Source: Minisyncoccota bacterium (GTDB lineage: Bacteria > Patescibacteriota > Minisyncoccia > Phycocordibacterales > UBA9973). From it: a stretch of DNA of 64,000 bases. A model generated the notes under the pieces. That model worked only from the letters and a program-made list of their open reading frames with translations, was not told where the DNA came from and did not search any database. The stretch spans positions 90,732-154,731 of the forward strand of contig JALOQM010000001.1 in assembly GCA_025453495.1 (NCBI GenBank), in the 5' to 3' direction. Position 1 is the first letter of the stretch, and each line of letters begins with the position of its first letter. The translations under genes were made by a program, and so were the position numbers. Positions 1-64,000 of the stretch are shown in pieces.

Positions 1-197
1 CTGCCCGTGCAGTTGATGCGATCTACAAAAAATATGAAGTAGTGAATAAAAGTGTAATGAGTGAAGTAGAAAACATTCTCAAGCAAGTAAAAAAATCAAA
101 AGTAATTATTCAAAAAAACAAAGTTAGAGCAGACAAAATAAGAAAAATGCTGATTAAAAAATATTTTACTTTTTAATTTGTATCCTTGTATAATCAC

Positions 198-236
198 TAC
201 ACAAAATCCCCGCTTATTGCGGGGATTTTGTGTAGT
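198..236. terminator. Palindromic GC-rich hairpin flanked by A/T runs; bidirectional rho-independent terminator downstream of the minus-strand surface-protein gene
   Basis: Sequence ctacacaaaatccccgcttattgcggggattttgtgtag is a perfect inverted repeat with A-run and T-run flanks. Confidence 0.5.
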
Positions 237-239
237 GAT

Positions 240-2507
240 TTATATCAAGAAGTTTTTATCGATTACTCCCTTCTTCACCTCAAACGGTTCAGATGTATAT
301 ACCGGCACGTAGGAACCATCGGGATTTTTTACTTCGATTTTTGCATAATAGGTACCGTTCGGGACAAGCGCGTAGTACTGACCAAGCGCATTTGCGACCT
401 TGTGGATGATTTCAGGGTTGAGATTTGCTGAGAAGATACGCAAGATTGCAAATGAAAGTGGATTGCCGTACTTGTCCGTAAGCATACCGCGCTTTTTGCT
501 TTTCAAAAGTGTTTCTTTGAGAATGAAAACCACTGCATAAAGCACGACAATGCCGATATTGAGTGGCTCTGGAGCGACTGCAAGCGCGAATCCCGAGAGC
601 GCAAAACCAAACCAAAACAATATATTAGTAATACGAGAAATAATAAGATCACGCTTTGAATAAAATTTCATGAGATGTTGCTCGCGCTTTGCTGTCTCAT
701 TCCAGTCGGCACTGACCGGATCAAGTGGGATATTCTTGGTGATAACATCTCCTTTATTAAGGATGTCGATTGGACCACCAAAATACAAATCTGAATATAA
801 CTCATCACTTGCGCGACCAGAAAGATGTGCCGAAGGGAAGATATAATTTGTCTTATTTGCAACAATTGTAAACTGACCAGCATCGGAGAGAAATCCATAT
901 CGTCCATCAAGATCAGTGATGGAAGTAGTAATCTCACGACCATCAGCACCTTTAAGAACCACATATGCCGGATCAAGTGGCTGTTTAGTAACTGCATCGT
1001 ATACGGTACCCCATGGCTTACGCTTGCGGAATGCAAGCACCGAAAGTGCTGAACGCAACACTGAACCAGGTGTTGAGAGCACGGCACCAAGCGCACCGAC
1101 TAGAGCAACGGTCTTAAATGTAAGATCACCTCGTACTGTATTTATAAATGCGGCAAGATTCTCAAAACCTCGGAAAAGCACAGCGACTGCATCATCAAGT
1201 AGCGACGATCCAGTGATTTCTTCTGAGCGGCTTTCTAAAGGAACAGGCGAAGTCGGTTGCACTACAGCAGTAGATACTGGAGCAGCAACTGAAGGTTCAA
1301 TAGGCGGAAGTACGGGGATCTGAAGTGCTACTGTAGGACTTGTTGTCGGAGTAGTTGGCGAGATTACTGTTGAGGTGCTAGGAATTACAGATGTTGTCGA
1401 TATAACAGAAGTCGCTGAAGCTGTAGTTGTTGTAGAAGTTGCAGTTGAGACCGGTGAACCTCCACCAACTGATGATGGGGTGCTTGCTACTGATGATGAC
1501 GAAGAGCTTGATGTCGTCGTCGCCACGGTAGCAGCAGTATTTCCTCCTGGGCGCCATGCTGTCCGGACGCGAAACGGATCAGTTGCGCAGGTGCCAAGAG
1601 TATCACAGTCAAAAGCAATCCATCCAAGATTTTGACTCCATGCAAGACCCTGGAAAAAACCATCTCCATCAATTGTCACACCACCACCTGTCGGCGCAAA
1701 ATTAATCCATCCTGTACTTTGCCCCCATGCATATCCTGAGAGAGTACCGAACGCATCATTGAAGACACCGCCACCGATAGGATTCATAACAATCGGCCGG
1801 CCGTCTTGATCATATGCTGAGCCAGTCAAGAGATAATCAGAAACAACGACATCACAGTTTGTCAACTGACTTGTAGTAGTACTTGAAGCGACCGACGCCA
1901 TATCCACAGAGAAAAGATTTTCTGCGGTGTATTGTTCGACAGGAATGCCAGGTATTGCTTGTGTAATCGCTCCAACAATCTGAGCGCTGACGGAAGAGTA
2001 GATTTCATTTTGGTCAACAATTCGATATTTAACTGTGTATGTCTTATTTTCTGGAAGCCACTCAAAGTCAGAAAAGACAAGTGTGCCAGTTGCAACAAGG
2101 TCAGGAGACAAGATAATTGTCGGCGGATTGTTTTGATCTATTGACTCAGTAAAAGTGATGATGATCGAGAAAGGTCCTCCAGAAAGAGCATCAGTGATAG
2201 TCGCTGCTGAAACAGACACCGACTCAACACCCGGCACACCAACCGTCGGAACATTTTGTTGAAACGAACTTGTCAGAGAAAAATTCAATGAGGACGCCTC
2301 ACGAGAAAGAGTTTGTGCTGCGGTAGAAGAAGTATTTGCTGCAAGCGTCGAAGACGCGGCTGGACAGCCAAAATCGATATAGCTTCCATCAAGGACAACC
2401 TTTGCACGATAATCAACAGGATCGATATTTGTGGTTGCGACAGACATACTCGCGCTAAATGCAAAAAAGAGAATAAGAGCAATTAGTATTTCAGTTGTTT
2501 TTTTCAT
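240..2507 (-). CDS. Large secreted/surface protein (755 aa). It has a signal peptide, an Ala/Ser/Thr-rich linker, Trp-rich GWI(N/A)F tandem repeats, carboxypeptidase-regulatory-like beta-sandwich segments, and internal TM helices near the C-terminus
   Basis: N-terminal MKKTTEILIALILFFAFSASMS signal; long poly-S/T tracts; repeats YAWGQSTGWINF / LAWSQNLGWIAF; hydrophobic helices FWFGFALSGFALAV and IGIVVLYAVVFIL. Confidence 0.6.
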   Translation of the reverse strand: MKKTTEILIALILFFAFSASMSVATTNIDPVDYRAKVVLDGSYIDFGCPAASSTLAANTSSTAAQTLSREASSLNFSLTSSFQQNVPTVGVPGVESVSVSAATITDALSGGPFSIIITFTESIDQNNPPTIILSPDLVATGTLVFSDFEWLPENKTYTVKYRIVDQNEIYSSVSAQIVGAITQAIPGIPVEQYTAENLFSVDMASVASSTTTSQLTNCDVVVSDYLLTGSAYDQDGRPIVMNPIGGGVFNDAFGTLSGYAWGQSTGWINFAPTGGGVTIDGDGFFQGLAWSQNLGWIAFDCDTLGTCATDPFRVRTAWRPGGNTAATVATTTSSSSSSSVASTPSSVGGGSPVSTATSTTTTASATSVISTTSVIPSTSTVISPTTPTTSPTVALQIPVLPPIEPSVAAPVSTAVVQPTSPVPLESRSEEITGSSLLDDAVAVLFRGFENLAAFINTVRGDLTFKTVALVGALGAVLSTPGSVLRSALSVLAFRKRKPWGTVYDAVTKQPLDPAYVVLKGADGREITTSITDLDGRYGFLSDAGQFTIVANKTNYIFPSAHLSGRASDELYSDLYFGGPIDILNKGDVITKNIPLDPVSADWNETAKREQHLMKFYSKRDLIISRITNILFWFGFALSGFALAVAPEPLNIGIVVLYAVVFILKETLLKSKKRGMLTDKYGNPLSFAILRIFSANLNPEIIHKVANALGQYYALVPNGTYYAKIEVKNPDGSYVPVYTSEPFEVKKGVIDKNFLI

Positions 2508-2531
2508 TTTGTATTTTTTAGAAAGTGGTAC

Positions 2532-3269
2532 CTACAGTATACCTGTTAGCCAAGTAAAGATAAAGAAAATTGCTGGCGCAAAGTATTGCCAGATAAATAC
2601 CAAAAAGACAATGAGGAGGATAAACCCATAGCGCTCAAGCGCTGCCTCGATGGCATGAAATCGTGCTGGCAGAAGTGAGAAAAGTATTTTTGAGCCATCA
2701 AGTGGTGGTATTGGTACGAGATTAAAGACAGCAAGCAATATATTAAGAAACACAATCGTACCAATGAGAGAGATCGCGTGTTCATTGGCGATGCCATAGT
2801 GCGTAAGTATTCGCATCCCAAGTGCAAAGAGCACAGCTATCAATAGATTAGCAAAGATGCCAGCCGATGCGATGGCAAGAGTCCCCCACCGCTTGTTGCG
2901 CAGATTGTTTGGATTGTACGGGACTGGCTTCGCCCATCCAAAAACAAAGCCAGTTTTGGCAACAATCATAATGAAGGGTAAAATCACTGAGCCAAAAGGA
3001 TCGAGGTGTTTGATCGGATTGAGTGTCAGACGTCCAGCATTACGGGCTGTTGGATCGCCAAACATTTCTGCCACATATCCATGAGAAATCTCATGGAGTA
3101 TGACAGAAATAATAAGAATAATTATATAAAAGACAGCATCAAGCTCTTGCATATGTATAGGTTCCATGATAGCATCCTCACCACATATGGCAAAAATCTG
3201 TCCAATTACAAATAAAGGGCCAAAAAAGGCTGGCAAGTACGCAAACCGCACTCGTGCGACTATTTTCAC
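2532..3269 (-). CDS. Site-2 protease family (peptidase M50) intramembrane zinc metalloprotease
   Basis: HEISHG (HExxH) motif within a hydrophobic helix, LDGSK motif, multiple TM helices. Confidence 0.8.
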   Translation of the reverse strand: MKIVARVRFAYLPAFFGPLFVIGQIFAICGEDAIMEPIHMQELDAVFYIIILIISVILHEISHGYVAEMFGDPTARNAGRLTLNPIKHLDPFGSVILPFIMIVAKTGFVFGWAKPVPYNPNNLRNKRWGTLAIASAGIFANLLIAVLFALGMRILTHYGIANEHAISLIGTIVFLNILLAVFNLVPIPPLDGSKILFSLLPARFHAIEAALERYGFILLIVFLVFIWQYFAPAIFFIFTWLTGIL

Positions 3270-3465
3270 TCCTGTACCAAAGAAGTATAAATTGCCTAAC
3301 CTTCAGACAAAGACAATCTACGTGCCTGAGCTCAAGAAGTCTATGACATTGACTGCATCAAACAAGGGATTCCGCACTATCAAGAAAAACGGTGCTTTCG
3401 CAGCACTCACAAAAGCAGGAATCATCAAATAATGCATGACAAAAAGCGTCTTTCGGCGCTTTTTG

Positions 3466-4329
3466 TCATTTCCTCCAAAATGTTTTTCCGTCCGACTGTA
3501 TGACTATCGTCCCTTCTTCATATGTGATGAGTGTCGGGATATTGAGATTTTCCAACCGATGAAGTATTTCCTGTTTCGGTAATCCATACTTATTGTTATG
3601 ACCGACAGAGATAATCGCTAAATCAGGATCTACAGCTTCAAGAAATGAGATGCTTGATGATGTCTTTGACCCATGGTGTCCAACTTTTAATATATCTGAC
3701 TCTAGAGACTCTTTTGTATAATCACCTAATACAATTCTTTCTGTCTTTTCTGTCGCATCTCCAGTCAACATGACTGACACAAGATCATAAACAAGACGTG
3801 AGACGATCGATCCATCATTGCTCTTCCATGTCGACACATCCCTGTCGGGAAAAAGAATATCAAGATAAATAGTATGTTCTTCATCAAGCATAAAACGCAT
3901 CCCTTGCTTTGCAAGTAACGCATGTGTACCACGCTCTCGAACAGAATTTTCAAATCGCGCGAATGTATCTGTACCTGACTGAGTTCCAGGTACAATCACG
4001 GTACCTACGCGATATCGCTCGAGCACATCGATAAATCCAGCATAGTGGTCAAGGTCTGGATTTGTAACAACAAGCATATCTATTGATCGATCATAAAACG
4101 GCATAACTTTGCCAAGCTCAGAAAGAATTGCAGCATTTGGCCCACCATCGACAACAACCTGGGTACCATCGGGTGTCTCAATGTAAAGCGCATCTCCTTG
4201 TCCTATATCTAGAAAGCCAAGTGTCATATACTGTTTGTGCTCTATCTGCCAGAGTATCCACCAAATCAATATAGTCCCAAGCATGAGTATGATAAGCGCT
4301 CCTACTTTATATTTTTTTGTTTGCGTCAT
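3466..4329 (-). CDS. Stand-alone ComEC-type metallo-beta-lactamase-fold nuclease domain protein with its own N-terminal TM anchor
   Basis: N-terminal TM helix ALIILMLGTILIWWILW; MBL motifs LDIGQGDA, PDLDHYAGF, KVGHHGSK typical of the ComEC C-terminal domain. Confidence 0.75.
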   Translation of the reverse strand: MTQTKKYKVGALIILMLGTILIWWILWQIEHKQYMTLGFLDIGQGDALYIETPDGTQVVVDGGPNAAILSELGKVMPFYDRSIDMLVVTNPDLDHYAGFIDVLERYRVGTVIVPGTQSGTDTFARFENSVRERGTHALLAKQGMRFMLDEEHTIYLDILFPDRDVSTWKSNDGSIVSRLVYDLVSVMLTGDATEKTERIVLGDYTKESLESDILKVGHHGSKTSSSISFLEAVDPDLAIISVGHNNKYGLPKQEILHRLENLNIPTLITYEEGTIVIQSDGKTFWRK

Positions 4330-4379
4330 TTTTTTGCTCTAGGTATACTGTGCCTATTAGAAATCTAATTCACTATCGC

Positions 4380-4976
4380 ATGCAACAGTACGCCGAGAAA
4401 AAATTTACCATTCCTGAACTCAAAGGAATATCAGCAAAAAATATAGAAGAGCACATGAAGCTCTATACTGGCTATGTCAAAAATACAAACGGTATACTTT
4501 CGCAGATTGCGGAATTAACAAAAGATAGTGAAAAAAATGCCTATCTATTGGGAGAATTACAGCGACGCTTCGGATTCGAATTTGATGGCATGCGCAACCA
4601 TGAGTACTACTTCCGCTCACTTGAAGGAGGAGCACTACAGCTTGAAAGCGATTCTCTACTCAAAACTGCAATCGAGAAAGAATGGGGTTCATTTGATGAA
4701 TGGCTCACGCGTTTCAAAGCTGTTGCAATGACTCGTGGTATCGGTTGGGCAATGCTCTATTATGATAGACAAGAAAAAAGACTAGTAAATGCGTGGATTG
4801 ACGAGCAGCATCTTGGGCATCTCACTGGACTCTCACCAGTACTTGCACTTGATATGTGGGAGCACGCATACGTTGCTGACTATCAGCCAAGTGGGAAGAA
4901 GCAGTATGTAGAAGACTTTTTCGCTAATCTGAATTGGTCAGTAATTGAGGCGAATTTTAAAGAAGCAGATAGATAA
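4380..4976 (+). CDS. sodA: Fe/Mn superoxide dismutase
   Basis: Fe/Mn SOD signature DMWEHAYV and N-terminal metal-ligand His region; ORF-track start at 4317 is upstream of the conserved N-terminus, so ATG 4380 is preferred. Confidence 0.85.
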   Translation: MQQYAEKKFTIPELKGISAKNIEEHMKLYTGYVKNTNGILSQIAELTKDSEKNAYLLGELQRRFGFEFDGMRNHEYYFRSLEGGALQLESDSLLKTAIEKEWGSFDEWLTRFKAVAMTRGIGWAMLYYDRQEKRLVNAWIDEQHLGHLTGLSPVLALDMWEHAYVADYQPSGKKQYVEDFFANLNWSVIEANFKEADR

Positions 4977-5049
4977 CTCCACTAAACAAAACCCACTTTG
5001 ATCAAAGTGGGTTTTGTTATTTTAGATTTTTAGAGCTTAATTCAAAAAT

Positions 5050-6549
5050 CTACTGTAGCTTCTTAACAACATGTATGCTCTTTTCATTTCGCAGTACCCA
5101 CCATATAAGTAGTATATATATGCCGATCACGACAATAATTGGCATATGGCGGATAGTAATTGCAGAGAATGGCAAATCAGCAAACCACTTCACAACTGTA
5201 AGTATATAGTGCAATAGTCCATACGAAACAAAAGAAAATGGCAGTACTAGAATACTAGAAAGCATGCCTGTGACACCAGTCAAAAATCCCGAAAGCATTA
5301 CCATGGGAACAACCGGCAATACAAGCATATTTGCAGGAAGTGAGACAATCGAAAATACACCCGTCTTGTAGACAATCAGTGGAAATGTCGCAATCTGAGC
5401 TGCGAGTGTACCTGACAAAATATCTCGGATAGCAAAACGAGTGGTCACCCATCCGAGTTTCTCGTCTATGAGCGGCGAGAGATAGACGATGCCTAATGTT
5501 GCAAGAAATGAAAGTTGAAATGATACATCAGAGACAAGAATCTTTGGATTGATAGCAATCATGAGTGATGCTGCAAATACAAGTGCGCGTTCGACAGCAT
5601 ACGTCCGTCCGACATAGCGCGAAAGCACCAGGAGTACTGCCATGATTGATGCACGAAGTACAGTTGATCCACCACCTGCGAGAATTGCAAAGAGTGCAAT
5701 CGCAATAATCCCTGCACTTGATGCAAGCGCGATCGGCAAGAGTGCACACACACGCATGATCATCTCTGCGATAATCGTCACGTTGTAGCCGGAGAGTGCG
5801 ACCATATGGATCGTGCCAGTCTTTACAAAATCTTCCGTCAGAGATTCTGGGAACGATGCACGAGTACCAAGCAGTATCCCGAGCAAAAGCATGTCTTCAG
5901 GTGATGACACAGTACGAGAGATAGACGCAGCAAATGCGTGCTTGATTGTATAGAGACGTGTAACTATCCACGAACCATGTCCAGAAGAGATGTGTGTTAT
6001 GTCCGGGTTTTTTATACTGTAGTGTATGTTATCTTTTGCAAGATAAGAAACATAATCAAACTCCATACCAGAATCAGTCAGGAAATTTTTTGGCGCTGTT
6101 ACTTTCCCTTCTATACGGAGTAAGTCTCCATACGAAATAGTCGCATAGCGATCAGTAGAAATAATGAATTTTGTTTTTGTATCTATTGTTTCAACACCAA
6201 TGCGAGTGGGCTCTAATACAAAGCGAAGATTTTTTTCACGCATTTGTGGCTCATCGACGACAACTCCTTCCAGTACTATTTTCTGACCAAGTGACAGAGT
6301 ACTTGCCGATAAAGGTATAACCGAAGCTACTTGATTGTAACGAATACCGCCAAGCACTACCACAAAGGCACCAATCGCCATAAGTAAAAATATTTTTAAT
6401 TTTTTAGTAAGAAAAAAATAAATTAAAAAAACGGCGAGTGCCGCCGTGGTGATTTTGATGATTAGAGGCATCGGTATCGGTACATATGACCGAATCAATA
6501 CTCCGAGAATAAATGACAGGGTGATTGTATAAAAATAAATACTTCGCAT
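5050..6549 (-). CDS. comEC: ComEC/Rec2 DNA-uptake channel protein (DUF4131 OB-fold plus competence membrane domain), lacking the fused MBL domain
   Basis: N-terminal TM helices, then a periplasmic OB-like segment, then 8+ TM helices typical of the ComEC competence domain. Confidence 0.7.
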   Translation of the reverse strand: MRSIYFYTITLSFILGVLIRSYVPIPMPLIIKITTAALAVFLIYFFLTKKLKIFLLMAIGAFVVVLGGIRYNQVASVIPLSASTLSLGQKIVLEGVVVDEPQMREKNLRFVLEPTRIGVETIDTKTKFIISTDRYATISYGDLLRIEGKVTAPKNFLTDSGMEFDYVSYLAKDNIHYSIKNPDITHISSGHGSWIVTRLYTIKHAFAASISRTVSSPEDMLLLGILLGTRASFPESLTEDFVKTGTIHMVALSGYNVTIIAEMIMRVCALLPIALASSAGIIAIALFAILAGGGSTVLRASIMAVLLVLSRYVGRTYAVERALVFAASLMIAINPKILVSDVSFQLSFLATLGIVYLSPLIDEKLGWVTTRFAIRDILSGTLAAQIATFPLIVYKTGVFSIVSLPANMLVLPVVPMVMLSGFLTGVTGMLSSILVLPFSFVSYGLLHYILTVVKWFADLPFSAITIRHMPIIVVIGIYILLIWWVLRNEKSIHVVKKLQ

Positions 6550-6584
6550 GTGTTACATATCTGATACAAACTCCTTGATACAAC

Positions 6585-7307
6585 TCACAGTCCCCACTCA
6601 CGAATAATCGCTTCCTCATCTGCTTCGGAAAGTGCTTTCTTAAATTTCACTCCTGAGAGACTTTTGACACGTGCTTCACACTCTGCCCATGTCGCATGCT
6701 TTGCAAGCACACCATCGACAAGTGACAAGTACGAATACGCCTTGCCTTGACGTTTTGCAGGCATACCGGCATGCTCAGCAAATACACTACCGCCGATATG
6801 TGCGCTATATTCGTCGACCGTCCCATGGAAAAGCTCGACCTGGTTCTCATCAGCAAATGATGTAGCGATCACATCCGCGCGTTCATTGCCAAGATTACCA
6901 GAGTGGCCTTTGACTTTTTTCCACTCAAGAATTCCCTTTGCATTTCGCTCATGAGTGAGAAGCAAGAGTCGCTGCCACAAATCTTGATTCAAAACGGGTT
7001 TCTTCTGTGCAGTCATCCAATTATTTTTTTGCCATCCATGCACCCACAACGTGATGCCATTTAGTACATAGGCAGAATCCGTGTGTATAGTCACTCTGCC
7101 GATCACACCTTCAAGAGCAATCAGTGCTTCAATTACTGCTGTAAGCTCCATGCGATTGTTTGTCGTTTCACGCGCATAGCCGCCGATCTCGCGTACGATG
7201 TTTTTCTCGCGCCACACAATAACCGCACCAAAGCCCCCCGGTCCAGGATTACCAAGAGAGGAGCCATCAGTCCAGATAATTACATTTCTGTCGTCACTTT
7301 CATTCAT
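6585..7307 (-). CDS. rnhA: Ribonuclease HI with a C-terminal RNA/DNA hybrid-binding-like domain
   Basis: IIWTDGSSLGNPGPGGFGAVI catalytic N-terminus (DEDD RNase H); C-terminal KAYSYLSLVDGVLAKHATWAECEARVKSLSGVKFKKALSEADEEA resembles the Cauli_VI/RNase H1 HBD fold. Confidence 0.85.
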   Translation of the reverse strand: MNESDDRNVIIWTDGSSLGNPGPGGFGAVIVWREKNIVREIGGYARETTNNRMELTAVIEALIALEGVIGRVTIHTDSAYVLNGITLWVHGWQKNNWMTAQKKPVLNQDLWQRLLLLTHERNAKGILEWKKVKGHSGNLGNERADVIATSFADENQVELFHGTVDEYSAHIGGSVFAEHAGMPAKRQGKAYSYLSLVDGVLAKHATWAECEARVKSLSGVKFKKALSEADEEAIIREWGL

Positions 7308-7384
7308 ACTCTTTTTGTTTCACAAAATAATTTGTTCAATTGTCTTTCTGGATTTTATATAAAATACCAGCTACTAAATACTAA

Positions 7385-9130
7385 CTACTGTGTAATGTCT
7401 ACAATTCTAAGCCTGATCTCAGATTTGCGCAAAAATGTCGAAGACTCTATTGTCGCGAGAAGTTCCACTTTACTTCCCTCCTTGAGCGAAACACTGAAAC
7501 GCTCTGGCTCAGTAAAGAAACTAATTGCTTTTACCACACTACCGTCTGGTTTCACAAAACCTATCTCAAGATGTTCTTCTTGTTTGCCAAATTTTTTTAC
7601 ATAGCTGATTTCAGCGCTGTGAAACAAGAACACAGGCTTCGGATTGCCTATACCAAATGGCGCAAACGGTTCAACGCGTTTATATGTCTGCGCTGTGACA
7701 TCTGCGAGCGAAAGTATCGCTTCATAGGTGCCACCTTCGACTACTGCGACAGGTTTCTTCTCAAGAGTGGCGTGTGCCACAGAAAGTCGCTCTTCAAGGA
7801 AGTGCACACTCTCGTGCGAGACAGAAAAACCCCCAGCACCTGCATGTCCGCCAAAATCAAGAAACGTTCCTTCCCCCGCCGCCGTCATGAGTTCGACGAG
7901 GTTTGACCCGTCGCCCGAACGACACGAGCCTTTGATAGTGTCACTGCCTTCAAGTCCCCAGACAAAGACAGGCTTCTTGTGTTCATCTGCGAGTTTTCCT
8001 GCGACAAGTCCGAGAATACCAACGCGCCATACTGGTGAACCGATGACGATAACTGACTGCGCTTCTCGCTCTTTCAATTTCTTTTTTGTTTCTTTGATGA
8101 TAGTTGCGACAAGATATTTGCGTTCGTCGTTTATCTTCACGAGGTGATCAGCAAGCGCGCCAGCTTCATCTTCTTTTTCTGCAGCAAGTAATTCAAATGC
8201 CTTTCGTGGCGAGTCCATGCGCGACGCGGCATTGAGTCTCGGTGCAATCGTAAACGTGATATCTTCCTCAACGAGTCGCTCCGCATCGACTTTTGCTTTT
8301 GCAAAGAGCTTTCGCAATCCTGCACGACGATTCTTCTTGAGCACCTTCATGCCGAAATATGCAATCGCTCGATTCTCCCCTTGGAGCGGCACCATATCAG
8401 AAAGCGTGCCGATCGCCGCCATATCGAGCCACCATTTTTCTTCGCCGTCTTTGATCGTGAAAAATTCTCCGTACTTTTTTGCAAACGCACTCGCAAGCTT
8501 CCACGCGACACCCGCACCGCAGAGCATGTCGTACGGATAGTGATCATCTTCACGTTTTGGATTTACAAGTGCGTACGCATGCGGCACGTTGCCGTGCGGC
8601 AAGTGGTGATCAGTGATGATGACATCAATACCGTTTGCTTGCGCTTCAGCAACTTCATCCACATCAGTTGTGCCGAGGTCGACAGTGATGATAAGTTTCA
8701 CGTCTCCCTCAATCGCTTCTTTAATTGCTTCCATATTGAGTCCGTATCCTTCTTCGTGTCGATCAGGAATGTAGACTGCAAAATTTTCATATTTGATTTT
8801 TTTAAAGAGATCATGCAAGATCACCGACCCAGGAATACCATCACAATCATAATCTCCGTATATCAAAATTTTTTCATTTGCTTGCGTCGCTGCAAAGATA
8901 CGGACAATAGACTTCTCCATATCTTTCATAAGAAGTGGGTCATGAAGATCACGCTCATATGATGGAGTTAGAAATTGTTCAGCTGCTTCACGTGTCGTGA
9001 TTCCTCTATTTTGCAAGAGCGTCTGCACAAGCTCCGGATATCCGGCGAGTTCGTTGTCGGTAGTCATTGAGTCGAGTATAACATTGGCTACATAATTTTC
9101 CCCAAATTGTTTTAAATAGTTCTCGCACAA
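7385..9130 (-). CDS. recJ: Single-stranded-DNA-specific exonuclease RecJ
   Basis: DHH family motifs (YGDYDCDG, ITDHH), DHHA1-like C-terminal region. Confidence 0.85.
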   Translation of the reverse strand: MCENYLKQFGENYVANVILDSMTTDNELAGYPELVQTLLQNRGITTREAAEQFLTPSYERDLHDPLLMKDMEKSIVRIFAATQANEKILIYGDYDCDGIPGSVILHDLFKKIKYENFAVYIPDRHEEGYGLNMEAIKEAIEGDVKLIITVDLGTTDVDEVAEAQANGIDVIITDHHLPHGNVPHAYALVNPKREDDHYPYDMLCGAGVAWKLASAFAKKYGEFFTIKDGEEKWWLDMAAIGTLSDMVPLQGENRAIAYFGMKVLKKNRRAGLRKLFAKAKVDAERLVEEDITFTIAPRLNAASRMDSPRKAFELLAAEKEDEAGALADHLVKINDERKYLVATIIKETKKKLKEREAQSVIVIGSPVWRVGILGLVAGKLADEHKKPVFVWGLEGSDTIKGSCRSGDGSNLVELMTAAGEGTFLDFGGHAGAGGFSVSHESVHFLEERLSVAHATLEKKPVAVVEGGTYEAILSLADVTAQTYKRVEPFAPFGIGNPKPVFLFHSAEISYVKKFGKQEEHLEIGFVKPDGSVVKAISFFTEPERFSVSLKEGSKVELLATIESSTFLRKSEIRLRIVDITQ

Positions 9131-9219
9131 GTAATGATCGAGTGAAATACGACATCTACTTATAAATAAAAATTAAGCCCGACACGTTTATAGTGTCGGG
9201 CTTTTCTTATTGAATTTTT

Positions 9220-9717
9220 TTAGCGGAAACTCTTCAATGTTTTACTCCCACTGAAAAAGATTCCGACACTGAGCATCGGATTTTTATTCTCTGTTTTGAA
9301 CGGAGTTCCGAGTTCAACAAACATTGTCGAACTGAACCATTGAGCTGACCCCAGCCCAAGCATTGCCCCAACACCAATATAGCTACCTCGGTTATTGAAG
9401 TTTTTGGTTGCAACAGTATATAAAGACACCTGTTGCTGTTTAGGAATGCTTCGAAAAAGAAACATACCAAAAGAATTACTTCCAACAAAAAGTGATGTCC
9501 CGGCAGTGGCAGTCACAAATGTAGTAGTAAAGAAAAGACCGTTGACCTGTTGCGGTCTTTCGGCCCCAAATTGATACACAATCTGCGGGGCAAAGGTTGC
9601 TCCTACATTCCACCGTGCTCTTGAGGAAATGTTTGTATCAGATTGAACATTTGACTGTTGGCTCATTGCCAAGGTTGCGCATCCGAAGAACGCAATGAGA
9701 AAAAAGAGAGTTTTCAT
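9220..9717 (-). CDS. Secreted hypothetical protein (165 aa) with alternating-hydrophobic beta-strand pattern
   Basis: Signal peptide MKTLFFLIAFFGCATLAMSQQ; no recognisable catalytic motif. Confidence 0.5.
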   Translation of the reverse strand: MKTLFFLIAFFGCATLAMSQQSNVQSDTNISSRARWNVGATFAPQIVYQFGAERPQQVNGLFFTTTFVTATAGTSLFVGSNSFGMFLFRSIPKQQQVSLYTVATKNFNNRGSYIGVGAMLGLGSAQWFSSTMFVELGTPFKTENKNPMLSVGIFFSGSKTLKSFR

Positions 9718-9820
9718 TTTGAGGGAATTAATTGTTTACGAACTATTTCTATATATATTATATCAGATATAAATAGAAAGTCAATAATACAAAGATTCAT
9801 ATGTATGAAATAATCTATTT

Positions 9821-10231
9821 ATGGATTCTTGCCTATTTTGCAAAATTAGCAACGGAGAAATCCCGTCTACAAAAGTGTACGAAGACGATACCGTTTTGTC
9901 TTTTTTGGATATTCATCCAGTCAATATTGGTCACACACTAGTGATTCCCAAAAAACATTATCCAAATCTATATATGCTTCCGGATGATATCCTCAAAGAA
10001 ATGTCCCCAATGATCAAAAAAATTGCTATCGCTATCAAAGAAAGTCTCGGTTGTGACGGTATCAATATCGCTATGAACAATGACAGCGCTGCCGGTCAGG
10101 TTATTGACCATGCACATATTCACATTATTCCCCGCCACGAGGGCGATGGTTTCGCTCATTGGAAAGGAAAGAGAAAATATACTGAAGATGAAATAGCGCA
10201 AACCGCTATTGCTATAAAAAATCAGCTGTAA
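9821..10231 (+). CDS. HIT-family (histidine triad) nucleotide hydrolase
   Basis: DHAHIHIIPR histidine-triad motif. Confidence 0.85.
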   Translation: MDSCLFCKISNGEIPSTKVYEDDTVLSFLDIHPVNIGHTLVIPKKHYPNLYMLPDDILKEMSPMIKKIAIAIKESLGCDGINIAMNNDSAAGQVIDHAHIHIIPRHEGDGFAHWKGKRKYTEDEIAQTAIAIKNQL

Positions 10232-10250
10232 AAAAAATTATACTCTAGAT

Positions 10251-11024
10251 ATGAAAATAGTCTCTTGGAACACTAACGGCATACGCGCGACGTATAAACA
10301 AGGCTACTTCGAGCCAGTTTTTGCGAAGTTGAAACCAGATATCTTGTGCCTTCAAGAAACCAAGGCAGAACCCGAGCAGATGCCGGAAGAAGTCCGTAAT
10401 GTGAAGGGTTATTTCTCCTACTTTTCATACTCAAAAGTAAAAAAAGGCTACAGCGGCGTCGGCATCTACTCAAAGATTGAACCAAAAAAAGTCGAATATG
10501 GTATCGGTATTCCAAAATTTGACGACGAAGGACGTATTCTTATCGCACATTATGCTGACTTTGTGCTATTGAATGTGTATTTCCCAAACGGTGGCGGTGG
10601 ACCGGAGCGCCTCGCATATAAACTTGAGTTTTATGATGAATTCCTGAAGTTGATAAACAATCTTAAACGGAAAGATAAAAAAATTATTTTTTGTGGTGAT
10701 GTAAATACTGCTCATGAGGCAATTGATCTTGCTCGACCAAAGGAAAATGAAGAGAATACTGGATTCTTACCCGAAGAACGCGCGTGGCTCGATGAGGTGG
10801 TCGCCGCAGGCTATGTCGACGTATTCCGTCATTTCTATCCGACCAAAACCGGAGCCTATACCTACTGGGATATGAAGACGGCTGCGCGAGAGCGCAATGT
10901 CGGCTGGCGTATCGATTATTTTTTCACTTCTACAAATCTCTTACCTACGATAAAAGATATAAAAATCCACTCCAATATCTATGGGTCTGATCATTGTCCG
11001 ATTTCTCTGGAGATACAGCTCTAA
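10251..11024 (+). CDS. xth: Exodeoxyribonuclease III (AP endonuclease, Xth family)
   Basis: MKIVSWNTNGIRA start, QETK, GSDHCPISLE C-terminal motif. Confidence 0.9.
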   Translation: MKIVSWNTNGIRATYKQGYFEPVFAKLKPDILCLQETKAEPEQMPEEVRNVKGYFSYFSYSKVKKGYSGVGIYSKIEPKKVEYGIGIPKFDDEGRILIAHYADFVLLNVYFPNGGGGPERLAYKLEFYDEFLKLINNLKRKDKKIIFCGDVNTAHEAIDLARPKENEENTGFLPEERAWLDEVVAAGYVDVFRHFYPTKTGAYTYWDMKTAARERNVGWRIDYFFTSTNLLPTIKDIKIHSNIYGSDHCPISLEIQL

Positions 11025-11125
11025 AAAATTTATTGACTACAGAATATATTGTGTTATTATGTTTTCTACCTTGAAAAACAAGGTTAGTTCATTCAAAAAA
11101 ATGTCTCATTCTTAAAAAGAACACT

Positions 11126-11587
11126 ATGAATAACCAAGACTTATTTCAGATTGGTAGGCCGATTCTTACCAAGAAGCCTGATGGTACTGAATACCCTGAT
11201 CACTCAAACCACTATCCTGTAAAATTTGATACCGCTGTGACATGCGAAAGATTAAACGAATGTTTAGTAATATTGAGGGAAAAACACTACCTTGTTCCAG
11301 TTCCAGTAACTGAATTCAAAAACACAAGATATCCACGTGGCAAAAATTTTGTGCATCTTATTTTTGGCAATACAATGATTGGGACAGCAGACCCCATCGA
11401 GAATAATACTAGTATGCCTTTTTATATGGTTGCGGAAATCAAATGGAACGGAAAAATGAGCGAACCAAATAAGAATGGTTTACTCTTTAGAAGGACTGGG
11501 GTGCTCTGGAAAAGACACAAGATGCCAGTTCTGATGTTTATCAAACTTACAGATAGAGAAATTGAAGCTATGAATGATAATTCCTAG
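11126..11587 (+). CDS. Hypothetical protein (153 aa) with no recognisable motif, flanked by its own promoter region and two terminators
   Basis: Intact ORF with downstream hairpin terminators at 11651-11685 and about 11788-11808. Confidence 0.45.
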   Translation: MNNQDLFQIGRPILTKKPDGTEYPDHSNHYPVKFDTAVTCERLNECLVILREKHYLVPVPVTEFKNTRYPRGKNFVHLIFGNTMIGTADPIENNTSMPFYMVAEIKWNGKMSEPNKNGLLFRRTGVLWKRHKMPVLMFIKLTDREIEAMNDNS

Positions 11588-11650
11588 CCTAAAGTCGTGA
11601 GCATTACATAATCTGAAATATTGATTTAGCAATAAAAGTACTAACCACCA

Positions 11651-11685
11651 CAATCCCCGTCTGTTTTCATAGACGGGGATTTTTA
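11651..11685 (+). terminator. Rho-independent terminator
   Basis: aatccccgtctgttttcatagacggggattttt hairpin followed by a T-run. Confidence 0.6.
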
Positions 11686-11808
11686 AAATGAAAATATTCA
11701 ACGCTCTAGAATTGAGATAACAATTAATTGAAAGCAAAAAAAATCTGTAGAAGTTTTCAAAACCTAGTATATCTATCACAAAACACTCCCTTTATGGGGC
11801 GTTTTTTA

Positions 11809-13281
11809 TTACACGAAATGTTTTTTACGAATCGCGGCAAGTTCTGCTTCTTCAGCTTCTTCTTTTTTTTCTTTACCCTTATCACCAAGAGATCGTAGCT
11901 CGATATCAGATAATGCATCTAGTTCTCGTGCCCGCTCTACAAGGTACTCAGGAGTATTTTTACTATCATCCGTTAGACATTCTTCAAGCAAAGCGTGGAG
12001 CATCCACCCCATTCGTGGACCTGGTTGTATGCCGATTTCCATAAGTTTTGCCCCATCGATTTTGAGCATACCGACAGATGTTGGTGCGCGCAATGCTTCT
12101 TCAATCATGGCGTGATATTTGCGCAAACGATAGGGTGCCTCTTTTTTCTTCATACCCACACGATCGCACTCTCGAACCTCCATGAGATCCCAAATATTCT
12201 CACGCCCGACATTCACAATCGTTCTTCTGACAGCAGAAAGAGTAATTTGTTCTGTGTCTGAGAAAAACATGTGGTGTCTGACTAGTTTTTCTACTTTCTC
12301 CCCCGTTTCACGTGAAAATTTCAAACGCTCCATAATTTTTCGCACCATACGAGCACCGACAACTTCGTGACCGTAAAACGTATATTTTCCTCTCCCTCCA
12401 GCTTTTGATCCATCCCACCGCCTGGTTCGAGGCTTTCCAATATCGTGAAACAAGGCGGAAAGACAAATATCAAATGGCTTTTCTTTTTGAGCTGCATGGT
12501 CAAGTGCATGCAGCATATGCTCAAAAACATCATAAATATGCTCACCTTTCTGCTCAACACCAACCCCTTCTTCTAATTCTGGAATAAAGTACTTGAGAAG
12601 ACCGTACTTATGAAGCAACCGAATTCCCTTTGCTGGTTCACGTGAAACTACTATTTTGGTGAACTCGTCACGGATTCGCTCGATAGAAATAGCTTTAATC
12701 AAATGACTATTTTCGACAATAGCTCTTTCTGTGATTGGATCAATCTCAAAACCGAGCTGGACAGCAAATCTCACCGCTCGAAGCATACGAAGTGCGTCTT
12801 CTCTAAAACGCTCATTTGCATTCCCTACTGATCGGATAATTTTGTCTTTTATATCTTCTTGTCCTTTATATAAATCAATTATTTGTCCTTTAGAATCAAG
12901 TGCAAGTGCGTTTATTGTAAAATCTCGTCTTTTAAGGTCATCTTCTATATTTTGGCTAAAAATTATGCTGTCAGGGTGCCTATTATCACTGTATTTCCCT
13001 TCTATACGAAATGGTGTAACTTCTATTATTTTTGCTGTTTCATCACTTACTGTTTCATGAGTAACAGCAACTGTACCAAAAATGTTCTCATACACAGTTT
13101 TCGGAAAAAAAGAGATAATTTGCTCGGGAATCGCATTTGTTGTTATATCCCAATCCTTGGGTTTTCTATCCATAAGCAAATCACGGACACATCCGCCGAC
13201 CAAGTATGCCAAAAAACCCTCATTTTCGAGAGTTTTTGTTACTTGTGAAACTTCTACTGGAATGAAAAATTGATGTTTCAT
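11809..13281 (-). CDS. cca: CCA-adding tRNA nucleotidyltransferase (PolyA-pol head domain plus HD domain) with a K/E-rich C-terminal tail
   Basis: GGCVRDLLMDRKPKDWDITT nucleotidyltransferase motif, HDIGKPRT HD motif; start set at MKHQFF (13281) because the longer ORF (to 13416) would overlap tRNA-Arg. Confidence 0.8.
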   Translation of the reverse strand: MKHQFFIPVEVSQVTKTLENEGFLAYLVGGCVRDLLMDRKPKDWDITTNAIPEQIISFFPKTVYENIFGTVAVTHETVSDETAKIIEVTPFRIEGKYSDNRHPDSIIFSQNIEDDLKRRDFTINALALDSKGQIIDLYKGQEDIKDKIIRSVGNANERFREDALRMLRAVRFAVQLGFEIDPITERAIVENSHLIKAISIERIRDEFTKIVVSREPAKGIRLLHKYGLLKYFIPELEEGVGVEQKGEHIYDVFEHMLHALDHAAQKEKPFDICLSALFHDIGKPRTRRWDGSKAGGRGKYTFYGHEVVGARMVRKIMERLKFSRETGEKVEKLVRHHMFFSDTEQITLSAVRRTIVNVGRENIWDLMEVRECDRVGMKKKEAPYRLRKYHAMIEEALRAPTSVGMLKIDGAKLMEIGIQPGPRMGWMLHALLEECLTDDSKNTPEYLVERARELDALSDIELRSLGDKGKEKKEEAEEAELAAIRKKHFV

Positions 13282-13358
13282 GAATAACAAGGGCGAATCA
13301 TGATTTACAAAAACACACAGTACTAAAAAATCATTACTAGTACTGTTTTCTCTATATG

Positions 13359-13430
13359 CGCGCCCGGCAGGATTCGAACCCACAATAACGGTTCCGAAGA
13401 CCGTTGTGATATCCATTTCACTACGGGCGC
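13359..13430 (-). tRNA. tRNA-Arg (anticodon TCG)
   Basis: Cloverleaf folds by hand: acceptor gcgcccg/cgggcgc, T-loop GGTTCGAATCC, anticodon loop cttcgga. Confidence 0.75.
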
Positions 13431-13510
13431 ACTTTTATGATTATTACACAAAATTGTCGATAAATCTATTTGTATAGTTTTTTATACATGCTAGAATTCC
13501 AATGTTAATT

Positions 13511-13584
13511 GCGGGTATAGTTTAGTGGTAGAATGACTGCCTTCCAAGCAGTAGACGGGAGTTCGATTCTCCCTACCCGCACCA
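13511..13584 (+). tRNA. tRNA-Gly (anticodon TCC), CCA encoded
   Basis: gcgggta...tacccgcacca; anticodon stem actgc/gcagt with loop cttccaa; T-loop gagttcgattctc. Confidence 0.85.
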
Positions 13585-14116
13585 TAATAAATTCTATTGC
13601 CGATAGAAAAACTAGACATTTCCTACAGTGTTTTCAAGCACTCCATCCGATTTATATAAATTTACAAATTACATTTGCCATATAAAGTCGCACAAAAGAA
13701 GCAGAAGTAGGATAACTCAGACCAATTTTTATCAAAAATGCATAATTCATTACTGTCCTCGGAAAGATATAAATATTTACTGGTAAATACGTCATGCAGA
13801 CTTTTTTCATCTATAAAAGACAAAAAAGTGTCTAATTAAACTTGAGGCACTATAGAAATAAATCAATAAAACATATGCTGAAATTTCTTATAAAATTCAA
13901 TAAAAATTGTGGATAACTCTGTGCATAGTTTATAAAGGACATAAAAAATGCACTTTAACAAAACTTGAGTCCTTTTGTGTAGAATATGATAATACCCTTT
14001 ATTATCAATACTTTTATAGCAATTTATGATTAGAAAACATATTTATAAAATGATAAATAGTTACATAATAAGTTATTAACAGATTTAGTTTCACATGAAA
14101 CATATAAAAGTTATTC

Positions 14117-14515
14117 ATGAAACTTTTTACTTCAAAAAATCAAAAAATAGGTGAGTTAGGAGAGAATATAGCTTGTAGATTTCTTAAAAATAGAGGTTTT
14201 GAAATACTTGAAAGAAACTACACACGAAGATACGGTGAGATTGACATAGTTGCGAAATATAGCAAAATAATTCATTTTGTCGAAGTAAAGACTGTTTCAT
14301 GTGAAATTACTGATGCTACTTTACCTGAGACAGTAATTCGTCCGGAAGAAAACATGCATGAAAGGAAATTACATAGGTTTCAAAATACAGTCCATTCGTA
14401 TCTTGCAAATAATGAAATTAATGATGGGACACCCTGGCAAATAGACCTTGTTTGTGTCTATCTTGATCTTGATAGCAACAAAGCTAGGGTAAATATACTA
14501 GAAAACATATTATAA
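14117..14515 (+). CDS. yraN: YraN-family (UPF0102) predicted endonuclease
   Basis: N-terminal GE(L)GENIACRFL and GEIDIVA motifs typical of the YraN/PD-(D/E)xK family. Confidence 0.7.
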   Translation: MKLFTSKNQKIGELGENIACRFLKNRGFEILERNYTRRYGEIDIVAKYSKIIHFVEVKTVSCEITDATLPETVIRPEENMHERKLHRFQNTVHSYLANNEINDGTPWQIDLVCVYLDLDSNKARVNILENIL

Positions 14516-14647
14516 GTGTTTTTCTTTTTATAAAATTATGCTAGTATGTGAATCGTCTTTGTTTTTTGAAGTACAACCTACAGACAAGAAATAAGTTCAG
14601 AAGCTAGATTTTCAAAATATATTTACAAAAGGCGCAGAGAGTGATAT

Positions 14648-14720
14648 CGGGGTGTGGTGTAACGGCTAACATTCCTGTTTTGGGAACAGGCGACTCAGGG
14701 TTCGAATCCCTGCACCCCGA
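14648..14720 (+). tRNA. tRNA-Gln (anticodon TTG), tentative isotype
   Basis: cggggtg...caccccg acceptor, anticodon stem cctgt/acagg with loop tttggga, T-loop GGTTCGAATCC. Confidence 0.6.
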
Positions 14721-14735
14721 CCCGGTGAGTGTATT

Positions 14736-14806
14736 GCGGGTATGGTTTAGTGGTAGAATGCGTCCTTGCCAAGGACGAGACGGGAGTTCGATTCTCCCTA
14801 CCCGCA
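14736..14806 (+). tRNA. tRNA-Gly (anticodon GCC)
   Basis: Same acceptor as the 13511 Gly tRNA; anticodon stem cgtcc/ggacg with loop ttgccaa. Confidence 0.85.
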
Positions 14807-14812
14807 CAAAAA

Positions 14813-15646
14813 GTGAAAGAAAAAGATTTCGTTAGGGTTGTTTATCAATATTATAAAAAACATGGCCGAGATAGACTCCCGTGGCGCTTTCCTGCACTAA
14901 AAATTAATAAAAAAGGTGACATCGATCCATATGCCATACTTGTTTCTGAGGTAATGCTGCAGCAAACCCAGGTAGATAGAGTAATTCCGAAGTATCAGGC
15001 ATTCATGAAAAAATTTCCGACAGTTGAGAAATTAGCACAATCGAAACTCGATTCTGTGCTGACTCTATGGAGTGGCCTTGGGTACAATAGAAGAGCTAAG
15101 TTCTTGAAACGTGCGGCAGAGAAAATAGCCCATGAGTATAATGGAAAGTTTCCAAGAAATCGTGCTGCAATTGATGATTTACCAGGAGTAGGAGAGTATA
15201 CTGCCGGAGCCATATGTGCCTTTGCATTTAACCTTCCTGAACTATTTCTTGAAACAAATATTCGTTCGGTGTATATACATCATTTTTTCCCTGGACGAAA
15301 TGATGTTCATGACAAAGAACTCTTGCCATTACTCGAAAAGACGGTGGATAAAAAGAAGCCCCGCGAATGGTATGCCGCACTTATGGACTATGGTGCGCAT
15401 ATCAAATCTCAAACAATAAACCCAAATCGTCGGAGCACTAATCATAAAAGACAACCGAAATTCTCTGGTTCATTACGTGAGGTACGCGGAAAAATACTCA
15501 AATATATGGTCGAAAATGGCTTTTTAGCCACTACTATGGTGTCTTTTATAGAATCAGATGGCGAAAAAGCAAAAGAAGCGATTGAAGGGCTTTTATCAGA
15601 TGGACTTATAAGAGTTGCTGCAAAAGGTTTTCGTCTTTCTAGTTAA
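14813..15646 (+). CDS. HhH-GPD base-excision DNA glycosylase (MutY/Nth-like) without an obvious Fe-S cluster loop; probable GTG start just after tRNA-Gly
   Basis: LPWR...DPYAILVSEVMLQQTQV HhH-GPD N-terminus; no in-frame ATG after the tRNA, GTG at 14813. Confidence 0.65.
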   Translation: MKEKDFVRVVYQYYKKHGRDRLPWRFPALKINKKGDIDPYAILVSEVMLQQTQVDRVIPKYQAFMKKFPTVEKLAQSKLDSVLTLWSGLGYNRRAKFLKRAAEKIAHEYNGKFPRNRAAIDDLPGVGEYTAGAICAFAFNLPELFLETNIRSVYIHHFFPGRNDVHDKELLPLLEKTVDKKKPREWYAALMDYGAHIKSQTINPNRRSTNHKRQPKFSGSLREVRGKILKYMVENGFLATTMVSFIESDGEKAKEAIEGLLSDGLIRVAAKGFRLSS

Positions 15647-15745
15647 TCACAAAATTGAGCTGATTTTCCAGCACTATATTCCCATTGACAGAATTATCTG
15701 CTATTATAAAGATATTATTATTTTTAAATATTTATTTTTAATATT

Positions 15746-16030
15746 ATGGCAACGAAAATGACCAAGTCACAGATCATCAGCACGCTCGCTGACAAGTTTG
15801 GCAAGACAAAAAAGGAAGTGTCAGAAATGATCGACGCGCTCGTTACGATGGCATACCAGGAAACAAAGAAAAACGGTGAGTTCACTATTCCTGGTCTTGG
15901 TAAACTTCAGAAGAAGGCACGCGCAGCACGCATGGGTCGCAATCCTGCAACAGGTGAGCAGATCCAAATCCCAGCCCGCACAGTAGTAAAATTCCGCATC
16001 GCAAAGGCAGCAAAGGAAGCGATTCTCTAA
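15746..16030 (+). CDS. hup: HU/IHF-family nucleoid DNA-binding protein
   Basis: GEFTIPGLGKLQKKARAARMGRNPATGEQIQIPA signature arm. Confidence 0.9.
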   Translation: MATKMTKSQIISTLADKFGKTKKEVSEMIDALVTMAYQETKKNGEFTIPGLGKLQKKARAARMGRNPATGEQIQIPARTVVKFRIAKAAKEAIL

Positions 16031-16049
16031 TTCTCTCAAAGAATTGCTT

Positions 16050-16083
16050 ACAAAAAAACCCGCACCTGCGGGTTTTTTTGTAA
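16050..16083. terminator. Bidirectional rho-independent terminator between hup and rny
   Basis: aaaaaaacccgcacctgcgggtttttttg. Confidence 0.65.
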
Positions 16084-16084
16084 A

Positions 16085-17638
16085 CTATCTCGCGTATTCA
16101 ATAATACGAGTTTCACGAATCATGATAACTTTAATCTCACCAGGATACTTCAAATCACTCTCTATTTTGAGCGCTATCTCGCGTGCAAGATGTTTTGCTT
16201 CAATATCAGATACTTTTTCTGGTGTTGCAAAGACACGTACTTCACGCCCCGCGGAGAGTACATACGACTTCTCCACGCCAGAAAATCCATTAACAACTGC
16301 TTCAAGATCAGCAAGACGTTTGAGGTAATTTTCTACCGTATCGCGACGCGCACCTGGTCTGCCACCTGAGATTGCATCTGCAGTTTGGACAATAATGGAC
16401 TCAATTGTCTCATATGGATAATCTTCGTGATGCGATTTCATTGCAGTAATCACACGTGGATCAGCACCAAACTTCTGGAGGATACGCATACCGATTTCGA
16501 CATGAGTGCCCTGTACTTCGTGATCAAGAGCTTTACCAATATCGTGTACAAGTGCGCCCGCTTTTGCTATCTGCACATCAGCACTGAGCTCTTCTGCGAT
16601 CATGCCTGCAATATGCGCCATTTCTACTGAGTGCTGAAGGACATTTTGTCCATAACTCGTACGGAAGTGTAGACGACCTAAGATAGCGACAATACGTGGA
16701 TCAAAATTAAATATGCCGCATTCATAGACTGCTTGTTCACCTTTTTCTTTTATAATTTTGTTTATTTCTTCTTTTGCTTTTTCTACCATTTCTTCAATCT
16801 TCGCAGGCTGGATACGTCCATCGGCAATAAGGTTTTCAAGTGCAACGCGCGCCACTTGCCTGCGTACTGGATCAAAAGAGGAAATAACAATAGCCCCCGG
16901 TGTGTCATCAACAATAAGCTCAACACCAGCAGCTCTTTCAAATGCTCTGATATTTCGTCCTTCCTTGCCGATCACTTTGCCTTTGATCTCTTCTGAGGGA
17001 ATAGTGACATTTGTTGTCATGAGCTCAGCTGCGGTCGAAGAAGCAAGTCGCTGGATTGATGAGGCTAGAATATCTTTGGCTCGACGGTCTATTTTTTCAT
17101 CATTCGTTTGCTCAAGTTTTTGTGTACGAACAAGTAGATCCTCCTCATATTTTGCTTCCATTTGCTTGAAGAGTACTTCTTTTGCTTCAGTTTCAGAAAG
17201 TCGAGCAATCGATTCAAGTTCAGCAAATTTCTGCTTCTCAAGATTATCTGCTCGCTCTTTTATGAGCTTCACTTCCTCTGCTTTTTCTTTTATATGTTCT
17301 ACTTCCTTGTCTATTTCTGTCTGTCTTGCATCAAGTAATTCTTCTTTTTTGATAAGACGATCTTCTGTTTTTTTGTATTCTAATTCTTTATGTTTCTCTT
17401 CATCACGAAGCTCTGTCATCTTATCGTCTACCTTCTTTTTTGCATCATCGAGAATTCGCTGCGCTTCTTCTTTGGCGCCGATCAGCATCTGCTTGATCTC
17501 AAGCTCCATTGAGCCTCGCTTACCAAGCGAAATGATGAGACGCAGGTAATAGCCCAGCACCAAACCGGTGAGCAGGGCTCCTGCCGATATAAAAATTGTT
17601 AATAAATCCATGTTGGTGTCCGTCAAACGAACCAGCAA
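16085..17638 (-). CDS. rny: Ribonuclease Y
   Basis: N-terminal TM helix, long coiled-coil, KH domain (GKEGRNIRAFE), HD domain (HDIGK). Confidence 0.9.
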   Translation of the reverse strand: MLVRLTDTNMDLLTIFISAGALLTGLVLGYYLRLIISLGKRGSMELEIKQMLIGAKEEAQRILDDAKKKVDDKMTELRDEEKHKELEYKKTEDRLIKKEELLDARQTEIDKEVEHIKEKAEEVKLIKERADNLEKQKFAELESIARLSETEAKEVLFKQMEAKYEEDLLVRTQKLEQTNDEKIDRRAKDILASSIQRLASSTAAELMTTNVTIPSEEIKGKVIGKEGRNIRAFERAAGVELIVDDTPGAIVISSFDPVRRQVARVALENLIADGRIQPAKIEEMVEKAKEEINKIIKEKGEQAVYECGIFNFDPRIVAILGRLHFRTSYGQNVLQHSVEMAHIAGMIAEELSADVQIAKAGALVHDIGKALDHEVQGTHVEIGMRILQKFGADPRVITAMKSHHEDYPYETIESIIVQTADAISGGRPGARRDTVENYLKRLADLEAVVNGFSGVEKSYVLSAGREVRVFATPEKVSDIEAKHLAREIALKIESDLKYPGEIKVIMIRETRIIEYAR

Positions 17639-17836
17639 TCAGTGTACACACTCAACAAAAGCCAGATACTACTGTGCGAAATGTAGGGTAATTCGATTTT
17701 TTCTATTCGTTCATACTGATCTTGAAGGTTGCTAAAACGTCAAATTATTTTTTATAAGGTTGCATGCCCATAATAACAGAAATTTTTTCGATAGCTACTA
17801 CTACAAAAAACCGCCATTGTCGGCGGTTTTTTGTAG

Positions 17837-18436
17837 TTACTTTGTAGATGTGGATAACTTCGCTTTTTCAAGAACTCCGTCAATAATGCCATACTTTTTT
17901 GCCTCATCACTCGACATAAAGAAATCTCGCTCGACGTCCTTTTCGATCTGAGAGAGCTTTTGACCAGTATTTTTGGCAAGTAATTGATTGAGATCAGAAC
18001 GCATCTTAAGGATACGACGTGCCGAAATCTCAATATCGGTCGCTTGGCCTTCTGCACCACCATGTGGTTGATGGATCATGACTTCAGAGTTTGGTAGCGC
18101 ATACCGCTTACCCTTCGCACCACCGGCAAGCAGAAATGCACCCATTGATGCTGCCATACCGACGCAAATCGTAGAAACGTCAGGTTTTATAAACTGCATA
18201 GTATCATAAATGGCAAACCCAGAAGTAATTGACCCACCTGGGGAGTTGATATATAGATGAATATCTTTTTTCGGATCCTCATTTGCAAGGAAAAGGAGCT
18301 GAGCAATGACGATATTGGCGACATGGTCATCAATCGGACCACCAAGAAAGATGATTCGTTCTCGAAGTAGTCGCGAATAAATATCATAGGCGCGCTCACC
18401 GAATTGCGATTTTTCTATAACTGTTGGTATAAGCAT
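17837..18436 (-). CDS. clpP: ATP-dependent Clp protease proteolytic subunit
   Basis: [14 protein letters not shown] active-site Ser region, MIHQP His motif. Confidence 0.9.
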
Positions 18437-18629
18437 GGGTTTATTTTATCTTATTTTTTAAGTGAAAACAGTATACAAGTGCTGATTTTGTCTGTCTAGT
18501 GATATATTGACAAAAATATTGTATATGCTATAATAAGCTCAGATTTAAATAAGCTCTTTGTATATAGAGTAACGGACTTATGCACCTGACGCATATTGAT
18601 GAACAACCTTAAATCAATCCAGACATACC

Positions 18630-19088
18630 ATGAAAACTACTCTCAAACTTTTCCTTTTTCTGATCCTCGCGATTGGAGCAACATCATGCTCATTGAACCA
18701 GAACAACAACGTGGCTGTTCCGATTCATACGACAATTTCTCCTGCTCTTGCAGGTCAAGTCTTTTTTATTGGAGACCCGGGTCATCCTGGAAACTACCCC
18801 GGCGCCTATTCACCCAACGGTCCAGGGATACTTGTTCCTGTAAGTTTTGATGGGTTTACAATAGCACCCATTACTAATTTTACATTCGGACCAGCTCTCC
18901 AGGGGTATACCACACACGAGAGCATAAAGACTGTTTACGACAATGCAGTCAATAACTATTTTCGGTTAAGCGGAGGGATTCGACCCATCGACGATGGGAT
19001 CAAAATTGTTATGAGAATAAATTTTGTACAAAATTCTCAAAACAATAATCAATTAAGTACTGCTATCGAATACTACTATACTCGGTAA
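18630..19088 (+). CDS. Secreted hypothetical protein (152 aa), possible lipoprotein
   Basis: Signal peptide with ...ILAIGATSC; downstream hairpin terminator aaaaacccctgtcaaacgacgggggttttc. Confidence 0.5.
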   Translation: MKTTLKLFLFLILAIGATSCSLNQNNNVAVPIHTTISPALAGQVFFIGDPGHPGNYPGAYSPNGPGILVPVSFDGFTIAPITNFTFGPALQGYTTHESIKTVYDNAVNNYFRLSGGIRPIDDGIKIVMRINFVQNSQNNNQLSTAIEYYYTR

Positions 19089-19178
19089 AAGGAAAAGAAA
19101 AACCCCTGTCAAACGACGGGGGTTTTCTTTTTATATTATTACTCACTCTGAGAAACAGAAGCAGATATTACAGCAAAT

Positions 19179-20252
19179 TTATTCTACTTCTCCTGCTTCA
19201 AGAAATCGGAATACTTTTTCGGTGGTGAGTGTCGCTGTGATATACATTCGCGCTCGCATTGGATCAGCATCCTTGTAGTGTTCAAGTAGATGCTTGAGCT
19301 CATGCTCGACATCTTTTTCATCAGGGACAATCTTTTCTGTTTCAGCTATTTTTTGCACAACAAGCTGGAGCTTGGCACGCTTTTCTGCTTCTGGTAACCA
19401 TTCCTTACGGATATCTTCTTCTGTTTTCTGCATCTGCTTGAGATAGGCATCAAAGGTAAAGCCGATGTTTTCAATATCAGTCTTTAGTCGATGAAGCATT
19501 TTGTCTACTTCAGCATGCGCAAGTATCTCTGGTACATCAATCGTAGACTTTTCGATCAATGCTTCAATGATCGCCAAGCGGCGCTTTTCTTTTGCTTGGT
19601 GTTCTTTTTCAAGACGCATGTTTTCACGAATCTTCGTTTTGAAATCTTCCACGTCATTGAAACTGCCGAGTGTTTTTACAAATGCATCATCAAGTGGTGG
19701 AAGATCTGCTTCTTTTGTTTCTCCAGATTCCTCAAGCGGTGTAGATTCTGCTTGTGTACTTGCGGCTGATTCAGATTGCTCTTTTTTTGCACGCATCTTG
19801 CGTACTTCATCGACAGTCTTTTCGATATCTGCATCCGTCACAGCGACAACTTCTTCTTGTGGTGCATTCTTGGCAATTGTTTTGTAGTCAGGGAGTATCA
19901 CTTCCGGGATGACAGCAGTGACGATCTTGAATGTGAGTGGGTTACCCTTCGCAAGTTTCGTAAGCGTGATCTCTGGGTGTCCAATCGCAGAAATGTTTTC
20001 TTTCTCAAGAATATGTCCGTATGCATCAGTAACTGCGAGTTCTGCCATCTCTTCGAGTATGCGAATTTCAGGAATGTTTTTTCTGAGAATAGTTTCAGGT
20101 ACTTTACCTTTTCGAAAACCAGAAATCTCAGCATGCTCACCAAGATGTGTGAGTGCCTTTGCTTCATACTCAGAAAATGTCTCCGCGTCGATCTCTGCTA
20201 TTATCTCAACTCTGCTCTTATCGAGCTTTTTTACTTCGCTTGTAGTATTCAT
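19179..20252 (-). CDS. tig: Trigger factor lacking the central PPIase (FKBP) domain (N-terminal ribosome-binding plus C-terminal chaperone domains only)
   Basis: GFRKGKVP ribosome-binding signature; the linker TDADIEKTVDEVRK runs directly into the C-domain start LPPLDDAFVKTLG; only 357 aa. Confidence 0.75.
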   Translation of the reverse strand: MNTTSEVKKLDKSRVEIIAEIDAETFSEYEAKALTHLGEHAEISGFRKGKVPETILRKNIPEIRILEEMAELAVTDAYGHILEKENISAIGHPEITLTKLAKGNPLTFKIVTAVIPEVILPDYKTIAKNAPQEEVVAVTDADIEKTVDEVRKMRAKKEQSESAASTQAESTPLEESGETKEADLPPLDDAFVKTLGSFNDVEDFKTKIRENMRLEKEHQAKEKRRLAIIEALIEKSTIDVPEILAHAEVDKMLHRLKTDIENIGFTFDAYLKQMQKTEEDIRKEWLPEAEKRAKLQLVVQKIAETEKIVPDEKDVEHELKHLLEHYKDADPMRARMYITATLTTEKVFRFLEAGEVE

Positions 20253-20839
20253 TAGTTTTCAAGTTTTGGCGCGTATTCTTTGTGATATCGCTCCGTACAC
20301 TCTTTAATAACTTGTATCGCTTCCGCAGGGCCATGGAAGGTTTCGACGACACCGGTACCCGGCTTTTTGAGTGCTTTGTAATTCTCCCAATAATATTTAG
20401 TTTCTTTCTCCCAGTACTCACCAAGGTCAGCATACGAGGTAATGTGATCGGAACGTTTGTCGTCGTTAAGCACCGCGATAATTTTGTCATCAACTTCACC
20501 GCCGTCAATAAATTTCATCACGCCAATAACACGAGCTTCGACAAGTGAGCCTGGCACAAGCGGCTCAGTGATATTGACGATCTCAACATCAAGCGGATCG
20601 CCGTCATAATCCCAAGTCATTGGAATCGCACCGTAGGTAAACGGATAGGCGAGTGATGAATACCCGACACGATCGAGCTTGAGCTGACCGGATTCAGTAA
20701 TGAGTTCGTATTTATTAATACTTCCGGCAGATACTTCGACAATAGTGTTGATCACTCCTTTTTCTTCATCCACAAATGGAGGAAGCGCGTGCAGAAGATT
20801 GAGCATATACTTTGACGGTTTTGCTTTGATGTTGGCCAT
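20252..20839 (-). CDS. ppa: Inorganic pyrophosphatase (family I)
   Basis: IVEVSAGSINKYE and DGDPLDV motifs. Confidence 0.9.
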   Translation of the reverse strand: MANIKAKPSKYMLNLLHALPPFVDEEKGVINTIVEVSAGSINKYELITESGQLKLDRVGYSSLAYPFTYGAIPMTWDYDGDPLDVEIVNITEPLVPGSLVEARVIGVMKFIDGGEVDDKIIAVLNDDKRSDHITSYADLGEYWEKETKYYWENYKALKKPGTGVVETFHGPAEAIQVIKECTERYHKEYAPKLEN

Positions 20840-20952
20840 ATAGTTTTTATATAGATATAGTTAATAATACAAACAAAGAGAGTGAGGCTTCTTATAGCAA
20901 GTCGAGTGCATATGACACAGATACTTACTTTTTAAATGAGGACTGCTACTAA

Positions 20953-22209
20953 CTACGAAGCTGTTTCTTCTGTTGATTCCTCGGCGGATTTTTCTTCTGT
21001 AAGTGTTTGAGGGTCAGCAGTATTCTCTAGAGCTGTCTCAGTCGCGTCAATCTCTTCTTCAGACATTTCTTCTTCATCAGCACCGATTGTCTCATCGGCT
21101 GCAATGCCTTTGATGTCAATTCTCCAGCCAGTCAATTTCGCTGCGAGACGCACATTTTGTCCGCCTTTACCAATAGCAAGCGAGAGTTGGTCATCAGCAA
21201 CATCGATTGCTGCTTTCTTTTCTTCTTCGTTAATATCAATATTGAGGACACGAGCTGGCGAGAGAGAGCTTGCGACAAATGTTGTCGGATCTTCTGACCA
21301 CGGGATAATGTCTATCTTTTCACCAGCGAGTTCATTCATGACAGTCGTAACTCGCACGCCACGCTGACCGACACATGCGCCGACAGGATCGACATTTTCA
21401 TCATGTGACATAACGGCAATCTTTGAACGTGAACCTGGTTCACGCGCGATACTTTTGATCTCGACAGTACCACTTGCGATTTCTGGTGCTTCAAGCGCAA
21501 ATAGTTTTTCGATAAATTTTGGATGGGTGCGAGAGAGACGCAAGTTGATGCCGCGTGGTGTCTCTTCGACACGATACAAGTATGCGCGAATGCGCTCACC
21601 ACGTGCATAGCGCTCACCAGGGATTTGCTCTTCATATGGAAGCACACCTGTCGCACGTGCAAAATCTATAAACACATTGCCACGCTCGATTTTTTGGATA
21701 AATCCATTTATAATCTGCCCTTCTTTGTCACCATATTCACCAAGGATAGACTCGCGCTCAGCTTCTCGAATCTTCTGGATAATAACTTGCTTTGCGGTCT
21801 GCGCAGCGATGCGACCATAGTCATCTTTTGCTTCAAGTGGAAAAACAATTTCGTCCTCAAGCTGTACATCTTTTTTTATTTTCTTGGCATCTTCAAGAAG
21901 GATATGGTGTTCGGGATTGAAACGAGAGCGCTCATCTCCTTCGATAACTGGTTCTTCTTCAGATTCTTCTTCGCCTTCCTCAGGAATACGTACAATGGAT
22001 TCATCAACAACAATTTTTACTTGGAAAAAATCAGTACCTCCGGTTTCAGTATCGAACTTTGCTCGAACAATCTGTCCTTTCTTACCGTAATCTTTTTTAT
22101 AAGCGGCTGCGAGTGCCTGCTCAATAGCTTCAAATATCTTTTCTTTCGGTATTTTGCGCTCTTCTTCAAGTTGCTCAAGCGCTGATTTCATTATTTTTAG
22201 GTCTAACAT
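20953..22209 (-). CDS. nusA: Transcription termination/antitermination factor NusA with an acidic C-terminal tail
   Basis: S1 and two KH domains (GxxG loops, VMSHDENVDPVGACVG), C-terminal E/D-rich tail; start chosen at MLDLKIMKSAL. Confidence 0.85.
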   Translation of the reverse strand: MLDLKIMKSALEQLEEERKIPKEKIFEAIEQALAAAYKKDYGKKGQIVRAKFDTETGGTDFFQVKIVVDESIVRIPEEGEEESEEEPVIEGDERSRFNPEHHILLEDAKKIKKDVQLEDEIVFPLEAKDDYGRIAAQTAKQVIIQKIREAERESILGEYGDKEGQIINGFIQKIERGNVFIDFARATGVLPYEEQIPGERYARGERIRAYLYRVEETPRGINLRLSRTHPKFIEKLFALEAPEIASGTVEIKSIAREPGSRSKIAVMSHDENVDPVGACVGQRGVRVTTVMNELAGEKIDIIPWSEDPTTFVASSLSPARVLNIDINEEEKKAAIDVADDQLSLAIGKGGQNVRLAAKLTGWRIDIKGIAADETIGADEEEMSEEEIDATETALENTADPQTLTEEKSAEESTEETAS

Positions 22210-22313
22210 ATATTCTGTTTTAGTTATTAAGTTTTTTGTAAAAAAGAAAATCCGTTTCGCGACGGACTTTACTTCCTCAATATACTGTCTCAAGAGTGAT
22301 AAGTCAAACGACC

Positions 22314-23654
22314 TTATTGCACTGCCCAGGACCCATCAACTCCAGGATTTTTCGCCCCACGAACCTCAAAGTGCAAGTGCGCACCAGTTGATCTTCCGGC
22401 ACCAAAGGTACCCGGACGACCACCGGTCGTACCGATATTTTGACCTTGTCTGACAGTATCGCCTGACTCTATAGATACCTTGGAAAGGTGTGCATAGAGC
22501 GTTTGTGTTCCGTTCGGATGTGCAATAACGATGTAATTTCCGTAACCGCCATTGTAGCCACCTGAACCACTCGCGACAACAACGGTACCACCTGCTGCTG
22601 CTCGTATTGTTGTACCGACAGAGCAACCCCAGTCAGTACCATTGTGACCATGAAGCCCTTGTGTTCTTGGACACGCAACTGGCTTTATGTAATAGCCATT
22701 TTGAGCTGGACCACCTGAACCAGGAATTACTCTTCTTGAAACAGATCCTTTTGATTTTGAGGCAGGTGGTGCTGCGGCAATAACCCCATCGGGAATAATA
22801 ATAGTATCGCCCACAATAAGCACCGCATTTGGTGCAATACCATTAAAAACAGCTATATCTCCTGCATCAGCACTGTATTTCTTGGCAAGAGAAGCCAAGG
22901 TATCACCTTTTTTAATAGTGTATTGGACACCTGTTACGGGCAAAATAACCAGGGTACGACCTTCTACGAGTGCCTGCCCTCTGGTGAGATCGTTTGCCCA
23001 AAGAATAGTATTTGTTGAGACAGAAAACATCTCAGCAATTGCCGCAACTGTGTCTCCTTTACGTACGGTATAGACACTGATTTGGTCATTTGTAGAAGTG
23101 TCAGCTACATCTGCTGCTGTGCCAAGTGGACCGCTTTCGGCAACAAGCGCTGATCCATCGACAATTTCTACAGCATCAAGTGTCTTTGCTTGAGGGTCAA
23201 TAATTGGCTTTGCTTCAAGAAGAGTGACTGTTTGTGAGTTTTCTTGATTTTCTACTGTCTCATCAGCTTGTACTGTTCCAGCTGAGAAAATACCAAATGG
23301 ATTCCAAGCATGAGTGTCTTTAGGAAGTGTCAACATGCCAAAGACTAGAAAGACGGAAAGAACCACCAAAAATACTCTGGAGTTCAAAAAAATCGATTTT
23401 TCAGTCCGGCTGCGTGAAAAAGCTTTAAAATAGCCGGATTTTGTATTGTAAGATTTGATAAGCCTAGGAAATACCGCGCAAAATAACCCCTCTTTGTTAT
23501 ACGTACTTAGAGATTTACAGGGCGACCTTTTGGAAAAGTGTCTGTAAAGAAAGTTATATTTAAGCGATTTGTTACAGTCATGCAATCGCTCCGACTCAAA
23601 AATACTCCAGAAATAAGGTGTTTTTTGATATTCGGACAGCTGTTTCAGGAACAT
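22314..23654 (-). CDS. Membrane-anchored LysM-domain M23 (LytM) peptidoglycan endopeptidase; true start probably an internal non-ATG codon just upstream of the TM helix
   Basis: Two LysM-like motifs (YTVRKGDTVAAIA, YTIKKGDTLASLAKKY); M23 motifs HGHNGTDW and HLHFEV; no ATG between the ORF-track start and the TM helix. Confidence 0.8.
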   Translation of the reverse strand: MFLKQLSEYQKTPYFWSIFESERLHDCNKSLKYNFLYRHFSKRSPCKSLSTYNKEGLFCAVFPRLIKSYNTKSGYFKAFSRSRTEKSIFLNSRVFLVVLSVFLVFGMLTLPKDTHAWNPFGIFSAGTVQADETVENQENSQTVTLLEAKPIIDPQAKTLDAVEIVDGSALVAESGPLGTAADVADTSTNDQISVYTVRKGDTVAAIAEMFSVSTNTILWANDLTRGQALVEGRTLVILPVTGVQYTIKKGDTLASLAKKYSADAGDIAVFNGIAPNAVLIVGDTIIIPDGVIAAAPPASKSKGSVSRRVIPGSGGPAQNGYYIKPVACPRTQGLHGHNGTDWGCSVGTTIRAAAGGTVVVASGSGGYNGGYGNYIVIAHPNGTQTLYAHLSKVSIESGDTVRQGQNIGTTGGRPGTFGAGRSTGAHLHFEVRGAKNPGVDGSWAVQ

Positions 23655-23729
23655 TTAAAATGCTAACGCACCCTCACTGGCAAGTCAATGCCAAAAAATG
23701 CCCAGTGGGGAAAACTATATATTTGACTT

Positions 23730-25688
23730 TTGAGACACACTAACGAAGAATTGACTCGAATGAACAAAAAAGATGAGCTCAATGTAGCGCAAAAAGAAGC
23801 AGTCCTTCACACTGAGGGGCCACTTTTGATTGTTGCCGGAGCCGGAGCTGGTAAAACAAAGACCCTTACTGCCCGAATCGCGAGCTTGATTGCCTCTGGT
23901 ACCCCGGGAGAGAGTATTTTGGCAGTCACATTTACGAATAAAGCAGCAAAAGAGATGAGAGAACGAGTAGCCGCTCTGATCAGTGCTGATCAGAGCGGCA
24001 GTATGCCATTTGTCGGTACGTTCCATTCTCTGGGTGTGCGGCTTATCCGGGACAATTCCGAGAAACTAGGTGTCACCCGGCACTTTACGATCCTCGACGA
24101 GGAAGATGCACGGTCAATCATCAAAGACTCACTTATATCCCGAGGTCTCGACCCCAAGCAATTTGAACCCCGCAAAATAAAGGCGATTATCTCCAGAAAC
24201 AAAAGCGACTTCGTTACTCGCGAGCAGTTTGCCGAAAAAACCTCCTCCTATATTGAAGAAGTGACGCATGCAGTATGGGAAGAATATGAAGCACGAAAAA
24301 AACGGGAGAACAGCCTTGATTTCGACGACCTCCTGCTTCTACCGACACTACTGCTTAAAAGTGATGCCTTTGTAAGAGAACAATATCAGCGTCTCTGGCG
24401 ACATGTTCATGTCGACGAATATCAAGACACGAACAAAGTGCAGTACACACTCGTCACACTGCTCGCTGAGAAACACAAGAATATCTGCGTGGTTGGCGAC
24501 AGCGATCAGAATATCTACAGCTGGCGCGGCGCGAACATCGAAAACATCCTACGCTTTGAACGCGACTACCCGGGGGCGAAAGTAGTGCTCCTTGAAGAAA
24601 ATTACCGTTCCACCAAAACGATCATCGAGGCGGCAAATGAAGTGATCAAAAAAAATGCAGTTCGTATCCCAAAAAATCTCTTCACCAACAACAAAGAGGG
24701 AGAAAAAATTTCACTCTTTGAAGCCTGGAACGAAGAAGATGAGGCGCGTTTTGTCGCACGCACTGCTGACCGTCTGATCCAAGAAGGGGCACAACCAAAT
24801 AACATCACAGTTCTCTATCGCGCCAATTTCCAATCACGCGTACTTGAAGAAGCATTTCTGATGGCAAATGTCCCGTATCAAGTGCTCGGAACGAAATTTT
24901 TCGACCGCAAAGAAATCAAAGATGTCATATCCTATATCAAGGCTGCACTCAACCGCGAAAGCCTTGCTGATGTGAAACGCATCATCAATACCCCAGCGCG
25001 TGGTATTGGTAAAACCACGATTGCAAAACTATTTGCTAATCAATTTGGTGAATTACCAGCTACCATGCAAAAAAAGATCAATGGATTTTATGCAGTACTT
25101 GCAGAAATAAAAGAAGCGGTAGAAACAACGAAACCCTCCGAGGCGATAAAATTCCTCATCAAAAAGACTGGTATCGAGGAAGTACTTGCAACTGGCAGTG
25201 AGGAAGACAAAGAGCGACTTGAAAATATCAAAGAATTGGTAACGCTCGCAACGCGCTATGACCCGCTTGAAGGAATGGAAGGTGTCGAAAAACTACTTGA
25301 AGACGCAGCACTTGCGAGTGAACAAGATTCGCTTGAGGAAAAAAAAGAAAAAATCGGCGTGAAGCTCATGACCGTGCATACATCAAAAGGGTTGGAATTT
25401 CCACATGTGTTTGTCGTTGGTCTTGAACAAGGACTCTTTCCGCACGACCGCATGGATACACAAAAAACAAAAGATGAAGATGAAGAAGAACGCAGGCTTT
25501 TTTATGTCGCACTTACTCGCGCCCGAGAAAAAGTATATCTCTCATGGGCAAACATGCGTACCATATTTGGTATGAAGCAAGTAAACACGCCAAGCGAATT
25601 TCTTTACGATATTCCTGAGCAACTGATTGAAAGAAAAGAACGTGAGCACGAAAATGAATTTGGAGGGAAAGTGATTTATTTAGATTAA
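23730..25688 (+). CDS. uvrD: ATP-dependent DNA helicase, UvrD/PcrA/Rep family
   Basis: AGAGKTKT Walker A, VTFTNKAAKEMRERV motif Ia, DEYQDTN motif II. Confidence 0.9.
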   Translation: MRHTNEELTRMNKKDELNVAQKEAVLHTEGPLLIVAGAGAGKTKTLTARIASLIASGTPGESILAVTFTNKAAKEMRERVAALISADQSGSMPFVGTFHSLGVRLIRDNSEKLGVTRHFTILDEEDARSIIKDSLISRGLDPKQFEPRKIKAIISRNKSDFVTREQFAEKTSSYIEEVTHAVWEEYEARKKRENSLDFDDLLLLPTLLLKSDAFVREQYQRLWRHVHVDEYQDTNKVQYTLVTLLAEKHKNICVVGDSDQNIYSWRGANIENILRFERDYPGAKVVLLEENYRSTKTIIEAANEVIKKNAVRIPKNLFTNNKEGEKISLFEAWNEEDEARFVARTADRLIQEGAQPNNITVLYRANFQSRVLEEAFLMANVPYQVLGTKFFDRKEIKDVISYIKAALNRESLADVKRIINTPARGIGKTTIAKLFANQFGELPATMQKKINGFYAVLAEIKEAVETTKPSEAIKFLIKKTGIEEVLATGSEEDKERLENIKELVTLATRYDPLEGMEGVEKLLEDAALASEQDSLEEKKEKIGVKLMTVHTSKGLEFPHVFVVGLEQGLFPHDRMDTQKTKDEDEEERRLFYVALTRAREKVYLSWANMRTIFGMKQVNTPSEFLYDIPEQLIERKEREHENEFGGKVIYLD

Positions 25689-25742
25689 CTTTACCTGACA
25701 TATCTATACTTTCATTCCAAGGTTAAACCTTGGAAATAAAAC

Positions 25743-26531
25743 ATGAAGCACATACGACCAAAAAAATCTCTTGGACAGAATTTCCTAAAGTCACACACTG
25801 CGCTCACGCAGATTATCGCTGCTGGAAAATTAAATAAAAAAGATGTCGTGCTTGAAATTGGTCCCGGCAAAGGCGCGCTCACAGAAAAATTACTCGAGCA
25901 CGCGGGTACAGTTATCGCAATAGAAAAAGATACTAATTTGTTTGTCTATCTTTCCGAGAAATTCTCTGACGAGATACAAGAAGGTACGTTCATCTTACTC
26001 AACGATGACATACTTGATTTTTCATTTTCGAACTACAAAATACGAGAGACAAAATACAAACTCATTGCCAACATACCTTACAACATTACCGGTGCAATTC
26101 TTCGAAAATTTCTCTCATTAGAGACGCAACCAGAAAAAATGGTGCTTCTTGTCCAAAAAGAAGTCGCTGAGCGTATCGTCGCTCGTGACAGGAAAGAAAG
26201 CATTCTTTCTATTTCTGTCAAAGCATATGGTACACCGAAATATATTGCCAAAGTACCAGCGCGGTATTTTTCACCGGCACCCAAAGTAGACTCAGCAATC
26301 ATCTCTATTGAAAATATTTCAAAAGCACACTTCGCAAGCATTAAAGAGGAAAGTCACTTTTTTGAACTTCTCCGCGCTGGATTCGCTCACAAACGCAAGC
26401 TTCTTACGAGCAATCTCTCACATCTTGGTATTAATACAAAAACAGTACTCATCGAGTGTAGTATTTCGACACAAGCACGAGCTGAGAATCTGACACTTAA
26501 GCATTGGATTTGCCTCTCAAAGAAGCTATAA
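25743..26531 (+). CDS. rsmA: 16S rRNA (adenine1518/1519-N6)-dimethyltransferase
   Basis: SLGQNFL and EIGPGKGALT SAM-binding motifs. Confidence 0.9.
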   Translation: MKHIRPKKSLGQNFLKSHTALTQIIAAGKLNKKDVVLEIGPGKGALTEKLLEHAGTVIAIEKDTNLFVYLSEKFSDEIQEGTFILLNDDILDFSFSNYKIRETKYKLIANIPYNITGAILRKFLSLETQPEKMVLLVQKEVAERIVARDRKESILSISVKAYGTPKYIAKVPARYFSPAPKVDSAIISIENISKAHFASIKEESHFFELLRAGFAHKRKLLTSNLSHLGINTKTVLIECSISTQARAENLTLKHWICLSKKL

Positions 26532-26538
26532 TATTTGT

Positions 26539-26901
26539 ATGAAGTATTGTATTTTCTTTTTTTCGATTACACTCTTTTCTTTCTTCTTCGCTGCACATAT
26601 CTCGTTTGCCGCACTCGGGACAATGCGCTCATTCGGCGGAAGAGTGATAAGTACGACGACACCAGGTATTACTTGCGGAGCACAATACGGCATGATGAGT
26701 ATTCAGCCTGTCGGAGTATTTCCAGCAACAGGCTATACCATCACTGCAACCACTCAGTCTGTTAATCCTGGAGGTTGGATTTTGGGACTCTACAACGCGA
26801 CACCCACAACTGGTATTTGTTATACCAACACTGCTCCACCAATCCCTGTGCCTTCATTTAACATACTTAAATTTAGCACCTCAAAACCTTCTCTTTTTTA
26901 A
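26539..26901 (+). CDS. Small secreted protein (120 aa), first gene of the T4SS-like operon
   Basis: Signal peptide MKYCIFFFSITLFSFFFAAHISFA; Gly/Thr-rich mature part with two Cys. Confidence 0.45.
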   Translation: MKYCIFFFSITLFSFFFAAHISFAALGTMRSFGGRVISTTTPGITCGAQYGMMSIQPVGVFPATGYTITATTQSVNPGGWILGLYNATPTTGICYTNTAPPIPVPSFNILKFSTSKPSLF

Positions 26902-26912
26902 TTTTTTAAATT

Positions 26913-27854
26913 ATGAAACAAAGCGTAATTGAGAGATATCGAAAATACTTACCAAGCAAGCGATTTATTAGTATCACCATCTCAGTATTTGGAGTGTTGG
27001 CACTTATTCTTCTTGGGAGAGAATTTTTTAGTGGAAGAAAAAAAATAAGCGGCGATACCGAAAATACTTCTGCTTCTAATGGCACACTGATCTCAATCAG
27101 CGAACTTGCCGAGAACGACCGCGACAAAGATGGCGTCGCAGATTGGGAGGAAGCGCTCTGGGGCACCGATCCTAACAATACTGATAGCGATGGTAATGGA
27201 ATAAGTGACAAAGTTGAGATTGATGGAAAAAAAAATACTCTTACTCTTTCTTCTGCAGAACAATCAACCGAGGCACTTGATGAAACAGAAGCTTTTTCTC
27301 GTGAATTGTTTATTTCAATTAGTGCACTAAAAGAATCAGGTAATCTCAATGAACAATCAATACGCGACCTTGCGGAAACTATCAGCCAAAACGCAGGTGA
27401 AAAAGAATTCATTACGCCAGTCTATACAAAGGACTCAATACAAACAACAAATGAGGCAAAGGTAGCTGTCACAAACTATCATTCTGCCCTGCTTACCGTT
27501 TTGAAGCGCTATGACGAGAGCGGTATTGGCACTGAGCTCTCAAGTATAGAGGCTGCGCTATCTACAGAAGACCAATCTACTATTACAGATATTGAAAATA
27601 TCGCCAAAAAATACCAATCGCTTGCAAAAGACCTTATAGGCATAACAGTACCTTCTGCGATAGTAGACACCCATCTAGAGCTTGCAAACAGTGCATCTGG
27701 TATTAGTGTCTCACTTACAAACACTGCAAAACTGTTTGACAACGCCATGCTCGGTTTGATTGGTATCTCACAATACGAGAAACAAAGCTCTGTATTTGAC
27801 ACTACATTCTCAAAACTACAAGAGTATTTTAAATCGCATGGTATACTCAAATAA
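26913..27854 (+). CDS. N-terminally membrane-anchored protein with Asp-rich calcium-binding-like repeats and a helical C-terminal region
   Basis: TM helix ISITISVFGVLALILLG; DKDGVADWEEALWGTDPNNTDSDGNGISD (thrombospondin-type-3/dockerin-like DxDxDG). Confidence 0.5.
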   Translation: MKQSVIERYRKYLPSKRFISITISVFGVLALILLGREFFSGRKKISGDTENTSASNGTLISISELAENDRDKDGVADWEEALWGTDPNNTDSDGNGISDKVEIDGKKNTLTLSSAEQSTEALDETEAFSRELFISISALKESGNLNEQSIRDLAETISQNAGEKEFITPVYTKDSIQTTNEAKVAVTNYHSALLTVLKRYDESGIGTELSSIEAALSTEDQSTITDIENIAKKYQSLAKDLIGITVPSAIVDTHLELANSASGISVSLTNTAKLFDNAMLGLIGISQYEKQSSVFDTTFSKLQEYFKSHGILK

Positions 27855-30530
27855 ATGAAATCTGCCACTCGACCAACACGGATACTTGCCGGCATGTTGC
27901 TCGGAACGATAGCTTTGCAGTCGGCTTTTCTTGCACCACCCACAAAAAGTGCTGAAGCGCTCGACTTTACTGCCGCATCACAAGGAGTTCTTTCTGCTAG
28001 TGTCAGTTGTGGTGTAAACAATCTATTGCAAAGAAACCTTTCGAGTAAACTAGGTGGCCTTATTGAAGGTGAGGCGCTAAGTGAAGTGAGTGGTGCAGCT
28101 AGTGTACAAGTAGGCGACAGAGAAGTAAGAAGGCAACAAGAAGCTTTAACATTTAAAGAAACATGTCTAAAAAAAATTGCTCGCGCTGCTTCACAGGTTG
28201 TCTTGAGAGAGATAACGAGACAGACGGTCAACTGGATTAATACTGGCTTCAATGGTCAGCCACTTTTTGTAAGAAATCCACAATCATTCTTTAAGAGTCT
28301 TGCTGATAGAGAAGTACAGCGTTTAACGTCGACATTTAGAAATAGAAATAACTATCCGTTTGGACAATCGTTTATCAGAGGCTACGTGCGTGCAACACAA
28401 AGAACATTTGAACAAAATAGCGTTTATAGTCTTCGAAATTCTCTTGGCGGCTATACACCACAGCAATTTTATAGTGATTTCAATCTCGGTGGTTGGGATG
28501 GGTGGCTTGCAATGACACAACAGCCACAGAATAATCCTATTGGCTTCAGTATAGAAGCATCACGAGAACTCAGTCGTCGTCTTGCAGGTACACAACAATC
28601 AGTGGCACAAGACATACGAGATGAGCTACAGCAAGGAATGGGATTTCTCTCACCAAAAGTCTGTGTCGACCCAGTCGGCTATATTCCACCATCTGGGGCA
28701 GTGATCAGTATTACTGAAGTCGAAAATCTCGCATTAAATGATCCTATTAGTCTCATAAATCAAATGGGTATAACACCAGAGCAGGCAGCAGCAGCAATCG
28801 GTGTTAGTGTAGCTGATCTCCAAGATCTCAATGAAGAACAAATTGCAAGTCTTATAGGTGCCGCACAAACAGCTGGCTATGACCAATATGTTGATCAGTG
28901 TCGCCGCTATGAAACTACAACTCCAGGAGGTGTAGTTTCAAGTCAACTGACCAAAGTTCTTAATATACCAACAGACAATCTCTTACTTGCACCAGAAGAT
29001 CTCGACAGCAGTCTACAAGCAGTCTTTGATGCACTACTCAACCAGCTTTTCAAAAAAGGTCTTGCTTCACTTTCTGATCTTTCAAATGGTGACACTGGTG
29101 GAACTGGAGCAAGTAATATCGAAGTATATAGCGGTGGCGGGTATGGTTCAAATGCAAGTGCGACGCAAAATTTCTCGGCAACTACAAATGTGAATGATCA
29201 ATGGTTCAATCAAAACCGGCAGTTTGACATTACTAATATTGCTTCAATCCAAGAAATTATTGATACTCAAAATGAGTATATACAAGCAATCATTGATGAT
29301 CCAGCAATTGAATCCCCACTACCAAACCCAACAATAAATTCAGCGAACTACCCTCTTCCTGCAGTGCTCTATACAAGCGCAAAAGGTCAAAATTACTGGC
29401 TGAATAGAATAATCCCTGAAATCTATCAACTTGACTACTGTATACCTGGACCACACCCAGGCTGGGAAAATGAAGCACAAGCAAACTTCTTTGCTATAAA
29501 ATCTAAAATTACTGATACAAAAAATCTTAACGAAACAGCGCTTGGCAGGATATACGATACATTTACCTTTGGTTTAGGAACATCAGTTATTAATTTTTGG
29601 ACAAATGTAGCTACACCGGGTGACGTAAATGCTGATGATCTTAAACATATAAGATACTATGGCGCGCTTATACAGAATCTCACAGGCATACAGGCAGAAG
29701 CTGACAAATACATTCTCTCATACGAAAAAGTGATAAAAATTCTTGATACGCTCTTTGAGCGGTTCGTTGTACAAATGAATAGACAGTTTGATCCAGTCAA
29801 TCTCCCCTCATCCGCAGGTGAAGCAGCACTCCTTTATGCCAAAATTCCTGGATATACATCAATTCTTCAGAAAAATACCCAAGACATTGTATCGCTTAGG
29901 GGTGTTGTACGTAGACTTGAAGAAATCAAACAAGAAATAACACTCATCAACACAGAACAAGCGACACTTGATTCGCAGACGCTCTCTGGTGCTATAAGTC
30001 AATCACAAGCTGAAATTATACAAAATCAACTTGACAACAGGCTTGATTTTGCAAAGCGCTCATTTGGTAATCAAGCACAAAATTTTGTCACAGATGCTAA
30101 TACCTTAGCAATAAAAGATCAAACACGGCAGTTAATTAGTGACATTGTGTATATACACAACACCTTACTCAAAGGTCCAAGCGGGTGTGAAGCACAAATA
30201 CAGTTTGTACCAGTCGAATCTCGAGTACGTGCATGGCCGTACCAGAATCCTCATTATTATGATTATCCAAAAGGTGGAAGTGGTACTACACTAGTTGATA
30301 TTGGTAGTCTTAAACTAGACCCAATCACTAACAACCTTATCGGTGCTCCACTACGAAGCTATACGACCTATTATCCATTTATGGAATACTCTTATTTCGG
30401 TAATTCAAACTGGAGTGGCTATCGACCAACCTGGAGTCAGATTTATATTACAGATCTCATGAATTTTGACACCGGTGAAGTAGGTAACACTGTCGGTATA
30501 TTTGAAGCACGACTTATGTTTGGAGAATAG
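27855..30530 (+). CDS. Large secreted protein (891 aa) of unknown function, translationally coupled to the upstream gene (TAA-ATG)
   Basis: Signal peptide MKSATRPTRILAGMLLGTIALQSAFLA; no recognisable catalytic motifs. Confidence 0.55.
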   Translation: MKSATRPTRILAGMLLGTIALQSAFLAPPTKSAEALDFTAASQGVLSASVSCGVNNLLQRNLSSKLGGLIEGEALSEVSGAASVQVGDREVRRQQEALTFKETCLKKIARAASQVVLREITRQTVNWINTGFNGQPLFVRNPQSFFKSLADREVQRLTSTFRNRNNYPFGQSFIRGYVRATQRTFEQNSVYSLRNSLGGYTPQQFYSDFNLGGWDGWLAMTQQPQNNPIGFSIEASRELSRRLAGTQQSVAQDIRDELQQGMGFLSPKVCVDPVGYIPPSGAVISITEVENLALNDPISLINQMGITPEQAAAAIGVSVADLQDLNEEQIASLIGAAQTAGYDQYVDQCRRYETTTPGGVVSSQLTKVLNIPTDNLLLAPEDLDSSLQAVFDALLNQLFKKGLASLSDLSNGDTGGTGASNIEVYSGGGYGSNASATQNFSATTNVNDQWFNQNRQFDITNIASIQEIIDTQNEYIQAIIDDPAIESPLPNPTINSANYPLPAVLYTSAKGQNYWLNRIIPEIYQLDYCIPGPHPGWENEAQANFFAIKSKITDTKNLNETALGRIYDTFTFGLGTSVINFWTNVATPGDVNADDLKHIRYYGALIQNLTGIQAEADKYILSYEKVIKILDTLFERFVVQMNRQFDPVNLPSSAGEAALLYAKIPGYTSILQKNTQDIVSLRGVVRRLEEIKQEITLINTEQATLDSQTLSGAISQSQAEIIQNQLDNRLDFAKRSFGNQAQNFVTDANTLAIKDQTRQLISDIVYIHNTLLKGPSGCEAQIQFVPVESRVRAWPYQNPHYYDYPKGGSGTTLVDIGSLKLDPITNNLIGAPLRSYTTYYPFMEYSYFGNSNWSGYRPTWSQIYITDLMNFDTGEVGNTVGIFEARLMFGE

Positions 30531-30596
30531 TAGTAGTCATATACGTACTATGGGCATACGCGAAATTGCCATACTCTGATACAATAAAGTGTATTA

Positions 30597-33500
30597 ATGA
30601 ATCGTTTAAAACGAAAAATAAAATCTGGCTTTAAACACTTTGTGCTCACGCTAGTGCTTCTTGGCGTGACTTTTGCATCACTATTCTCTAGTCCGCTACA
30701 AGTACACGCAGCAGACAGTATGCAAGAGGTATTTCCAGCTACCTCTTCCAGTGATTCAGGAGTAGGCGATATTCTACCAATTGGTACTGTACCCTATAGC
30801 GGCAGGGATGGTGATGAATATATCATTAATGAAAATAATCTGAGTTTGACTCTTGAAGGTACACCAACTTCTCAGACAGTCACATTCAAAATGAATCTCC
30901 GCCTTGGTGGTGATTCTATACAGGGTATAAATCCAGGTAGAAATGGCAATAACACTCTTTACGACGAGGAAGAAGACCTTGGTAGTTGGCAATCAATTTA
31001 CGACACCAACAGTGATGGTAGTTGGCCACCTACTAGCGATAGTGGCAGAGGAATATGGCTTGATATTGGCACAAGTGTAGCTCCTGGACAAGCAAGTGTA
31101 GGATTTGGCTCACCTCCAATTGCACCTGTTATAAACGATCTTGTGCAAGAGTATGACCTCGCGACTCTCATTAACTTCAGGTACACATCGCAAGAAATTA
31201 ATATCACTGTAGGCACAGCAGCTGGACTTACCCCAAATACACAATACTACGCTCGCATTCGTGTTGAAGAATCAGATTCAACAGACAATGCCTACAGTAA
31301 GATTGTCGGATTCAAAACAGGTGCTGCTGGTGATACCGGAGAACAAAGCGAGGAAATCACAGCAAGCCTGACGCAATCTGAAATAAACAATGAAGGACAA
31401 CTTATTGATCTTCTTGACTGCGGTATAAGCACTATATTTACTGATTGTTTGGTTATAGGTTTCTATTACCTTTTTTATGTCCCATCATCATGGATTCTCC
31501 GTGCTGCTGGTTGGTTGCTTGACGCATTCGTTACATTTTCAATCAGTACCAAAGTATATAGTGATCCAAGTTTTATAACAGAAGGATGGAAGATCGTCCG
31601 TGATATAGCAAACATATTTTTCATTTTTGTCCTTGTATATATTGCATTTAAGCTAATACTTGGCGTTAGTGGCTCTGATGTGAAACGTATGCTGACCACT
31701 ATTATCATAGTCGGTGTCCTTATAAACTTCAGTCTATTTTTTACCAAAGTCGTTATCGACTCATCAAATATACTGGCACGCATTTTTTATCAACAGATCC
31801 AAATCACTGGTACTGAAGGTAGGGCAATCACAGATGCCTCAAAACTAGGTGTGGAAGAAAAAAGTCTCTCACAAGCTATTGTCAGTGGTGTAAGTGTAAA
31901 CAAAATGCTCTCTGATGAGACTATTACAAAACTACGTACTATGAATTGGCATAGTACTAGTTCAACATTTTTGATTATTATACTTGGCTTAATTGTCAAT
32001 CTCGTTACTGCTTGGACATTATTTATGAGTGCACTGTTTTTTATAGGGAGGATTGTCGCCTTGTGGGTAGCTATGATATTTTCAGCATTCGCCTTTATGT
32101 CAAACATTGCACCTGATTGGTTTAAACAAATTCCTATGATTAATTGGAGTAGTTGGTTCTCTGACCTTTTAAAGGTTTCCTTTTTAGCGCCGATCTTTCT
32201 GTTCTTTATTTATTTGATTATTGCATTTGTGAATAGCAAATTTCTCGATGGGTTACTGCTTAAAGCAAACGATTTTGATTTTACACAACTCCTCGTCTCT
32301 ATTATGCTCCAGTTTGGAATTTTAATTGTCCTTATACAAAAAGCAAAAGATATTGCTGAAAAACTTGCAGGAGACACAGCTGGTGCCGCTGTAAGTGCTA
32401 TAAAAAAAGGAGCTTCCGCTGTTGGTTCAGTAGTTGCTGGAGCAGGACTTGCTGTAGCAACTGCTGGAGCAGGATTTGCACTTCGTGGCACACTTGGCAG
32501 ATATGCCGCAGATCAGATGAATTCTGAAGAATACAAAAAGAAAATGGCCGAACGCATAGAAAAAGGTGGTGTTCGTGGTTGGCTTGCACAACGAGAACTC
32601 AAATCATATGAAAGTTTCAGTAATGCAAGTTTTGATGCTCGTGGATCAAAAAGATTTCAGAGTGCTCTCACTAGGTTTGGTGGTGCAACTGGTATAAATA
32701 TAAACACTGGAACTGGACACGAGGGAGGACATCTAAGTGATAAAGAAAAGAAAGAAAAAGAGCATCTTGCTATGGTAGAGCTCCTGCGATCAAAGAAAAG
32801 CGATGAGGAGTGGATGGAGTCACTCAGCGAGGATGATCCAGAAAAGAAAAAGTACATGGATGCAAAAAAGAAATACGAGACTGAGAAAGCTGTGTTTGAT
32901 GAGTATGAAAACAAATACAGAGAAGCATACGAGGCTGCAAAAAACTTGCCTGGCTTTAATCTTGACAAATTTAGAATTGACTATGAAAAAGCAAATGGAA
33001 AAGCACCAGATGCGCCAAAGGAAGTCAAAGCATCAGACTATGTTGATGTTTCAAAAATAAACAAAGAGCGCGAACTTAAATATGCAAGATACCTTAGAGA
33101 GAATACATTGCGCGCAAAGATAGAGCGTGCAACAGGTGATGGAGATCTGCTTGGCACGGAGCGTAGCGCACAATTGTCAGCAGCCAAAAAGATCGAAAGA
33201 GAAGCAGCAATGACTGAGAAATCATCAGTAAGTATGTCGAAACTTGCTCGCGCCGCAGAACAAGCAGAATACGATATTGGTCGCCTCAATAGAGAAATTG
33301 AAGCACATCAAACTAAATACTCTGGTACGCCTGAAGAAGTAAAACAAAAAATTACTCTTGAGATAAATACGGCAAAGAATGAACTGAAAGATATTGATCT
33401 AAATGCTGAAATGATGAAACAAAAATATGAAAGTGTAAAAAAGAAAGGTGGAAATACTGCGAGACAAGCTTATATTGCATGGCAAGCTGCTGAAGACAAG

Positions 33501-33632
33501 AGAAAAGAGAAACAAGAAGAAATCGCGGCTCTTGGTAGGGTAACAGAAGATCAGAAAAAACGTATAAGCGAACTTGAAAAGAAAGAAGGAGATCTTGAAA
33601 AGCTCCGAGAAAAGATAGACAAACTTAACTAG
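30597..33632 (+). CDS. VirB6/TrbL-like polytopic inner-membrane protein (1011 aa) with an N-terminal secreted domain and a K/E-rich coiled-coil C-terminal tail of about 450 aa
   Basis: Signal peptide; about 270-aa exodomain; at least 7 TM helices (e.g. IFFIFVLVYIAFKLILGV, TIIIVGVLINFSLFF, FLAPIFLFFIYLIIAF); Gly-zipper AGAGLAVATAGAGFA; C-terminal heptad-like KKKYE/EKKEGDLEK repeats. Confidence 0.55.
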   Translation: MNRLKRKIKSGFKHFVLTLVLLGVTFASLFSSPLQVHAADSMQEVFPATSSSDSGVGDILPIGTVPYSGRDGDEYIINENNLSLTLEGTPTSQTVTFKMNLRLGGDSIQGINPGRNGNNTLYDEEEDLGSWQSIYDTNSDGSWPPTSDSGRGIWLDIGTSVAPGQASVGFGSPPIAPVINDLVQEYDLATLINFRYTSQEINITVGTAAGLTPNTQYYARIRVEESDSTDNAYSKIVGFKTGAAGDTGEQSEEITASLTQSEINNEGQLIDLLDCGISTIFTDCLVIGFYYLFYVPSSWILRAAGWLLDAFVTFSISTKVYSDPSFITEGWKIVRDIANIFFIFVLVYIAFKLILGVSGSDVKRMLTTIIIVGVLINFSLFFTKVVIDSSNILARIFYQQIQITGTEGRAITDASKLGVEEKSLSQAIVSGVSVNKMLSDETITKLRTMNWHSTSSTFLIIILGLIVNLVTAWTLFMSALFFIGRIVALWVAMIFSAFAFMSNIAPDWFKQIPMINWSSWFSDLLKVSFLAPIFLFFIYLIIAFVNSKFLDGLLLKANDFDFTQLLVSIMLQFGILIVLIQKAKDIAEKLAGDTAGAAVSAIKKGASAVGSVVAGAGLAVATAGAGFALRGTLGRYAADQMNSEEYKKKMAERIEKGGVRGWLAQRELKSYESFSNASFDARGSKRFQSALTRFGGATGININTGTGHEGGHLSDKEKKEKEHLAMVELLRSKKSDEEWMESLSEDDPEKKKYMDAKKKYETEKAVFDEYENKYREAYEAAKNLPGFNLDKFRIDYEKANGKAPDAPKEVKASDYVDVSKINKERELKYARYLRENTLRAKIERATGDGDLLGTERSAQLSAAKKIEREAAMTEKSSVSMSKLARAAEQAEYDIGRLNREIEAHQTKYSGTPEEVKQKITLEINTAKNELKDIDLNAEMMKQKYESVKKKGGNTARQAYIAWQAAEDKRKEKQEEIAALGRVTEDQKKRISELEKKEGDLEKLREKIDKLN

Positions 33633-33649
33633 CCAGATAAGAAAAAATT

Positions 33650-34339
33650 ATGATAGATTTTACTGAACAACAAATGGAAGAAAAATTCAATGCGGTCCCG
33701 CGCTCGGTGCGCGCGTTGATCTTTGATCCTATAGTTGGAGAAAAAACACAAAGTATCGGCAAGAAGTATGGATTACTGCTTGATGCATCAAGTGACTTGC
33801 TTGCAATTGTGCAATTTGCTCTTTTTGGATTCATTACTCAAGAAGATATCAAAAAAGAAATTATCGAAGCACTCAAAGTAAGTAATACTGTAGCATCTGC
33901 CATTACTGTAGATATAAAAAACGAAATAGTAGCGCCTATTTTTGAAAAAATGCGCAAGCAACAAGAAGAAACTACTACAGAAAAAATAACTGACGAAGAA
34001 ATTGCACTCCTTCTTACTGAACCTGAAGATGACAGTAGTGGTTTTGCGCAAGCTGGTATTGAAATACAATCAGAGAAACCTTTCATTGGCGACGAGGAAA
34101 AGGAAGCCTTTGAGGAGCATAAGGTATTGCTCAAGCAAATAGAACGTACTACCTCGCCAATACAAACGTCAAACGAGATACAGCGAGGTATTACAGGTGA
34201 AAAATTTTCTGGTAATTTCAAAATTCCTCATGAAGAGCGAGATTATTCGATAAATAAGCAGTCTGACGCAGATACAGTTTCACTCAAAGTAATAAGGCAT
34301 CGTGACCGTGTCGATCCATACCGAGAACCTCTTGAATAA
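33650..34339 (+). CDS. Acidic cytoplasmic hypothetical protein (229 aa)
   Basis: Intact ORF in operon; hairpin aaaatgcccgtagtttgcgggcatttt immediately downstream. Confidence 0.45.
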   Translation: MIDFTEQQMEEKFNAVPRSVRALIFDPIVGEKTQSIGKKYGLLLDASSDLLAIVQFALFGFITQEDIKKEIIEALKVSNTVASAITVDIKNEIVAPIFEKMRKQQEETTTEKITDEEIALLLTEPEDDSSGFAQAGIEIQSEKPFIGDEEKEAFEEHKVLLKQIERTTSPIQTSNEIQRGITGEKFSGNFKIPHEERDYSINKQSDADTVSLKVIRHRDRVDPYREPLE

Positions 34340-34404
34340 CAAAATGCCCGTAGTTTGCGGGCATTTTGCTTTGCCGGCAGTGGAAGATACCATATAATGA
34401 ATAT

Positions 34405-34842
34405 ATGCGATTTGAAGTGCCGCAATTCATTGACGTCGAAGACAAGATTTTCGGCCCATTCACTTTTAAGCAATTTTTATATCTTGCCGGAGGAGCGGGT
34501 ATCATCTATGTCCTTTGGAAACTTCTCCCAGCGATCATCGCCATACCACTCATACTTCCTGTCGCTGGACTCGCACTTGCTCTGACATTTTACAAAGTAA
34601 ATGGTCGACCATTCGCACAAACTATTGAGTCTTGGATGAAATACATCACTCAGGACAAACTCTATCTTTGGAAAAAAAGAGAGCGCAGAAAGACGCCAGA
34701 AAAAACACCAATGCCTGAGACAGAACAAGTACCAATTCAAGCACCACGTCTTTCTGGGAGTAAACTCAAAGACATCGCATGGAGTCTTGATGTTCTTGAT
34801 ATGCAAGAGAACGCAAAGCTCGATAAACTCGACACAAGATAA
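34405..34842 (+). CDS. PrgI-family-like small membrane protein of Gram-positive-type T4SS (functional VirB3 analogue)
   Basis: MRFEVPQFIDVEDKIFGPFTFKQFLYLAGGAGIIYV then a second TM helix; classic PrgI-family N-terminus and two-TM topology directly upstream of VirB4; start moved to ATG 34405 because the upstream in-frame Met lies inside the preceding hairpin. Confidence 0.6.
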   Translation: MRFEVPQFIDVEDKIFGPFTFKQFLYLAGGAGIIYVLWKLLPAIIAIPLILPVAGLALALTFYKVNGRPFAQTIESWMKYITQDKLYLWKKRERRKTPEKTPMPETEQVPIQAPRLSGSKLKDIAWSLDVLDMQENAKLDKLDTR

Positions 34843-34849
34843 CTAACAT

Positions 34850-35488
34850 ATGGCTATCAACGCAAAAGCATCACAAGAATTTGTACCTGTTAAAGAAGTG
34901 CGCGACGGTATCGTCGTCTTAAAAGATGGCAGCCTTCGTGCTATTTTGCTTGCTTCATCAATCAATTTGTCACTCAAGTCATATGAAGAACAACAGGCAG
35001 TTCTTTTACAATTTCAGAACTTTCTCAATTCAATAGATTTCTCAATGCAGATCGTCGTCCAATCTCGCCGACGTGACATGCGTCCATATCTTACACTACT
35101 TGAAAACAGAATGCGTGAACAAACTGAACCACTCTTGAAAGTGCAGACGCGCGAGTATATTGAATTCATCAAAAGCTTCACGGAGTCAGTGAGTATTATG
35201 ACAAAAAACTTTTTTATCATCGTTCCGTATTCATCAGTATCATTGCCTTCAGCTGAGGGTGTTATAAAAAAACTATTTGGTGGCACAAATAAAAAAACAG
35301 TAGCTCAAGAAGAATTAGCAAGCTTTGAAGAAAAACGTACACAACTTGAGCAAAGAGTTGGCACTATCACACAGGGACTTTCCCGTATGGGTGTCAGAAC
35401 AGCACAGCTTGGTACTGAGGAGGTTATAGAACTTTTCTATAAGATATTTAATCCGGGAGAAATAACTGCAAGTATTAAATCACAATAA
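34850..35488 (+). CDS. virB4: VirB4/ConE/PrgJ N-terminal domain encoded as a separate ORF (first part of a split VirB4)
   Basis: EFVPVKEVRDGIVVLKDGSLRAILLASSINLSLKSYEEQQAVLLQF matches the conserved Gram-positive VirB4 N-terminus; TAA stop 1 nt before the ATG of the ATPase ORF. Confidence 0.6.
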   Translation: MAINAKASQEFVPVKEVRDGIVVLKDGSLRAILLASSINLSLKSYEEQQAVLLQFQNFLNSIDFSMQIVVQSRRRDMRPYLTLLENRMREQTEPLLKVQTREYIEFIKSFTESVSIMTKNFFIIVPYSSVSLPSAEGVIKKLFGGTNKKTVAQEELASFEEKRTQLEQRVGTITQGLSRMGVRTAQLGTEEVIELFYKIFNPGEITASIKSQ

Positions 35489-35489
35489 T

Positions 35490-37538
35490 ATGGGCTTTTT
35501 TGATACATTGTTTGGGAATAAGTCAAAAGTAAAAGAAGCGGAAAAAACGCCAGTGCTTTCTGTCTTACCTGAACAAATCTATGAATCAGCAACCCTCGAA
35601 TTCCAAGACATCATCGCACCATCTGCTCTTAAAATAGAGTCGAAATCTCTAAATCTTGGCGAGAAAATAACACGCACGTTTTTTGTTATTTCCTATCCAA
35701 GATTCCTGACCGATAATTGGTTCTCACCGATAATAAACCTCGACAAGATTTTTGATGTATCAATCTTTATTCATCCTATAGATTCACAGAAATTGCTTCG
35801 CGATTTCCAGAAAAAAGTCGCAGAAGTTCAAAGTCAGATCAACACCAGAGAAGCAAAAGGACTTGTCAGAGATCCAATGCTTGATACTGCTTACCGTGAT
35901 CTTGAGGCGCTTAGAGACAATCTCCAACAGGCGCAAGAACGGGTCTTTGAGGTTGGACTGTATATCACAGTATATGCTGACAATGAAAATGAGCTTTTCA
36001 AAGTTGAAAATGAGATAAAAACTATCCTTGAATCACGCCTTATTTATCTAAAACCAGCACTCTTTCAGCAAGAAGAAGGATTTAAGAGTGTTTTACCGAT
36101 CGGTAATGATCTTCTCTCAGTACACCAAAAACTCAATACTGAGCCGCTTTCGTCTATTTTTCCATTTGTGTCCTTCGACCTCACAAGTGACAATGGGATC
36201 CTTTATGGCGTAAATCGACACAATGCGTCACTTGTTATCTTTGATCGTTTCTCCCTTGAAAACTATAATTCAATTATCTTTGCAAAGTCCGGAGCTGGAA
36301 AGTCGTATGCGACGAAGCTTGAGATTATCCGTACACTTATGTTTGATACTGACGTGATCGTTATCGACCCAGAACGTGAGTATGAGTATCTTGCTGAAGC
36401 AGTCGGTGGACGCTATTTCAATATAGCGCTTTCTTCTGATCACCACATCAACCCATTTGATCTACCAATTCCACGTGAAGATGAAACGACAGCTGACGTG
36501 CTTCGCTCAAACACAATCAATCTTGTCGGCTTGTTTCGTATCATGCTCGGCGGACTAACACCAGAAGAGGACGCGCTCATAGACAGAGCGATTACAGAAA
36601 CATATGCAATAAAAGATATTACTGCTGATTCAGATCTCAGTGACATAGAACCACCACTGTTGTCTGATTTTGAGCTTGTTCTTGCTGGTATGGAAGGAAG
36701 CGAAAAAGTACTCCAACGTCTGACAAAATATACTAAAGGATCTTGGTCAACCTTTATAAACCGCCCATCAAACGTCGACATCAACAAGAAATTTGTCGTC
36801 TTCTCTGTGCGCGACATGGAAGATGAGTTGAAGCCTGTCGCTATGTATATTGTCACGCACTTCATCTGGAACGAAGTGCGTAAATCAATAAAAAAGCGCC
36901 TACTTGTCGTCGACGAAGCATGGTGGATGATGAAATCAGAAGACACCGCTTCATTTCTCTACTCAATCGCAAAAAGAGGGCGTAAATACTATCTTGGCCT
37001 CTGTACTATCACCCAAGACGTTGGAGACTTCATGAGAAGTCCCTATGGTGTGCCTATTGTAACAAACTCTTCATTGCAGCTTCTCCTTAAACAATCACCG
37101 TCATCGATTGATCTTCTACAGAAGACATTTAATCTCACCGATGAAGAAAAATATCTTCTTCTTGAATCTGCCGTTGGTGAGGGCATCTTCTTTGCAGGAC
37201 TCAAGCATGTTGCCATAAAGATCATTGCCTCATACACCGAAGATCAAATTATTACCTCAGATCCATCACAAGTACTTGCTATAAAACGCGCTAAGGAAGA
37301 ATTTGAAGCATCTGAAACGCAAAGAGAACAAGCTATTGTTTCAGAGACAGAAATAGTAAGAGCGCAACCATTTGAAACAACAATAGCACCTAAAACAATA
37401 CCTGAGACAGAAGAAACAATAGACGCAGCTGAAATGACACCTGTCCGACAAAAAACAAAGGAAGAGTCACAACTTGATGAGCTTGCCATCCTTGATGAAG
37501 ACCTCAAAGAAATCGAAGAGGATATTGTCGGAAAATAA
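35490..37538 (+). CDS. virB4: VirB4/TrsE/CagE-family T4SS ATPase (central and ATPase domains)
   Basis: Walker A IIFAKSGAGKSYATK; HINPFD motif; Walker B LLVVDEAWWMM; RKYYLGLCTITQDVGDF motif. Confidence 0.85.
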   Translation: MGFFDTLFGNKSKVKEAEKTPVLSVLPEQIYESATLEFQDIIAPSALKIESKSLNLGEKITRTFFVISYPRFLTDNWFSPIINLDKIFDVSIFIHPIDSQKLLRDFQKKVAEVQSQINTREAKGLVRDPMLDTAYRDLEALRDNLQQAQERVFEVGLYITVYADNENELFKVENEIKTILESRLIYLKPALFQQEEGFKSVLPIGNDLLSVHQKLNTEPLSSIFPFVSFDLTSDNGILYGVNRHNASLVIFDRFSLENYNSIIFAKSGAGKSYATKLEIIRTLMFDTDVIVIDPEREYEYLAEAVGGRYFNIALSSDHHINPFDLPIPREDETTADVLRSNTINLVGLFRIMLGGLTPEEDALIDRAITETYAIKDITADSDLSDIEPPLLSDFELVLAGMEGSEKVLQRLTKYTKGSWSTFINRPSNVDINKKFVVFSVRDMEDELKPVAMYIVTHFIWNEVRKSIKKRLLVVDEAWWMMKSEDTASFLYSIAKRGRKYYLGLCTITQDVGDFMRSPYGVPIVTNSSLQLLLKQSPSSIDLLQKTFNLTDEEKYLLLESAVGEGIFFAGLKHVAIKIIASYTEDQIITSDPSQVLAIKRAKEEFEASETQREQAIVSETEIVRAQPFETTIAPKTIPETEETIDAAEMTPVRQKTKEESQLDELAILDEDLKEIEEDIVGK

Positions 37539-37570
37539 GAAAAGCAATGTTTTAATGGTATACTCTCTGT

Positions 37571-37996
37571 ATGGATGAGATATCAGCTAATACTACAAGC
37601 GATCAAATACAACCAAGTGCAACAGCACAAGACGATACTATAACACAAATGACAACCGTGAGCGCTATTGAAGAGGAGGTGGCGAAAGAACTCGGCACTG
37701 GTGATACAGTTGCTCCTGCAGATAGCTTACAAGACAAAGCAAAAAAACTTGCTACTGCTCGCCTTGCCCTTGAAGAGAAAATTATAGCTCTTGAGCGAGA
37801 TGTCAAAGCAAAGCTTGCGGCGCTAAAAGAGCTCAAAGCGGCACTAGAAGAAGAGATAGGGAAGATCAAAGAACTCAAAGAAACTGAAGGAAAAATCGAT
37901 ATACAGTTACAGAAAATCGATGATCTTGAGAAAAAGCGAGAAGAAATCGAGAATGAAATAAAAAACATCGAAGCCACTACAGCAGGTGTCTCATAA
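37571..37996 (+). CDS. Acidic coiled-coil protein (141 aa)
   Basis: ALEEKIIALERDVKAKLAALKELKAALEEEIGKIKELKE heptads. Confidence 0.45.
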   Translation: MDEISANTTSDQIQPSATAQDDTITQMTTVSAIEEEVAKELGTGDTVAPADSLQDKAKKLATARLALEEKIIALERDVKAKLAALKELKAALEEEIGKIKELKETEGKIDIQLQKIDDLEKKREEIENEIKNIEATTAGVS

Positions 37997-38022
37997 CTGC
38001 ATATAAGTGATATAATCAAAAC

Positions 38023-39033
38023 ATGCATCGTATCGGCAAAATCATACTCCTTGGCACACTCTTGATGGGCGTACTTTTGTTTTCCCCAGTTACTATAGAT
38101 GCACAATTTACTGGAAATACTGACATCACAGTAAATGTTAGTCCTACTATTCCAGGTCCAAATGAAGAAGTAGTGGTGACTCTCACTAGTCTTTCAGTAA
38201 ATCTTGATACAATTACTATTAGGTGGGAAATAAATGGAAAAACAGAACTTAGTGGTGTTGGAGAGAAAACGTTGACATTCAAAACTGGTGGAGTCGGATC
38301 AACAACGACAATTGAAGCTTCAATTGATGTTCCAGGTGTGCCGACCATAACCAAGCGTATAGTTATCCAACCACTAGCAATCGACCTGCTTTGGGAAGCA
38401 ACTGACTCGTATACACCTCCGTTTTACAAAGGAAAAGCACTGCTTCCGTCTGAAGGAGTAGTAAAGGTAGTTGCCATACCTGAGATTAAAACAACTAGCG
38501 GAAAGATGCTAAAACCATCTGATTTTACTTATACATGGAATCGCAATCAAAGGGAACAAGCCATTAACTCAGGAAATGGAAGAAATTATTTTTCTTTCCA
38601 GCAGAATTACCTGACAAATGAAGAAGTTATAACAGTAACAGCAAAATCAGTTTCTGGTAACTATCAAGCAACAAAGAAAGTAACAATTACACCTCGTGCC
38701 TCAAAAGTGTTATTCTATGAATTTGATCCAGCGCTTGGAGTCAGATATGAACGCATGCTTCAAGATATTACTGGTGTACAGGTAAATAAAGAAGGACTAA
38801 TTATTACCGCTGAGCCGTATTATTTTTCAGCAAATACTGCTGATACAGCACAGCTTTCATTTGAATGGAATGTGAACAATGAGGAAATTACGTCGCCAAC
38901 AAAAAAACATATGTTACCAGTACAAGTAACCACAAACGGCGTAGCAGAAATTCGAGTTAAGACAGAAGCTAGGATGAAATTATTCCAGGAGGCAACACGG
39001 TCGCTGTTCGTTAATCTTGAAGCAAATGAGTAA
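38023..39033 (+). CDS. Secreted beta-rich (Ig-like repeat) protein, 336 aa
   Basis: Signal/anchor MHRIGKIILLGTLLMGVLLFSPVTIDA; repeated VTxTxK beta-strand patterns. Confidence 0.5.
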   Translation: MHRIGKIILLGTLLMGVLLFSPVTIDAQFTGNTDITVNVSPTIPGPNEEVVVTLTSLSVNLDTITIRWEINGKTELSGVGEKTLTFKTGGVGSTTTIEASIDVPGVPTITKRIVIQPLAIDLLWEATDSYTPPFYKGKALLPSEGVVKVVAIPEIKTTSGKMLKPSDFTYTWNRNQREQAINSGNGRNYFSFQQNYLTNEEVITVTAKSVSGNYQATKKVTITPRASKVLFYEFDPALGVRYERMLQDITGVQVNKEGLIITAEPYYFSANTADTAQLSFEWNVNNEEITSPTKKHMLPVQVTTNGVAEIRVKTEARMKLFQEATRSLFVNLEANE

Positions 39034-40135
39034 TATATTTTTAGTAATTCGTATTCTAGCAATTAGCAGCTCTTTATTAAGTGTGCTTCTTTTCCAAACC
39101 GTAGATTTGGTTTTTGCTCAGGTGCCAACAAGTGACACTACTTCAATTGTAAAAGAAATTTGTGACAACAATATTGACGATAATGGCGATAATCTTGCAG
39201 ACGGAAAAGATCCTCAGTGTTATTTTCTTCTTGCTCCTCTCCCTGGTCTTTCAACAATCAATACAACACAAGGGCTTCCTGCATATCTAAAGGTATTATA
39301 TCGACTAGCAATTGGTATTGCTGGTGTTATCGCAGTAGTTATCATCGTATGGGCAGGTATAGAATATATGATGAGTGATGTTGTGTTTAAAAAAGATGAT
39401 GCAAAGCAACGAATTTGGAACGCACTCGGTGGTCTTGTCTTGCTTATCGGATCATTTGTATTACTCAATACAATCAACCCTGATCTTCTTAATCTAAATC
39501 CTCGGGTGCCCATTAAGGAAATCAATATTGAAGAGGAAGTAGGTGGCGATACTGGTGATGTATTTATCGCAAATTATACTTCTCCGTCAGGAATCTTCTA
39601 TCCACGAAGTGGTGGAGCATCACAAATAAGTCGCATTGTCAGCAGTCTTGATGGAAAAGTTACCTACCGCTTTGGCGGTAAAGGCGGCCCAGCACCGTAT
39701 CCAAGTGATACAAAGATGTGCGAAAATGGTCCGTGCAAAAATTACTGCCCACCGGGAACTGTTTGTCTTGATTGCTCTGGATTTATAAATTATATATATG
39801 TTGGTGCAGGTATTGCACCTATTAATGGCGGGACAGGAACGATATTTTCGTCATCTGAAAAAATTACAAAGATAGAAAACAGAATTATTAACGGAGAAAC
39901 TGCTACGTACGTCAACGATATAGCTCTTAAAACAGGGGATCTTTTAGGATGGGTGGCAAACGAAAATGGAAATAAGGTCGGACATGTTGTTATGTATATT
40001 GGTAATGGTCAAGCAGTAGAATCTACCTCAGGTGGGAATGGGAGAAGCTCTGGTAATGGGTTAAAAAAATTAGAGGTAACACAAAAGTATCTTCGAAAAG
40101 AAGTCCAGCTTTTGACAAGAGTTAAAAGACTATAA
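39017..40135 (+). CDS. Fusion of a pilin-like (VirB2/TrbC-like) two-helix hydrophobic hairpin with a C-terminal NlpC/P60 (C40) cell-wall peptidase
   Basis: Long signal peptide; hydrophobic hairpin LAIGIAGVIAVVIIVWAGIEY ... ALGGLVLLIGSFVLL; NlpC/P60 catalytic motifs CLDCSGFINYIY (Cys) and GDLLGW...GHVVMYIGNGQAVES (His); Asp-rich CDNNIDDNGDNLADGKD loop. Confidence 0.7.
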   Translation: MKQMSNIFLVIRILAISSSLLSVLLFQTVDLVFAQVPTSDTTSIVKEICDNNIDDNGDNLADGKDPQCYFLLAPLPGLSTINTTQGLPAYLKVLYRLAIGIAGVIAVVIIVWAGIEYMMSDVVFKKDDAKQRIWNALGGLVLLIGSFVLLNTINPDLLNLNPRVPIKEINIEEEVGGDTGDVFIANYTSPSGIFYPRSGGASQISRIVSSLDGKVTYRFGGKGGPAPYPSDTKMCENGPCKNYCPPGTVCLDCSGFINYIYVGAGIAPINGGTGTIFSSSEKITKIENRIINGETATYVNDIALKTGDLLGWVANENGNKVGHVVMYIGNGQAVESTSGGNGRSSGNGLKKLEVTQKYLRKEVQLLTRVKRL

Positions 40136-40144
40136 TTAATCATT

Positions 40145-41716
40145 ATGAACAAGCGACAGCGTCTTATACTTATCACAGCAATAGTGCTCCTTGCTCTATG
40201 TGGAGTCTTTGTTTTCTTTTCTATTAGCCAAAAAAGAGTTTCTCTTGAAACTCCAACACTGCGTGAGTTTTTTACTTTTGGAAGATCAAACCAAATTCAA
40301 ACAGAAAGGATGAGTGAACCATCTTCACAAAGAGGAGAAGAAATCGATTCAGAAGCAAGAGGAGGTTCTTTTTTTCTAAAACAAATTACGTCTCGTCCTG
40401 TTGCAGGGGCTGCGGCTGTCAGTGTATCGCGCAAAATAATTAATACAGAAATAAATACAACAGAAAATGAAACTACTGCGCAATGGACAAGAGACCTTAA
40501 GGAAGGTGACACTGGTGAAGATGTTAGAGAATTACAGATATTTTTGAACACCAATATAGAACCTAGTGGTGGTAGTGATAAAACAACCATTGTCGCTATA
40601 AAAGGTGCTGGATCTAAAGGAAATGAGACGACGTATTTTGGTACAGCAACTACAGCTGCGCTTCGTATTTTCCAAGAAAAATTCGAAATAGAAAGCACTG
40701 GGATTGCTGACGAAAGAACAAGAAAAAAAATATTTACACTACAACAAAGTATTCCAAAAGAAGAAAAAGTAACTGCAGTGCGATACGTTGATAAGAGAGA
40801 TGGGACTATTTTTCAAACATTTATAGATACTATTGAAGAAAAAAAAATATCTGGGACCAAGATTCCGAAAATACATGAAGCGTATTTTGGCAAAGATGCC
40901 CTAACTACACTTTTGCGTCTTGTGGAAGAAGATGGTGTAACTATTGCAACCTACGCTGGTACACTTCCAAAGATTATTGAGGGAGGGGATTCAATTACAA
41001 ACATGAGAGGTTCTTTTATAGAAAGAAATATAGAATCACTTTCTTTTTCTCCTGATAAAAGTAAATTCTTTTACCTTGTGAGTTCTGGTCAATTTACAAA
41101 TGGGATCATTGCAAGCGCAACAGGTGGATCAAAGATACAAGTATTTTCATCTCCATTTAGTGAATGGTTACCTCAATGGGTAGATGATCGTACTATCGCA
41201 CTAACAACAAAACCAGCAGCATCTTTTGGTGGTTATCTCTATACGCTTGATACAAAAACCAAAGAATTCAAAAAAGTGATGAGTGAGGTACCGGGACTTA
41301 CCACCCTCTATAGTCCGAATGGTAAAAAAGTACTATACTCTCGGGCAACAAAAAATAGAAACAGCTTTCTTACTGCGATATACGATACAGAAACAAAAAA
41401 ATCTACTGATCTTGATGTGCACACACTTCCTGAAAAATGCGTATGGTCTAATGATAGTATTACACTCTACTGCTCTGTACCTAAATATATAAACGGAGGA
41501 GAGTACCCGGACGTGTGGTATCAAGGAATACAATCGTTTAGTGATATGATCTGGCAAATAAATACAAAAGACGGAATTCTAAAAAGAGTGTCTGATCCTT
41601 TCCAAGAAGCAGGAATCGAAATTGATGGAATACATCTTTTCCTTGATACTGAAGAATCAAATCTTTTTCTCACCAATAAAAATGATTCTTCTCTATGGAC
41701 ACTCACACTCAACTAA
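40145..41716 (+). CDS. Membrane-anchored protein with a peptidoglycan-binding domain (PG_binding_1-like) and a C-terminal TolB-like beta-propeller
   Basis: TM helix LILITAIVLLALCGVFVFF; GEDVRELQIFLN...TTAALRIFQEKFEI PG-binding helix pair; YSPNGKKVLYSR / TAIYDTETKK propeller blades. Confidence 0.6.
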   Translation: MNKRQRLILITAIVLLALCGVFVFFSISQKRVSLETPTLREFFTFGRSNQIQTERMSEPSSQRGEEIDSEARGGSFFLKQITSRPVAGAAAVSVSRKIINTEINTTENETTAQWTRDLKEGDTGEDVRELQIFLNTNIEPSGGSDKTTIVAIKGAGSKGNETTYFGTATTAALRIFQEKFEIESTGIADERTRKKIFTLQQSIPKEEKVTAVRYVDKRDGTIFQTFIDTIEEKKISGTKIPKIHEAYFGKDALTTLLRLVEEDGVTIATYAGTLPKIIEGGDSITNMRGSFIERNIESLSFSPDKSKFFYLVSSGQFTNGIIASATGGSKIQVFSSPFSEWLPQWVDDRTIALTTKPAASFGGYLYTLDTKTKEFKKVMSEVPGLTTLYSPNGKKVLYSRATKNRNSFLTAIYDTETKKSTDLDVHTLPEKCVWSNDSITLYCSVPKYINGGEYPDVWYQGIQSFSDMIWQINTKDGILKRVSDPFQEAGIEIDGIHLFLDTEESNLFLTNKNDSSLWTLTLN

Positions 41717-41719
41717 GCA

Positions 41720-42226
41720 CTATTGTGAAGTATAAGAAATTATAATTCTTCTTTGCTCACCTTCTCCTACAGATTCAGTCTTGATATATTCTCTTTCTGA
41801 TAAAAATTCATGAACAATACGCCGCTCAAAAGAGTTCATCGGGTCAGTTGAGATAGTTGAAGCAAAAAACTTTGCTCGTTCAGCGAGCATGTGTGCCACG
41901 CTTTGTATTTCTTCGATTCTTTTTTGCTGATACCCGTCAATATCAATAATCAGATTTTCTTCTAGTGCCTTATCTTTTCTCATATACTGAACCTGCTTTT
42001 TGTTGATGATCTTTTTTACTAGGTGATTAATACAGGCAAGTACTTCTCCATGCTTGCCGATTAAAGAACGAGGATCAGACACAGTAACACAATAGAGCAA
42101 CGTATGCTCTTTGAGACTATGGGGCACGGGCACTACCTCAACACTAGTAGTAGGAAAAGATAGTTTTTCAAAGAAATCACTGATAGTGCTTCGTATTTCC
42201 TTCTGTGCATCCATGTAACTACTCAA
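41720..42226 (-). CDS. jag: Jag/KhpB RNA-binding protein (KH plus R3H domains)
   Basis: R3H motif ERRIVHEFLSER; conserved position downstream of yidC. Confidence 0.8.
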   Translation of the reverse strand: MSSYMDAQKEIRSTISDFFEKLSFPTTSVEVVPVPHSLKEHTLLYCVTVSDPRSLIGKHGEVLACINHLVKKIINKKQVQYMRKDKALEENLIIDIDGYQQKRIEEIQSVAHMLAERAKFFASTISTDPMNSFERRIVHEFLSEREYIKTESVGEGEQRRIIISYTSQ

Positions 42227-43001
42227 TAACTTTTGCTTGTACAGACACAGTGTTTCCTTCTGTCTTTTTTGCTAACCTGCGACGTATTATGATTTCTTGA
42301 AAAATAGTGAAAATATTACTTGTTGCCCAATAAAGTGCTACTGCTCCAGCAACTTGATATGAAATAATTCCGACGAAAATAGGAAGTACATACTGCATTT
42401 GCATTTGCATACTTTTAGCAAACTGTTTTTGAAAAGATCCGTCATTCGTTTGTTGCTTTTGTTTGGGAAGTGTTAATCTAGCCTGTATAAACTGGGTGAC
42501 AGCTGCCAAAATAGCAAGAACAATACTTTTCCCACTCATATCAAGAAATCCTAGAAATTGTGTATTTATAACAGGCGGAAAGGAGACACCCTGATACAAA
42601 AGACCAGCATCCAAAGAAAGTGCTCCAAGAAAAACCTTATAGAGAGCAAAAATGACAGGAAGTTGGAGAAGTACTAGTAGGCATCCTGAAAACGGATTAA
42701 CTTTATATTGTTTATATAATTCAAACGTTCTTCTAGATTGCTCAAGCTTATCAGTATATTTTTCTTTTATTGCATCAATCTCTGGCTGCAGGTTGCGAAG
42801 ATGTATTTGGCTTTCAATCGATTTTTTAGCTATAGGATACAAGATAAAACGAACGAGTATTGTTAAAAGAATAACAGCAACACCAATATCTCCTCCAGGG
42901 ATTAAAGATACCAAAAAAGCAAGAGCGTTGTAGAGCGGTTCGTAAAAAATATTATTCCAAAGAGTAGTAATCATTTGCCTATTGTATCGAAAAAAGAGCA
43001 A
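42219..43001 (-). CDS. yidC: Membrane protein insertase YidC (short monoderm type)
   Basis: 5-TM YidC/Oxa1 core, conserved synteny with yidD-rnpA-rpmH. Confidence 0.85.
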   Translation of the reverse strand: MLFFRYNRQMITTLWNNIFYEPLYNALAFLVSLIPGGDIGVAVILLTILVRFILYPIAKKSIESQIHLRNLQPEIDAIKEKYTDKLEQSRRTFELYKQYKVNPFSGCLLVLLQLPVIFALYKVFLGALSLDAGLLYQGVSFPPVINTQFLGFLDMSGKSIVLAILAAVTQFIQARLTLPKQKQQTNDGSFQKQFAKSMQMQMQYVLPIFVGIISYQVAGAVALYWATSNIFTIFQEIIIRRRLAKKTEGNTVSVQAKVIE

Positions 43002-43015
43002 AAATCAATCCCATT

Positions 43016-43237
43016 CTATACTGGGTCAATGTGGTTTTTTTGCCATGGATGACATCGTGAAATCCTGCGGACTGCACGCAGTGTTCCTGAAATCCATCCA
43101 TATTTCTTAATTGCGTCAATTGCATACATTGAACAGGTCGGGTAAAAGACACAGTTGTCTTTTAGGATGCCAAGTTTTTTTAAAACACCAACACTATATT
43201 GATACATTCGTATACACCCGATAAGTAAATACTTCAT
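43016..43237 (-). CDS. yidD: Membrane protein insertion efficiency factor YidD
   Basis: YQ...CRF/YPTCSMYA Cys motif of the YidD family. Confidence 0.85.
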   Translation of the reverse strand: MKYLLIGCIRMYQYSVGVLKKLGILKDNCVFYPTCSMYAIDAIKKYGWISGTLRAVRRISRCHPWQKNHIDPV

Positions 43238-43239
43238 TT

Positions 43240-43587
43240 TTATTTTCTCAATTCTATAAGAGTATCTCTTAATTCATGTACTAAAAGATCATAACTTATT
43301 TTATGAGATCCTTTTTTAAAAAACAAAATACAGAACATGGGTTTTTTTGGCCATAACAGAGAAAGCTCTCGGAGGGCACTATATACTCTACGACGAAGAG
43401 TATTTCTAGAAACTGCTTTTTTTGCGATGGTTTTTGGGACAACAACAGCAAATGCAGTTTGTCTAGTTATTTTTTGTTCAGGTATTACAACACAAGAAAA
43501 AGCGAAAAAACGCTTGTGCAGCAAGCGGGTATTTCTCGTATTTCGGGGAAACTCAGAGCTCCGTATTCTGTTTTTTGACGGGAGCAT
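43240..43587 (-). CDS. rnpA: Ribonuclease P protein component
   Basis: Basic RNR-like motif SRNTLRRRVYSALRE; synteny. Confidence 0.8.
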   Translation of the reverse strand: MLPSKNRIRSSEFPRNTRNTRLLHKRFFAFSCVVIPEQKITRQTAFAVVVPKTIAKKAVSRNTLRRRVYSALRELSLLWPKKPMFCILFFKKGSHKISYDLLVHELRDTLIELRK

Positions 43588-43598
43588 GAATAAAAAGC

Positions 43599-43733
43599 TT
43601 ATACAGAAAGCTTCTTGCGGCCTTTTTGTCTTCGCGCTTTAAGTACTTTTTTGCCGTTTTTTGTTTTTGTTCTGACGAGAAAACCGTGTGTAGTCTTTCT
43701 TTTTCGCTTCGAGGGATTGTATGTTTGCGACAT
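43599..43733 (-). CDS. rpmH: 50S ribosomal protein L34 (44 aa); not in the ORF track
   Basis: Manual translation of the minus strand: [44 protein letters not shown], matching the L34 consensus. Confidence 0.85.
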
Positions 43734-43789
43734 GTGGGTAGTCTAGCGTATTATTAAGAATAAGGCAATTAGCTTTTTTACTACTCTCA

Positions 43790-43855
43790 GATTTTAGTTA
43801 TACACATATTATCAACAAAGTAATCCAGTGATTGTATTTTTTTATCAATCAACAC
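43790..43855. promoter_or_regulatory. DnaA-box-like cluster in the rpmH-dnaA intergenic region (candidate oriC part 1 / dnaA promoter)
   Basis: ttatacaca (43798-43806), ttatcaaca (43809-43817), ttatcaatc (43842-43850); each within 1-2 mismatches of TTATCCACA. Confidence 0.5.
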
Positions 43856-43897
43856 CCATACTATAATGATTCCCAATAGCCACTGGCTAAAAAACCT

Positions 43898-45253
43898 ATG
43901 ATTGATTCAAAAAGAATTTGGGACACCGCCCTTACTGAAATAGAAGCTGTTGTTTCAAAAGCGAATTTTAATACTTGGTTTAAAAATACCCGTATTGTAC
44001 GTGAAGATGGAGGTACTATATTTATAGGAGTACCAAATGAATTTGTCAAAGATTGGTTGAACAAAAAATATCATAAATTGATAGCAAAAACACTCAGGGA
44101 CTCCTATGAGCAACTGCGTTCTGTTGAATATATTATTGCTAAATATGACCAAAAAGAAGAAAAACAAGAACCTGTCAAAGAGCACACAGTGACCATAAAC
44201 AAAGAACTTCCTTTGGGGGACTTGTACATAAACAAAGAGGACAACCTTAATCCCAAATATACTCTTGATGCATTCATTGTGGGTTCTTTTAATGAACTCG
44301 CGCATGCTGCATCACAAGCAATCATCCAAAATCCTGGCACGAATTACAATCCTTTTTTTATCTACGGCGGCACTGGTCTTGGAAAAACACACTTAATTCA
44401 AGCTGTAGGTAATGAAATAAAGAAAAAATTTTCTGACAAAAAAGTACACTACGTCTCATTTGAAAAATTTTCAAATGATTACATCAGTGCTGTTCAAAAC
44501 AAAACTATAAATATATTTAAAGAAAAATATAGAAAATACGATCTTCTTATTATTGATGATATTCAATTCATAACTGGTAAAGAAAAAACACAAGATGAAT
44601 TGTTTCATTTGTTTAATACTTTATACGAAAAAAATAAGCAAATTGTCTTTTCATCAGATAAACACCCAAACTTTATTATTGGACTTGAAGATCGTCTCAA
44701 GTCACGTTTCTCCGCTGGGATGATAGTAGATGTGCAAGAACCTGATTATGAATCACGTGTCGCTATTTTAAAGGCAAAAGCACGTGCTAATGGGCTTGAA
44801 ATAGGGGATGATATTATTGATTATCTTGCTTCTTCAATACAAGGAAACATTCGTGAACTTGAAGGGACACTAAATTCAATTATCTGTCATATTCAACTCA
44901 AACAGCGACCTCTTTCGGTACTCGAAGTAAAATCACTTATAAAAAACAATATAAAACCAAAGAAAAATGTAGCAGTAAAGGATGTAGTAAAAACAATTGC
45001 TGATTTTTTCAACATAGAAGAAAACACTATTTACGAAAAAACAAGAAGAAAAGAGATAGTAAAAGCACGACAAATAACAATGTATGTACTCCGTGAGGAT
45101 TTCAATGTGTCATATCCATCAATAGGACAAAAACTTGGTGGAAAAGATCACACAACTGTAATTCATTCTTGTTTAAAAATAAAAAATGATCTTAAAAACA
45201 ATCCTTTACTTGTACAAGAAATAGAACAGATACGAGCGTTGTTTAAAAGTTGA
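43898..45253 (+). CDS. dnaA: Chromosomal replication initiator protein DnaA
   Basis: AAA+ Walker A GGTGLGKTHL, Walker B LLIIDDIQF, C-terminal DNA-binding HTH (SYPSIGQKLGGKDHTTVIHS). Confidence 0.95.
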   Translation: MIDSKRIWDTALTEIEAVVSKANFNTWFKNTRIVREDGGTIFIGVPNEFVKDWLNKKYHKLIAKTLRDSYEQLRSVEYIIAKYDQKEEKQEPVKEHTVTINKELPLGDLYINKEDNLNPKYTLDAFIVGSFNELAHAASQAIIQNPGTNYNPFFIYGGTGLGKTHLIQAVGNEIKKKFSDKKVHYVSFEKFSNDYISAVQNKTINIFKEKYRKYDLLIIDDIQFITGKEKTQDELFHLFNTLYEKNKQIVFSSDKHPNFIIGLEDRLKSRFSAGMIVDVQEPDYESRVAILKAKARANGLEIGDDIIDYLASSIQGNIRELEGTLNSIICHIQLKQRPLSVLEVKSLIKNNIKPKKNVAVKDVVKTIADFFNIEENTIYEKTRRKEIVKARQITMYVLREDFNVSYPSIGQKLGGKDHTTVIHSCLKIKNDLKNNPLLVQEIEQIRALFKS

Positions 45254-45491
45254 TAGCAGTGTGTATAGACTGTTAAAAAAATAAACAATATATGTGAATT
45301 AAGAAGAGTAATTATGTAAAACAAACCATCTATTCAAACACAGCACACAACACAGTATTGTTTTTACACACATATGTATATCAATCTATATTAAAATGTT
45401 CAGTAATAACAACACTATTAGTATCTATCCACATATCCACAGGTCTTTATAGTAGTAGTATGTATTTAATTAATAAATAATATAAAAATAT
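45254..45491. promoter_or_regulatory. AT-rich dnaA-dnaN intergenic region with tandem DnaA boxes (candidate oriC / DNA-unwinding element)
   Basis: Two adjacent TATCCACA 8-mers at 45426-45433 and 45435-45442; very AT-rich flanks (aattaataaataatataaaaatatatg). Confidence 0.55.
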
Positions 45492-46589
45492 ATGAAAATA
45501 GAATGCTCAGCAGAAAAACTAAAAAATGGACTTATGCTAGCTGAGCGTATAACCGGAAAAAATCTCAGTCTTCCTGTTTTAAATTCAGTTCTTATAGATG
45601 GCTCAAGGAAATCGTTAAAAATAAGAGCCACAAATCTCAGTCTTGGTATTGAAATAGAAATTCCAGGAAAGATTACAGTTCCAGGAATCGTTGCTGTTCG
45701 TGGAAATGTTATTACGAGTGTATTTTCGAACATTACGACCAGTTCTCAGGTGGTACTTGAAACAGCAAATGATAATTTGGTAGTTGAGACAAAAAAAGAC
45801 AAACTAGTCTTGAAAAGCCAACCTACAGATGATTTTCCAACCCTACCGTCCGTTTCAGGTGTTGAGTTTTCACTACCAGCACATTCCTTTATTGAAGGGC
45901 TTAAATCGGTGTATTATAGTGCTGCTGTTTCTGATATAAAACAAGAAATAGCCACTGTATACATATATCCAGATGGAGAGTATTTAGTTTTCGTTTCTAC
46001 AGACTCGTTTAGGTTGGCTGAGAAAAAAATTAAAATAAAGAAAATCACTGAATTTGAGGGGTTTCTTATTCCATTTAAAAATATAAACGAAATAATAAGA
46101 ACGTTTAGTGGTCTTGATGAGGATATTCGTATAATAATAAGTAAAAATCAAGTCTCTTTTTTTACCCAGTATATATATCTCACCTCTCGTGTTATAGATG
46201 GAGTGTTTCCAGATTATAAACAAATTTTACCCAAAGAATTTAAAAGTACTCTTGTGGTGCTTCGAGAAGATCTTCTGGCAGCACTTAAGATGGCAACTGT
46301 TTTTTCTGACTCATTCAATCAGATTACACTTTCGCTTATGCCAAAAGAGAAAAAAGTTGAGATCTATGCAAAGAGTGCCGATATAGGAGAAAATAGAACC
46401 GCACTTGATGCCGCGGTGAATGGTGAGTCTGTTGAGGTAAATATAAATCTGCGCTATCTTCTGGATTGCTTCCAGTCAATTACTAGCGATAGCGTGACTA
46501 TCTCACTGAATGAATCAACTCGCCCGATTGTAGTCAGTGGTGTTTCAGATACGTCCTTCTTGTATCTTATTATGCCAATGAATCGCTAA
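45492..46589 (+). CDS. dnaN: DNA polymerase III beta sliding clamp
   Basis: MKIECSAEKLKNGLMLAERITGKNLSLPVLNSVLI N-terminus; three-domain length; synteny after dnaA. Confidence 0.9.
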   Translation: MKIECSAEKLKNGLMLAERITGKNLSLPVLNSVLIDGSRKSLKIRATNLSLGIEIEIPGKITVPGIVAVRGNVITSVFSNITTSSQVVLETANDNLVVETKKDKLVLKSQPTDDFPTLPSVSGVEFSLPAHSFIEGLKSVYYSAAVSDIKQEIATVYIYPDGEYLVFVSTDSFRLAEKKIKIKKITEFEGFLIPFKNINEIIRTFSGLDEDIRIIISKNQVSFFTQYIYLTSRVIDGVFPDYKQILPKEFKSTLVVLREDLLAALKMATVFSDSFNQITLSLMPKEKKVEIYAKSADIGENRTALDAAVNGESVEVNINLRYLLDCFQSITSDSVTISLNESTRPIVVSGVSDTSFLYLIMPMNR

Positions 46590-46680
46590 TATAGACTCTT
46601 TTCGAAACCTACTTTGAGTAAAAATACGGGTATGAATATAGTGCTTACAAACAGAGGTTTCTTTAAGAATTTCTAATCAA

Positions 46681-46941
46681 ATGGAATATCACAGACTTAC
46701 TACGTTTTTAGAAAAGATACAGTCGGTTATTTCAGCAAAATACCTAGAAAAAAAGCATATTATAGAGAGTGTGTATCTTTATGCAAAGATTGAAATAAAA
46801 GAAGAAAATATAGAGGTGCAAGGTAACATACTTAGGATAAAAATAAGTGGCTCGCAAAAAGCGGCACTTATTCTCCGTAAAAAAGAAATACTTGAAAAAA
46901 TAAATCTCTCAAGAAAAAACACTTTAGTAAATATTCTTTAA
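46681..46941 (+). CDS. DUF721/DciA-like small protein downstream of dnaN
   Basis: 86 aa; VQGNILRIKISGSQKAALILRKKEILEKINL resembles the DUF721 motif; conserved position after dnaN. Confidence 0.45.
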   Translation: MEYHRLTTFLEKIQSVISAKYLEKKHIIESVYLYAKIEIKEENIEVQGNILRIKISGSQKAALILRKKEILEKINLSRKNTLVNIL

Positions 46942-49490
46942 TTACGTGATGGGTCAACAAAGAATGAACTCTCAACTTCAGCACTATTGTATACAACATC
47001 ATAAGCGACAACTCGTATATTATTGTTTCCTTCTGTAATACCAAAATTAGAAGGAGTAAATGAAAAAACAAATGGCTGGTTTTTGACACTACCCACAAAT
47101 TGCCCATTTATAAAGATATCTCCTTTTACCAATGGATATCTCCCGGAACTAGTAATGGCAATAGTTACCCGTTCGTTGGGAAGATAGGAAGTACCGACTA
47201 CAGGAGAAGTAATCGCAATTTTCGGGACTGTTTCGAGTGTGTGTATATCATCAAAAGTTGTTGGTATATCTGATGCTCGGATGATTGGGTATCGAGCTCT
47301 ATTCTGTTCCCACCATTGTCTAATAGGGAATTCCCAATTTCTAAACTGAGGATCTTTTTCTGGTTCTTCAGGTCTTGCACCAAGTGGGTCATTTTTGTTT
47401 ACCCAATACAAAATTGAGCGGACATCGGTAATAACTTTTTCTTCAAGTGTTTCCTTTGGAGTAAAACTAGTAGCACGTTTCCCGGAAATTGTGTCAACAA
47501 GAAAACTTTCTCCACCAAGCCAAACACCTCTGATAACTGGTTTAAGTTTTTCTAAGTCATTTGGTATAACCGGCGGCTCAAATTCTTCTTCTGGAAGCAA
47601 TGGAAGCACTTCTTCCATAAATGCACGCCACAATGGAGCTATAATAGTTCCTGATGTTTTTTTGACCATTGGTGAATTGTCATTATTTCCAGCCCAAGTA
47701 CCTACTACAAGCGATGGGGTATACCCAACTGTCCATACATCGCGGTAATCGTTGGTAGTACCTGTTTTTGCCGCAACAGCACGTTCTCTAAAATAGAGTG
47801 GTGAGTTCGCCCCAAATAGGGGAGTTCTCGCGGTGTTATCAGAAAGAATATCAGAGATCATAAGTGCAACATTTTTTGGAAGTACTGTCGCCTCGGCGAT
47901 GATTGCTTCTTCTAGTACACTACCATTTGCATTTTCTATTTTTAATATAGAGCGATATGGATTTCTTACGCCACCATTTGCAAAAACACCATACGCGGAA
48001 GTGATATCAAGTAGTGATACTTCACCACCACCAAGCACAAGAGTCAGTCCATAGCGCGAAGGATCAGTAAGTGTTTTTATTCCCATATCCTTTGCTGTTC
48101 GCAACGCATCCTTTATACCGACAAGATACAGTGCTTTGACTGCCGGGACGTTTATTGACTGTGCGAGCGCATTGCGTAGGTTTATTGGTCCACGATAGAG
48201 GCCATCATAGTTTTCTGGCATATAGCAGTCATTTTGATTGTAGCCAGGGTAGGCGCGACCAAGTGGATCACAAGTAGTTTGGAATTCTGTCGGCAGATCA
48301 AAGAGCACAGTATTTGGCGTATATCCTTTTTCAAATGCTGCTGCGTAGACGAATGGTTTAAATGCTGAGCCAGGCTGTCGCTTTGCAAGGGCAATATTGT
48401 AATTCCCATCAATTTCCTTATCGAAATAATCTTTTGAACCAACCATTGTCAAAATGTCTCCATTTTTGGGGTCAATAGCAACAAGAGAAGCGTTTGAAGC
48501 ATTAAATTTTTCTTTGTTCAGCGTCGCATATTCTTTAACAACCGCTTCACCTTTTTGTTGCATTGTGTAATCAAGTGTTGTTGTGACCTTTAGACCACCA
48601 GTTTCTAAAGTATCTTTTCCGTATTTGCTCTCAAGATATTCTTTTATAAAAAACACAAAATGTGGTGCTTTGATGCTGCTTGGTGACTGTGGAAGGAATG
48701 CAACAGCTTCTGCTTGTGCGATTTCATTCTCTGTTTTTGTGATAAATCTAAGAGCTTCCATGCGATCAAGTACTAGATTTTTTCTCTTATCAAGATCTGC
48801 ACGATTCTTTCCATAAGGAGAATAGTACGTAGGGAGTTGTGGAATCGCGGCAAGATAGGCTGCTTCGGCAAGAGTAAGGTCTTTGGCAGCTTTGCCAAAG
48901 TATTGTCGTGATGCTTCTTGTATACCGTATATAGTGCCACCATATGGAGCCTCGTTTAGATATAAAGCAAGAATATCGTCTTTGCTCATTGAGGCATCGA
49001 GCTTTATAGCAAGTACCCATTCTTTTGTTTTTCGCGCAATTGTTTTTTCTGGAGACAACAGTGTCATTTTTATGACTTGTTGGGTAATGGTTGAGCCACC
49101 TTGTGTTGAGCCACCCGGGATAGTATTTGAGAGCACTGCGCGTATGATTGAAGTAATGCGGATACCATGGTGGCTATAAAATTCCGCATCTTCAATCGCA
49201 ATAGTAGCGTTTTTTGAATACTGGCTTATTTCCGAAAGTGGTACAACAGTTCTCTTTTTATCTTGATGTAGATCATAGAGAAGTATCTCTCCTGTACGAT
49301 CATATATTTTTGTTGATCCTTTTGTATTGATATCCTCAAGTACCTTAAAATCAGGGATTTTTACCGTCGCAATCCAGACAATAAGAGTTCCAATGAGTAA
49401 AACACCAATACTCATAAAAAGAAGGGCGAGGTTTGTCGCAGTGCTTCGGTGTTTGTGCCAGTGTTTCTTGAGTTTTGTATTAAGCTTCAT
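46938..49490 (-). CDS. mrcA: Bifunctional class A penicillin-binding protein (glycosyltransferase plus transpeptidase) with a C-terminal extension of about 200 aa
   Basis: GT51 motifs (EDAEFYSHHGI, GGSTITQQ); transpeptidase SAFK, SIN and KTGT motifs; N-terminal TM; start chosen at MKLNTKLKK. Confidence 0.9.
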   Translation of the reverse strand: MKLNTKLKKHWHKHRSTATNLALLFMSIGVLLIGTLIVWIATVKIPDFKVLEDINTKGSTKIYDRTGEILLYDLHQDKKRTVVPLSEISQYSKNATIAIEDAEFYSHHGIRITSIIRAVLSNTIPGGSTQGGSTITQQVIKMTLLSPEKTIARKTKEWVLAIKLDASMSKDDILALYLNEAPYGGTIYGIQEASRQYFGKAAKDLTLAEAAYLAAIPQLPTYYSPYGKNRADLDKRKNLVLDRMEALRFITKTENEIAQAEAVAFLPQSPSSIKAPHFVFFIKEYLESKYGKDTLETGGLKVTTTLDYTMQQKGEAVVKEYATLNKEKFNASNASLVAIDPKNGDILTMVGSKDYFDKEIDGNYNIALAKRQPGSAFKPFVYAAAFEKGYTPNTVLFDLPTEFQTTCDPLGRAYPGYNQNDCYMPENYDGLYRGPINLRNALAQSINVPAVKALYLVGIKDALRTAKDMGIKTLTDPSRYGLTLVLGGGEVSLLDITSAYGVFANGGVRNPYRSILKIENANGSVLEEAIIAEATVLPKNVALMISDILSDNTARTPLFGANSPLYFRERAVAAKTGTTNDYRDVWTVGYTPSLVVGTWAGNNDNSPMVKKTSGTIIAPLWRAFMEEVLPLLPEEEFEPPVIPNDLEKLKPVIRGVWLGGESFLVDTISGKRATSFTPKETLEEKVITDVRSILYWVNKNDPLGARPEEPEKDPQFRNWEFPIRQWWEQNRARYPIIRASDIPTTFDDIHTLETVPKIAITSPVVGTSYLPNERVTIAITSSGRYPLVKGDIFINGQFVGSVKNQPFVFSFTPSNFGITEGNNNIRVVAYDVVYNSAEVESSFFVDPSRN

Positions 49491-49558
49491 CTTTGCATAA
49501 TACCATGGAATACCTAGACGAACGGACAAATTCGTACAGTTGTGGTACAGTACTACGT

Positions 49559-50764
49559 ATGAAAAATACGCGCAAAGAGGGCGAAAAACTGTGGGCATTT
49601 CTGGAGAGGGGGGTTGCCTCTGTATATCCAAGCAAGGAATATGTCACCGCGCGTTTGCTGGAAGGCAAAAAACTAAAAGTGTATTTTGGTATAGATCCGA
49701 CCGGGCCAACATTGCATCTTGGCCATATGATTGGAATTAAAAAACTGGCTGAATTTCAAGAGCTTGGGCACTCTGTTGTTCTCCTCATCGGTGACTTTAC
49801 TGCGATGATTGGAGATCCGACGGACAAAGGAGCGACACGCAAACAACTTTCACGGAAGGAAATTCTCACAAACATGAAGCTGTATAAAAAACAGGCCTCG
49901 GCACTTCTGCGGTTTTCCGGAAAAAACAAGGCAGAGATCGCGTATAACTCAAAATGGCTCGGCAAAATGAAATTCGGAGATGTGCTTGATCTTGCATCAA
50001 AGATGACCGTTCAGCAAATGCTCGAACGCGATATGTTTGAGCGCCGAATAGAAGAGGGGAAGCCGATACATATACACGAGTTTCTCTATCCGCTCATGCA
50101 AGGATATGACTCGGTTGCCATGCAAATAGACGGAGAAATCGGCGGCAACGACCAGACATTTAATATGCTCGCCGGCAGAACACTTGAAAAACTTCTGCTT
50201 GATAAAGAAAAATTTGTCATTGCGACGAAGTTACTTGAAGACGCAACAGGCAAGAAGATGGGAAAAACCGAGGGCAATATGGTAAGCCTTATCGATACAC
50301 CAAAAGACATGTTTGGAAAGATAATGAGCTGGACCGACGGATTGATTATCCCAGCATTTGAACTGTGCACCATGGCAACAATGGAAGACATTGAAGCAAT
50401 CAAAGAGTCTTTGGTAAACGGTGCGAATCCGCGCGATGCCAAAGCGCGACTCGCCCGAGAGATTGTCTCCTTGTATCACGGAGAAAAAAAGGGAAAAGAA
50501 GCGGAAGACGCTTTCTTCCAGACGTTTCAGAGGGGAGAAGTGCCAACCGATATCCAGACTGAGAAAGCAAAAAAAGACGAGCAACTTGTCGCCGTATTGT
50601 TGCGCTTGGGGGTTGTTTCGTCAAAAAGTGAATGGCGGAGACTTGTAGAGGAGGGTGCAGTGACACATCTTGAAAGTGATACTAAAATAACTGATCCACA
50701 AGCGAGCCCTGAACTAGGAACCTACAAAATCGGCAAAAAACGCTTCCTAAAGATTACTAAATAA
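49559..50764 (+). CDS. tyrS: Tyrosine--tRNA ligase
   Basis: GIDPTGPTLHLGH (HIGH), KMGKTEGN (KMSKS), C-terminal S4-like domain; the upstream alternative start at 49493 would put the two divergent gene starts (tyrS 49493, PBP 49490) only a few nt apart. Confidence 0.85.
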   Translation: MKNTRKEGEKLWAFLERGVASVYPSKEYVTARLLEGKKLKVYFGIDPTGPTLHLGHMIGIKKLAEFQELGHSVVLLIGDFTAMIGDPTDKGATRKQLSRKEILTNMKLYKKQASALLRFSGKNKAEIAYNSKWLGKMKFGDVLDLASKMTVQQMLERDMFERRIEEGKPIHIHEFLYPLMQGYDSVAMQIDGEIGGNDQTFNMLAGRTLEKLLLDKEKFVIATKLLEDATGKKMGKTEGNMVSLIDTPKDMFGKIMSWTDGLIIPAFELCTMATMEDIEAIKESLVNGANPRDAKARLAREIVSLYHGEKKGKEAEDAFFQTFQRGEVPTDIQTEKAKKDEQLVAVLLRLGVVSSKSEWRRLVEEGAVTHLESDTKITDPQASPELGTYKIGKKRFLKITK

Positions 50765-50767
50765 TAA

Positions 50768-50797
50768 AACTCCCACAATGTGGGAGTTTTATTATTT
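50768..50797. terminator. Bidirectional rho-independent terminator
   Basis: aaaactcccacaatgtgggagtttta palindrome between tyrS and the acidic ORF. Confidence 0.6.
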
Positions 50798-51011
50798 AGT
50801 AGTTTTGGTCGGCGTCGCCTCCTATGAACTCTTCTTCCTCTTCCTCATCTTCATCATCAAGGTCGAAGTCTTCGTCTTCATCATCTTCGTCATCCATAGC
50901 GTCGTCATCTTCAGTCATATCATCTTCATCATCTTTGTCGTCTTCGCCATTATAACCAAGTACTTCCTCTTCTTCATCTCCTTTTGAATAATTTTCGTCG
51001 TCGTAACTCAT
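50796..51011 (-). CDS. Hyper-acidic small protein (71 aa, about two-thirds Asp/Glu)
   Basis: MSYDDENYSKGDEEEEVLGYNGEDDKDDEDD...; intact ORF bracketed by a terminator and an AT-rich upstream region. Confidence 0.45.
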   Translation of the reverse strand: MSYDDENYSKGDEEEEVLGYNGEDDKDDEDDMTEDDDAMDDEDDEDEDFDLDDEDEEEEEEFIGGDADQNY

Positions 51012-51173
51012 GTACTAATTTTTTTATCTAGTAATCGGTATATATGTAACAAAAACTTTTTCGCTTTGCAATGAAAAATTCAATTTTATGTGGATAACCC
51101 AGTAGGTCATTTTGTGAACCATATTGGCACTCAGAAGCATTGTTACAATCAACAGTAAAGTATCTACATTCGG

Positions 51174-51653
51174 CTATATACGATCGATTGCAAGCGAAGT
51201 GATGGCGATTGCAATTGCGTCCATTTCATCATCTGAATGCACTTTTTTGTCGAGTATTGCTAGTTTTTCAGTCATACGCATAACCTGTTGCTTGTCCGCG
51301 CCACCTGCGCCAGTTACTGCCACTTTTATCTGTATTGGGGTGTACTCAAAGATAGGAAGACCGACTTGCGCGGCGCTATACAGAATCACACCACGTGCTT
51401 CAGCTACCGCGATTGCAGTTTTTCGGTTCTTTTCCATAAAAAAGAGTGTTTCTGTGGCTAGCCGTTCAGGCGCGTACTCTCTTATAATTCGCGTGACTTC
51501 TGCGCCAACAAGAGCGAGACGTTCGGGATGGGGGAGTTTTGCACTTGTCTTAAAACAATCTGAATAGATAACATGCTCCTTTCCAGTGCCGTTTTTTTCG
51601 ACGATTGCAATTCCAAGGCGCTCATATCCAGGATCAATAGCAATGATTTTCAT
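51174..51653 (-). CDS. ruvC: Crossover junction endodeoxyribonuclease RuvC
   Basis: MKIIAIDPGYERLGIAIVE N-terminus with catalytic Asp; RNase H-like fold length. Confidence 0.9.
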   Translation of the reverse strand: MKIIAIDPGYERLGIAIVEKNGTGKEHVIYSDCFKTSAKLPHPERLALVGAEVTRIIREYAPERLATETLFFMEKNRKTAIAVAEARGVILYSAAQVGLPIFEYTPIQIKVAVTGAGGADKQQVMRMTEKLAILDKKVHSDDEMDAIAIAITSLAIDRI

Positions 51654-51740
51654 ACTGGTGTTTTTACAAGTAGTGTAGTTTACTATTTTTTAATACTTAT
51701 TTTTACTATACGCAAAATACCAGAAAGATCCAATTTTATT

Positions 51741-52045
51741 TTGACAATATATATAGGTTTATATATATTGTAGTTAGGGAAATACTTTGAAGAAAATAAT
51801 AAATGATTCCTTGGTACAGGGAATAGGACAAACCAGACCCTCTGGGATAGATTGATTGGAGAAATCCACAAAAAAATCGATGCTTCTGGGGTTGTAGGAC
51901 CTTAATGCAAGGCTCCTGAGTATGCTCTATGTTAGAACGTACGAAAGTATTAAGACTAACTTAGCAGAACCTGCGTGCTTGCAACACGCAATCCTAAACG
52001 AAGTTATTTCTCTTGCCTGCTCTTGTAGCAGGCTTTTTCTTTTTG
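51741..52045 (+). ncRNA. Candidate small RNA in the ruvC-ruvB gap: sigma70-like promoter, several stem-loops, strong terminator
   Basis: TTGACA (51741-51746), then 17 nt, then TATATT; terminal hairpin gcctgctcttgtagcaggc followed by tttttctttttg (about 52015-52045); no ORF over 62 aa; no gene on the plus strand upstream. Confidence 0.25.
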
Positions 52046-52064
52046 TAAGTATTGTTTTGTTTGA

Positions 52065-53093
52065 TTAACACTCATTCGAATCTTTATTTTCTGGATAATC
52101 AAAACCAAGATGGTCATAGGCTTTTTGGGTCGCAACGCGACCTTTTGCGGTGCGCTCGAGAAGTCCAAGTTGGATAAGATAGGGTTCAGTTACTTCTTCA
52201 ATTGTTGCCTCTTCTTCAGCAGTTGCTGCGGCAATAGTCTTGAGTCCCACTGGGCCGCCATCAAATTTATCGATAATTGTTTCGAGTACTTTTCGGTCAG
52301 ATGAGGAGAGACCAAGTTCGTCGATACCAAGTAGCGAGAGCGCTTCATGGACAGTTTTTTTTGATAAGGATTTTTTGTGGACTTGGGCAAAATCACGCAC
52401 TCTTTTTATAAGATAGTTTGCGGTACGTGGAGTGAAGCGACTTCGTCTAGCTATTTCCTCAAGCGCATCATCTTCGAGTGTATGTTCTGTGCCGAGAATA
52501 GAGAGTGATCTGCGAGCGATTTCCTTGATCTCTTCATCAGTATAAAATTCAAGACGAAATACACCACCAGAAAATCGCGATCGCAGTGGAGAAGAAAGAA
52601 GTGCAATCCTTGTGGTTGCTGCAACAAGCGTGAATGGTGGCAAATCAAGCTGGATAGTACGTGCTGATGGCCCTTTACCGATGATAATATCGAGTGAGCC
52701 GGATTCCATAGCAGGGTAGAGAATTTCTTCCACCATTTTATTGAGTCGATGAATCTCATCGATGAAGAGAATATCTCCTGGAGAGAGGTTTGTGAGTATT
52801 GATGCAAGGTCACCAACCTTCTCAATTGCGGGTCCAGAAGTGACTTTCATCTGTCGTCCAGTCTCGTGTGCAATCAAGTGGGCAAGGGTAGTTTTCCCCA
52901 GTCCAGGCGGTCCGTAAAAAAGGATATGTTCGGGTGGTTGATTGCGCCCTCGAGCAGCTTCCAAGAGGATGTGTAGATTATCCTTTATCTGTTTTTGACC
53001 AATATATTCAGCCCATTTCGAAGGTCTAAGCTTTGAATCAAGGAAAATGTCATCTTCTCTCTTTTCTTGTTTTTTTTGTGTTGGACTTGACAT
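52065..53093 (-). CDS. ruvB: Holliday junction branch-migration ATPase RuvB
   Basis: AAA+ Walker [12 protein letters not shown], Walker [12 protein letters not shown]-terminal winged-helix region. Confidence 0.9.
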
Positions 53094-53496
53094 AATAATT
53101 TAGTATGCTATACTTACTCACAGTAAATCCACAAAGTGACTTTTGTGAGTTACGAATCGTGATACAGTATACCACGTTGGTTCATTACATGAATTTTGAA
53201 ATAAAAGAGAATATGAATCTCTAAGCAATCAGGCTCCGGTCATAGGAGTCTAAAAAGGACGTCTTGGTTATTATTTATAATCTACTGGGGCTATCCTCTG
53301 AGGACTTCTTACTTTTGCGGTATAACTGCAAAAGGATTGTTTGGAGATTCATGCTCTTTTTAAAAAATGTATCAGAGTCGTATCGCGGACTTTGGTTGTA
53401 ATTAGGACAGCGATATATCGCTTGGTGTCAGGCTACCGACCTTGCGATGAAGAAGAGTAGCGTGTTTGATTGCGACCGTGGCAGTAGGCCTCGGTG

Positions 53497-53530
53497 TCCA
53501 AAAAGCGGTTCATTTCTGAACCGCTTTTCT
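53497..53530. terminator. Palindromic hairpin (bidirectional terminator-like) in the ruvB-pilB intergenic region
   Basis: aaaagcggttcatttctgaaccgctttt. Confidence 0.5.
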
Positions 53531-53582
53531 TTTTTATATATATTCCACCGATTCCGTTTCAAAATGTCTGGTTGGGCAAGTT

Positions 53583-53620
53583 TTGTAGTTTTTGCTTTTG
53601 CAAAAACTACAAAAGTGAAG
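53583..53620. repeat. Perfect 15-bp inverted repeat hairpin downstream of pilB
   Basis: ttttgtagtttttgc tttt gcaaaaactacaaaa. Confidence 0.5.
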
Positions 53621-53710
53621 CGACCCTGAGGGCTTTTGAAACAGAACGGTAGAAAAAAGAACACAGTATGTATGTTTGTCCTTAAATGATGAACGAGCGG
53701 AGCGAGGTAT

Positions 53711-55408
53711 CTAGTCTTCCTCAATATCTACCACACTTCTGACTTCTTCAAGTGAGGTAATACCATGTAGTGCTTTGATGATACCGTCTTCTTTCATATC
53801 GAGTATGCCTTGTGTTTGGGCGACGCGTTTGATTTCTCTCTCACTTGGATTTTCTGGAATAATTTTTTCGATAGCCTCATTTGTCAGTATCGCTTCAAAG
53901 ACGCCAATACGTCCTTTGTAGCCGGTGTTATCACATTTCTCGCAGCCAACAGGTTCCCACAGTGTGATTTTCTGATCAGGTGTGACACCGTAGCGAGACA
54001 ACTCTTTGCCTTTTTGCGCTGCCGACTCTAGTATTTTGCGCAGTAGGGTGTCATCTGGTTGTGTTGCTGTACGTTCTTTTTTGCAGTGTTCGCAGAGTTT
54101 TCTGATGAGACGCTGTGCCATTGAGACAGAAAGAGCACTTGGGATAATTTTTGGATTGACTTCAAGGTCAATCAGACGAGGAATGACGCCAGCAGCATTG
54201 TTGGTATGTAAAGTAGAAAATACCATATGGCCAGTAAGTGCTGCTTCGACTGCGATTTTTGCTGTTTCAGCGTCGCGGATTTCTCCCACCATTACCACAT
54301 CAGGATCTTGTCTGAGTGCTGAGCGAAGACCCTCAAGAAAGGTAAATCCTTTTTTGTGATCAGCTTGTGTTTGCGTGATACCGGTAATGTGATATTCTAT
54401 CGGGTCTTCGATAGTGATGATTTTTATCTCAGGATTGTAAATTTTTCGAAGGAAGGCGTAGAGTGTCGTTGTTTTACCACTACCTGTCGGACCAGTGAGT
54501 AAGATGAGACCGTGCGGTTTTGTGATTTCTTTGTTTACGATCTCAAAGAGCCGCGGTTCCATACCAAGGTCTTCGAGTTTTCCTTTTATTGATTTTGGAT
54601 TGAGGACACGCATGACGATCGTCTCGCCATACGCAGATGGTATTGTTGAGGTGCGAATGTTTACTTCTTCACCAGATTTCAAAAATATACTGAAGCGGCC
54701 ATCTTGTGGAGTATTTTCTGCAGTAATCTTCATACCAGAGAGCAGTTTGATACGCGAGTTTAGTAAACGATTCGTTTTTTGCTCAAGGACCATAGCGTCA
54801 TGCAAGAGTCCATCCAAACGATAGCGTAGACGAACTGTTTCTTGTTCAGGCTCTATGTGTACGTCTGAGGCATCAAGCGCAATAGCACTACCAAGGAGCA
54901 CTTCGAGAAGCTGTGATGTTTTGTGTGTTTCCCTAGTTACTTCTTCGACGACACCTTTTATGTCAGTTATAGATCTGACTTTGTCGGCGATAGAAAGCAG
55001 TATTTGATTAGAAATATCAAGACCGCCCGATTTTGAGGCTGAAGCAAGAGAGATTTCATGGTAGCGCTTCCAGACTTTTTCGACGCTGGCATGTGATGCC
55101 ATATAGAGCACTGGAGAGAAGCCTTGTCCTTCAACGCGTTTTTCTACTGATGAGACAAGCTCAGGTCGAGGAGAGAGTATGGCAACGTGCGCTTTTTTAC
55201 CCACTAATTTGAATGGTGCGATACCAAGCACACGCGCCTCATCTTCTGGGATAATACGCAGTGCTTCATTGTCGATAACAACACCAGCAAGATTGATATA
55301 GGGAATGTTGTATTTTGATGCAGCCAGGATGGACACCAGATCTTCCTCTTCTTGTTGTTTCAAATCCTCAAGCTGTTTTTGTTGTTTTTCTTCGTCAAAT
55401 TGGAGCAT
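53711..55408 (-). CDS. pilB: Type IV pilus assembly ATPase PilB (GspE/T2SS-E family)
   Basis: N-terminal T2SE_N-like domain, Walker A GPTGSGKTTT, Asp/His boxes, tetracysteine CEHC...CEKC motif. Confidence 0.9.
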   Translation of the reverse strand: MLQFDEEKQQKQLEDLKQQEEEDLVSILAASKYNIPYINLAGVVIDNEALRIIPEDEARVLGIAPFKLVGKKAHVAILSPRPELVSSVEKRVEGQGFSPVLYMASHASVEKVWKRYHEISLASASKSGGLDISNQILLSIADKVRSITDIKGVVEEVTRETHKTSQLLEVLLGSAIALDASDVHIEPEQETVRLRYRLDGLLHDAMVLEQKTNRLLNSRIKLLSGMKITAENTPQDGRFSIFLKSGEEVNIRTSTIPSAYGETIVMRVLNPKSIKGKLEDLGMEPRLFEIVNKEITKPHGLILLTGPTGSGKTTTLYAFLRKIYNPEIKIITIEDPIEYHITGITQTQADHKKGFTFLEGLRSALRQDPDVVMVGEIRDAETAKIAVEAALTGHMVFSTLHTNNAAGVIPRLIDLEVNPKIIPSALSVSMAQRLIRKLCEHCKKERTATQPDDTLLRKILESAAQKGKELSRYGVTPDQKITLWEPVGCEKCDNTGYKGRIGVFEAILTNEAIEKIIPENPSEREIKRVAQTQGILDMKEDGIIKALHGITSLEEVRSVVDIEED

Positions 55409-55526
55409 ACACGATATTTACAGTATAGCCTGTAATTCTTTTTCTATAACTTGACAGAATTATTTTATTATGCTAATCTTTGTACGGAAAAATCGAAAAA
55501 TAAATAAACTCAAAAAACCAACGATT

Positions 55527-56807
55527 ATGAAACACTTCATTATCCTCCTTCTGACGATGCTTCTCGGAGTTTCTGCGTTCGCGCAGGTAAAAGGACTTGC
55601 CTTTGAAAAAAAGGGCGAACAAAAAGAACTGCCTGACGTATGTGATGGCCGTGCTAAAAAGGTAAACAATAGCAATACTTTAAATTGTACTCAGGAAATT
55701 ATGAATGAGGCAATCGATGTAGGTTTTGCGCTTAATCGACCGCTTTTTTTAAGTGAACCGAAAAATAGCTGGATGACTAAAAGGGACGCTTTCGGCAGTG
55801 ATCAAATTCTGTTTATTATGGAGCGTTCAAAAAAAGTGATTATCACCTTTAAAAAAGGTCAGCTTAACATCTCTCGCGTTCTTGTTAATGATAACGGTCC
55901 GAATACTTTTGAATTCAATTATTTTCGCGAACCACGCGGAATAAGGGAATTTAGGGGAGATTCAATTGTTGAGGCACTTGATGTTGCAACTGGCCGTATG
56001 GTCAAAATTGCAGCTCAATTTACTGAGTATGCTTTTGCGTATCAACCACCCGGAGGAACGGTTATCGTTCCTTGGATGTTGTACGACTGCAAAAATCCTT
56101 GTGCAGTTGTAATGACTCAAAAAAGAGTTCAATACACAGAAGAAAATGAAAGCGAAGATGATCCACAATCCGAAAGTATTGTAACTCAAGATCCGCTTTT
56201 GAATGCAGGAGGTCCGGATGGCGCGACGATTTACCGCGATTCATTGGATTTCAGAAAAGTAGCTTCTGTGCAGCAGACTGGAGGCAGCGGAGATGTCAAC
56301 GTCTTTGTCGATGCACGTTCTTATCAGAATGTGAATGCCGGCAATAACAATGGCAATGGAACTGTAGCTTCGTCTCCGCAACGTGACAGTGTTGTTGTCC
56401 GTCTTGAACCGATTCCTACATACCGTCTCTGCACTCAAGTCGACAACCAGGGGTATTATGCATATAGTCCAAGTCAACCACCACCGCAAGCACAACAACA
56501 GTGCTACAACTATTATGATCCACGGTACGGCACTCAGCCACAACAAGTGTATCGTAATAGAAACGGTATTTGGTATTTTTTGGGAGGTGCTGCAGTGGGT
56601 GCTGGTACAGCATTATTGCTGGATCATCTTTATGGTGGCGGTCGCGGTGGTAATACCGTAATTCACAACACTTTTGCCCCGCCTTTACTGAATACCCCTG
56701 GAGTTATTTCCGGTGGACCAGTTAATCCGCAAAATGGAGGACCAGTTATTTATGGTCCTGGGTATGGTGGGCCCGGAAATCCGGGCAACAGGATGATGAG
56801 ATTTTAA
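55527..56807 (+). CDS. Secreted protein with a Gln/Pro/Gly-rich low-complexity C-terminus and a C-terminal hydrophobic segment
   Basis: Signal peptide MKHFIILLLTMLLGVSAFAQ; QPPPQAQQQ and GGGRGG tracts; IWYFLGGAAVGAGTALLL helix. Confidence 0.55.
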   Translation: MKHFIILLLTMLLGVSAFAQVKGLAFEKKGEQKELPDVCDGRAKKVNNSNTLNCTQEIMNEAIDVGFALNRPLFLSEPKNSWMTKRDAFGSDQILFIMERSKKVIITFKKGQLNISRVLVNDNGPNTFEFNYFREPRGIREFRGDSIVEALDVATGRMVKIAAQFTEYAFAYQPPGGTVIVPWMLYDCKNPCAVVMTQKRVQYTEENESEDDPQSESIVTQDPLLNAGGPDGATIYRDSLDFRKVASVQQTGGSGDVNVFVDARSYQNVNAGNNNGNGTVASSPQRDSVVVRLEPIPTYRLCTQVDNQGYYAYSPSQPPPQAQQQCYNYYDPRYGTQPQQVYRNRNGIWYFLGGAAVGAGTALLLDHLYGGGRGGNTVIHNTFAPPLLNTPGVISGGPVNPQNGGPVIYGPGYGGPGNPGNRMMRF

Positions 56808-56931
56808 AGTATATTTTTGTTTTCAAAAACAAAGACGCGTATTGGATATTCCATACGCGTCTTTTTTCATATCTATTGACAATTATCACGATATATGATA
56901 ATATACACTCATCCATTATTGGAGTAATTAT

Positions 56932-58863
56932 ATGAAACATTTTATGAGAAAAAAAATACGTATCGCAGGGCTTGCTCTTGCGCTCTCGCTTTTTGGAGGG
57001 CAAGCAGCTCATGCAGCAACGACATTCAATACCAACTCGCAAGATTTTGCGACGGTACGTGTGTCAAACTATACCTTGCACCCGAATTCATCTACTAACT
57101 GGAATAGTTCAGTAAATGCGACACCAGGGCAGATTATCTCGGTTGCAATTTATTATCACAACACTGGTACAGAGCCAGCGACAAATACTACTATCAGACT
57201 CTTTGGTGGTTCATCAATGGGTTCATCGATGTATCATTCAATCTCAGGTTCTGTCGGTGCATCAAATGCAACAACTGCATCAGGACAAGCACAAGTCATT
57301 CTCTCAAATGCGCAGACACTGACGTTTATCCCAGGAAGTGCTTCATGGCATCCAAACCAGACTTCGGTCGGACAAAATTTGCCAAATGGTCAGAGTGGTC
57401 TTGAACTCTTCAGTGGTGGCTTGAACATCGGCACTATCGCTCCAGGATGGGGTGCACAGGGTTCAGTCGTGCTGCGCTTCCAGGTTGGCGGCTCACAGCA
57501 GCAAACTGCTGCATGTAATGACGGTACTGACAATGACGGTGACGGCCTTGTCGATATGAACGATCCAGGTTGTACATCTACAAGTGATACCGACGAATAT
57601 AACTCTACCAACAATAACGGCTCTTCTCCTGATGTCACCACCAACAATGCAACTGGTATTGATGTTGACGAGGCAATACTCAGAGGAACGTATGATGCAA
57701 ATAACGCTTCAACGACAACATGGTTTGAGTATGCTCGAGATTACGACGATGTTGCTGATGGAGATGGCACACGAGTTGGTTCCCAAAATCAGGGCACAAG
57801 CTCAGGTTCGATACAGTATCGCCTAACTGGTCTTCGTGAGAACACTACGTATTATTTCCGTGCAGTCGCACAAAATAGCCATGGCACTGATTACGGTAGC
57901 ATCAGATCTTTCAAGACTGATGTTGAAGAAGAGGAGAACACTGGCTCAGTTACTGCGCTTACATCTCTTTCGACTGCAGTCACTCAGACATCAGCGACCA
58001 TAAACGGGGTTGTTACCAATTCGACAGATGCTAGTGCGACTGGTTGGTTTGAATACGGACGCACGACATCACTTGGTGCAAAGACACCTACTCGCTCTCT
58101 TGGCACATCATCATCTCGTTCCATGATAGAGACAGTCACTGGTCTTAGCTCAGACACTATTTACTACTTCCGTGCAGTCGCAGAATCAGACAATGGAGAG
58201 ATTTCACGTGGTGATATTCTCACATTCAAAACTGCTGGAGTGCAAACAGTACAAGTCGTAACCACTCCGACAACAGTAGTGACTACACCAACTACGGTTG
58301 TTACCTCACCAATGACAGTTGTCTCAACTGGTGCATCTCGTTTTGTCTTCATAAAGATTGAAAACCGTTTCGAGAATGTCGCAGTCGGAGATACGATTGA
58401 CTATACAGTAACGTACAGAAACATCAGCTCTCGTACTCTTCAGAAAGCGGTGATTGAAGTTGTATTTCCTAAAGAAGTAAAATTCGTCCGCTCAAGCGAT
58501 GGTGAATATGACGACAAACGTAATGTACTTGTCGTTCCTATCGGTACGCTTGTCCCTGGTGATGAAGGTACTATCACTATTGATGCAAAAGTACTCTCTG
58601 TTGCAAGATCAAAAGATGCACTCCTTACCAATGCACTCTTTAAGTACACCAATCCGGTGACAACAGTGCAGGAAGAAGCGATTGCATATGTCATCAATAG
58701 AGTTGAGAACCAGAATGGTACAAGTCTTGGCGCAGCATCTATCTTTGGAGATGGAAGCTTCCTCCCAACAACGTTGCTCGGATGGCTTTTCCTTATCCTT
58801 GTGATCTTTGGACTTATTGTTCTTGGTCGCATGCTCTACAACAAGAGTCAGCTCGGTAGATAA
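56932..58863 (+). CDS. Cell-surface protein with fibronectin-III/Ig-like repeats, a DxDxDG Ca-binding-like motif, and a C-terminal TM anchor with basic tail
   Basis: Signal peptide; repeated TTYYFRAVA.. Fn3-like modules; CNDGTDNDGDGLVDMNDPGC; C-terminal FLPTTLLGWLFLILVIFGLIVLGRMLYNKSQLGR. Confidence 0.6.
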   Translation: MKHFMRKKIRIAGLALALSLFGGQAAHAATTFNTNSQDFATVRVSNYTLHPNSSTNWNSSVNATPGQIISVAIYYHNTGTEPATNTTIRLFGGSSMGSSMYHSISGSVGASNATTASGQAQVILSNAQTLTFIPGSASWHPNQTSVGQNLPNGQSGLELFSGGLNIGTIAPGWGAQGSVVLRFQVGGSQQQTAACNDGTDNDGDGLVDMNDPGCTSTSDTDEYNSTNNNGSSPDVTTNNATGIDVDEAILRGTYDANNASTTTWFEYARDYDDVADGDGTRVGSQNQGTSSGSIQYRLTGLRENTTYYFRAVAQNSHGTDYGSIRSFKTDVEEEENTGSVTALTSLSTAVTQTSATINGVVTNSTDASATGWFEYGRTTSLGAKTPTRSLGTSSSRSMIETVTGLSSDTIYYFRAVAESDNGEISRGDILTFKTAGVQTVQVVTTPTTVVTTPTTVVTSPMTVVSTGASRFVFIKIENRFENVAVGDTIDYTVTYRNISSRTLQKAVIEVVFPKEVKFVRSSDGEYDDKRNVLVVPIGTLVPGDEGTITIDAKVLSVARSKDALLTNALFKYTNPVTTVQEEAIAYVINRVENQNGTSLGAASIFGDGSFLPTTLLGWLFLILVIFGLIVLGRMLYNKSQLGR

Positions 58864-58907
58864 AGATCTAGTCGCCAACTAAAAACGCGCAAAAAATAAT
58901 TACTTCA

Positions 58908-58934
58908 ACACAAAACCCCGAAAGGGGTTTTGTG
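58908..58934. terminator. Rho-independent terminator after the surface-protein gene
   Basis: acaaaaccccgaaaggggttttgtgtg. Confidence 0.6.
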
Positions 58935-59251
58935 TGTTTTTATGGACTCGCTCCGCTCGCTTCCACTTCAGTAACATTACTCACTACGTGTATTTTTTTT
59001 CGCTACCCCGCTTTTTTCTAGCTGCAGGTCTGCGTATGTATTTCTGTGTATTTTTTTATTTGCGATATAAAATAAATTTTTGCTTTATTTTAAGTAGTGT
59101 ATGCAGACCTGTTCTCACTACGAAAGAAAGCGGGTGCGGGCAAAAAAGAGCACTGAACCGTAGAATGAGTACAGTAGTAACAGCGAGATATCGAGCCACT
59201 CTACCCAAAACGCCACTTTTGCCTTACAGTAGTCGCATGAGACGAAAACAC

Positions 59252-59695
59252 ATGACCGCCACACATCTTGATCATACAAAAGCATTTGCTGCACATGTCA
59301 TCCGCGAACTTGCGTCTTGTGGTCCCGGGAAGCAGGCGACAGTCATTGGTCTATATGGAGAGCTTGGCGCAGGGAAGACGACGTTTACAAAAGAAGCAGC
59401 ACTCTTGCTCGGCGTTAGACGAACCGTGTCTTCACCAACATTTGTCCTTGAGCGAATCTACACACTATCGCCGAAATACACATTTTCAAAACTCATTCAT
59501 ATTGATGCATACCGTCTCAAAGATGGTACCGAGCTTGCCCATCTTGGGTGGGCAGAATTGCTTGCAGATCCCAAGAATCTCATTTTTATCGAATGGCCAG
59601 AAAAAGTGATGGATGTCATGCCAGTGCGACATATTGGTATTTTCTTTACCCACAAAGGAGAGAATGAGCGTACTATAGAGCTTCGACGTGTATAG
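59252..59695 (+). CDS. tsaE: tRNA threonylcarbamoyladenosine biosynthesis protein TsaE (YjeE P-loop)
   Basis: GELGAGKTTFTK Walker A and SPTF motif; start set at MTATHL because upstream residues are low-complexity hydrophobic. Confidence 0.75.
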   Translation: MTATHLDHTKAFAAHVIRELASCGPGKQATVIGLYGELGAGKTTFTKEAALLLGVRRTVSSPTFVLERIYTLSPKYTFSKLIHIDAYRLKDGTELAHLGWAELLADPKNLIFIEWPEKVMDVMPVRHIGIFFTHKGENERTIELRRV

Positions 59696-59704
59696 ATGCT
59701 CTGA

Positions 59705-62116
59705 ATGCTATACTTAGTCTATATGCCAAAGAGCGTCCAAATAAAAAATAAAAACACAGTAAAATCAAAAACTAAGAAGACGCTAGTACTCTTGGATGCG
59801 CATGCGATTATTCATCGCGCGTATCATGCACTTCCAGAATTTGCTTCAAGCAAAGGTGAACCGACAGGTGCCCTCTATGGTGTCGTGACAATGGTGCTTC
59901 GTATTGTCGCTGAATTTAAGCCAGACTATATAGTCGCCTGCTACGACTTGCCTGGAAAAACATTTCGCCACGAGAGCTATGAAGGATACAAAGCAGGGCG
60001 CAAAAAAACTGATGACGCACTTATGGTCCAGATTGAACGCTCGCGTGATGTTTTTGCCGCACTTAATATTCCAATCTATGCAGAACCAGGATTTGAGGCT
60101 GATGATATACTCGGTACAATCACTTCAAAGGTTGCAAAAGATACACAGATAGAAATTATCATCGCGTCAGGTGATATGGATACTCTTCAACTTGTTGATG
60201 CTGCCCGCGTACGGGTATTTACGCTCAAAAAGGGTCTCAATGATACTGTACTTTATGACGAGAAAGCCATTATTGACCGCTTCGGCTTTGGCCCATTACA
60301 AATTCCTGATTTCAAAGGGCTCAAAGGTGATCCTTCAGACAATATTATTGGTGTGCCAGGAATTGGAGACAAGACAGCAACGACACTTATACAAGCCTTT
60401 GGCACTGTCGAAGGTATCTATAGAGCACTCAAGAAGGATCATTCAGCACTGCTTGCAGCAGGTATTACCGAACGAATCATGCATATTTTGAAAGAACACG
60501 AAGAAGAAGCGATATTTTCAAAAACACTCGCAACCATACGTCGTGATGCACCGATCGAGTTTATTCTTCCTCATAAAGAATGGAAAGAAGGAATAGTTAA
60601 AGAAAATATCCAATCTCTTTTCAAAGAGCTTGAATTCAAGAGCCTTATAGATCGCTTTGAGCGTAGTATCGATAGTGAAGAGATAAAAGAAGAACCAGCT
60701 CTAGTGTCAACGGAAGACAAAGAACATATAAATCAAGATGCATTACAGAAGCTTGCAATCGCGCTCTGGCTCATTAATTCTGAAAGTACTAATCCAACTC
60801 TTGATGACATCTATGCATATGCTGGAACTCACATCTTTGCTGACGCAGAAAAGAAAATTCTCGCTGAAGTAAAAGCCCAAGGACTCGAAAAAGTCTATAC
60901 TGACATTGAAGTACCACTTATCCCAATCATAGAAGCTGCAAAGAATTGGGGTGTATGTATTGATCCAGAGCATTTTGCAAAACTTTCCAAGAAATATCAT
61001 GTGGAGCTTTCTGGTATTGAAAAAAAGATATACACGCTTGCTGGGAAAAAATTCAACATCAACTCACCAAAACAGCTCGGAGTGATCCTTTTTGATGATC
61101 TCAAACTTGTGGTTCGTGGACTCAAGAAAACTGCTGGTGGCGCAAGATCAACACGTGAATCAGAGCTTGAGAAGTTAAAAGATGCACATCCTATCATTGA
61201 GAAGATTCTTGAATACCGTGAATTGCAAAAATTACTCTCAACCTACATCGATACCATCCCAGCAATGGCAGACGAAAATGGCAGACTGCATAGCACACTC
61301 AATCAAACTGGGACGACAACCGGTAGGATGTCTTCACAAAATCCAAATATGCAAAATATTCCCGTGCGTGGAGAAATTGCACGTGAAATTCGCAAAGGGT
61401 TTGTCGCAAGTCCTGGACATGTATTTGTTGCATGTGATTATTCTCAGATTGAAATGCGAGTGCTCGCACTTCTTTCTGAAGACGAGAAATTGCTTGATAC
61501 ATTCAAAAAAGAAAAAGATGTACACGCAAGTGTTGCCTCATTTGTCTTTAAAGTTCCCGAAGCTGCAGTTACTTCTGACATGCGTCGACAGGCAAAAGTT
61601 ATAAACTTCGGCATCATCTACGGCATGGGGGTCACTGCACTCAAAGCGACTCTTGGTTCAACTCGAGAAGAAGCAGAGCGCTTTTATAATGATTATTTTG
61701 AAACATTTCCAAGTATTCGCATGTATTTTGAAAAAGTGAAAAATGAGGCAGCACGACGTGGGTATACTGAGACACTTTTTGGTCGCCGTCGGTATTTCCC
61801 AGGATTAAAATCGAAAATTCCATATGTCCGAGCGATGGCAGAGCGCATGGCAATGAATGCACCACTACAGGGTACTGCTGCTGATATCATCAAGATTGCT
61901 ATGCGAGAAGTTGACAGAGAACTCAAACAGCAAAATCTTGTGGAGCATGTACATTTGGTGATGCAAATTCATGACGAACTCATCTATGAAGTGGCTGAGT
62001 CAGTAGAAATAGCTACAAGAGAGCTCGTTCGTCGTGTTATGGAAAATGCTATCGAAGCACGATTACCCTTTTCTGCAAATGTTTCCAGTGGCAAAAATTG
62101 GGGGGAATTAGCATAG
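59705..62116 (+). CDS. polA: DNA polymerase I (5'-3' exonuclease plus polymerase domains; reduced proofreading region)
   Basis: N-terminal 5'-nuclease LLDAHAIIHRAYHA; pol motif A DYSQIEMRVLA, motif B RRQAKVINFGIIYG, motif C VMQIHDEL. Confidence 0.9.
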   Translation: MLYLVYMPKSVQIKNKNTVKSKTKKTLVLLDAHAIIHRAYHALPEFASSKGEPTGALYGVVTMVLRIVAEFKPDYIVACYDLPGKTFRHESYEGYKAGRKKTDDALMVQIERSRDVFAALNIPIYAEPGFEADDILGTITSKVAKDTQIEIIIASGDMDTLQLVDAARVRVFTLKKGLNDTVLYDEKAIIDRFGFGPLQIPDFKGLKGDPSDNIIGVPGIGDKTATTLIQAFGTVEGIYRALKKDHSALLAAGITERIMHILKEHEEEAIFSKTLATIRRDAPIEFILPHKEWKEGIVKENIQSLFKELEFKSLIDRFERSIDSEEIKEEPALVSTEDKEHINQDALQKLAIALWLINSESTNPTLDDIYAYAGTHIFADAEKKILAEVKAQGLEKVYTDIEVPLIPIIEAAKNWGVCIDPEHFAKLSKKYHVELSGIEKKIYTLAGKKFNINSPKQLGVILFDDLKLVVRGLKKTAGGARSTRESELEKLKDAHPIIEKILEYRELQKLLSTYIDTIPAMADENGRLHSTLNQTGTTTGRMSSQNPNMQNIPVRGEIAREIRKGFVASPGHVFVACDYSQIEMRVLALLSEDEKLLDTFKKEKDVHASVASFVFKVPEAAVTSDMRRQAKVINFGIIYGMGVTALKATLGSTREEAERFYNDYFETFPSIRMYFEKVKNEAARRGYTETLFGRRRYFPGLKSKIPYVRAMAERMAMNAPLQGTAADIIKIAMREVDRELKQQNLVEHVHLVMQIHDELIYEVAESVEIATRELVRRVMENAIEARLPFSANVSSGKNWGELA

Positions 62117-62173
62117 TAGTATTGCAATAGAGCTATTCCTATACAGTCAGAGTCGTGGTAGAATCATGAAGTC

Positions 62174-62647
62174 ATGTCTGACAAAAATACTAAGAAGCCA
62201 GTACCTGGGGTACATGCAGTCCTTGCGCATTCGTACTTAATGTATTTCTTTGCAGTTGTCGCTGGACTCCTTCTCGATCTCACGATTCCAATAAAAATAA
62301 TTCCTGATCATATTGCCACAGCAATTGGTATGGTATTTCTTTTTGCTGCTCCGGCACTTATCATCTGGGCACAGATGACATCGCATCGTTTTGAAAAGGA
62401 GAAAAACAAGACTGATGCACTCAATTTCTTTAAGGGGCCATACGTCTTTACTAGAAGTCCGACACATCTTGGTCTTGATATGTTGGTTATCGGATTTGCG
62501 CTCATTTTGAATTCTCTTTTTCTTGTTGTCTTTTCTCTTGTTTCGTTTTTTCTTACTCGCTCTATTTTTGTCCGCAAAGAAGAACGGATACTTGGTCAGA
62601 AGTATGGTGATCAGTATCACAAATATCGTAAGTCAGTCCGTGCATAG
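62174..62647 (+). CDS. ICMT/PEMT-family membrane methyltransferase-like protein
   Basis: 4 TM helices; GPYVFTRSPTHLG resembles the GxYxxxRHPxYxG motif of isoprenylcysteine carboxyl methyltransferase-like enzymes. Confidence 0.55.
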   Translation: MSDKNTKKPVPGVHAVLAHSYLMYFFAVVAGLLLDLTIPIKIIPDHIATAIGMVFLFAAPALIIWAQMTSHRFEKEKNKTDALNFFKGPYVFTRSPTHLGLDMLVIGFALILNSLFLVVFSLVSFFLTRSIFVRKEERILGQKYGDQYHKYRKSVRA

Positions 62648-62659
62648 TTTTTATTTCAC

Positions 62660-63376
62660 ATGCTCTATCTTATAGCAGGTACAGATACAGAAAAAAAAAG
62701 AAGCGCCGCAGGGCGCCTTTTTGAAACGTATGCCAAAGGGAATGTATTTTTTGTCCGTAAGGGTGAGTCGTATAGCGCACTCTTAGATGAACATATAGGA
62801 AGTACGTCTTTGTTTGGTGCACCGACGGTTGTTTTTCTTGATGAAGTGCTTACCGAAAAAGAAGCACGAGCGTATATACTTCCACGCACTCCAGAGCTTG
62901 CGAATTCTCTCAATGTGTTTGTTTTCTCTGAAGAAAAACCAGTAAAGGAGATTATAGATGCATTCAAAAAATCTGACGCGGAAATGATTTCATTTGAAAA
63001 GCTAGAAAAGAAAGAGGTAAAAAATGATAGTGTCAATTTGTTTGCTCTTACTGATGCCGTCGCTTCACGTGACAAGAAGTCAGCATGGATTTTGCTTCTT
63101 GGTGCATTCAAAGCAGGCAAAAGCCCAGAAGAAATTGCAGGACTCCTATTGTGGCAGATAAAGAATCTGATTCTTGTAAAAGATCTCCGCGCATCAGCGT
63201 CGTCTCTTGGCATGAAACCTTTTGTATACTCAAAAGCCTCAAGTGCCGCAAAGAAATGGGAGATTGCTGATCTTGAACGATGTATGGGTGCAATCATCTT
63301 TGCTACGCATGAATCTCGTCGCGGTGAATCTGATCCTGAGACGGCGCTAGAAACAATTATTTTGCAGTGTGTGTAA
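62660..63376 (+). CDS. holA: Putative DNA polymerase III delta subunit (HolA-like), short form
   Basis: MLYLIAGTDTEKK N-terminus resembling the delta 'LYLLYGEE' start, alpha-helical C-terminal region; weak assignment. Confidence 0.4.
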   Translation: MLYLIAGTDTEKKRSAAGRLFETYAKGNVFFVRKGESYSALLDEHIGSTSLFGAPTVVFLDEVLTEKEARAYILPRTPELANSLNVFVFSEEKPVKEIIDAFKKSDAEMISFEKLEKKEVKNDSVNLFALTDAVASRDKKSAWILLLGAFKAGKSPEEIAGLLLWQIKNLILVKDLRASASSLGMKPFVYSKASSAAKKWEIADLERCMGAIIFATHESRRGESDPETALETIILQCV

Positions 63377-63391
63377 GCACAAAAAAGAAAA

Positions 63392-63418
63392 AGCGCTCAA
63401 GAGAAGAGCGCTTTTTAT
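63392..63418 (+). terminator. Rho-independent terminator
   Basis: aaagcgctcaagagaagagcgcttttt. Confidence 0.55.
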
Positions 63419-63655
63419 ATATTAAGTTTTTTGCCTGTTTATTTATTGTACTATGTTTTGATGAAAAAGAATTTTCTTTTATATAAATCCTGTTGCCGGA
63501 CCGTGGCTTAGAAAATTTTTGCTCATAAAATCTGCATATAGTATACCTCCGCTTTTAGTTTCTCACAAAACAAATATGTGGATAAATAAAAATGTAGTAT
63601 TACTAAGCGTATTTCATTGACCCTGAGAGCGTAGTATGGTATTTTGCCTTAGTAT

Positions 63656-63728
63656 CCGCTCGTAGCTCAGTCGGTAGAGCACCTGCCTTTTAAGCAGAGG
63701 GTCGCAGGTTCGATTCCTGCCGAGCGGA
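63656..63728 (+). tRNA. tRNA-Lys (anticodon TTT)
   Basis: ccgctcg...cgagcgg acceptor, D-arm GCTCAGTCGGTAGAGC, anticodon loop cttttaa, T-loop GGTTCGATTCC. Confidence 0.85.
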
Positions 63729-63730
63729 CA

Positions 63731-64000
63731 ATGAAAAAAATAAGTGCCGTACTTATCCTCCATGACATTAGGAGTGCGCATAATGTCGGCGCGATATTTA
63801 GGACTGCAGATGCTGTTGGTATTACAAAGATATACCTGACAGGTATCACACCACTACCAATCGATCGATTTGGTAAGGCACGCAAGGATATCACAAAAGC
63901 GGCACTTGGCGCGGAAAATACTATTCCCTGGGAAAGTAAAAAAATGATCCAACCACTTATCACCACACTACAAAAAGAAGGTTTTTTCGTTGCTGCTATT
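63731..64000 (+). CDS. SpoU/TrmH-family RNA 2'-O-methyltransferase (5' partial, runs off window)
   Basis: Manual translation MKKISAVLILHDIRSAHNVGAIFRTADAVGITKIYLTG... (SpoU motif 1); begins 3 nt after tRNA-Lys. Confidence 0.7.
   Translation, partial: MKKISAVLILHDIRSAHNVGAIFRTADAVGITKIYLTGITPLPIDRFGKARKDITKAALGAENTIPWESKKMIQPLITTLQKEGFFVAAI

Follow-up and report, generated by a model that had tools for sequence, protein, structure and literature searches.

The T4SS closest to the one described here are those of Patescibacteria/CPR surveyed by Quinonero-Coronel et al. 2025 (PMC12102498), in which 480 VirB6 homologues were counted against 2,272 TrsD homologues. As presented there, these systems are chromosomal and origin-proximal, have neither a relaxase nor a T4CP in the vicinity, and are encoded in the order VirB6, one gene, PrgI, TrsD, VirB4; the virB6 gene of Ca. 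Southlakia epibionticum ML1 is reported to be essential (Wang et al. 2023, cited in PMC12102498). R388 TrwI (7O3V, 8RT9) and Agrobacterium VirB6 (Pfam TrbL, PF04610) are hydrophobic multi-helix proteins encoded beside VirB3/VirB4; TrwI is 342 aa long and is part of a diderm machinery that also includes VirB5, VirB10 and an outer-membrane core complex (OMCC). Monoderm T4SS are represented by the Tn916 Orf15 / CD3337-EF1877 family (MPF_FA VirB6; relatives ICEBs1 ConG and pCW3 TcpH), MPF_FA VirB6 proteins being 700-900 aa in length (PMC12857230). Extended VirB6 proteins are defined by a VirB6 core with at least one large hydrophilic domain and a total length well above 400 aa (PMC12857230). In those of Rickettsiales (Rickettsia RvhB6a-e, 674-1154 aa, PMC2653234; Anaplasma VirB6-4, 4322 aa, PMC7648143) and in Legionella DotA, a VirB6/TrbL-type core of ~400 aa lies between large hydrophilic extensions (PMC2653234; PMC7648143), and these systems serve host interaction rather than conjugation.

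A 1011-aa protein encoded in the 64-kb window (the whole stretch of DNA analyzed) of a Patescibacteria (Paceibacteria) bacterium is, with the evidence taken whole, very probably the VirB6-class subunit of a chromosomal, monoderm-type (MPF_FATA-related) T4SS (Table 1). The reading frame proposed in the first-pass annotation is backed by a full-length match at 100% identity to NCBI MCU0660116.1 / MUD00_00675, a hypothetical protein from a metagenome-assembled Candidatus Pacebacteria genome. From N- to C-terminus the product consists of a signal-peptide-like segment, an acidic fn3-like exodomain, a hydrophobic helical core and a basic, K/E-rich helical tail. Great length and three-part composition are the sole points in favor of an artifact, with two or three genes run together by a frameshift or an assembly error in the genome recovered from the metagenome, and the probability of this is negligible: the best six homologues align across 88-100% of the length, AlphaFold models the parts as a single chain, and the three-part architecture recurs in hundreds of independent assemblies, the family-wide occurrence on which the artifact was rejected.

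Table 1. Features of the VirB6-like gene and of the T4SS genes downstream of it. Positions are those of the window.
Feature	Position	Strand	Basis or remark
Extended VirB6-like gene, 1011 aa + stop codon	30597..33632	+	ORF list; exact match MCU0660116.1
Signal-peptide-like N-terminus (MNRLKRKIK..., hydrophobic stretch, VHA-AD), aa 1-38	30597..30710	+	Hydropathy
Acidic hypervariable exodomain, predicted fn3/Ig-like beta-sandwich, aa 39-274	30711..31418	+	AlphaFold strands, Pfam, Foldseek
C-x8-C, sole two cysteines of the protein, aa 275-284	31419..31448	+	Immediately precedes first core helix
Conserved hydrophobic all-helical VirB6-like core, aa 275-604	31419..32408	+	
Gly/Ala-rich "Gly-zipper" (AGAGLAVATAGAGFA), aa 605-630	32409..32486	+	Sequence
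Proximal tail, semi-conserved family-wide (motif ...FDxR...G...GG...), aa 631-725	32487..32771	+	Alignment, family consensus
Distal K/E-rich helical tail, lineage-specific, aa 726-1011	32772..33629	+	
PrgI/VirB3-like gene	34366..34842	+	Pfam PrgI 2.2e-11; 42/42 loci
TrsD homologue, resembling VirB4 N-terminus	34850..35488	+	NCBIfam TrsD 1.1e-8, VirB4_plasma 1.3e-11; 42/42 loci
VirB4 ATPase, CD1110 family	35490..37538	+	NCBIfam 1.2e-113; Pfam TraG P-loop; 42/42 loci
VirB2-like pilin module fused to NlpC/P60 hydrolase	39017..40135	+	Pfam T4SS_pilin 4.9e-5, NLPC_P60 3.6e-8; 37/42 loci

The gene order p313, p891, VirB6-like gene, (p229), PrgI, TrsD, VirB4, p336 was found in all 42 loci with full flanks, with the VirB6-like polytopic protein encoded two genes upstream of PrgI and the T4SS genes PrgI, TrsD and VirB4 downstream of it, as in the order given for the surveyed systems. 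An interpretation of the adjacent TrsD and VirB4 genes as a split VirB4 was rejected, the former being a separate TrsD component that PMC12102498 gives as typical of such systems. The pilin-P60 fusion is likely the partner of VirB6 and likely also supplies the VirB1 function. The T4SS cluster lies ~2 kb from yidC/dnaA/dnaN, and neither a T4CP nor a relaxase was found in the window; this origin-proximal position and gene content agree with the systems tabulated in PMC12102498. As published for the clade, this T4SS, with neither of these genes close by, is probably used for the epibiotic lifestyle and not for conjugation.

The homologue search returned 260 matches, all from Patescibacteria, and the profile search recovered 20,976 representatives of 50%-identity clusters at E<=1e-3, a number that falls to 6,952 at E<=1e-30. 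The protein family is very large and Patescibacteria-specific and has a conserved helical core of ~370 aa (the Gly-zipper end included); its ~21,000 50%-identity clusters compare with the 480 VirB6 homologues counted in PMC12102498. Family members range from 450 to 1200 aa among these clusters, and from 452 to 1201 aa, with a median of 872 aa, among 246 homologues. N- and C-terminal extensions both recur family-wide and are hypervariable in sequence. With an N-domain of 236 aa and a tail of 371-429 aa around the core, the 1011-aa protein has the makeup of an extended VirB6. The available portions of PMC12102498 contain no description of an architecture combining signal peptide, fn3 domain, core, Gly-zipper and basic tail. 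An earlier description of the architecture as unusual and lacking a characterized counterpart was not supported, since the size is typical of the family and proteins of the extended VirB6 type are already well known; the VirB6 call is correct but largely ordinary.

Homology to VirB6 runs through intermediates. ETB64080.1, a family member identified by exact look-up (locus L039), is 36% identical to the 1011-aa protein over the core (E 7e-66); Table S3 of PMC12102498 gives it as a VirB6 (T_virB6 HMM, 73% coverage, near virB4), followed by the genes for VirB3, TrsD and VirB4. In the same table KKP57663.1, which has an identical gene arrangement, matches both T_virB6 and Pfam TrbL PF04610. The 1011-aa protein belongs to the same family as the VirB6 homologues tabulated there; together with the predicted fold and the PrgI-TrsD-VirB4 synteny, the published classification of ETB64080.1 backs the label "VirB6-like" given in the first-pass annotation.

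Neither the 1011-aa protein nor its isolated core matched TrbL in Pfam, even at E<=10, in a scan in which TrwI (4.9e-50), PrgH (1e-6) and Orf15 (2.8e-3) did so. Unlike the surveyed VirB6 homologues, the protein therefore escapes the HMMs of such screens; the missing match is a test of the detection method and not of homology itself. In NCBIfam it was matched by no VirB6/TrbL model, nor by the CD3337/EF1877 (Tn916 Orf15/ConG) family at E<=1. Pfam and NCBIfam scans of the whole protein, core, N-domain and tail gave weak fn3/Ig matches only, and nine homologues scanned singly against Pfam gave no match. Against PDB sequences, the protein and the two profiles gave nothing beyond coiled-coil or GPCR noise, and a tblastn comparison of the core with plasmids gave no match. 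By hhalign, the 246-sequence core alignment matched the Tn916 Orf15 family weakly (Prob 50%, P 1.7e-4; low-diversity template alignment), the match being confined to the TrbL-matching hairpin region of Orf15. Against the TrwI family the result was non-significant and colinear over 229 columns (Prob 0.8%, P 0.066; low-diversity template alignment); nothing was obtained against PrgH, and single PrgH and TrwI sequences likewise gave nothing usable. Precomputed PF19590 annotation was present on the Orf15 family and on 5 among the 120 homologue matches listed, the 1011-aa protein being without it. In the Pfam scan PF19590 matched none of the nine homologues, nor even Tn916 Orf15 itself, so the model may be absent from the Pfam copy scanned.

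In Foldseek the first-ranked match was 8rt9_F (TrwI/VirB6; probability 0.98, TM-score normalized to target [TMt] 0.43), and the best natural matches of two independent models among 48,164 chains were the two solved VirB6-class proteins, the predicted core fold thus being closest to TrwI (7O3V/8RT9) and DotA (9NGY). The lack of a direct HMM match to TrbL/VirB6 and hhalign probabilities of at most 50% would suit a non-homologous, Patescibacteria-specific polytopic protein, such as a transporter or a membrane anchor of the secreted neighbors p891/p313, which happens to be encoded among T4SS genes and whose likeness to VirB6 is that of any helical bundle. Such a protein is very improbable in view of the fold ranking, of the 36%-identical homologue and the locus-equivalent protein that match the curated T_virB6 HMM and Pfam TrbL, and of the place adjoining VirB3/VirB4, which is canonical for VirB6 (cf. 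the analogous gene order prgH-prgI-prgJ of pCF10); in addition, no transporter family was matched by HMM in Pfam or NCBIfam.

As a VirB6-class protein, the 1011-aa product resembles TrwI in its hydrophobic helices and gene neighborhood, but TrwI is without an N-terminal exodomain or long tail, identity between the two is 12-13% with no HMM-level similarity, and the VirB5, VirB10 and OMCC of the R388 system are all absent here. Tn916 Orf15 likewise belongs to a monoderm T4SS and has an N-terminal hydrophobic/signal segment, a hydrophobic core and a basic hydrophilic C-tail of ~290 aa, in addition to the weak hairpin match and the PF19590 annotation present in both families given above; it differs in having no fn3 exodomain, in its tail (disordered and S/T/Q/K/R-rich versus helical and K/E-rich here), and in coming from conjugative elements with relaxase and coupling protein. 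The Rickettsiales and Legionella proteins are alike in their arrangement of core and extensions and probably in a role other than conjugation, but belong to diderm intracellular pathogens, carry extensions unrelated in sequence and occur as multiple paralogues per genome, versus a single copy at the present locus.

The signal peptide proposed earlier is borne out as a signal-peptide-like N-terminus, with a K/R-rich n-region, a Kyte-Doolittle (KD) peak of 1.95 at aa 16-34 and VHA-AD at aa 36-40; similar N-termini occur in 188 of 246 homologues, and Pro33 is conserved in at least 90% of the family. The domain that follows is hydrophilic and acidic (10 K+R versus 35 D+E), its length being ~236 aa and not ~270 aa. 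It is beta-rich in the AlphaFold prediction, matches FnIII domains in Foldseek (probability 0.9-0.98) and gives weak Pfam matches (Pur_ac_phosph_N, 2e-4; Ig_Rha78A_N). It contains an fn3 signature, LTPNTQYYARIRV, at aa ~210-222, and the motif LxPxTxY is part of the family consensus. The exodomain sequence is kept in only 2 of 42 related loci (tblastn).

The core is highly conserved, with invariant polar residues R335, D336, N339, N377, S379, D388, N391, R485 and W520. Seven KD-hydrophobic segments (>=1.5) were found between aa 275 and 582, and six long core helices (pLDDT 85-96) are predicted by AlphaFold, aa 454-494 forming a single 41-residue helix versus two TMs by hydropathy; at least five hydrophobic helices are thus present on either count. 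The earlier figure of at least seven TM helices stands for hydrophobic segments; as a TM count it reflects hydropathy alone, and AlphaFold merges two of them. Loop-by-loop positive-inside statistics of the core are ambiguous as to topology, and therefore no TM count is adopted. C275 and C284 are conserved in 99% and 98% of the 246 homologues and may form a disulfide on the outer face. At the end of the core, the Gly-zipper string AGAGLAVATAGAGFA is located at aa 614-628, in agreement with the first reading; G611, G615 and G634 are each at least 90% conserved, and the segment is modeled at pLDDT <50.

The proximal tail has an occupancy of 0.6-0.9 and an identity of 10-25% in the family alignment. 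The C-terminal region is K/E-rich as described (K 14.6%, E 14.0%), helical by AlphaFold prediction, and contains both strings quoted for it, KKKYE and EKKEGDLEKLREKIDKL. Its length is 371 aa counted from the Gly-zipper or 429 aa from the last strongly hydrophobic segment, and not 450 aa. Heptad (3.5-residue) periodicity exceeds that of shuffles only at ~aa 865-1011 (33189-33629; z 2-5) and is absent from aa 640-860, so the heptad-like character is confined to the last ~150 aa, and only there does the idea of a coiled-coil ruler find support. The supposed repeats are not true ones: Tandem Repeats Finder found no real repeats in the tail, its sole array (15-bp x 3.3) lying inside the Gly-zipper DNA.

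Of the 246 homologues, 95% have an N-domain of net negative charge and 98% a tail of net positive charge, with family-wide K+R contents of 8% and 17.8%, respectively. A secreted N-domain and a cytoplasmic tail would agree with this asymmetry. Taken with the signal-peptide-like N-terminus and the conservation of both cysteines, it suggests that the hypervariable fn3-like N-domain would be displayed outside the cell and the basic helical tail would be cytoplasmic, where docking of ATPases or substrates is a possible role, in line with proposals for other extended VirB6 proteins. The opposite placement, a VirB6-like core with an extracytoplasmic tail that crosses the cell wall or reaches towards the host cell as a stalk or ruler in a monoderm without OMCC, is unlikely, although several observations point to it. 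R388 TrwI has only alpha1 and alpha2 in the membrane, the remaining hydrophobic protein being periplasmic (PMC11294453; PMC12857230); the single helix at aa 454-494 gives an even number of long helices, so the C-terminus would be outside; the last ~150 aa have heptad periodicity; and the tail is cysteine-free in all 246 homologues. Against these stands the positive charge of the tails, which is the positive-inside pattern of a cytoplasmic segment. In addition, the tail sequence is kept in 0 of 42 related loci (tblastn) and its length in the family varies from 22 to 527 aa, neither of which fits a ruler of fixed length. For Agrobacterium VirB6, too, the C-terminus is said to be cytoplasmic, a placement attributed to Jakubowski's work of 2004. 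A cytoplasmic tail is the preferred reading.

By analogy with R388 TrwI, Legionella DotA and pCF10 PrgH, the core would assemble as a pentamer into a central platform or protochannel that occupies the membrane and the space above it and lies over the VirB3/VirB4 ATPase complex. The platform would recruit the VirB2-like pilin, here the P60-hydrolase fusion, and gate substrate passage. It is distinctly unlikely that adaptation is confined to the two hypervariable extensions while the rest of the machine stays fixed, the N-domain forming a five-ring at the channel exit that touches the host bacterium or envelope and the tail docking substrate or ATPase in place of a coupling protein; the sole pointer to this is the extreme divergence of both extensions beside a core reaching 70% identity. 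If true, VirB6 would help to determine the host range of epibiotic Patescibacteria.

A large share of bacterial diversity belongs to the Patescibacteria. No T4SS other than their origin-proximal one has been reported as essential for the growth of its owner, with VirB6 detected in only about one fifth of such loci by standard HMM screens. In the loci sampled, which are mostly of the Paceibacteria type, the polytopic product of the second gene upstream of PrgI is very probably VirB6 even where HMMs fail, and this subunit always carries an fn3-like domain, presumably external, and a basic tail. The outcome is a more complete inventory of components on which structural and genetic studies of the Patescibacteria T4SS can draw, rather than a new kind of machine.

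The VirB6-like reading frame was confirmed as a real ORF in the ORF list, and its product matches MCU0660116.1 (MUD00_00675) at 100% identity from end to end; that entry is annotated as a "hypothetical protein" and comes from a 251-kb contig of a Candidatus Pacebacteria MAG. Its identification as a VirB6 subunit, in line with the "VirB6-like" label of the first-pass annotation, is supported by a fold match, by conserved synteny and by the class to which a close homologue has been assigned in print. A full-length AlphaFold2 model built on a 120-sequence alignment (mean pLDDT 75) was searched against the PDB with Foldseek, where rank 1 was 8rt9_F (TrwI/VirB6, probability 0.98) and 8rtd_L was rank 4; a separate core-only model had a pTM of 0.69. 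No direct match to the protein was obtained with the TrbL/VirB6 models of Pfam and NCBIfam or among PDB sequences. Profile-profile comparison of the core with VirB6 families was suggestive only: core positions 193-263 aligned with residues 317-382 of the Tn916 Orf15 family (Prob 50%, P 1.7e-4), the stretch in which Orf15 itself is hit by Pfam TrbL (E 2.8e-3), and alignment to the TrwI family was colinear over 229 columns and non-significant (P 0.066). Precomputed PF19590 was present on the Orf15 family and on 5 among the 120 homologues listed. The link taken as decisive is transitive and runs through ETB64080.1 (GCA_000505065.1|531), which matches the window protein at 36% identity across the core (E 7e-66) and was assigned by exact-sequence look-up as the family member in L039, one of the related loci. 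In Table S3 of Quinonero-Coronel et al. 2025 (PMC12102498), ETB64080.1 is entered as VirB6, detected via the T_virB6 HMM at 73% coverage and flagged near virB4, with genes 533, 534 and 535 of the same genome entered as VirB3/PrgI, TrsD and VirB4; the same table gives T_virB6 and Pfam PF04610 matches for KKP57663.1, from Patescibacteria with an equal gene arrangement.

Relatives were collected in two ways. A word-indexed search gave 260 proteins of 640-1180 aa, all Patescibacteria; a profile search run exhaustively from core alignment A2 gave, among representatives of 50%-identity clusters, 20,976 with E<=1e-3, of which 6,952 reached E<=1e-30. Lengths, conservation and charge were calculated over 246 homologues. 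The length comparison proposed earlier placed the window protein within the range of a family that shares its three-part plan, so that its size is the family norm; a gene-fusion artefact was excluded on the same family-wide basis. Invariant core residues include R335, D336, N339, N377, S379, D388, N391, R485 and W520. By tblastn, the N-domain was found in 2 of the 42 related loci and the tail in 0/42; in the proximal tail, aa ~676-725 show partial conservation across the family alignment.

Features of the window protein, its family and the surrounding genes (window genes from KsgA to dnaN in gene order)
Feature	Position	Length (aa)	Characteristics
Whole protein	30597..33632 (+)	1011; family median 872 (452-1201)	three-part plan identical throughout 246 homologues
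N-terminus	aa 1-38		basic, then hydrophobic; ends VHA|AD (hydropathy)
Hydrophilic stretch	after N-terminus to ~aa 274		hydropathy
N-domain	aa 39-274	family median ~195 (13-370)	sequence without conservation
Core	aa 275-604	~374 in family, near-constant	column identity up to 67-73% at aa 326-350 and 376-400
Hydrophobic segments	~aa 275-297, 331-356, 364-386, 456-478, 481-503, 520-545, 562-582		Kyte-Doolittle (KD) score >= 1.5
Gly-zipper	aa 614-628		AGAGLAVATAGAGFA; sequence/hydropathy analysis
Tail		family median ~305 (22-527)	distal part without conservation
KsgA
p120	26539-26901 (+)	120	small, secreted; signal peptide, two Cys; upstream cluster edge; recognisable in 5/42 related loci
p313	26913-27854 (+)	313	TM protein with TSP3-like acidic repeats
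p891	27855-30530 (+)	891	secreted; no family match found
VirB6-like gene	30597..33632 (+)	1011
p229	33650-34339 (+)	229	acidic, soluble
PrgI/VirB3	downstream of p229		Pfam 2e-11
TrsD	34850-35488 (+)	212	resembles VirB4 N-terminus; NCBIfam TrsD 1e-8, VirB4_plasma 1e-11
VirB4	35490-37538 (+)		CD1110 family, 1e-113
p141	between VirB4 and p336	141	coiled coil
p336	38023-39033 (+)	336	secreted; weak Ig-like matches; follows VirB4 immediately in all 42 related loci
Pilin-NlpC/P60	39017-40135 (+)	372	VirB2-like pilin module (Pfam T4SS_pilin, aa 94-145; two TM helices linked by short charged loop KKDDAKQR) and C-terminal NlpC/P60 hydrolase
Peptidoglycan-binding protein
jag/KhpB-like (R3H) and yidC, then dnaA, dnaN	41720-46589		jag and yidC on minus strand
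ComEC competence channel and T2SSE/PilB-type ATPase	5050-6549 (-) and 53711-55408 (-)

In the AlphaFold2 model the core is all-helical (pLDDT 85-96), the Gly-zipper falls below pLDDT 50, and the tail is helical and confident at aa ~740-830 and ~910-1000. The suggested fold search of the exodomain was run: the N-domain was modelled as a beta-sandwich with long low-confidence loops, resembling FnIII domains of insulin receptor, IFNAR2-D2 and DUF3823 (Foldseek probability 0.9-0.98), with weak Pfam matches to fn3/Ig-type domains and the fn3 signature LxPxTxY retained in the family consensus. The peptide strings quoted in the first-pass annotation are present, and its 450-aa tail was an overstatement: 371 aa lie C-terminal to the Gly-zipper, and counting from the end of the last strongly hydrophobic segment gives 429 aa (tail K 14.6%, E 14.0%). 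Heptad periodicity, claimed for the whole tail, exceeded shuffled controls only in ~aa 865-1011 (z 2-5) and was absent in aa 640-860; Tandem Repeats Finder returned zero repeats in the tail, the sole array in the gene (15-bp x 3.3) lying within the Gly-zipper.

Net charge is negative for the N-domain in 95% of homologues and positive for the tail in 98% (K+R 8% vs 17.8%), and the protein contains exactly two cysteines, C275 and C284, each at least 98% conserved. This charge asymmetry, the signal peptide-like N-terminus and the Cys pair argue for a predicted N-out/C-in topology. The seven TM helices described earlier are recovered by hydropathy, and the AlphaFold model fuses two of them into one 41-residue helix. 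Because of this merged helix, the ambiguous loop charges of the core, the membrane placement of only alpha1 and alpha2 in TrwI (PMC11294453) and the same discrepancy noted for Orf15 (PMC12857230), how often the chain crosses the membrane is uncertain; an extracellular tail therefore stays a minority rival, rather improbable beside the N-out/C-in arrangement.

Extended VirB6 proteins form a recognised subclass (PMC12857230), including Rickettsia RvhB6a-e (674-1154 aa; PMC2653234), Anaplasma VirB6-4 (4322 aa; PMC7648143) and MPF_FA VirB6 (700-900 aa; PMC12857230), and Tn916 Orf15 has a similar general plan with a basic tail of ~290 aa. "VirB6-like" is therefore apt, and the view that the architecture has no characterised counterpart is not supported.

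Synteny was assessed in 80 GTDB loci, Patescibacteria only, 42 with full flanks, where the order p313, p891, VirB6-like, PrgI, TrsD, VirB4, p336 was kept in 41-42/42. The proteins p313 and p891, directly upstream of the VirB6-like gene in 41/42, are probably unannotated Patescibacteria-specific T4SS components. The slot of p229 is filled in other loci (e.g. 307 aa in L039), its sequence being recognisable in just 7/42; a partnership with the basic VirB6 tail is speculation. A frameshifted VirB4 comprising the TrsD and VirB4 ORFs was rejected, the first being the separate TrsD described in PMC12102498 as typical of Patescibacteria T4SS. The predicted pilin/VirB1-type fusion is kept downstream of VirB4 in 37/42. 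Neither relaxase nor T4CP was found within the 64-kb window. The window also encodes a ComEC channel and a T2SSE/PilB-type ATPase, components of further cell-envelope machinery of known importance to epibiotic Patescibacteria.

From the position of yidC, dnaA and dnaN, the cluster lies <= ~2 kb from the presumed replication origin, a placement already known from the phylum. The locus is the origin-proximal, MPF_FATA-related T4SS published for the phylum and is probably non-conjugative; virB6, prgI and trsD of this type are reported essential in Ca. Southlakia epibionticum (PMC12102498). Two points are modestly new: the family is far bigger than the 480 VirB6 homologues reported from HMM screens, most of its members, the window protein included, evading the VirB6 HMMs of such screens; and its consistent plan (signal peptide, fn3 domain, Cys pair, core, Gly-zipper, basic tail) is apparently undescribed for these proteins in the literature consulted. 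By analogy with R388, Dot/Icm and pCF10, a core pentamer would form the central platform/protochannel above VirB3/VirB4, recruit VirB2-like pilin and gate substrate passage, with the invariant polar residues buried in hydrophobic helices as candidate sites of contact between subunits or with pilin, or of a gate.

Follow-up and report, generated by a model that had tools for sequence, protein, structure and literature searches.

The window analyzed here, a stretch of 64,000 nucleotides (64 kb), contains a co-oriented cluster of type IV secretion system (T4SS)-like genes on the + strand (26539..41716), delimited by the Pfam assignments of its flanks and by a gene order that recurs in related loci. 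Pfam matches identified ksgA (25743..26531) before the cluster and jag-yidC-rnpA-dnaA-dnaN (41720..46589) after it. The GC content of the cluster was only slightly below that of the flanks, and most of the other scanned open reading frames (ORFs) of at least 110 aa in the window were ordinary housekeeping genes. The scan of these ORFs against Pfam and NCBIfam revealed no relaxase, VirD4-type coupling protein or integrase, and no flanking repeats were found around the cluster in the window.

Within this cluster, we characterized a 145-aa ORF that runs on the + strand from an ATG at 34405 to a stop at 34842 (34405..34842) and whose product has the N-terminus MRFEVPQFIDVEDKIFGPFTFKQFLYLAGG, as described in a previous interpretation made from the letters alone (the sequence-only reading). 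The JGI gene call and Pfam label on the source contig correspond to the same product. An alternative longer reading starts at TTG 34366; however, ATG 34405 was taken as the true start because homologues align from M-R/Q-F and the upstream extensions are not conserved as protein. The product matched Pfam PrgI (PF12666) with 44.8 bits against a gathering score of 27 (E 1.8e-11; aa 7-91, model positions 4-87 of 91), which was the HMM search proposed in the sequence-only reading, and NCBI names an identical protein 'MAG: PrgI family protein [Candidatus Pacebacteria bacterium]', indicating a PrgI/VirB3-family inner-membrane subunit of a T4SS. We found 6555 homologues carrying PF12666, typically ~60% identical, in Nomurabacteria, Wolfebacteria and other Patescibacteria. 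PrgI of pCF10 itself scored 32.6 bits on the same model, lower than the 145-aa protein, and showed no signal against it in direct comparison (BLASTP E 14; hhalign probability 0.6%), so that family membership rests on the Pfam HMM. A search of PDB sequences with a 50-sequence PrgI profile gave one chance match only (an NDH subunit, E 1.6). PHROGs gave no match to the protein, and a phage origin of the gene was rejected on this ground.

Hydropathy, structure prediction and conservation together point to a two-helix transmembrane (TM) hairpin at aa 21-40 and 43-62 (34465..34590, + strand). Specifically, a single hydrophobic block of 39 aa (aa 27-65) was detected by Kyte-Doolittle hydropathy, and an AlphaFold2 (AF2) model built with 50 homologues resolved this block into the two predicted helices (pLDDT 85-96). 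The turn of the hairpin is L41-P42, and Pro42 was invariant among 50 aligned homologues. In the model, a short helix (9-16) precedes the TM pair and another helix (70-83) follows it. The C-terminal 72 residues contain 15 Lys/Arg, which fits a cytoplasmic location. Members of the PrgI/VirB3 family are small (about 10-15 kDa) with two TM helices and then an alpha-helix (PMC12857230), a description that the 145-aa protein is predicted to fit; further traits listed for the family are a gene beside virB4 and 1:1 binding to the VirB4 N-terminal domain, with anchoring to the membrane. Both the HMM match and the two predicted TM helices, the absence of which had been named in the sequence-only reading as grounds for its refutation, were thus found. 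A Foldseek search of the model against the PDB found nothing, as expected for a small helical hairpin.

The alignment of homologues showed that the most conserved part of PrgI is the soluble N-terminal motif rather than the TM segments. Conservation also marks a C-terminal motif, P-R-L-S-x-S-K-L-K-D-I-x-W-S-L-D-V-L-D, at aa 114-132 (34744..34800, + strand), which the Pfam PrgI model does not cover and which is preceded by a variable linker rich in Lys. P114, L116, L121, W126, S127, L128 and D132 were invariant among the 50 aligned homologues, and WSL[DGN] was present in 113 of 120 homologues. The motif was looked for but not found in pCF10 PrgI, pSK41 TrsC, and the Pontibacillus and Embleya homologues. 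AF2 placed a helix at 118-143 with low confidence. We speculate that this motif may be a docking peptide.

The next ORF begins 7 nt past the PrgI stop and encodes a 212-aa TrsD-like protein (34850..35488, + strand). One nt past this ORF begins the gene of a 682-aa VirB4 ATPase of the CD1110 type (monoderm, MPF-FATA), which is without the N-terminal domain (35490..37538, + strand). The ATPase scored 380.9 bits on NCBIfam conju_CD1110 (cutoff 325), at model positions 182-733 only. In addition, it aligned to residues 228-772 of pCF10 PrgJ (3e-44), which RefSeq assigns to the CD1110 family, to pSK41 TrsE (TrsE 44-617 with 49-578 of the ATPase; 3e-38), and to the VirB4 C-terminal domain in PDB 4AG5 (4.7e-42). 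The 212-aa protein matched CD1110 at positions 3-132 (E 1.7e-7), so that the two proteins tile this model (positions 3-132 and 182-733), as well as VirB4_plasma at positions 102-236 (E 1.3e-11) and VirB4_CagE at positions 4-179 (E 2.3e-4). Its match to NCBIfam TrsD/TraD had an E of 1.1e-8, with 35.1 bits against a cutoff of 200. The precomputed JGI Pfam label of the protein is PF26593 TraC-like, JGI names its homologues 'type IV secretory pathway VirB4 component', and the NCBIfam SCO6880 family touches both PrgI and the 212-aa protein. These profile matches indicate that VirB4 is split here, with its N-terminal domain encoded as a separate, free-standing TrsD-like protein. Note that HMMs alone link this protein to TrsD, as no similarity to pSK41 TrsD was detectable by BLASTP (E 0.12-0.17). 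BLASTP against PrgJ gave nothing significant, and hhalign of the TrsD profile with full-length PrgJ gave nothing. In sequence searches of the PDB, the single sequence had no match and a 39-sequence profile had chance matches only; structural evidence is at most compatible with the N-terminal-domain assignment.

The sequence-only reading had placed PrgI directly upstream of VirB4 and had taken this as the prgI-prgJ order. Given the intervening 212-aa gene, PrgI adjoins VirB4 only if the latter is regarded as split, and the two-gene order has to be replaced by PrgI, TrsD-like protein and shortened VirB4, as in trsC-trsD-trsE. On the other hand, the assignment to a PrgI/VirB3-like protein of a monoderm T4SS was upheld by the Pfam match, the predicted hairpin, the CD1110 ATPase and the NCBI name, and the monoderm (MPF-FATA) type of the system by the ATPase, which passes the CD1110 cutoff and aligns with PrgJ.

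Other members of the cluster were assigned with varying certainty. A 1011-aa polytopic membrane protein is encoded at 30597..33632 (+ strand) and is a candidate VirB6 equivalent by position and topology only. Hydropathy indicated a signal/TM segment at the N-terminus, then an exposed domain, hydrophobic segments within aa 269-629 and a charged C-terminal tail. The protein had no match in Pfam and only weakly resembled a TrbL/VirB6-like protein from a Pontibacillus plasmid (E 0.007); its gene is conserved just upstream in related loci. Directly upstream of PrgI lies the gene of a 229-aa soluble protein that ends with DPYREPLE (33650..34339, + strand). This protein matched nothing in Pfam, NCBIfam or PHROG and was recognized as a conserved cluster member from synteny, as 61 of 65 colinear loci have an ORF ending with DPY[RKH]E.. 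ahead of PrgI. Downstream of VirB4 is the gene of a 372-aa protein (39017..40135, + strand) with two parts, a hydrophobic hairpin resembling a VirB2-type pilin (segments at aa 89-124 and 132-158) and a cell-wall hydrolase domain of the NlpC/P60 type. The latter was supported by 33.8 bits on NlpC_P60 (gathering score 23), and the pilin matches were both sub-threshold, namely T4SS_pilin with 23.8 bits (26.6 needed) and the Mbov_0395 pilin-like family with 25.3 bits (40 needed).

We next compared the locus with known systems. The same three-gene layout is found in TrsC-TrsD-TrsE of the Staphylococcus plasmids pSK41/pGO1 (MPF-FATA, pGO1 subclass), in which the pSK41 proteins have 135, 227 and 672 aa, compared with 145, 212 and 682 aa here. 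TrsE is a VirB4 with the same starting point as the 682-aa ATPase, TrsC is likewise a small two-TM protein and aligns with PrgI (E 2e-4), and a VirB2/CagC-like pilin gene accompanies them. However, pSK41, unlike the present cluster, is conjugative and carries a relaxase and VirD4, and TrsC lacks the WSLDVLD motif and scores 19.9 bits on Pfam PrgI, below the threshold. Enterococcus faecalis pCF10 PrgI/PrgJ belong to the same Pfam (PF12666) and VirB4 (CD1110) families, and the gene for the small two-TM protein is likewise located upstream of the ATPase gene and downstream of a VirB6-like gene (PMC12857230). In pCF10, however, PrgJ is a single 796-aa protein including the N-terminal domain, prgI overlaps prgJ directly with no 212-aa gene between them, and PrgI, at 117 aa, has no counterpart of the C-terminal extension.

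The R388 structure shows VirB3 wrapped around the VirB4 N-terminal domain and in contact with VirB6 via its TM helices (PMC9259494). R388 TrwM/VirB3 (cryo-EM structures 7O41 and 8RTB) has a short N-terminal helix and two TM helices, to which the helices 9-16, 21-40 and 43-62 of our PrgI model would be equivalent. PrgI differs by the additional helix 70-83, the Lys-rich linker and the conserved C-terminal motif. Note that R388 is a diderm conjugation system, and its VirB3 showed no sequence or Foldseek match to PrgI.

A 349-aa 'PrgI family protein' encoded by an Embleya plasmid consists of a PrgI domain fused to a TrsD-like domain. The former (aa 13-99) scored 64.6 bits in Pfam and matched our PrgI with an E of 1e-6, and the latter (aa 136-249) matched the 212-aa protein with an E of 7e-19. 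Downstream of this fusion are genes for a truncated VirB4-like ATPase, a T4CP and a relaxase. The actinomycete protein (SCO6880 family) is thus one plasmid-encoded polypeptide, whereas two adjacent chromosomal genes are present here; as a natural fusion, it gives direct evidence from sequence that PrgI and the TrsD-like protein probably act together. An unfused order was seen on a Pontibacillus plasmid, with genes for a VirB6-like protein, a 116-aa PrgI/TraL-like protein, a TrsD-like protein and a CD1110 VirB4.

To place the cluster among its relatives, we compared 80 species-representative genomes encoding a PrgI relative with 46-62% identity. Each of the 80 species loci with flanking DNA had PrgI beside the TrsD-like gene and VirB4, and 75 of them were colinear. 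The full order in most loci was ksgA, the 313-aa, 891-aa and 1011-aa genes, PrgI, TrsD, VirB4 and the 336-aa gene, followed by the pilin/NlpC and PG-binding genes, jag, yidC, rnpA and dnaA. That dozens of species have the cluster at this position, with ksgA on one side and yidC-rnpA-dnaA on the other, indicates vertical inheritance rather than a mobile element.

These features agree with published accounts of the T4SSs of Patescibacteria. According to a recent survey (PMC12102498, Quinonero-Coronel et al. 2025), VirB4 of Patescibacteria is of MPF-FATA ancestry, TrsD is the component most often associated with it, and PrgI/VirB3 homologues are in most cases encoded beside virB4. The survey describes these systems as having VirB2-like pilins and no relaxase, and as being located near dnaA, dnaN, rnpA and ksgA in Paceibacteria. 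In the window we found a VirB4 of the Patescibacteria clade, a TrsD-like protein and PrgI, with dnaA, dnaN, rnpA and ksgA nearby, no relaxase, and a pilin-like domain that remained sub-threshold (23.8 against 26.6 bits). The cluster is an instance of this chromosomal T4SS, and nothing in it differs from the published account; what goes beyond the parts of the survey consulted is the C-terminal motif and, as described below, the probable leaderless promoter and the flips of the gene seen in some relatives. The same system is represented by SEML1_0006-0019 of Southlakia epibionticum (PMC10633639), the source of the only genetics on this machine. In this organism, epibiotic growth requires the T4SS genes (PMC10633639, PMC12857230), the PrgI and TrsD homologues are among the essential genes according to PMC12102498, and no relaxase or coupling protein was recognized in the cluster (PMC10633639, PMC12857230). 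Taken together, the 145-aa protein is very probably the VirB3-equivalent (PrgI family) inner-membrane subunit of a chromosomal, non-conjugative Patescibacteria T4SS, here of the class Paceibacteria. Since the correct name is present at NCBI and the system is described in the 2025 survey, this identification is correct but ordinary; it confirms a Patescibacteria-type T4SS of monoderm (MPF-FATA) ancestry, both of which are already in the annotation and the survey.

We then examined how prgI may be transcribed. Immediately after the 229-aa gene, RNA folding predicted a perfect hairpin (34340..34368, + strand) with the stem AAAAUGCCCG/CGGGCAUUUU and flanking pairs (-19.1 kcal/mol, z = -5.5 vs shuffles). 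This hairpin looks like a terminator that separates PrgI from the upstream genes; it was not flagged by a consensus terminator scan because the U-run lies inside the stem. It is followed by the best promoter match of the region (10/12), a sigma-70-like TTGCCG-16 nt-TATAAT (34371..34398, + strand), whose TATAAT ends 6 nt before the PrgI ATG, and a Shine-Dalgarno (SD) sequence is absent. A -10-like hexamer ending 5-9 nt before the ATG was found in 39 of 78 related loci, compared with 3-9 of 78 at control offsets, and an SD-like motif was found upstream of PrgI in none of the 78. Thus, prgI appears to have its own promoter and transcription unit, and the proximity of the promoter to the ATG together with the absence of an SD sequence implies a leaderless or nearly leaderless mRNA, so that prgI mRNA is probably leaderless with the transcription start site predicted from these signals.

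Several other explanations of the locus were considered. Short two-TM proteins can yield spurious HMM matches, and together with the lack of pairwise similarity to pCF10 PrgI this would allow the ORF to be a generic small membrane protein whose PrgI match is an artefact of hydrophobicity. However, conservation peaks in the soluble N-terminal motif and not in the TM segments, the score exceeds the curated threshold by 18 bits, and the gene adjoins TrsD/VirB4 in every one of the 80 loci, with a fusion to TrsD known from Embleya, by which the artefact is effectively refuted. It is also highly improbable that the protein belongs to the TcpE/ConC branch of VirB3-like proteins (MPF-FA; Tn916/ICEBs1/pCW3-like) instead of the PrgI branch. 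One homologue (P0008) carries both Pfam labels, and the 145-aa protein itself has a weak match to Pfam TcpE (PF12648; E 0.012, aa 18-87), but at 16.6 bits this does not reach the gathering score of 29.9, whereas PrgI is exceeded with 44.8 against 27, and its partner ATPase belongs with CD1110/PrgJ, scoring only 17 bits on the TcpF model. A conjugative function, as stated in the sequence-only reading, found no support. If the cluster were part of an integrated conjugative or mobilizable element, PrgI would serve intercellular DNA transfer as in pCF10, and indeed all recognizable parts are homologous to monoderm conjugation genes, and the closest non-CPR relatives are plasmid-borne beside a T4CP and a relaxase. 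Against this, the window has none of the relaxase, VirD4-type coupling protein, integrase and flanking repeats looked for, the GC content is only slightly under that of the flanks, and the cluster is chromosomal, by the origin genes, in the same ksgA to yidC-rnpA-dnaA placement in dozens of species, as likewise reported in PMC12102498. We consider a conjugative role improbable, and an integrative conjugative element was rejected on the basis of the missing relaxase, T4CP and integrase in the window and the cross-species synteny.

An uptake device for DNA or host-derived molecules, in which PrgI would anchor an import motor rather than an export motor, is less easily dismissed but still rather unlikely. 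Reviews speculate that the pilus and T4SS may take up host molecules (PMC12857230), ComEC and RecJ genes are present in the same window (5050..9130), and T4SS loci of the class ABY1 adjoin competence genes (PMC12102498). However, nothing in the window connects the competence and T4SS gene sets, and deletion of comEC in S. epibionticum abolishes competence but not viability, while the T4SS is essential (PMC12857230), indicating no functional link between them in that organism. Note that this alternative bears on the direction of transport; the role of PrgI would be unchanged.

For the non-conjugative Patescibacteria T4SS, which we prefer, the machine probably serves host interaction, that is, protein export or pilus-based exchange, and not plasmid transfer, by analogy with S. 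epibionticum. Export or pilus exchange is likelier than conjugation because the T4SS of S. epibionticum is essential for epibiotic growth and no relaxase or coupling protein was recognized there. By analogy with the R388 structure, the PrgI hairpin would sit in the cytoplasmic membrane beside the VirB6-like polytopic 1011-aa protein, and its cytoplasmic parts, namely the N-terminal VPQFIDxEDKIFGPFTFKQF, the helix 70-83 and the WSLDVLD motif, would hold the ATPase at the membrane. As the VirB4 N-terminal domain is a separate TrsD-like protein here, PrgI most likely binds TrsD, for which the Embleya fusion and the conserved synteny give indirect support. PrgI would thus anchor TrsD at the membrane, and TrsD would dock the truncated VirB4 hexamer, forming a three-protein joint. 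The correction to a split VirB4, with PrgI probably working through the TrsD-like N-domain protein, is the useful outcome and is relevant to modelling the inner-membrane complex of an essential, uncharacterized machine. A more specific proposal, which we put forward only tentatively and regard as doubtful in its entirety, is that the VirB3-VirB4 joint was rebuilt in Paceibacteria as three proteins, in which the C-terminal motif tethers TrsD non-covalently and leaderless prgI sets stoichiometry or timing. If so, a lineage-specific PrgI motif would replace the covalent link of the actinomycete PrgI-TrsD fusions, and through independent leaderless transcription of prgI the cell could adjust either the stoichiometry or the timing with which the motor is attached, in a T4SS on which the epibiotic lifestyle depends. 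The conserved C-terminal motif provides a concrete, testable handle on the PrgI-TrsD interface.

The orientation of prgI varied among the related loci. Five of the 80 loci have prgI at its usual position but encoded on the other strand. They are spread over a VirB4 tree, and the nearest neighbours of each are colinear, indicating that the flips arose several times. A -10-like box still directly precedes the ATG in at least two of the flipped copies (L005 and L025), and a hairpin is located just downstream of the flipped gene in 4 of the 5 loci. Phase variation through flipping of prgI is therefore unlikely, as the flipped copies are still expected to be expressed. In many relatives, inverted arrays of ~30-35 nt bracket the PrgI gene; these are built of species-specific 7-nt repeats and are absent in the window. 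In several relatives, such arrays also flank an inserted ORF of the 23S_rRNA_IVP family, located between the upstream gene and PrgI.

We compared the stretch immediately 5' of the PrgI gene (window 34371-34404; the gene itself, encoding a 145-aa VirB3-family protein, occupies 34405-34842 on the forward strand) with the 60 nt 5' of PrgI in L001-L080, the loci of 80 species-representative genomes that encode a PrgI relative. A TATAAT-like -10 box ending 5-9 nt before the PrgI ATG was found in 39 of 78 loci, as compared with 3-9 of 78 at control offsets, and the box ended exactly 6 nt from the ATG in 26 loci. A Shine-Dalgarno-like motif was observed in none of the 78 loci within the 60 nt inspected. 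Judged from these upstream sequences, PrgI seems to be produced from a leaderless mRNA.

The gene directly 5' of PrgI encodes a 229-aa protein (33650-34339) that gave no family match and whose homologues were barely detectable in relatives by tblastn. On the other hand, PrgI was preceded in 61 of 65 colinear loci by an ORF that terminates with DPY(R/K/H)E(P)xx-stop, indicating that the 229-aa protein is a fast-evolving but constant member of the cluster with a conserved C-terminal tail. The distance from the 229-aa-type ORF to PrgI was bimodal, being either 190 nt or less, or 413-525 nt; the longer class probably reflects a cassette of the type encoding 23S rRNA intervening-sequence proteins (IVP) inserted between the two genes.

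Related loci also carried intergenic arrays, each consisting of 4-5 imperfect 7-nt repeats, the repeat sequence varying by genome; at the sites examined, the arrays formed inverted pairs approximately 30-35 nt long. In total, 138 such arrays were counted in 1.26 Mb, distributed over 42 of the 80 loci, and 18 of them ended at most 40 nt from the PrgI ATG. An inverted partner of the array near PrgI lay 350-450 nt upstream in at least 8 loci, and in 5 of these the pair surrounded an ORF of 103-119 aa; the three enclosed ORFs that were tested were members of Pfam 23S_rRNA_IVP (100-116 bits). PrgI itself lay between inverted array arms in L054 and four other loci. Examples lie within 9563-9994 and 16460-16565 in L033, 9574-10528 in L054 and 9544-9979 in L003, and were also found in L051, L055, L068, L077 and L078. 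Note that no 7-nt repeat array was present at the PrgI site of the window.

In five of the 80 species loci, the PrgI gene occupied its usual place on the opposite strand (L005 10001-10411, L014 10001-10390, L025 10001-10396, L038 2304-2693, and L020 5338-6397, where PrgI and the TrsD-like gene were both inverted). The five flipped loci were scattered in the VirB4 tree and their nearest neighbours were colinear, indicating several independent single-gene inversions. A hairpin with perfect arms of 13-30 nt lay directly 3' of the gene in four of the flipped copies (L005, L014, L020 and L025); in place of this downstream hairpin, L038 had a 24-nt inverted repeat on both sides of the gene. The inverted 7-nt repeat arrays could drive flips of the PrgI gene or RNA processing.

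The TrsD-like protein, a VirB4 N-domain homologue encoded downstream of PrgI (34850-35488), matched PHROG 2666, annotated as "terminase large subunit", with an E value of 1.3e-9, its residues 25-124 aligning to positions 4-89 of the 555-position profile. Either PHROG 2666 is a misleadingly named VirB4-like ATPase family, or the two have an N-domain in common. A 349-aa protein of Embleya sp. plasmid NZ_CP108778 (L081 5596-6645), annotated as "PrgI family protein", in fact consists of two fused parts, a PrgI domain and a domain resembling TrsD and hence the VirB4 N-domain. Similarly, in the NCBIfam SCO6880 family (477 positions), the N-terminal end matched the window PrgI and the C-terminal end the window VirB4.

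The VirB6 position, 5' of PrgI, is taken by the gene for a 1011-aa protein (30597-33632). The N-terminal part of this protein comprises a signal/TM segment and an exposed domain of ~230 aa; hydrophobic segments follow within residues 269-629, and the remaining ~380 aa form a charged tail. No VirB6/TrbL HMM match was found for it. In a 372-aa protein (39017-40135), a pilin-like hydrophobic hairpin of the VirB2 type, with sub-threshold matches to T4SS_pilin (23.8 bits) and the Mbov_0395 family (25.3 bits), occurs together with an NlpC/P60 peptidoglycan hydrolase domain (33.8 bits). Such a protein would join a VirB1-like activity to a pilin-like module in one chain.

The window carrying the T4SS also contains genes of other envelope machines discussed for Patescibacteria, namely ComEC (5050-6549), RecJ (7385-9130) and a type IV pilus/T2SS-E ATPase (53711-55408). 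In addition, the mechanical call of a CCA-adding/poly(A) polymerase-family ORF (11809-13416, reverse strand) overlaps tRNA-Arg(TCG) (13358-13430) on the same strand; the coding sequence probably begins downstream of the called start.

Follow-up and report, generated by a model that had tools for sequence, protein, structure and literature searches.

In most Patescibacteria, homologs of TrsD adjoin VirB4, and with 2,272 sequences, 1,664 of which adjoin virB4, they represent the most abundant T4SS component of these organisms (Quinonero-Coronel, 2025; PMC12102498). In the same study, TrsD was described as a component whose function is unknown and which is remotely homologous to the N-terminus of VirB4, the T4SS loci were located near dnaA, dnaN and KsgA, the TrsD homologs of Gracilibacteria were unlinked to virB4, and the TrsD homolog of Ca. 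Southlakia epibionticum ML1 was essential; the study is silent on any segment missing from the adjacent VirB4 and on fused clades. The essential T4SS locus of Ca. S. epibionticum ML1 comprises SEML1_0006-0019 (Wang et al., 2023; PMC10633639). Almost nothing else of relevance was found in the literature on TrsD/TrsE and on leaderless mRNAs in Patescibacteria, and TrsD is not named in the main text of Guglielmini (2014).

The same gene order as in the locus described below is present in the staphylococcal plasmids pSK41 and pGO1, where the VirB3-like TrsC is followed by a TrsD of ~220 aa and the ATPase TrsE of ~670 aa (227 and 672 aa, respectively, in pSK41). In R388, the N-domain of VirB4 (residues 15-400) is wrapped by VirB3, and it is through the N-domains that VirB4 dimerizes (PMC9259494).

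Here, we analyzed a window of 64,000 nt from a Minisyncoccota bacterium (contig JALOQM010000001.1), in which a sequence-only reading had noticed a VirB4 encoded as two ORFs and had considered, without choosing between them, a genuine two-subunit protein with translational coupling, a programmed frameshift, a pseudogenizing frameshift or an assembly error. Comparison with relatives and the pattern of selection strongly support the first of these and refute the other three. It is very probable that the locus encodes a genuine and ancient two-gene VirB4, the parts of which would reassemble into a functional motor. Such a two-gene arrangement has already been described for Patescibacteria and is not a new discovery.

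Organization of the two ORFs

ORF1 (34850..35488, forward strand) encodes 212 aa from an ATG at 34850 to a TAA at 35486-35488, and ORF2 (35490..37538, forward strand) encodes 682 aa from an ATG at 35490 to a stop at 37536-37538. The junction TAA-T-ATG (35486..35492, forward strand), as read from the sequence, contains a lone T at 35489 as a 1-nt spacer, and the ORF2 frame is +1 relative to ORF1; coordinates, junction and differing frames are all as the sequence-only reading had given them. Upstream, the first stop in the ORF2 frame is a TAG at 35427-35429; the 60 nt between it and the ATG (35430-35489) are free of stops, and no alternative ORF2 start lies before 35490.

Profile matches identify ORF1 as a putative stand-alone protein of the TraC-like/TrsD-like type; its counterpart in VirB4 is the first half of the N-terminal domain. 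Among NCBIfam models, it matched VirB4_plasma (profile positions 102-236 of 894, E 1.3e-11), TrsD/TraD NF041427 (positions 18-142 of 201, E 1.1e-8, 35.1 bits) and the CD1110-family VirB4 (positions 3-132 of 752, E 1.7e-7), and it also matched TIGR00929 (positions 4-179 of 792, E 2.3e-4). Over its full length, ORF1 shares 38% identity with the N-terminus of a single-chain Patescibacteria VirB4 (P0187, residues 1-215). Taken together, these similarities point to a real but remote homology between ORF1 and the first ~200 residues of VirB4. The peptide VPVKEVRDGIVVLKDGSLRAIL...EEQ, on which ORF1 had initially been assigned to the VirB4 N-terminus, is indeed found in ORF1, and that assignment holds; what had been missed is its likely correspondence to a known family of stand-alone proteins (TrsD/TraD; TraC-like PF26593), and the fact that T4SS loci of Patescibacteria normally carry this gene pair (PMC12102498). 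PF26593 (TraC-like) is listed in precomputed annotation for a protein identical to ORF1 and for all homologs; an hmmscan of ORF1 against a local Pfam-A did not return it, and the model is possibly missing from that copy.

With 35.1 bits, ORF1 lies below the NF041427 cut-off of 200 bits, which authentic TrsD reaches with 227.6 bits, and it fits the TrsD/TraD type in its context, namely a protein of ~200-230 aa whose gene is flanked by one for a VirB3-like protein and one for a VirB4 ATPase without its N-terminus. ORF1 is only remotely related to the TrsD of pSK41/pGO1. Neither pairwise BLASTP nor hhalign of ORF1 or alignment A1 with pSK41 TrsD was significant, so the kinship was detected only by the curated TrsD profile. 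Even at E 10, phmmer did not match ORF1 to any PDB sequence, and tblastn of ORF1 against plasmids gave only 12 remote matches, none of them in Enterococcus, by which likeness to PrgJ was not demonstrated. A total of 7,851 ORF1 homologs were found, the best 120 of which are all 211-225 aa long; 149 of the 150 best representatives (50% clustering) are stand-alone proteins, and some homologs bear disordered tails of 200 aa.

The profiles indicate that ORF2 is a VirB4 ATPase without the first ~200 residues, comprising the second half of the N-domain and the RecA-like C-terminal domain. It scored 380.9 bits against the CD1110-family VirB4 NF045971 (curated cut-off 325; profile positions 182-733 of 752), and it matched PF19044 (E 8e-25) and the VirB4 C-domain structure 4AG5 (E 4.7e-42), with TrwK 446-735 aligned to ORF2 260-556. 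Walker A (SGAGKS, 36288..36305, forward strand) and Walker B (LLVVDE, 36900..36917, forward strand) both lie in ORF2, which agrees with the original placement of the ATPase. Thus, ORF2 has the score, the P-loop ATPase C-domain with both Walker motifs and the VirB3/PrgI-like neighbor expected of NF045971 members; the full N-terminal domain is not on this polypeptide, profile positions 3-132 being located on ORF1.

ORF2 begins with the peptide MGFFDTLFGNK (35490..35522, forward strand), for which the consensus among relatives is M-[GS]-[IF]-[FL]-D-K-L-F-G-K-K; from there, a variable basic linker leads to VLxVLPExIYES (35553-35588). An M-x(1-2)-hydrophobic pair begins the ORF2 homologs of all 80 related species. 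As for a possible amphipathic membrane-targeting helix at the ORF2 N-terminus, the hydrophobic moment was unremarkable, at 0.27 over 9 residues and in the 5th percentile for an 11-residue window, and we do not claim such a helix. At the other end, ORF2 carries an acidic low-complexity tail of 86 aa (37278..37535, forward strand; 24 D/E vs 11 K/R), which is lineage-specific: most relatives have ORF2 homologs of 606-636 aa, and close relatives have 683 aa.

Genomic context

Upstream of ORF1 lies a gene for a small, PrgI-family (VirB3-like) membrane protein (34405..34842, forward strand; PF12666 PrgI, E 2.2e-11, 44.5 bits, cut-off 27). Its mechanical ORF begins with a TTG at 34366, the likely start being the ATG at 34405, and the protein has one long hydrophobic stretch (residues 40-78). 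Syntenic PrgI genes are present in the close relatives L084 and L085, and we propose PrgI as the first cistron of a PrgI-ORF1-ORF2 unit. A promoter-like site, TTGCCG-16 nt-TATAAT (34371..34398, forward strand), matches the consensus at 10 of 12 positions, the best match in a scan of 25500-42500, and 6 nt separate the end of its -10 hexamer from the PrgI ATG. The same geometry was observed at 14 of 47 genes in the window, compared with ~2 expected. This suggests a leaderless transcript that would start at the PrgI start codon. Neither a -10-like box nor an SD-like motif was found upstream of ORF1 or ORF2.

Downstream neighbors in the T4SS locus include a pilin-like/NlpC-P60 protein (39017-40135) and a peptidoglycan-binding protein (40145-41716). 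The locus is chromosomal and, like the published Patescibacteria type, combines virB4 with adjoining TrsD and PrgI homologs near dnaA, dnaN and ksgA. Such systems belong to the same phylum, the ORF1-identical protein coming from a Ca. Pacebacteria MAG, and share with the present locus the PrgI/VirB3-like, pilin-like and cell-wall hydrolase neighbors; nothing substantive differs. No Pfam family match to a relaxase or a VirD4/coupling protein was found among the scanned window ORFs of at least 500 aa. Overall, the PrgI/ORF1/ORF2 locus looks intact.

Complementarity of the two parts and comparison with other systems

On the CD1110-VirB4 profile, ORF1 and ORF2 occupy positions 3-132 and 182-733, respectively, and are therefore complementary without overlap. 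The fused Patescibacteria VirB4 P0187 (Ca. Colwellbacteria) is collinear with ORF1 followed by ORF2, its residues ~229-797 sharing 55% identity with ORF2 residues ~38-600. It matches TIGR00929 in one stretch (residues 17-750 to positions 18-725 of 792) as well as the TrsD profile (residues 9-123), and its structural model resembles full-length R388 TrwK/VirB4 (8rtd_O; E 4.5e-26, TM 0.57). Alignment to P0187 places the break in a short non-conserved linker. In domain content and order, the concatenated ORF1 and ORF2 match single-chain VirB4 proteins (R388 TrwK, the CD1110 family and P0187). In contrast to these proteins, the chain is cut here after the first ~200 residues, and ORF2 has acquired ~33 residues at its N-terminus, which include a conserved motif, as well as the lineage-specific acidic tail. 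The two products had been said to add up to a normal VirB4 length; their sum of 894 aa is in fact ~100 aa above that of fused relatives (775-807 aa), a surplus explained by the extra N-terminal residues and the C-terminal tail. The ORF2 N-terminal motif is missing from the fused Colwellbacteria proteins, and the fused clade nests among stand-alone forms in an NJ tree without support values; a secondary re-fusion in Colwellbacteria is likely.

The same break was observed outside Patescibacteria. ORF2 residue 49 aligns to residue 44 of pSK41 TrsE (24% identity, E 3e-38), which starts with MIMAFLKKKK and shares with ORF2 a short hydrophobic, lysine-rich N-terminus. However, the pSK41 genes belong to a conjugative plasmid that encodes a relaxase and a coupling protein, and their translation is SD-driven (14-nt spacer with GGGAG), whereas the locus here is chromosomal and free of SD motifs. 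On a megaplasmid of Pontibacillus (Bacillota), a 274-aa protein is followed by a 621-aa CD1110 VirB4, and on a plasmid of Embleya (Actinomycetota) the start of the ATPase corresponds to ORF2 residue 44 (34% identity, E 7e-113). In Embleya, the TraC-like module and the PrgI/VirB3-like protein form a single chain, which connects ORF1 to VirB3 in the manner of a Rosetta stone; an unrelated gene lies between this fusion and the ATPase. The profile of the NCBIfam SCO6880 family, to which this Actinomycetota arrangement is assigned, weakly matched both the PrgI ORF of the window (profile positions 13-79) and ORF2 residues 90-205 (positions 363-476). A break point common to three lineages, together with one re-fused clade, implies a natural domain boundary.

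Conservation of the split and alternative explanations

The same split at orthologous loci, for which the sequence-only reading had recommended a search, was found in all 80 related species genomes and in two independent assemblies. In each of the 80 species, an ORF1 homolog of 211-222 aa terminates at a stop codon, after which comes an ORF2 homolog that begins with a conserved ATG. Spacers range from 1 to 123 nt, with a single case of 471 nt, and the 1-nt spacer recurs in 10 of these species and in the close relative L084. All three classes of frame offset occur (37, 23 and 20 species): 20 pairs lie in the same frame and are split by in-frame stops, and 41 pairs could not be joined by any single frameshift, the ORF2 frame being closed at or after the ORF1 stop. 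Conservation covers the ORF2 ATG and the peptide after it, whereas the preceding sequence shows none at the protein level. The independent assemblies come from close relatives (Logan SRR31089965 and GCA_034680565.1; 93% and 83% identity) and show the same break with the same stop and start and spacers of 1 nt and 3 nt, and the identical protein with the same gene calls is present in several sources. Compared with L084, pN and pS are 0.04 and 0.74 for ORF1 and 0.04 and 0.76 for ORF2; both ORFs are under strong purifying selection, and synonymous sites are saturated.

Geometrically, a single full-length VirB4 could arise here from a programmed +1 ribosomal frameshift close to the end of ORF1, as ORF2 is in the +1 frame and open for 60 nt before its ATG. 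However, neither a slippery or RF2-like site nor an upstream SD stimulator is present, and the relatives argue against it: the closed ORF2 frame in 41 of the 80, the in-frame stops between the 20 same-frame pairs, the spacers of up to 123 nt and the retention of the ORF2 ATG and next peptide, but not of the preceding sequence as protein. Frame overlap and shift site are not conserved among relatives as they would be for a prfB/dnaX-type event, and we consider such a mechanism extremely unlikely. Equally hard to credit is a frameshift that broke an intact virB4 and left the operon dead. Single-chain VirB4 is the textbook form and another Patescibacteria clade has fused forms, but both ORFs are intact and under strong purifying selection with saturated synonymous sites, the same split occurs throughout the 80 species, and the TrsD-like gene of Ca. 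S. epibionticum is essential. Furthermore, the break lies in a linker and not within a domain, whereas the apparent truncations P0289 and P0385 of the fused clade begin inside the TraC-like domain. In a metagenome-assembled genome, and at an A/T-rich junction such as this one, an artificial split by an assembly or sequencing indel might also be suspected; its probability is practically nil in view of the split in 80 other species, the identical protein and gene calls in several sources and the shared split in independent assemblies of other samples. The earlier worry that the nature of the split decides whether the operon functions is moot, because paired genes are the published norm in Patescibacteria (PMC12102498).

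On the other hand, ORF1 might be an independent accessory T4SS protein that descended from the VirB4 N-terminus and does not rebuild the N-domain with ORF2, for example an adaptor with its own partners and stoichiometry. The persistence of a separate gene across very deep divergence, the 200-aa disordered tails of some homologs, the Embleya version joined to PrgI and not to the ATPase, and the unlinked TrsD homologs of Gracilibacteria would all be consistent with this. We give it only a small chance, since the segment missing from ORF2 is exactly what ORF1 supplies, and since a clade nested among stand-alone forms fuses the parts in canonical order and models as a normal VirB4. In part, this possibility overlaps with a two-gene VirB4 rather than excluding it.

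Proposed function of the two-gene VirB4

We propose that ORF1 takes the place of the first half of the N-domain of VirB4; in R388 TrwK, this domain contacts VirB3 and mediates dimerization. ORF1 and ORF2 would reassemble non-covalently, together with the PrgI/VirB3-like protein encoded upstream, into a functional VirB4 motor; their association is suggested by the existence of fused homologs, and a VirB3-binding role of ORF1 would fit this arrangement. The motor would serve the chromosomal, origin-proximal T4SS typical of Patescibacteria. PrgI, ORF1 and ORF2 are probably on one transcript, leaderless from the PrgI ATG, and ORF1 and ORF2 may be translated by re-initiation over spacers of 7 nt and 1 nt without Shine-Dalgarno motifs, that is, by translational coupling.

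A more speculative idea, which we regard as rather unlikely, is that the split is non-neutral. A separate VirB3-binding half could allow its stoichiometry or exchange to be set independently of the ATPase, with the ORF2 N-terminal motif and basic linker serving as a docking or membrane-binding peptide that holds the pieces together; for example, ORF1 might be present only at membrane-proximal VirB4 positions, by comparison with the central and outside dimers of R388. If true, the split would serve to control assembly, in a step confined to those monoderm and Patescibacteria T4SSs on which epibiotic growth depends.

Implications

Current understanding is unchanged by these results, which make small additions to the published picture: the exact complementarity of the two parts, the conserved ORF2 N-terminal motif and the likely secondary re-fusion. 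For annotation, the virB4 region should be treated as a pair of genes, one for a TrsD/TraC-like N-module and one for a VirB4 ATPase, and neither as a pseudogene nor as a frameshift. The domain boundary marked by the break could also help in choosing constructs for structural studies of monoderm VirB4 proteins.

Identity and layout of the two ORFs

The sequence-only reading had described a VirB4 ATPase encoded as two ORFs separated by TAA-T-ATG in different frames, and this structure was confirmed in the sequence. On the forward strand, ORF1 (212 aa) runs from the ATG at 34850 to the TAA at 35486-35488. After one intervening T (35489, +), ORF2 (682 aa, +) begins with the ATG at 35490 and extends to 37538; relative to ORF1, it is in the +1 frame. 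The ORF2 frame is closed upstream by a TAG at 35427-35429 and has no start codon earlier than 35490. Both Walker A (SGAGKS, 36288-36305, +) and Walker B (LLVVDE, 36900-36917, +) were located inside ORF2, as previously proposed. The C-terminus of ORF2 is an acidic, low-complexity tail of 86 aa (37278-37535, +), which close relatives share (683 aa) and most related species (606-636 aa) lack.

Judged by its matches, ORF2 is a VirB4 ATPase: it scored 380.9 bits (cut-off 325) against NCBIfam NF045971 (CD1110-family VirB4; profile positions 182-733 of 752), and matched Pfam P-loop_TraG (E 8e-25), the Thermoanaerobacter VirB4 C-domain (PDB 4AG5, E 4.7e-42) and residues 446-735 of R388 TrwK. For ORF1, no match was found in the local Pfam scan or, by sequence, in the PDB. 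ORF1 and all of its homologues carry the precomputed label PF26593 'TraC-like', and ORF1 matched the TrsD/TraD family profile (positions 18-142 of 201, E 1.1e-8). Its suggested homology to VirB4 N-termini was borne out by matches to N-terminal positions of the VirB4_plasma (102-236 of 894, E 1.3e-11), CD1110 VirB4 (3-132 of 752, E 1.7e-7) and TIGR00929 (4-179 of 792, E 2.3e-4) profiles. Thus, ORF1 and ORF2 cover complementary, non-overlapping parts of VirB4. In R388 TrwK, a single-chain VirB4, residues 15-400 form the N-domain and 400-760 the C-domain; the N-domain is wrapped by VirB3 and forms the VirB4 dimer (PMC9259494). Mapped by profile coordinates rather than by structural alignment, ORF1 would represent about the first half of this N-domain. 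A Candidatus Pacebacteria MAG (Patescibacteria/CPR) encodes a protein identical to ORF1.

Conservation and origin of the split

Among 7,851 scored ORF1 homologues, the best 120 (63-100% identity) were all 211-225 aa long. An alignment of 25 homologues was conserved through the domain end (...FNPGE) and then passed into tails of variable length, which from the alignment is the behaviour of a true C-terminus. The same split was then sought at orthologous loci, using one genome per species; 580 relatives were confirmed and the best 80 loci analysed. At all 80, the ORF1 homologue was 211-222 aa long and stop-terminated, and next came an ORF2 homologue whose ATG aligned with ORF2 residue 1 (mostly 606-636 aa; at 286 aa, one interrupted homologue was an outlier). 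Spacer length fell in the range of 1-10 nt at 42 loci, 11-30 nt at 12 and 31-123 nt at 25; the one remaining locus had a spacer of 471 nt. Long spacers often consisted of short tandem repeats (L005, L013, L057 and other loci), such as AGCTAAA repeated in L057 and three copies of GCCTAGA in L013.

Four explanations had been offered for the junction: a two-subunit VirB4 with translational coupling, a programmed frameshift, a pseudogenising frameshift and an assembly error. The last is ruled out as the cause of the arrangement, because, besides the split in 80/80 loci, two independent assemblies, Logan SRR31089965 (93% identity, spacer 1 nt) and GCA_034680565.1 (83% identity, spacer 3 nt), have the same stop and start. 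Pseudogenisation is also ruled out, since nonsynonymous divergence from the 93% relative was only 0.04 in both ORFs, against a near-saturated synonymous divergence of 0.74-0.76. A programmed frameshift would have to join the two frames; all three possible frame offsets occurred (37, 23 and 20 loci), and in 41 of the 80 loci the ORF2 frame had a stop at the ORF1 stop or beyond it, so that no single shift could fuse the ORFs there, which rules out this explanation as well. It is therefore very probable that the pair is a genuine two-gene VirB4. Coupling between ORF1 and ORF2 is plausible in the source genome, but the existence of long-spacer relatives means that it is not a conserved requirement.

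The break point and fused VirB4 proteins

Among 1.84 billion representative proteins, 2,301 relatives of ORF1 were detected, and the only long protein in the best 150 was P0187 (797 aa). It is a member of a real clade of VirB4 proteins that combine the TraC-like and P-loop domains in a single chain of 775-807 aa; many of these come from Candidatus Colwellbacteria. P0187 matched the canonical profile TIGR00929 in one continuous stretch, and its AlphaFold model (mean pLDDT 69, ~60 around residues 210-230) superposed on full-length R388 TrwK/VirB4 (8rtd_O; E 4.5e-26, TM 0.57). In P0187, residues 1-215 aligned to ORF1 (38% identity) and residues ~229-797 to ORF2 residues ~38-600 (55% identity). 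The break, which might have fallen inside a conserved region, is in a linker that is short and poorly conserved. Neither the first ~33 residues of ORF2 nor its acidic tail has an equivalent in P0187.

In a neighbour-joining tree of the TraC-like module (without support values), the fused clade lay within the stand-alone forms at a depth of eight nodes, and the two outgroups were also stand-alone; therefore the Colwellbacteria fusion is probably secondary, although this polarity is tentative. Two members of the fused clade, P0289 and P0385 (~600 aa), start inside the last TraC-like helix (MELYFNYYNP...) and seem to be either genuine truncations or gene calls affected by a frameshift, unlike the clean natural split. 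Three stand-alone TraC-like proteins (P0173, P0186 and P0190) have proline/alanine/glutamine-rich disordered C-terminal tails of ~200 aa.

ORF2 homologues started with M-x-hydrophobic-hydrophobic in 80/80 relatives (best 80 of 580), with the consensus M-[GS]-[IF]-[FL]-D-K-L-F-G-K-K, a variable basic linker and VLxVLPExIYES. This motif is missing from the fused Colwellbacteria proteins. A simple hydrophobic-moment test gave no support for an amphipathic helix at the ORF2 N-terminus.

The same boundary in other lineages

Staphylococcal plasmid pSK41 has the gene order TrsC (VirB3-like), TrsD (227 aa) and TrsE (672 aa). Comparison of ORF2 with TrsE, as had been proposed, paired ORF2 residue 49 with TrsE residue 44, a shared boundary, and the TrsE start (MIMAFLKKKK) resembles that of ORF2. 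A Pontibacillus megaplasmid encodes a 274-aa ORF1-like protein overlapping the start of a 621-aa CD1110-family VirB4. The ATPase of an Embleya plasmid (Actinomycetota) starts at the position equivalent to ORF2 residue 44 (34% identity, E 7e-113), and here the ORF1-like domain is fused to the PrgI/VirB3-like protein, which suggests a functional link between ORF1 and VirB3. In this plasmid (NZ_CP108778.1, L082 4596-8157), the fusion is 349 aa and an XF1762-family gene is inserted before the ATPase.

Genomic context and expression

A PrgI-family (VirB3-like) gene (34405-34842, +) lies directly upstream of ORF1. It is preceded by ORFs of 891 aa (27855-30530; a single N-terminal hydrophobic segment) and 1,011 aa (30597-33632; polytopic, ~9 hydrophobic segments), neither with Pfam or NCBIfam matches; the latter could be a divergent channel protein of the VirB6 type. 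Downstream of ORF2, a protein with hydrophobic pilin-like segments (weak PF18895) and an NlpC/P60 hydrolase domain (39017-40135) and a peptidoglycan-binding-domain protein (40145-41716) are candidate VirB1-type wall remodellers. Origin-region genes flank the locus, with Jag, YidC, dnaA and dnaN downstream (41720-46589) and PcrA and KsgA upstream (23730-26531); it is the origin-proximal T4SS locus published for Patescibacteria (PMC12102498). Elsewhere in the window, ComEC (5050-6549, -) and a PilB-like T2SSE ATPase (53711-55408, -) are in keeping with the repertoire of DNA uptake and type IV pili in Patescibacteria. For the CCA-adding enzyme ORF (11809-13416, -), the start given by mechanical ORF listing overlaps tRNA-Arg (13358-13430, -) on the same strand, so the true start probably lies further downstream.

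Almost no window gene has a Shine-Dalgarno motif. A -10-like hexamer ends 4-11 nt before the start codon in 14/47 genes (~2 expected), exactly 6 nt before it in eight of these; examples of such leaderless-type starts are 26539, 27855, 34405, 37571, 38023 and 40145. No description of them in Patescibacteria was found in the literature searched. A promoter-like site (TTGCCG-16-TATAAT, 34371-34398, +) precedes the PrgI gene, and no -10-like site was found before ORF1 or ORF2. PrgI, ORF1 and ORF2 thus probably form one leaderless transcript, on which ORF1 and ORF2 would be translated by re-initiation over 7-nt and 1-nt spacers.

Relation to published Patescibacteria systems

A survey of 3,035 genomes of Patescibacteria found TrsD homologues more often than any other T4SS component (2,272, of which 1,664 virB4-adjacent); its authors ascribe to TrsD a remote homology to the VirB4 N-terminus and call its function unknown (Quinonero-Coronel et al., 2025; PMC12102498). 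According to the same paper, Ca. Southlakia epibionticum ML1 has an essential TrsD homologue (PMC12102498; Wang et al., 2023). The gene pair described here is an ordinary case of this already known arrangement. What is added is a break point common to three other lineages, the fused clade, the ORF2 N-terminal motif, and explicit evidence that the part missing from the neighbouring VirB4 is exactly the one supplied by the TrsD-like protein.

Follow-up and report, generated by a model that had tools for sequence, protein, structure and literature searches.

What does a cell-wall peptidase do when it is fused to a pilin-like hairpin inside a T4SS operon? The question is raised by a gene of an ultrasmall (Patescibacteria/CPR) bacterium, in a 64 kb window (the whole stretch of DNA analysed, 64,000 nucleotides of a 251 kb contig), and touches on a broader one, namely what the T4SS does in Patescibacteria. 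In the sole species tested, epibiotic growth requires the system; a relaxase and a coupling protein are usually missing from it, and it has VirB2-like 'pilins', unlike other monoderm T4SSs (PMC10633639; PMC12102498; PMC12857230).

The existence of the open reading frame was confirmed (Table 1), and its true start is probably the in-frame ATG at 39026, which yields a protein of 369 aa and is also the start called by JGI. The NCBI product, MCU0660123.1 (337 aa), begins at a GTG at 39122; this start strips the signal peptide, and every aligned homologue has a hydrophobic segment at its N-terminus. The 17-nt overlap with the upstream gene (stop at 39033) described in the initial annotation holds when translation is taken from the TTG at 39017 and shrinks to 8 nt from the ATG.

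Table 1 Features of the fusion gene and its T4SS surroundings, in window coordinates
Feature	Coordinates	Strand	Basis or remark
VirB6-like, 1011-aa polytopic membrane protein with N-terminal ectodomain and C-terminal coiled coil	30597..33632	+	position and hydrophobic segments only
PrgI (VirB3-like)	34366..34842	+	PF12666, 44.5 bits
TrsD/TraC-like, corresponding to the N-terminal part of VirB4	34850..35488	+	
VirB4-like ATPase, CD1110 (monoderm) type	35490..37538	+	381 bits
141-aa coiled-coil protein	37571..37996	+	
336-aa secreted protein, conserved upstream partner	38023..39033	+	sequence and weak sub-threshold Pfam matches suggest a beta-rich, Ig-like protein
Whole ORF, pilin-hairpin::NlpC/P60 fusion	39017..40135	+	372 aa from TTG
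Signal peptide/N-terminal membrane segment, residues 1-35, hydrophobic core 7-34	39017..39121	+	hydropathy; VFA/Q cleavage-type site
Short acidic ectodomain with Cys49...Cys68 loop CDNNIDDNGDNLADGKDPQC	39122..39220	+	sub-threshold acid_disulf_rpt match
Conserved YxLLAPLPGL motif	39221..39250	+	start of the mature part in stand-alone CPR pilins
Hydrophobic helix 1 of the pilin-like hairpin, residues about 89-118	39281..39370	+	hydropathy, structure model, pilin HMM
Short basic inter-helix loop SDVVFKKDDAKQRIW, residues 119-134	39371..39418	+	predicted to face the cytoplasm
Hydrophobic helix 2, residues 135-155, with terminal conserved LNTINPDL motif	39419..39481	+	hydropathy, model, pilin alignment
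Acidic low-confidence linker, residues about 156-200 (~45 residues)	39482..39616	+	pLDDT 50-60
NlpC/P60 (C40) peptidase domain with Cys-rich insert and co-occurring Cys pairs 235/240 and 244/250	39617..40132	+	Pfam, AF2 model, profile alignment, Foldseek
Catalytic Cys253 codon (TGC), DCSGF motif	39773..39775	+	conserved 49/49
Catalytic His323 codon (CAT), GHVVMYIGNG	39983..39985	+	conserved 49/49
Glu335 codon, third polar residue at His+12	40019..40021	+	E31/D15/N2/Q1 of 49
523-aa conserved downstream partner with N-terminal TM segment, PG_binding_1 and conserved C-terminal domain	40145..41716	+	

The HMM search and structure prediction proposed as checks in the initial annotation recovered both halves of the protein. 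Pfam NLPC_P60 (PF00877) matches residues 216-341 with 33.8 bits against a cutoff of 23, T4SS_pilin (PF18895) falls just below its gathering cutoff (23.8 versus 26.6 bits), and the AF2 model (mean pLDDT 85) shows a hairpin (mostly 87-95) and a peptidase (about 97). Both claimed NlpC/P60 motifs were found, namely CLDCSGFINYIY at residues 250-261 and GHVVMYIGNGQAVES at residues 322-336. The best PDB match of the model in Foldseek is the NlpC/P60 protein 3h41 (probability 1.00, E 1.7e-3), with a papain-like alpha+beta fold; the whole-model search is dominated by this domain and otherwise uninformative. A family profile aligns with the DL-endopeptidase CwlO across the DCS and GHV motifs (E 1.7e-9), placing Cys253 opposite the DCSSF of CwlO, so that the cysteine and the histidine, whose alignment had been singled out as a point on which the assignment could fail, fall in register, as does the third polar residue. 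Among homologues (n = 49), the cysteine and the histidine are invariant and residue 335 is always E, D, N or Q. By profile and model, the C-terminal domain is thus a predicted NlpC/P60 fold in which Cys253, His323 and Glu335 make up an intact triad; since this triad is also conserved, we reject the idea of a RipD-like pseudo-enzyme. A tblastn search of the peptidase part against 72,556 PLSDB plasmids returned no relatives at E <= 1e-3.

On which side of the membrane would this domain act? A Kyte-Doolittle scan identifies exactly three hydrophobic segments (residues 4-34, about 93-118 and about 135-155), and the charge pattern consists of acidic flanks around a basic inter-helix loop in which Lys126 is Lys in 38 of 49 homologues, Lys130 is K/R in 42 and Arg132 is R/K in 27. 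The cysteine pairs 195/263, 235/240 and 244/250 co-occur, each pair being jointly present or jointly absent in homologues, and dsbA genes adjoin family members in two loci (L005 and L006). Hydropathy, the positive-inside rule and the paired cysteines together predict an extracytoplasmic, membrane-tethered peptidase. A cytoplasmic location, named at the outset as the other possible point of failure, is therefore not what the analysis predicts. What occupies the place of the acidic ectodomain varies among homologues and can reach 300 aa or more (FN3/Ig-like), and the YxLLAPLPGL region forms a beta-hairpin in the full-length model only.

The initial annotation had also recognised a signal peptide followed by a two-helix, VirB2/TrbC-like arrangement, and this description is borne out by hydropathy and by a pilin HMM, the loop being basic. 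An HMM constructed from stand-alone CPR pilins only (35 CPR proteins, with the fusion query left out) matches the hairpin at residues about 79-176 with 110 bits (E 3e-33), and because of this match we attribute the resemblance to homology rather than chance. The reciprocal profile search recovers stand-alone PF18895 proteins at E values down to 5e-25, and many homologues of the fusion carry a precomputed PF18895 annotation. On profile evidence, then, true homology links the N-terminal module to the stand-alone CPR T4SS_pilin (VirB2-like) proteins. PF18895 describes small proteins that are essentially the hairpin; the fusion has 372 aa, with a ~215-aa C-terminal linker and enzyme. As to the classical conjugative pilins, Pfam detected no PF04956 (VirB2/TrbC/TraA) match in the fusion protein, and the stand-alone pilin profile reached Agrobacterium tumefaciens VirB2 chains among PDB sequences at non-significant E values of 2.8-4.8. 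The hairpin-only AF2 model had no conjugative pilin among its Foldseek PDB matches and nothing at E <= 1e-3, the matches being generic helical hairpins (ING4, NDH subunits, designed coils).

Homology to free-standing pilins raises the possibility that the fusion is a precursor polyprotein, cut after helix 2 near NTINPDL to release a free VirB2-like pilin and a soluble NlpC/P60 hydrolase, in parallel with the C-terminal trimming of TrbC/VirB2. C-terminal processing of RP4 TrbC is known, stand-alone pilins terminate soon after the same LNTINP.L motif, and in the fusion this motif is directly followed by the low-confidence acidic linker. Nevertheless, the linker is poorly conserved and our analysis identified neither a protease gene nor a recognisable cleavage motif; we consider such maturation very improbable.

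The genomic setting is that of a chromosomal T4SS. The operon runs in the order VirB6-like, PrgI, TrsD, VirB4, coiled-coil, Ig-like, fusion and beta-propeller, with the fusion as the third gene downstream of VirB4, and adjoins dnaA. The T4SS assignment made initially is confirmed by PrgI, the TrsD-like N-terminal part of VirB4 and VirB4 itself. The VirB6-like protein matched no family model, and its counterparts hold the same position in syntenic loci; the 'propeller' label of the downstream product derives from a faint PD40 match in its counterpart at locus L006. A promoter and terminator scan of positions 33000-42500 gave matches no better than shuffled controls and hence no evidence of internal transcription units in this interval. 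The flanks within the window are occupied by housekeeping genes (jag, yidC, rnpA, dnaA, dnaN, ksgA, uvrD, nusA, polA), and no relaxase or coupling protein was found among the window ORFs scanned against Pfam, a set that excludes about a dozen ORFs of >=200 aa. As far as the window shows, a mobile-element origin is rejected on these two grounds.

How unusual is the fusion? The initial annotation called it atypical, which stands only in comparison with classical T4SSs. Within Patescibacteria, about 1,600 clusters at 50% identity match the fusion family at E <= 1e-30; the design of pilin hairpin plus NlpC/P60 is real and common in CPR and defines a large conserved Patescibacteria family. Related hairpins carry SLT, 3D, M23, glucosaminidase, M15/VanY or YkuD domains, and hairpin-enzyme genes often lie in tandem arrays. 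Judging from these domain combinations, the hairpin is a carrier for cell-wall enzymes in general. The synteny seen here recurs in at least six other CPR species (loci L001/L007, L004, L008, L010, L011 and L027) and partially in L009; both flanking genes (Ig-like and propeller) are homologous across the syntenic loci, and a rough NJ tree groups the syntenic members into one clade.

It is therefore pertinent to ask whether the hairpin is simply the usual CPR anchor for wall enzymes of growth and division, the adjacency to T4SS genes reflecting that envelope genes cluster near the replication origin, with no shared function. Most family members are indeed located away from VirB4; their neighbours are ftsQ-like (POTRA) together with xerC-like genes, radA or dsbA. 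Among the enzymes carried by the hairpin are an L,D-transpeptidase (YkuD) and a carboxypeptidase (VanY), small CPR genomes still require some autolysins, and a class A PBP is encoded nearby (46938..49631). Against this housekeeping role, the order VirB4, Ig-like, fusion, propeller is kept in the clade of this gene across MAGs labelled Nomurabacteria or Paceibacterota and several auto-labelled ones, and the anchor has its homologues in a protein family specific to T4SSs. Furthermore, 9 of 26 species-representative loci (about 23 loci without duplicate contigs) have VirB4 no more than 10 kb away, a family-wide proximity far above chance (P about 1e-8, with chance assumed to be about 3%). We regard the housekeeping role as quite unlikely for this gene. 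Still, because the remaining 17 of the 26 loci have no VirB4 within 10 kb, good support for a role dedicated purely to the T4SS is confined to the clade holding this gene. The VirB1/PrgK-type role proposed in the initial annotation is accordingly retained with a narrower scope: the operon position is where such hydrolases are expected, but the dedicated role is well supported in this clade only.

The explanation that we favour, with a probability of roughly 0.55, is that the fusion is a membrane-anchored extracytoplasmic NlpC/P60 peptidase that would serve as the peptidoglycan-opening VirB1/PrgK/CwlT equivalent of the chromosomal monoderm-type T4SS of a Paceibacteria-type CPR bacterium. In Paceibacteria, an association of VirB1 homologues with VirB4 has been described (PMC12102498), and in Southlakia epibionticum the hydrolases encoded adjoining virB4 are essential (PMC10633639 supplements). 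The class A PBP gene, a sign that the organism makes its own wall, counts for this explanation too. The protein would be exported by Sec and relieved of its signal peptide, leaving the hairpin in the cytoplasmic membrane with the basic loop inside and both ends outside, and the ~45-residue linker would allow the peptidase to reach the wall. Since the anchor is a pilin homologue, we propose that it might be recruited to the site where the T4SS takes up its pilin (VirB6/VirB3-VirB4), so that cleavage of cross-links would be confined to the machine; docking at this site is conjectural. Together, the other pilin-anchored wall enzymes of CPR could rebuild, as separate proteins, the PrgK-like multi-domain hydrolases (LytM + SLT + CHAP). 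Beside the 17 loci that have no VirB4 within 10 kb, two results weigh against the T4SS-hydrolase explanation. The YkuD and VanY cargo remodels the wall rather than breaching it, so that the hairpin may be a general anchor, and the null search of PLSDB leaves descent from conjugative hydrolases without sequence support.

A bolder explanation starts from the same homology. The hairpin might be a minor, tip or only subunit of a T4SS pilus or short conduit, with the peptidase on the filament exterior digesting the host wall at epibiotic contact. The module is a full-length homologue of the stand-alone CPR pilins, including YxLLAPLPG, LNTINP and the basic loop residues, and in the solved conjugative pili (F- and T-pilus) both pilin termini face outward, which speaks for such an arrangement. 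Moreover, neither two HMMs nor a hydropathy screen of all six-frame ORFs of >=40 aa revealed a second pilin-like ORF in the 64 kb window, and within 10 kb in the syntenic loci the only other pilin-like genes are further fusion-type genes; a small secreted ORF at 26539..26901 was considered as a second pilin and rejected as non-pilin-like. However, the search covered 64 kb of the 251 kb contig, so a major pilin may lie elsewhere. A ~20 kDa domain on each subunit would probably crowd a VirB2-type helical filament, and large cargo on a VirB2-type pilin is, as far as we know, without precedent. The literature searched reports no T4SS pilus from CPR, and the Foldseek and PDB profile searches described above gave no significant match to solved pilins. 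On the other hand, the tandem arrays of fusions with complementary wall-cleaving specificities resemble described VirB2 arrays (PMC12102498), and pilin arrays and the T4SS are essential to the epibiotic growth of S. epibionticum (PMC10633639). Incorporation of the fusion into a filament seems unlikely to us on balance. Equally doubtful is its fullest form, in which CPR would possess modular VirB2-type pilins whose polymerising or channel-docking hairpin carries a wall-cleaving kit (NlpC/P60, M23, SLT, 3D, glucosaminidase, M15) along the T4SS conduit or at its tip and breaches the host wall, the fusion being the machine's only pilin in this lineage. If true, this would account for the fact that the epibiotic lifestyle cannot do without the T4SS and its 'pilins'.

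Across a large part of the CPR radiation, a pilin module is physically joined to peptidoglycan-cleaving enzymes, with some fusions inside a T4SS operon and some in arrays with complementary specificities. This design is apparently undiscussed in the literature searched; Table S3 of PMC12102498 contains one such fusion, entered as 'VirB2' with Pfam PF00877. Annotation pipelines that assign only the label 'NlpC/P60 family protein', sometimes with a truncated start, hide the T4SS link. The fusion connects two components that surveys counted separately and offers a testable idea for the role of the 'pilins', namely wall hydrolysis targeted to the machine or to the host.

Several known systems can be compared with the fusion. 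Type IVa pilins with grafted functional modules, for example those of Streptococcus sanguinis, provide an analogy for a filament-subunit module bearing a functional globular domain, although their pilin fold and machinery (T4P) are unrelated to the T4SS hairpin; no equivalent for VirB2-type pilins is described in the literature searched. With the housekeeping enzymes CwlO and LytF (Bacillus), RipA and RipB (Mycobacterium) and MepS/Spr (E. coli), the fusion agrees in catalytic domain and triad spacing (polar residue at His+12). These enzymes are targeted by LysM, coiled-coil, SH3 or lipoprotein elements, whereas the fusion family uses the pilin hairpin and carries an additional Cys-rich insert, about 18 residues long, ahead of the catalytic cysteine.

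Like the fusion, classical VirB2, TrbC and TraA (PF04956) are linked to T4SSs and have a signal peptide and two hydrophobic helices with a short basic loop between them; some relatives of the fusion match PF04956 weakly. With the stand-alone PF18895 pilins, such as those of the essential array SEML1_0014-0019 of S. epibionticum, the homologous hairpin has in common a signal peptide, YxLLAPLPG, GGxxY, AKxRI and LNTINP (110 bits) as well as association with a T4SS. These pilins are enzyme-free proteins of about 100-230 aa, whereas the fusion is longer by an N-terminal insert of 35 aa and by about 215 aa at the C-terminus. The S. epibionticum hydrolases SEML1_0006 and 0007 are separate proteins and carry no PF18895 annotation.

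In genomic placement and overall design, the counterparts are the VirB1-like hydrolases of Gram-positive conjugative systems. PrgK (pCF10), TraG (pIP501), CwlT (ICEBs1), the Orf14/CD419-type NlpC/P60 proteins and the fusion are all encoded in a T4SS operon near VirB4; for CD419, a profile link has been published (PMC12102498). Like the fusion, the Gram-positive hydrolases combine an N-terminal membrane anchor with an extracellular papain-like Cys peptidase (CHAP or NlpC/P60) in a monoderm MPF-FATA-type context (PMC12102498). The fusion differs from the plasmid-borne hydrolases in lacking BLAST-level similarity to them (PLSDB tblastn), from the Gram-positive group in having a single catalytic domain and no glycosidase, and, above all, in its anchor: in place of a single TM segment, a VirB2-homologous hairpin of two helices comes after a signal peptide.

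The ORF described in the initial annotation (39017..40135, +) is present and encodes 372 aa from TTG 39017, from which the 17-nt overlap with the upstream gene (stop at 39033) also holds; an in-frame ATG at 39026 yields 369 aa and an overlap of only 8 nt. We estimate at roughly 55% the probability that its product, a pilin-like hairpin followed by a peptidase, is a membrane-anchored extracellular DL-endopeptidase-type enzyme, the VirB1/PrgK equivalent of the T4SS. Public annotations differ on the start codon: JGI uses ATG 39026 (369 aa) and NCBI GTG 39122 (337 aa; MCU0660123.1, an identical protein named 'NlpC/P60 family protein'), which removes the signal peptide. Because all aligned homologues open with a hydrophobic signal-like segment, the NCBI version is probably too short, with the true start upstream of it.

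The NlpC/P60 assignment was borne out by Pfam (NLPC_P60, residues 216-341, 33.8 bits versus a cutoff of 23), and a 49-sequence family profile aligned (E = 1.7e-9) with the CwlO DL-endopeptidase over both its DCS and its GHV motif, so that the Cys and His residues do align with those of NlpC/P60 enzymes. Across the 49 homologues, Asp252, Cys253, and His323 never vary, and position 335 (His+12) always holds a Glu, Asp, Asn, or Gln; in these residues the domain is intact. The AF2 model (mean pLDDT 85) contains helices at residues 83-116 and 120-150 (ATG numbering; pLDDT mostly 87-95), a low-confidence linker, and a peptidase domain (pLDDT about 97) with the NlpC/P60 protein 3h41 as best PDB match. 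Exactly three hydrophobic segments were found by Kyte-Doolittle scan (residues counted from TTG 39017); acidic segments on both sides of the hairpin and a loop with conserved Lys and Arg fit a predicted N-out, loop-in, C-out arrangement. Hairpin charges and Cys pairs both predict a peptidase outside rather than in the cytoplasm: pairs 195/263, 235/240, and 244/250 are always both present or both absent among the 49 homologues, as would be expected of disulfides in an exported domain. DsbA-type genes adjoin family members at two other loci. Pair 195/263 occurs in 47 of the 49; the corresponding residues (nt 39599-39601 and 39803-39805) are Tyr and Gly in the fusion and Phe and Gly in its closest relative, P0002, which suggests that the two cysteines of one disulfide were lost together in their lineage. 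The ectodomain also carries a Cys-bounded CDNNIDDNGDNLADGKDPQC loop (39152-39220) of acidic DxDxDG type, possibly Ca-binding, with a sub-threshold NCBIfam acid_disulf_rpt match; a motif of the same type, DRDKDGVADWEE...TDSDGNGISD, is found in a 313-aa membrane protein (26913-27854).

For the hairpin, T4SS_pilin (PF18895; residues 94-145, 23.8 bits) falls just below its cutoff of 26.6, and a Mollicutes 'pilin-like conjugal transfer protein' family of NCBIfam matches sub-threshold. Homology was established with an independent HMM built from 35 stand-alone CPR (Patescibacteria) pilins of 100-230 aa, query left out, which matched residues about 79-176 (110 bits, E = 3e-33). Since the signal peptide, the YxLLAPLPG, GGxxY, and LNTINPxL motifs, and a basic loop containing AKxRI are common to stand-alone and fused forms, the hairpin genuinely belongs to the VirB2-like pilins of CPR. 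Its tie to classical conjugative pilins is weak: PF04956 was not matched in the Pfam scan, the pilin profile met the solved A. tumefaciens VirB2 at E = 2.8, and Foldseek with the hairpin model returned generic hairpins alone. Neither the stand-alone-pilin HMM nor a second HMM built from fused forms detected another pilin copy in the 64 kb window. The lack of another pilin gene at the locus, together with the arrays of hairpin genes at related loci, would suit display of the peptidase on a T4SS filament for attack on the host wall, a reading we consider unlikely; cleavage of the fusion that would release pilin and hydrolase separately is very improbable. Under the VirB1/PrgK reading, the hairpin would serve as the membrane anchor of the peptidase and, presumably, as the address bringing it to the T4SS machine.

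The placement inside a T4SS operon was borne out by PrgI, TrsD-like, and CD1110-type VirB4 genes upstream on the same strand. VirB4 is split into two genes one base apart, as in all syntenic loci. The operon abuts replication-origin genes (41720-46589): jag, yidC, and rnpA, which lie on the minus strand, are followed by dnaA and dnaN, an arrangement already described in Paceibacteria and Microgenomatia. No relaxase or coupling protein was matched among the scanned window ORFs, a set leaving out about 12 ORFs of at least 200 aa. The system agrees with the published account, in which Patescibacteria T4SSs are of monoderm type, lie near the origin, and in most cases lack a relaxase (PMC12102498). 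The remaining scanned genes are housekeeping, including a class A PBP, and the organism therefore builds its own wall. Just outside the T4SS block lies a conventional secreted wall hydrolase without the hairpin (LysM-LysM-Peptidase_M23; 22314-23654, -). ComEC (5050-6549, -) and a PilB-type T2SSE ATPase (53711-55408, -) are also encoded, so that the T4SS exists alongside competence and type IV pilus machinery.

Features of the T4SS operon, the fusion, and tandem hairpin arrays in other CPR genomes (L numbers; locus coordinates)
Feature	Position	Strand	Basis or content
Large polytopic protein at expected VirB6 position	30597..33632	+	position; no family-model match
229-aa protein	upstream of fusion, between VirB6-position protein and PrgI	same as fusion	ORF order
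PrgI (VirB3-like)	upstream of fusion	same as fusion	family match
TrsD-like/TraC-like protein, 212 aa	within 34850-37538	+	corresponds to VirB4 N-terminal part
CD1110-type VirB4 ATPase, 682 aa	within 34850-37538	+	381 bits
Coiled-coil protein	between VirB4 and Ig-like gene	same as fusion	ORF order
336-aa secreted protein, probably Ig-like	directly upstream of fusion	same as fusion	ORF order
TM segment, PG_binding_1, conserved, possibly propeller-like C-terminal domain	downstream of fusion		domain scan
Hydrophobic segment 1	residues 4-34, end VFA|Q	+	Kyte-Doolittle
Hydrophobic segment 2	residues about 93-118	+	Kyte-Doolittle
Loop SDVVFKKDDAKQRIW	between segments 2 and 3	+	sequence
Hydrophobic segment 3	residues about 135-155	+	Kyte-Doolittle
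L002 array	8876-12151		tandem hairpin genes
L005 array	3033-5621		glucosaminidase, NlpC/P60
L012 array	9587-12187		NlpC/P60, SLT
L021 array	3-5448		five consecutive hairpin genes
L028 array	9830-13034		NlpC/P60, 3D, M23

The fusion had been called atypical; it exists, but as a common CPR design and no oddity of this genome, while the earlier interpretation otherwise largely holds. A word-indexed search returned 92 relatives, many with PF18895 and PF00877 together, and all source-named ones are labelled Patescibacteria/CPR. An exhaustive profile search of 1.84 billion cluster representatives yielded 1,592 proteins at E <= 1e-30; among the best 150 (E <= 1e-84), most show one matching segment that spans hairpin and peptidase. 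A degenerate-pattern scan provided a non-random sample of 26 species-representative loci, titled as Nomurabacteria, Paceibacterota, Uhrbacteria, Falkowbacteria, Buchananbacteria, and others. Six share the window synteny, Ig-like and propeller partners included, and in three others VirB4 lies at a distance of 6-9 kb; these 9 of 26 (about 23 without duplicate contigs) give P of about 1e-8 against an assumed 3% chance. In a rough NJ tree, T4SS-operon members form one clade containing the window fusion. The 17 loci without VirB4 within 10 kb, and the YkuD and VanY cargo of some hairpins, speak for a general autolysin, its anchor related to pilins by descent only, a reading we regard as distinctly improbable. 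Several fusion-bearing MAGs (L012, L016, L022-L024, L026, L029, L030; automated TPA assemblies) are titled 'uncultured Gammaproteobacteria' or 'Saccharibacteria'; L024 and L003 are the same contig, and the labels of these two may be wrong because the surrounding genes look CPR-like.

The hairpin also precedes SLT, 3D, Peptidase_M23, glucosaminidase, M15_4, VanY, YkuD, and Amidase_5 domains, often with the genes side by side in arrays of two to five, most array members bearing a different wall enzyme (NlpC/P60, Peptidase_M23, 3D, SLT, or glucosaminidase) and some lacking a recognisable cargo domain. In a Nomurabacteria T4SS locus (L001), a second, 615-aa hairpin paralogue (13154-15001) two genes after the pilin-NlpC/P60 gene has a C-terminal part without a Pfam match, the whole protein matching the fusion-family HMM at E < 1e-30. 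Pilin-hydrolase fusions were not discussed in the literature searched, whose coverage is incomplete, so that absence is no proof. In a survey of T4SSs across Patescibacteria, homologues of VirB1 and of VirB2 were counted apart and no fusion is mentioned, yet its Table S3 enters KKT24894.1 (two genes after VirB4) under the name 'VirB2' and alongside it Pfam PF00877 (PMC12102498). PrgK combines LytM, SLT, and CHAP in one protein; the CPR hairpin sets have a similar domain content, distributed over individual pilin-anchored proteins. In S. epibionticum, the hydrolases adjoining virB4 (SEML1_0006 and 0007) are essential (PMC10633639); they lack PF18895 annotation, and six short pilins are separate genes. 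The fused design is therefore a lineage-specific alternative.
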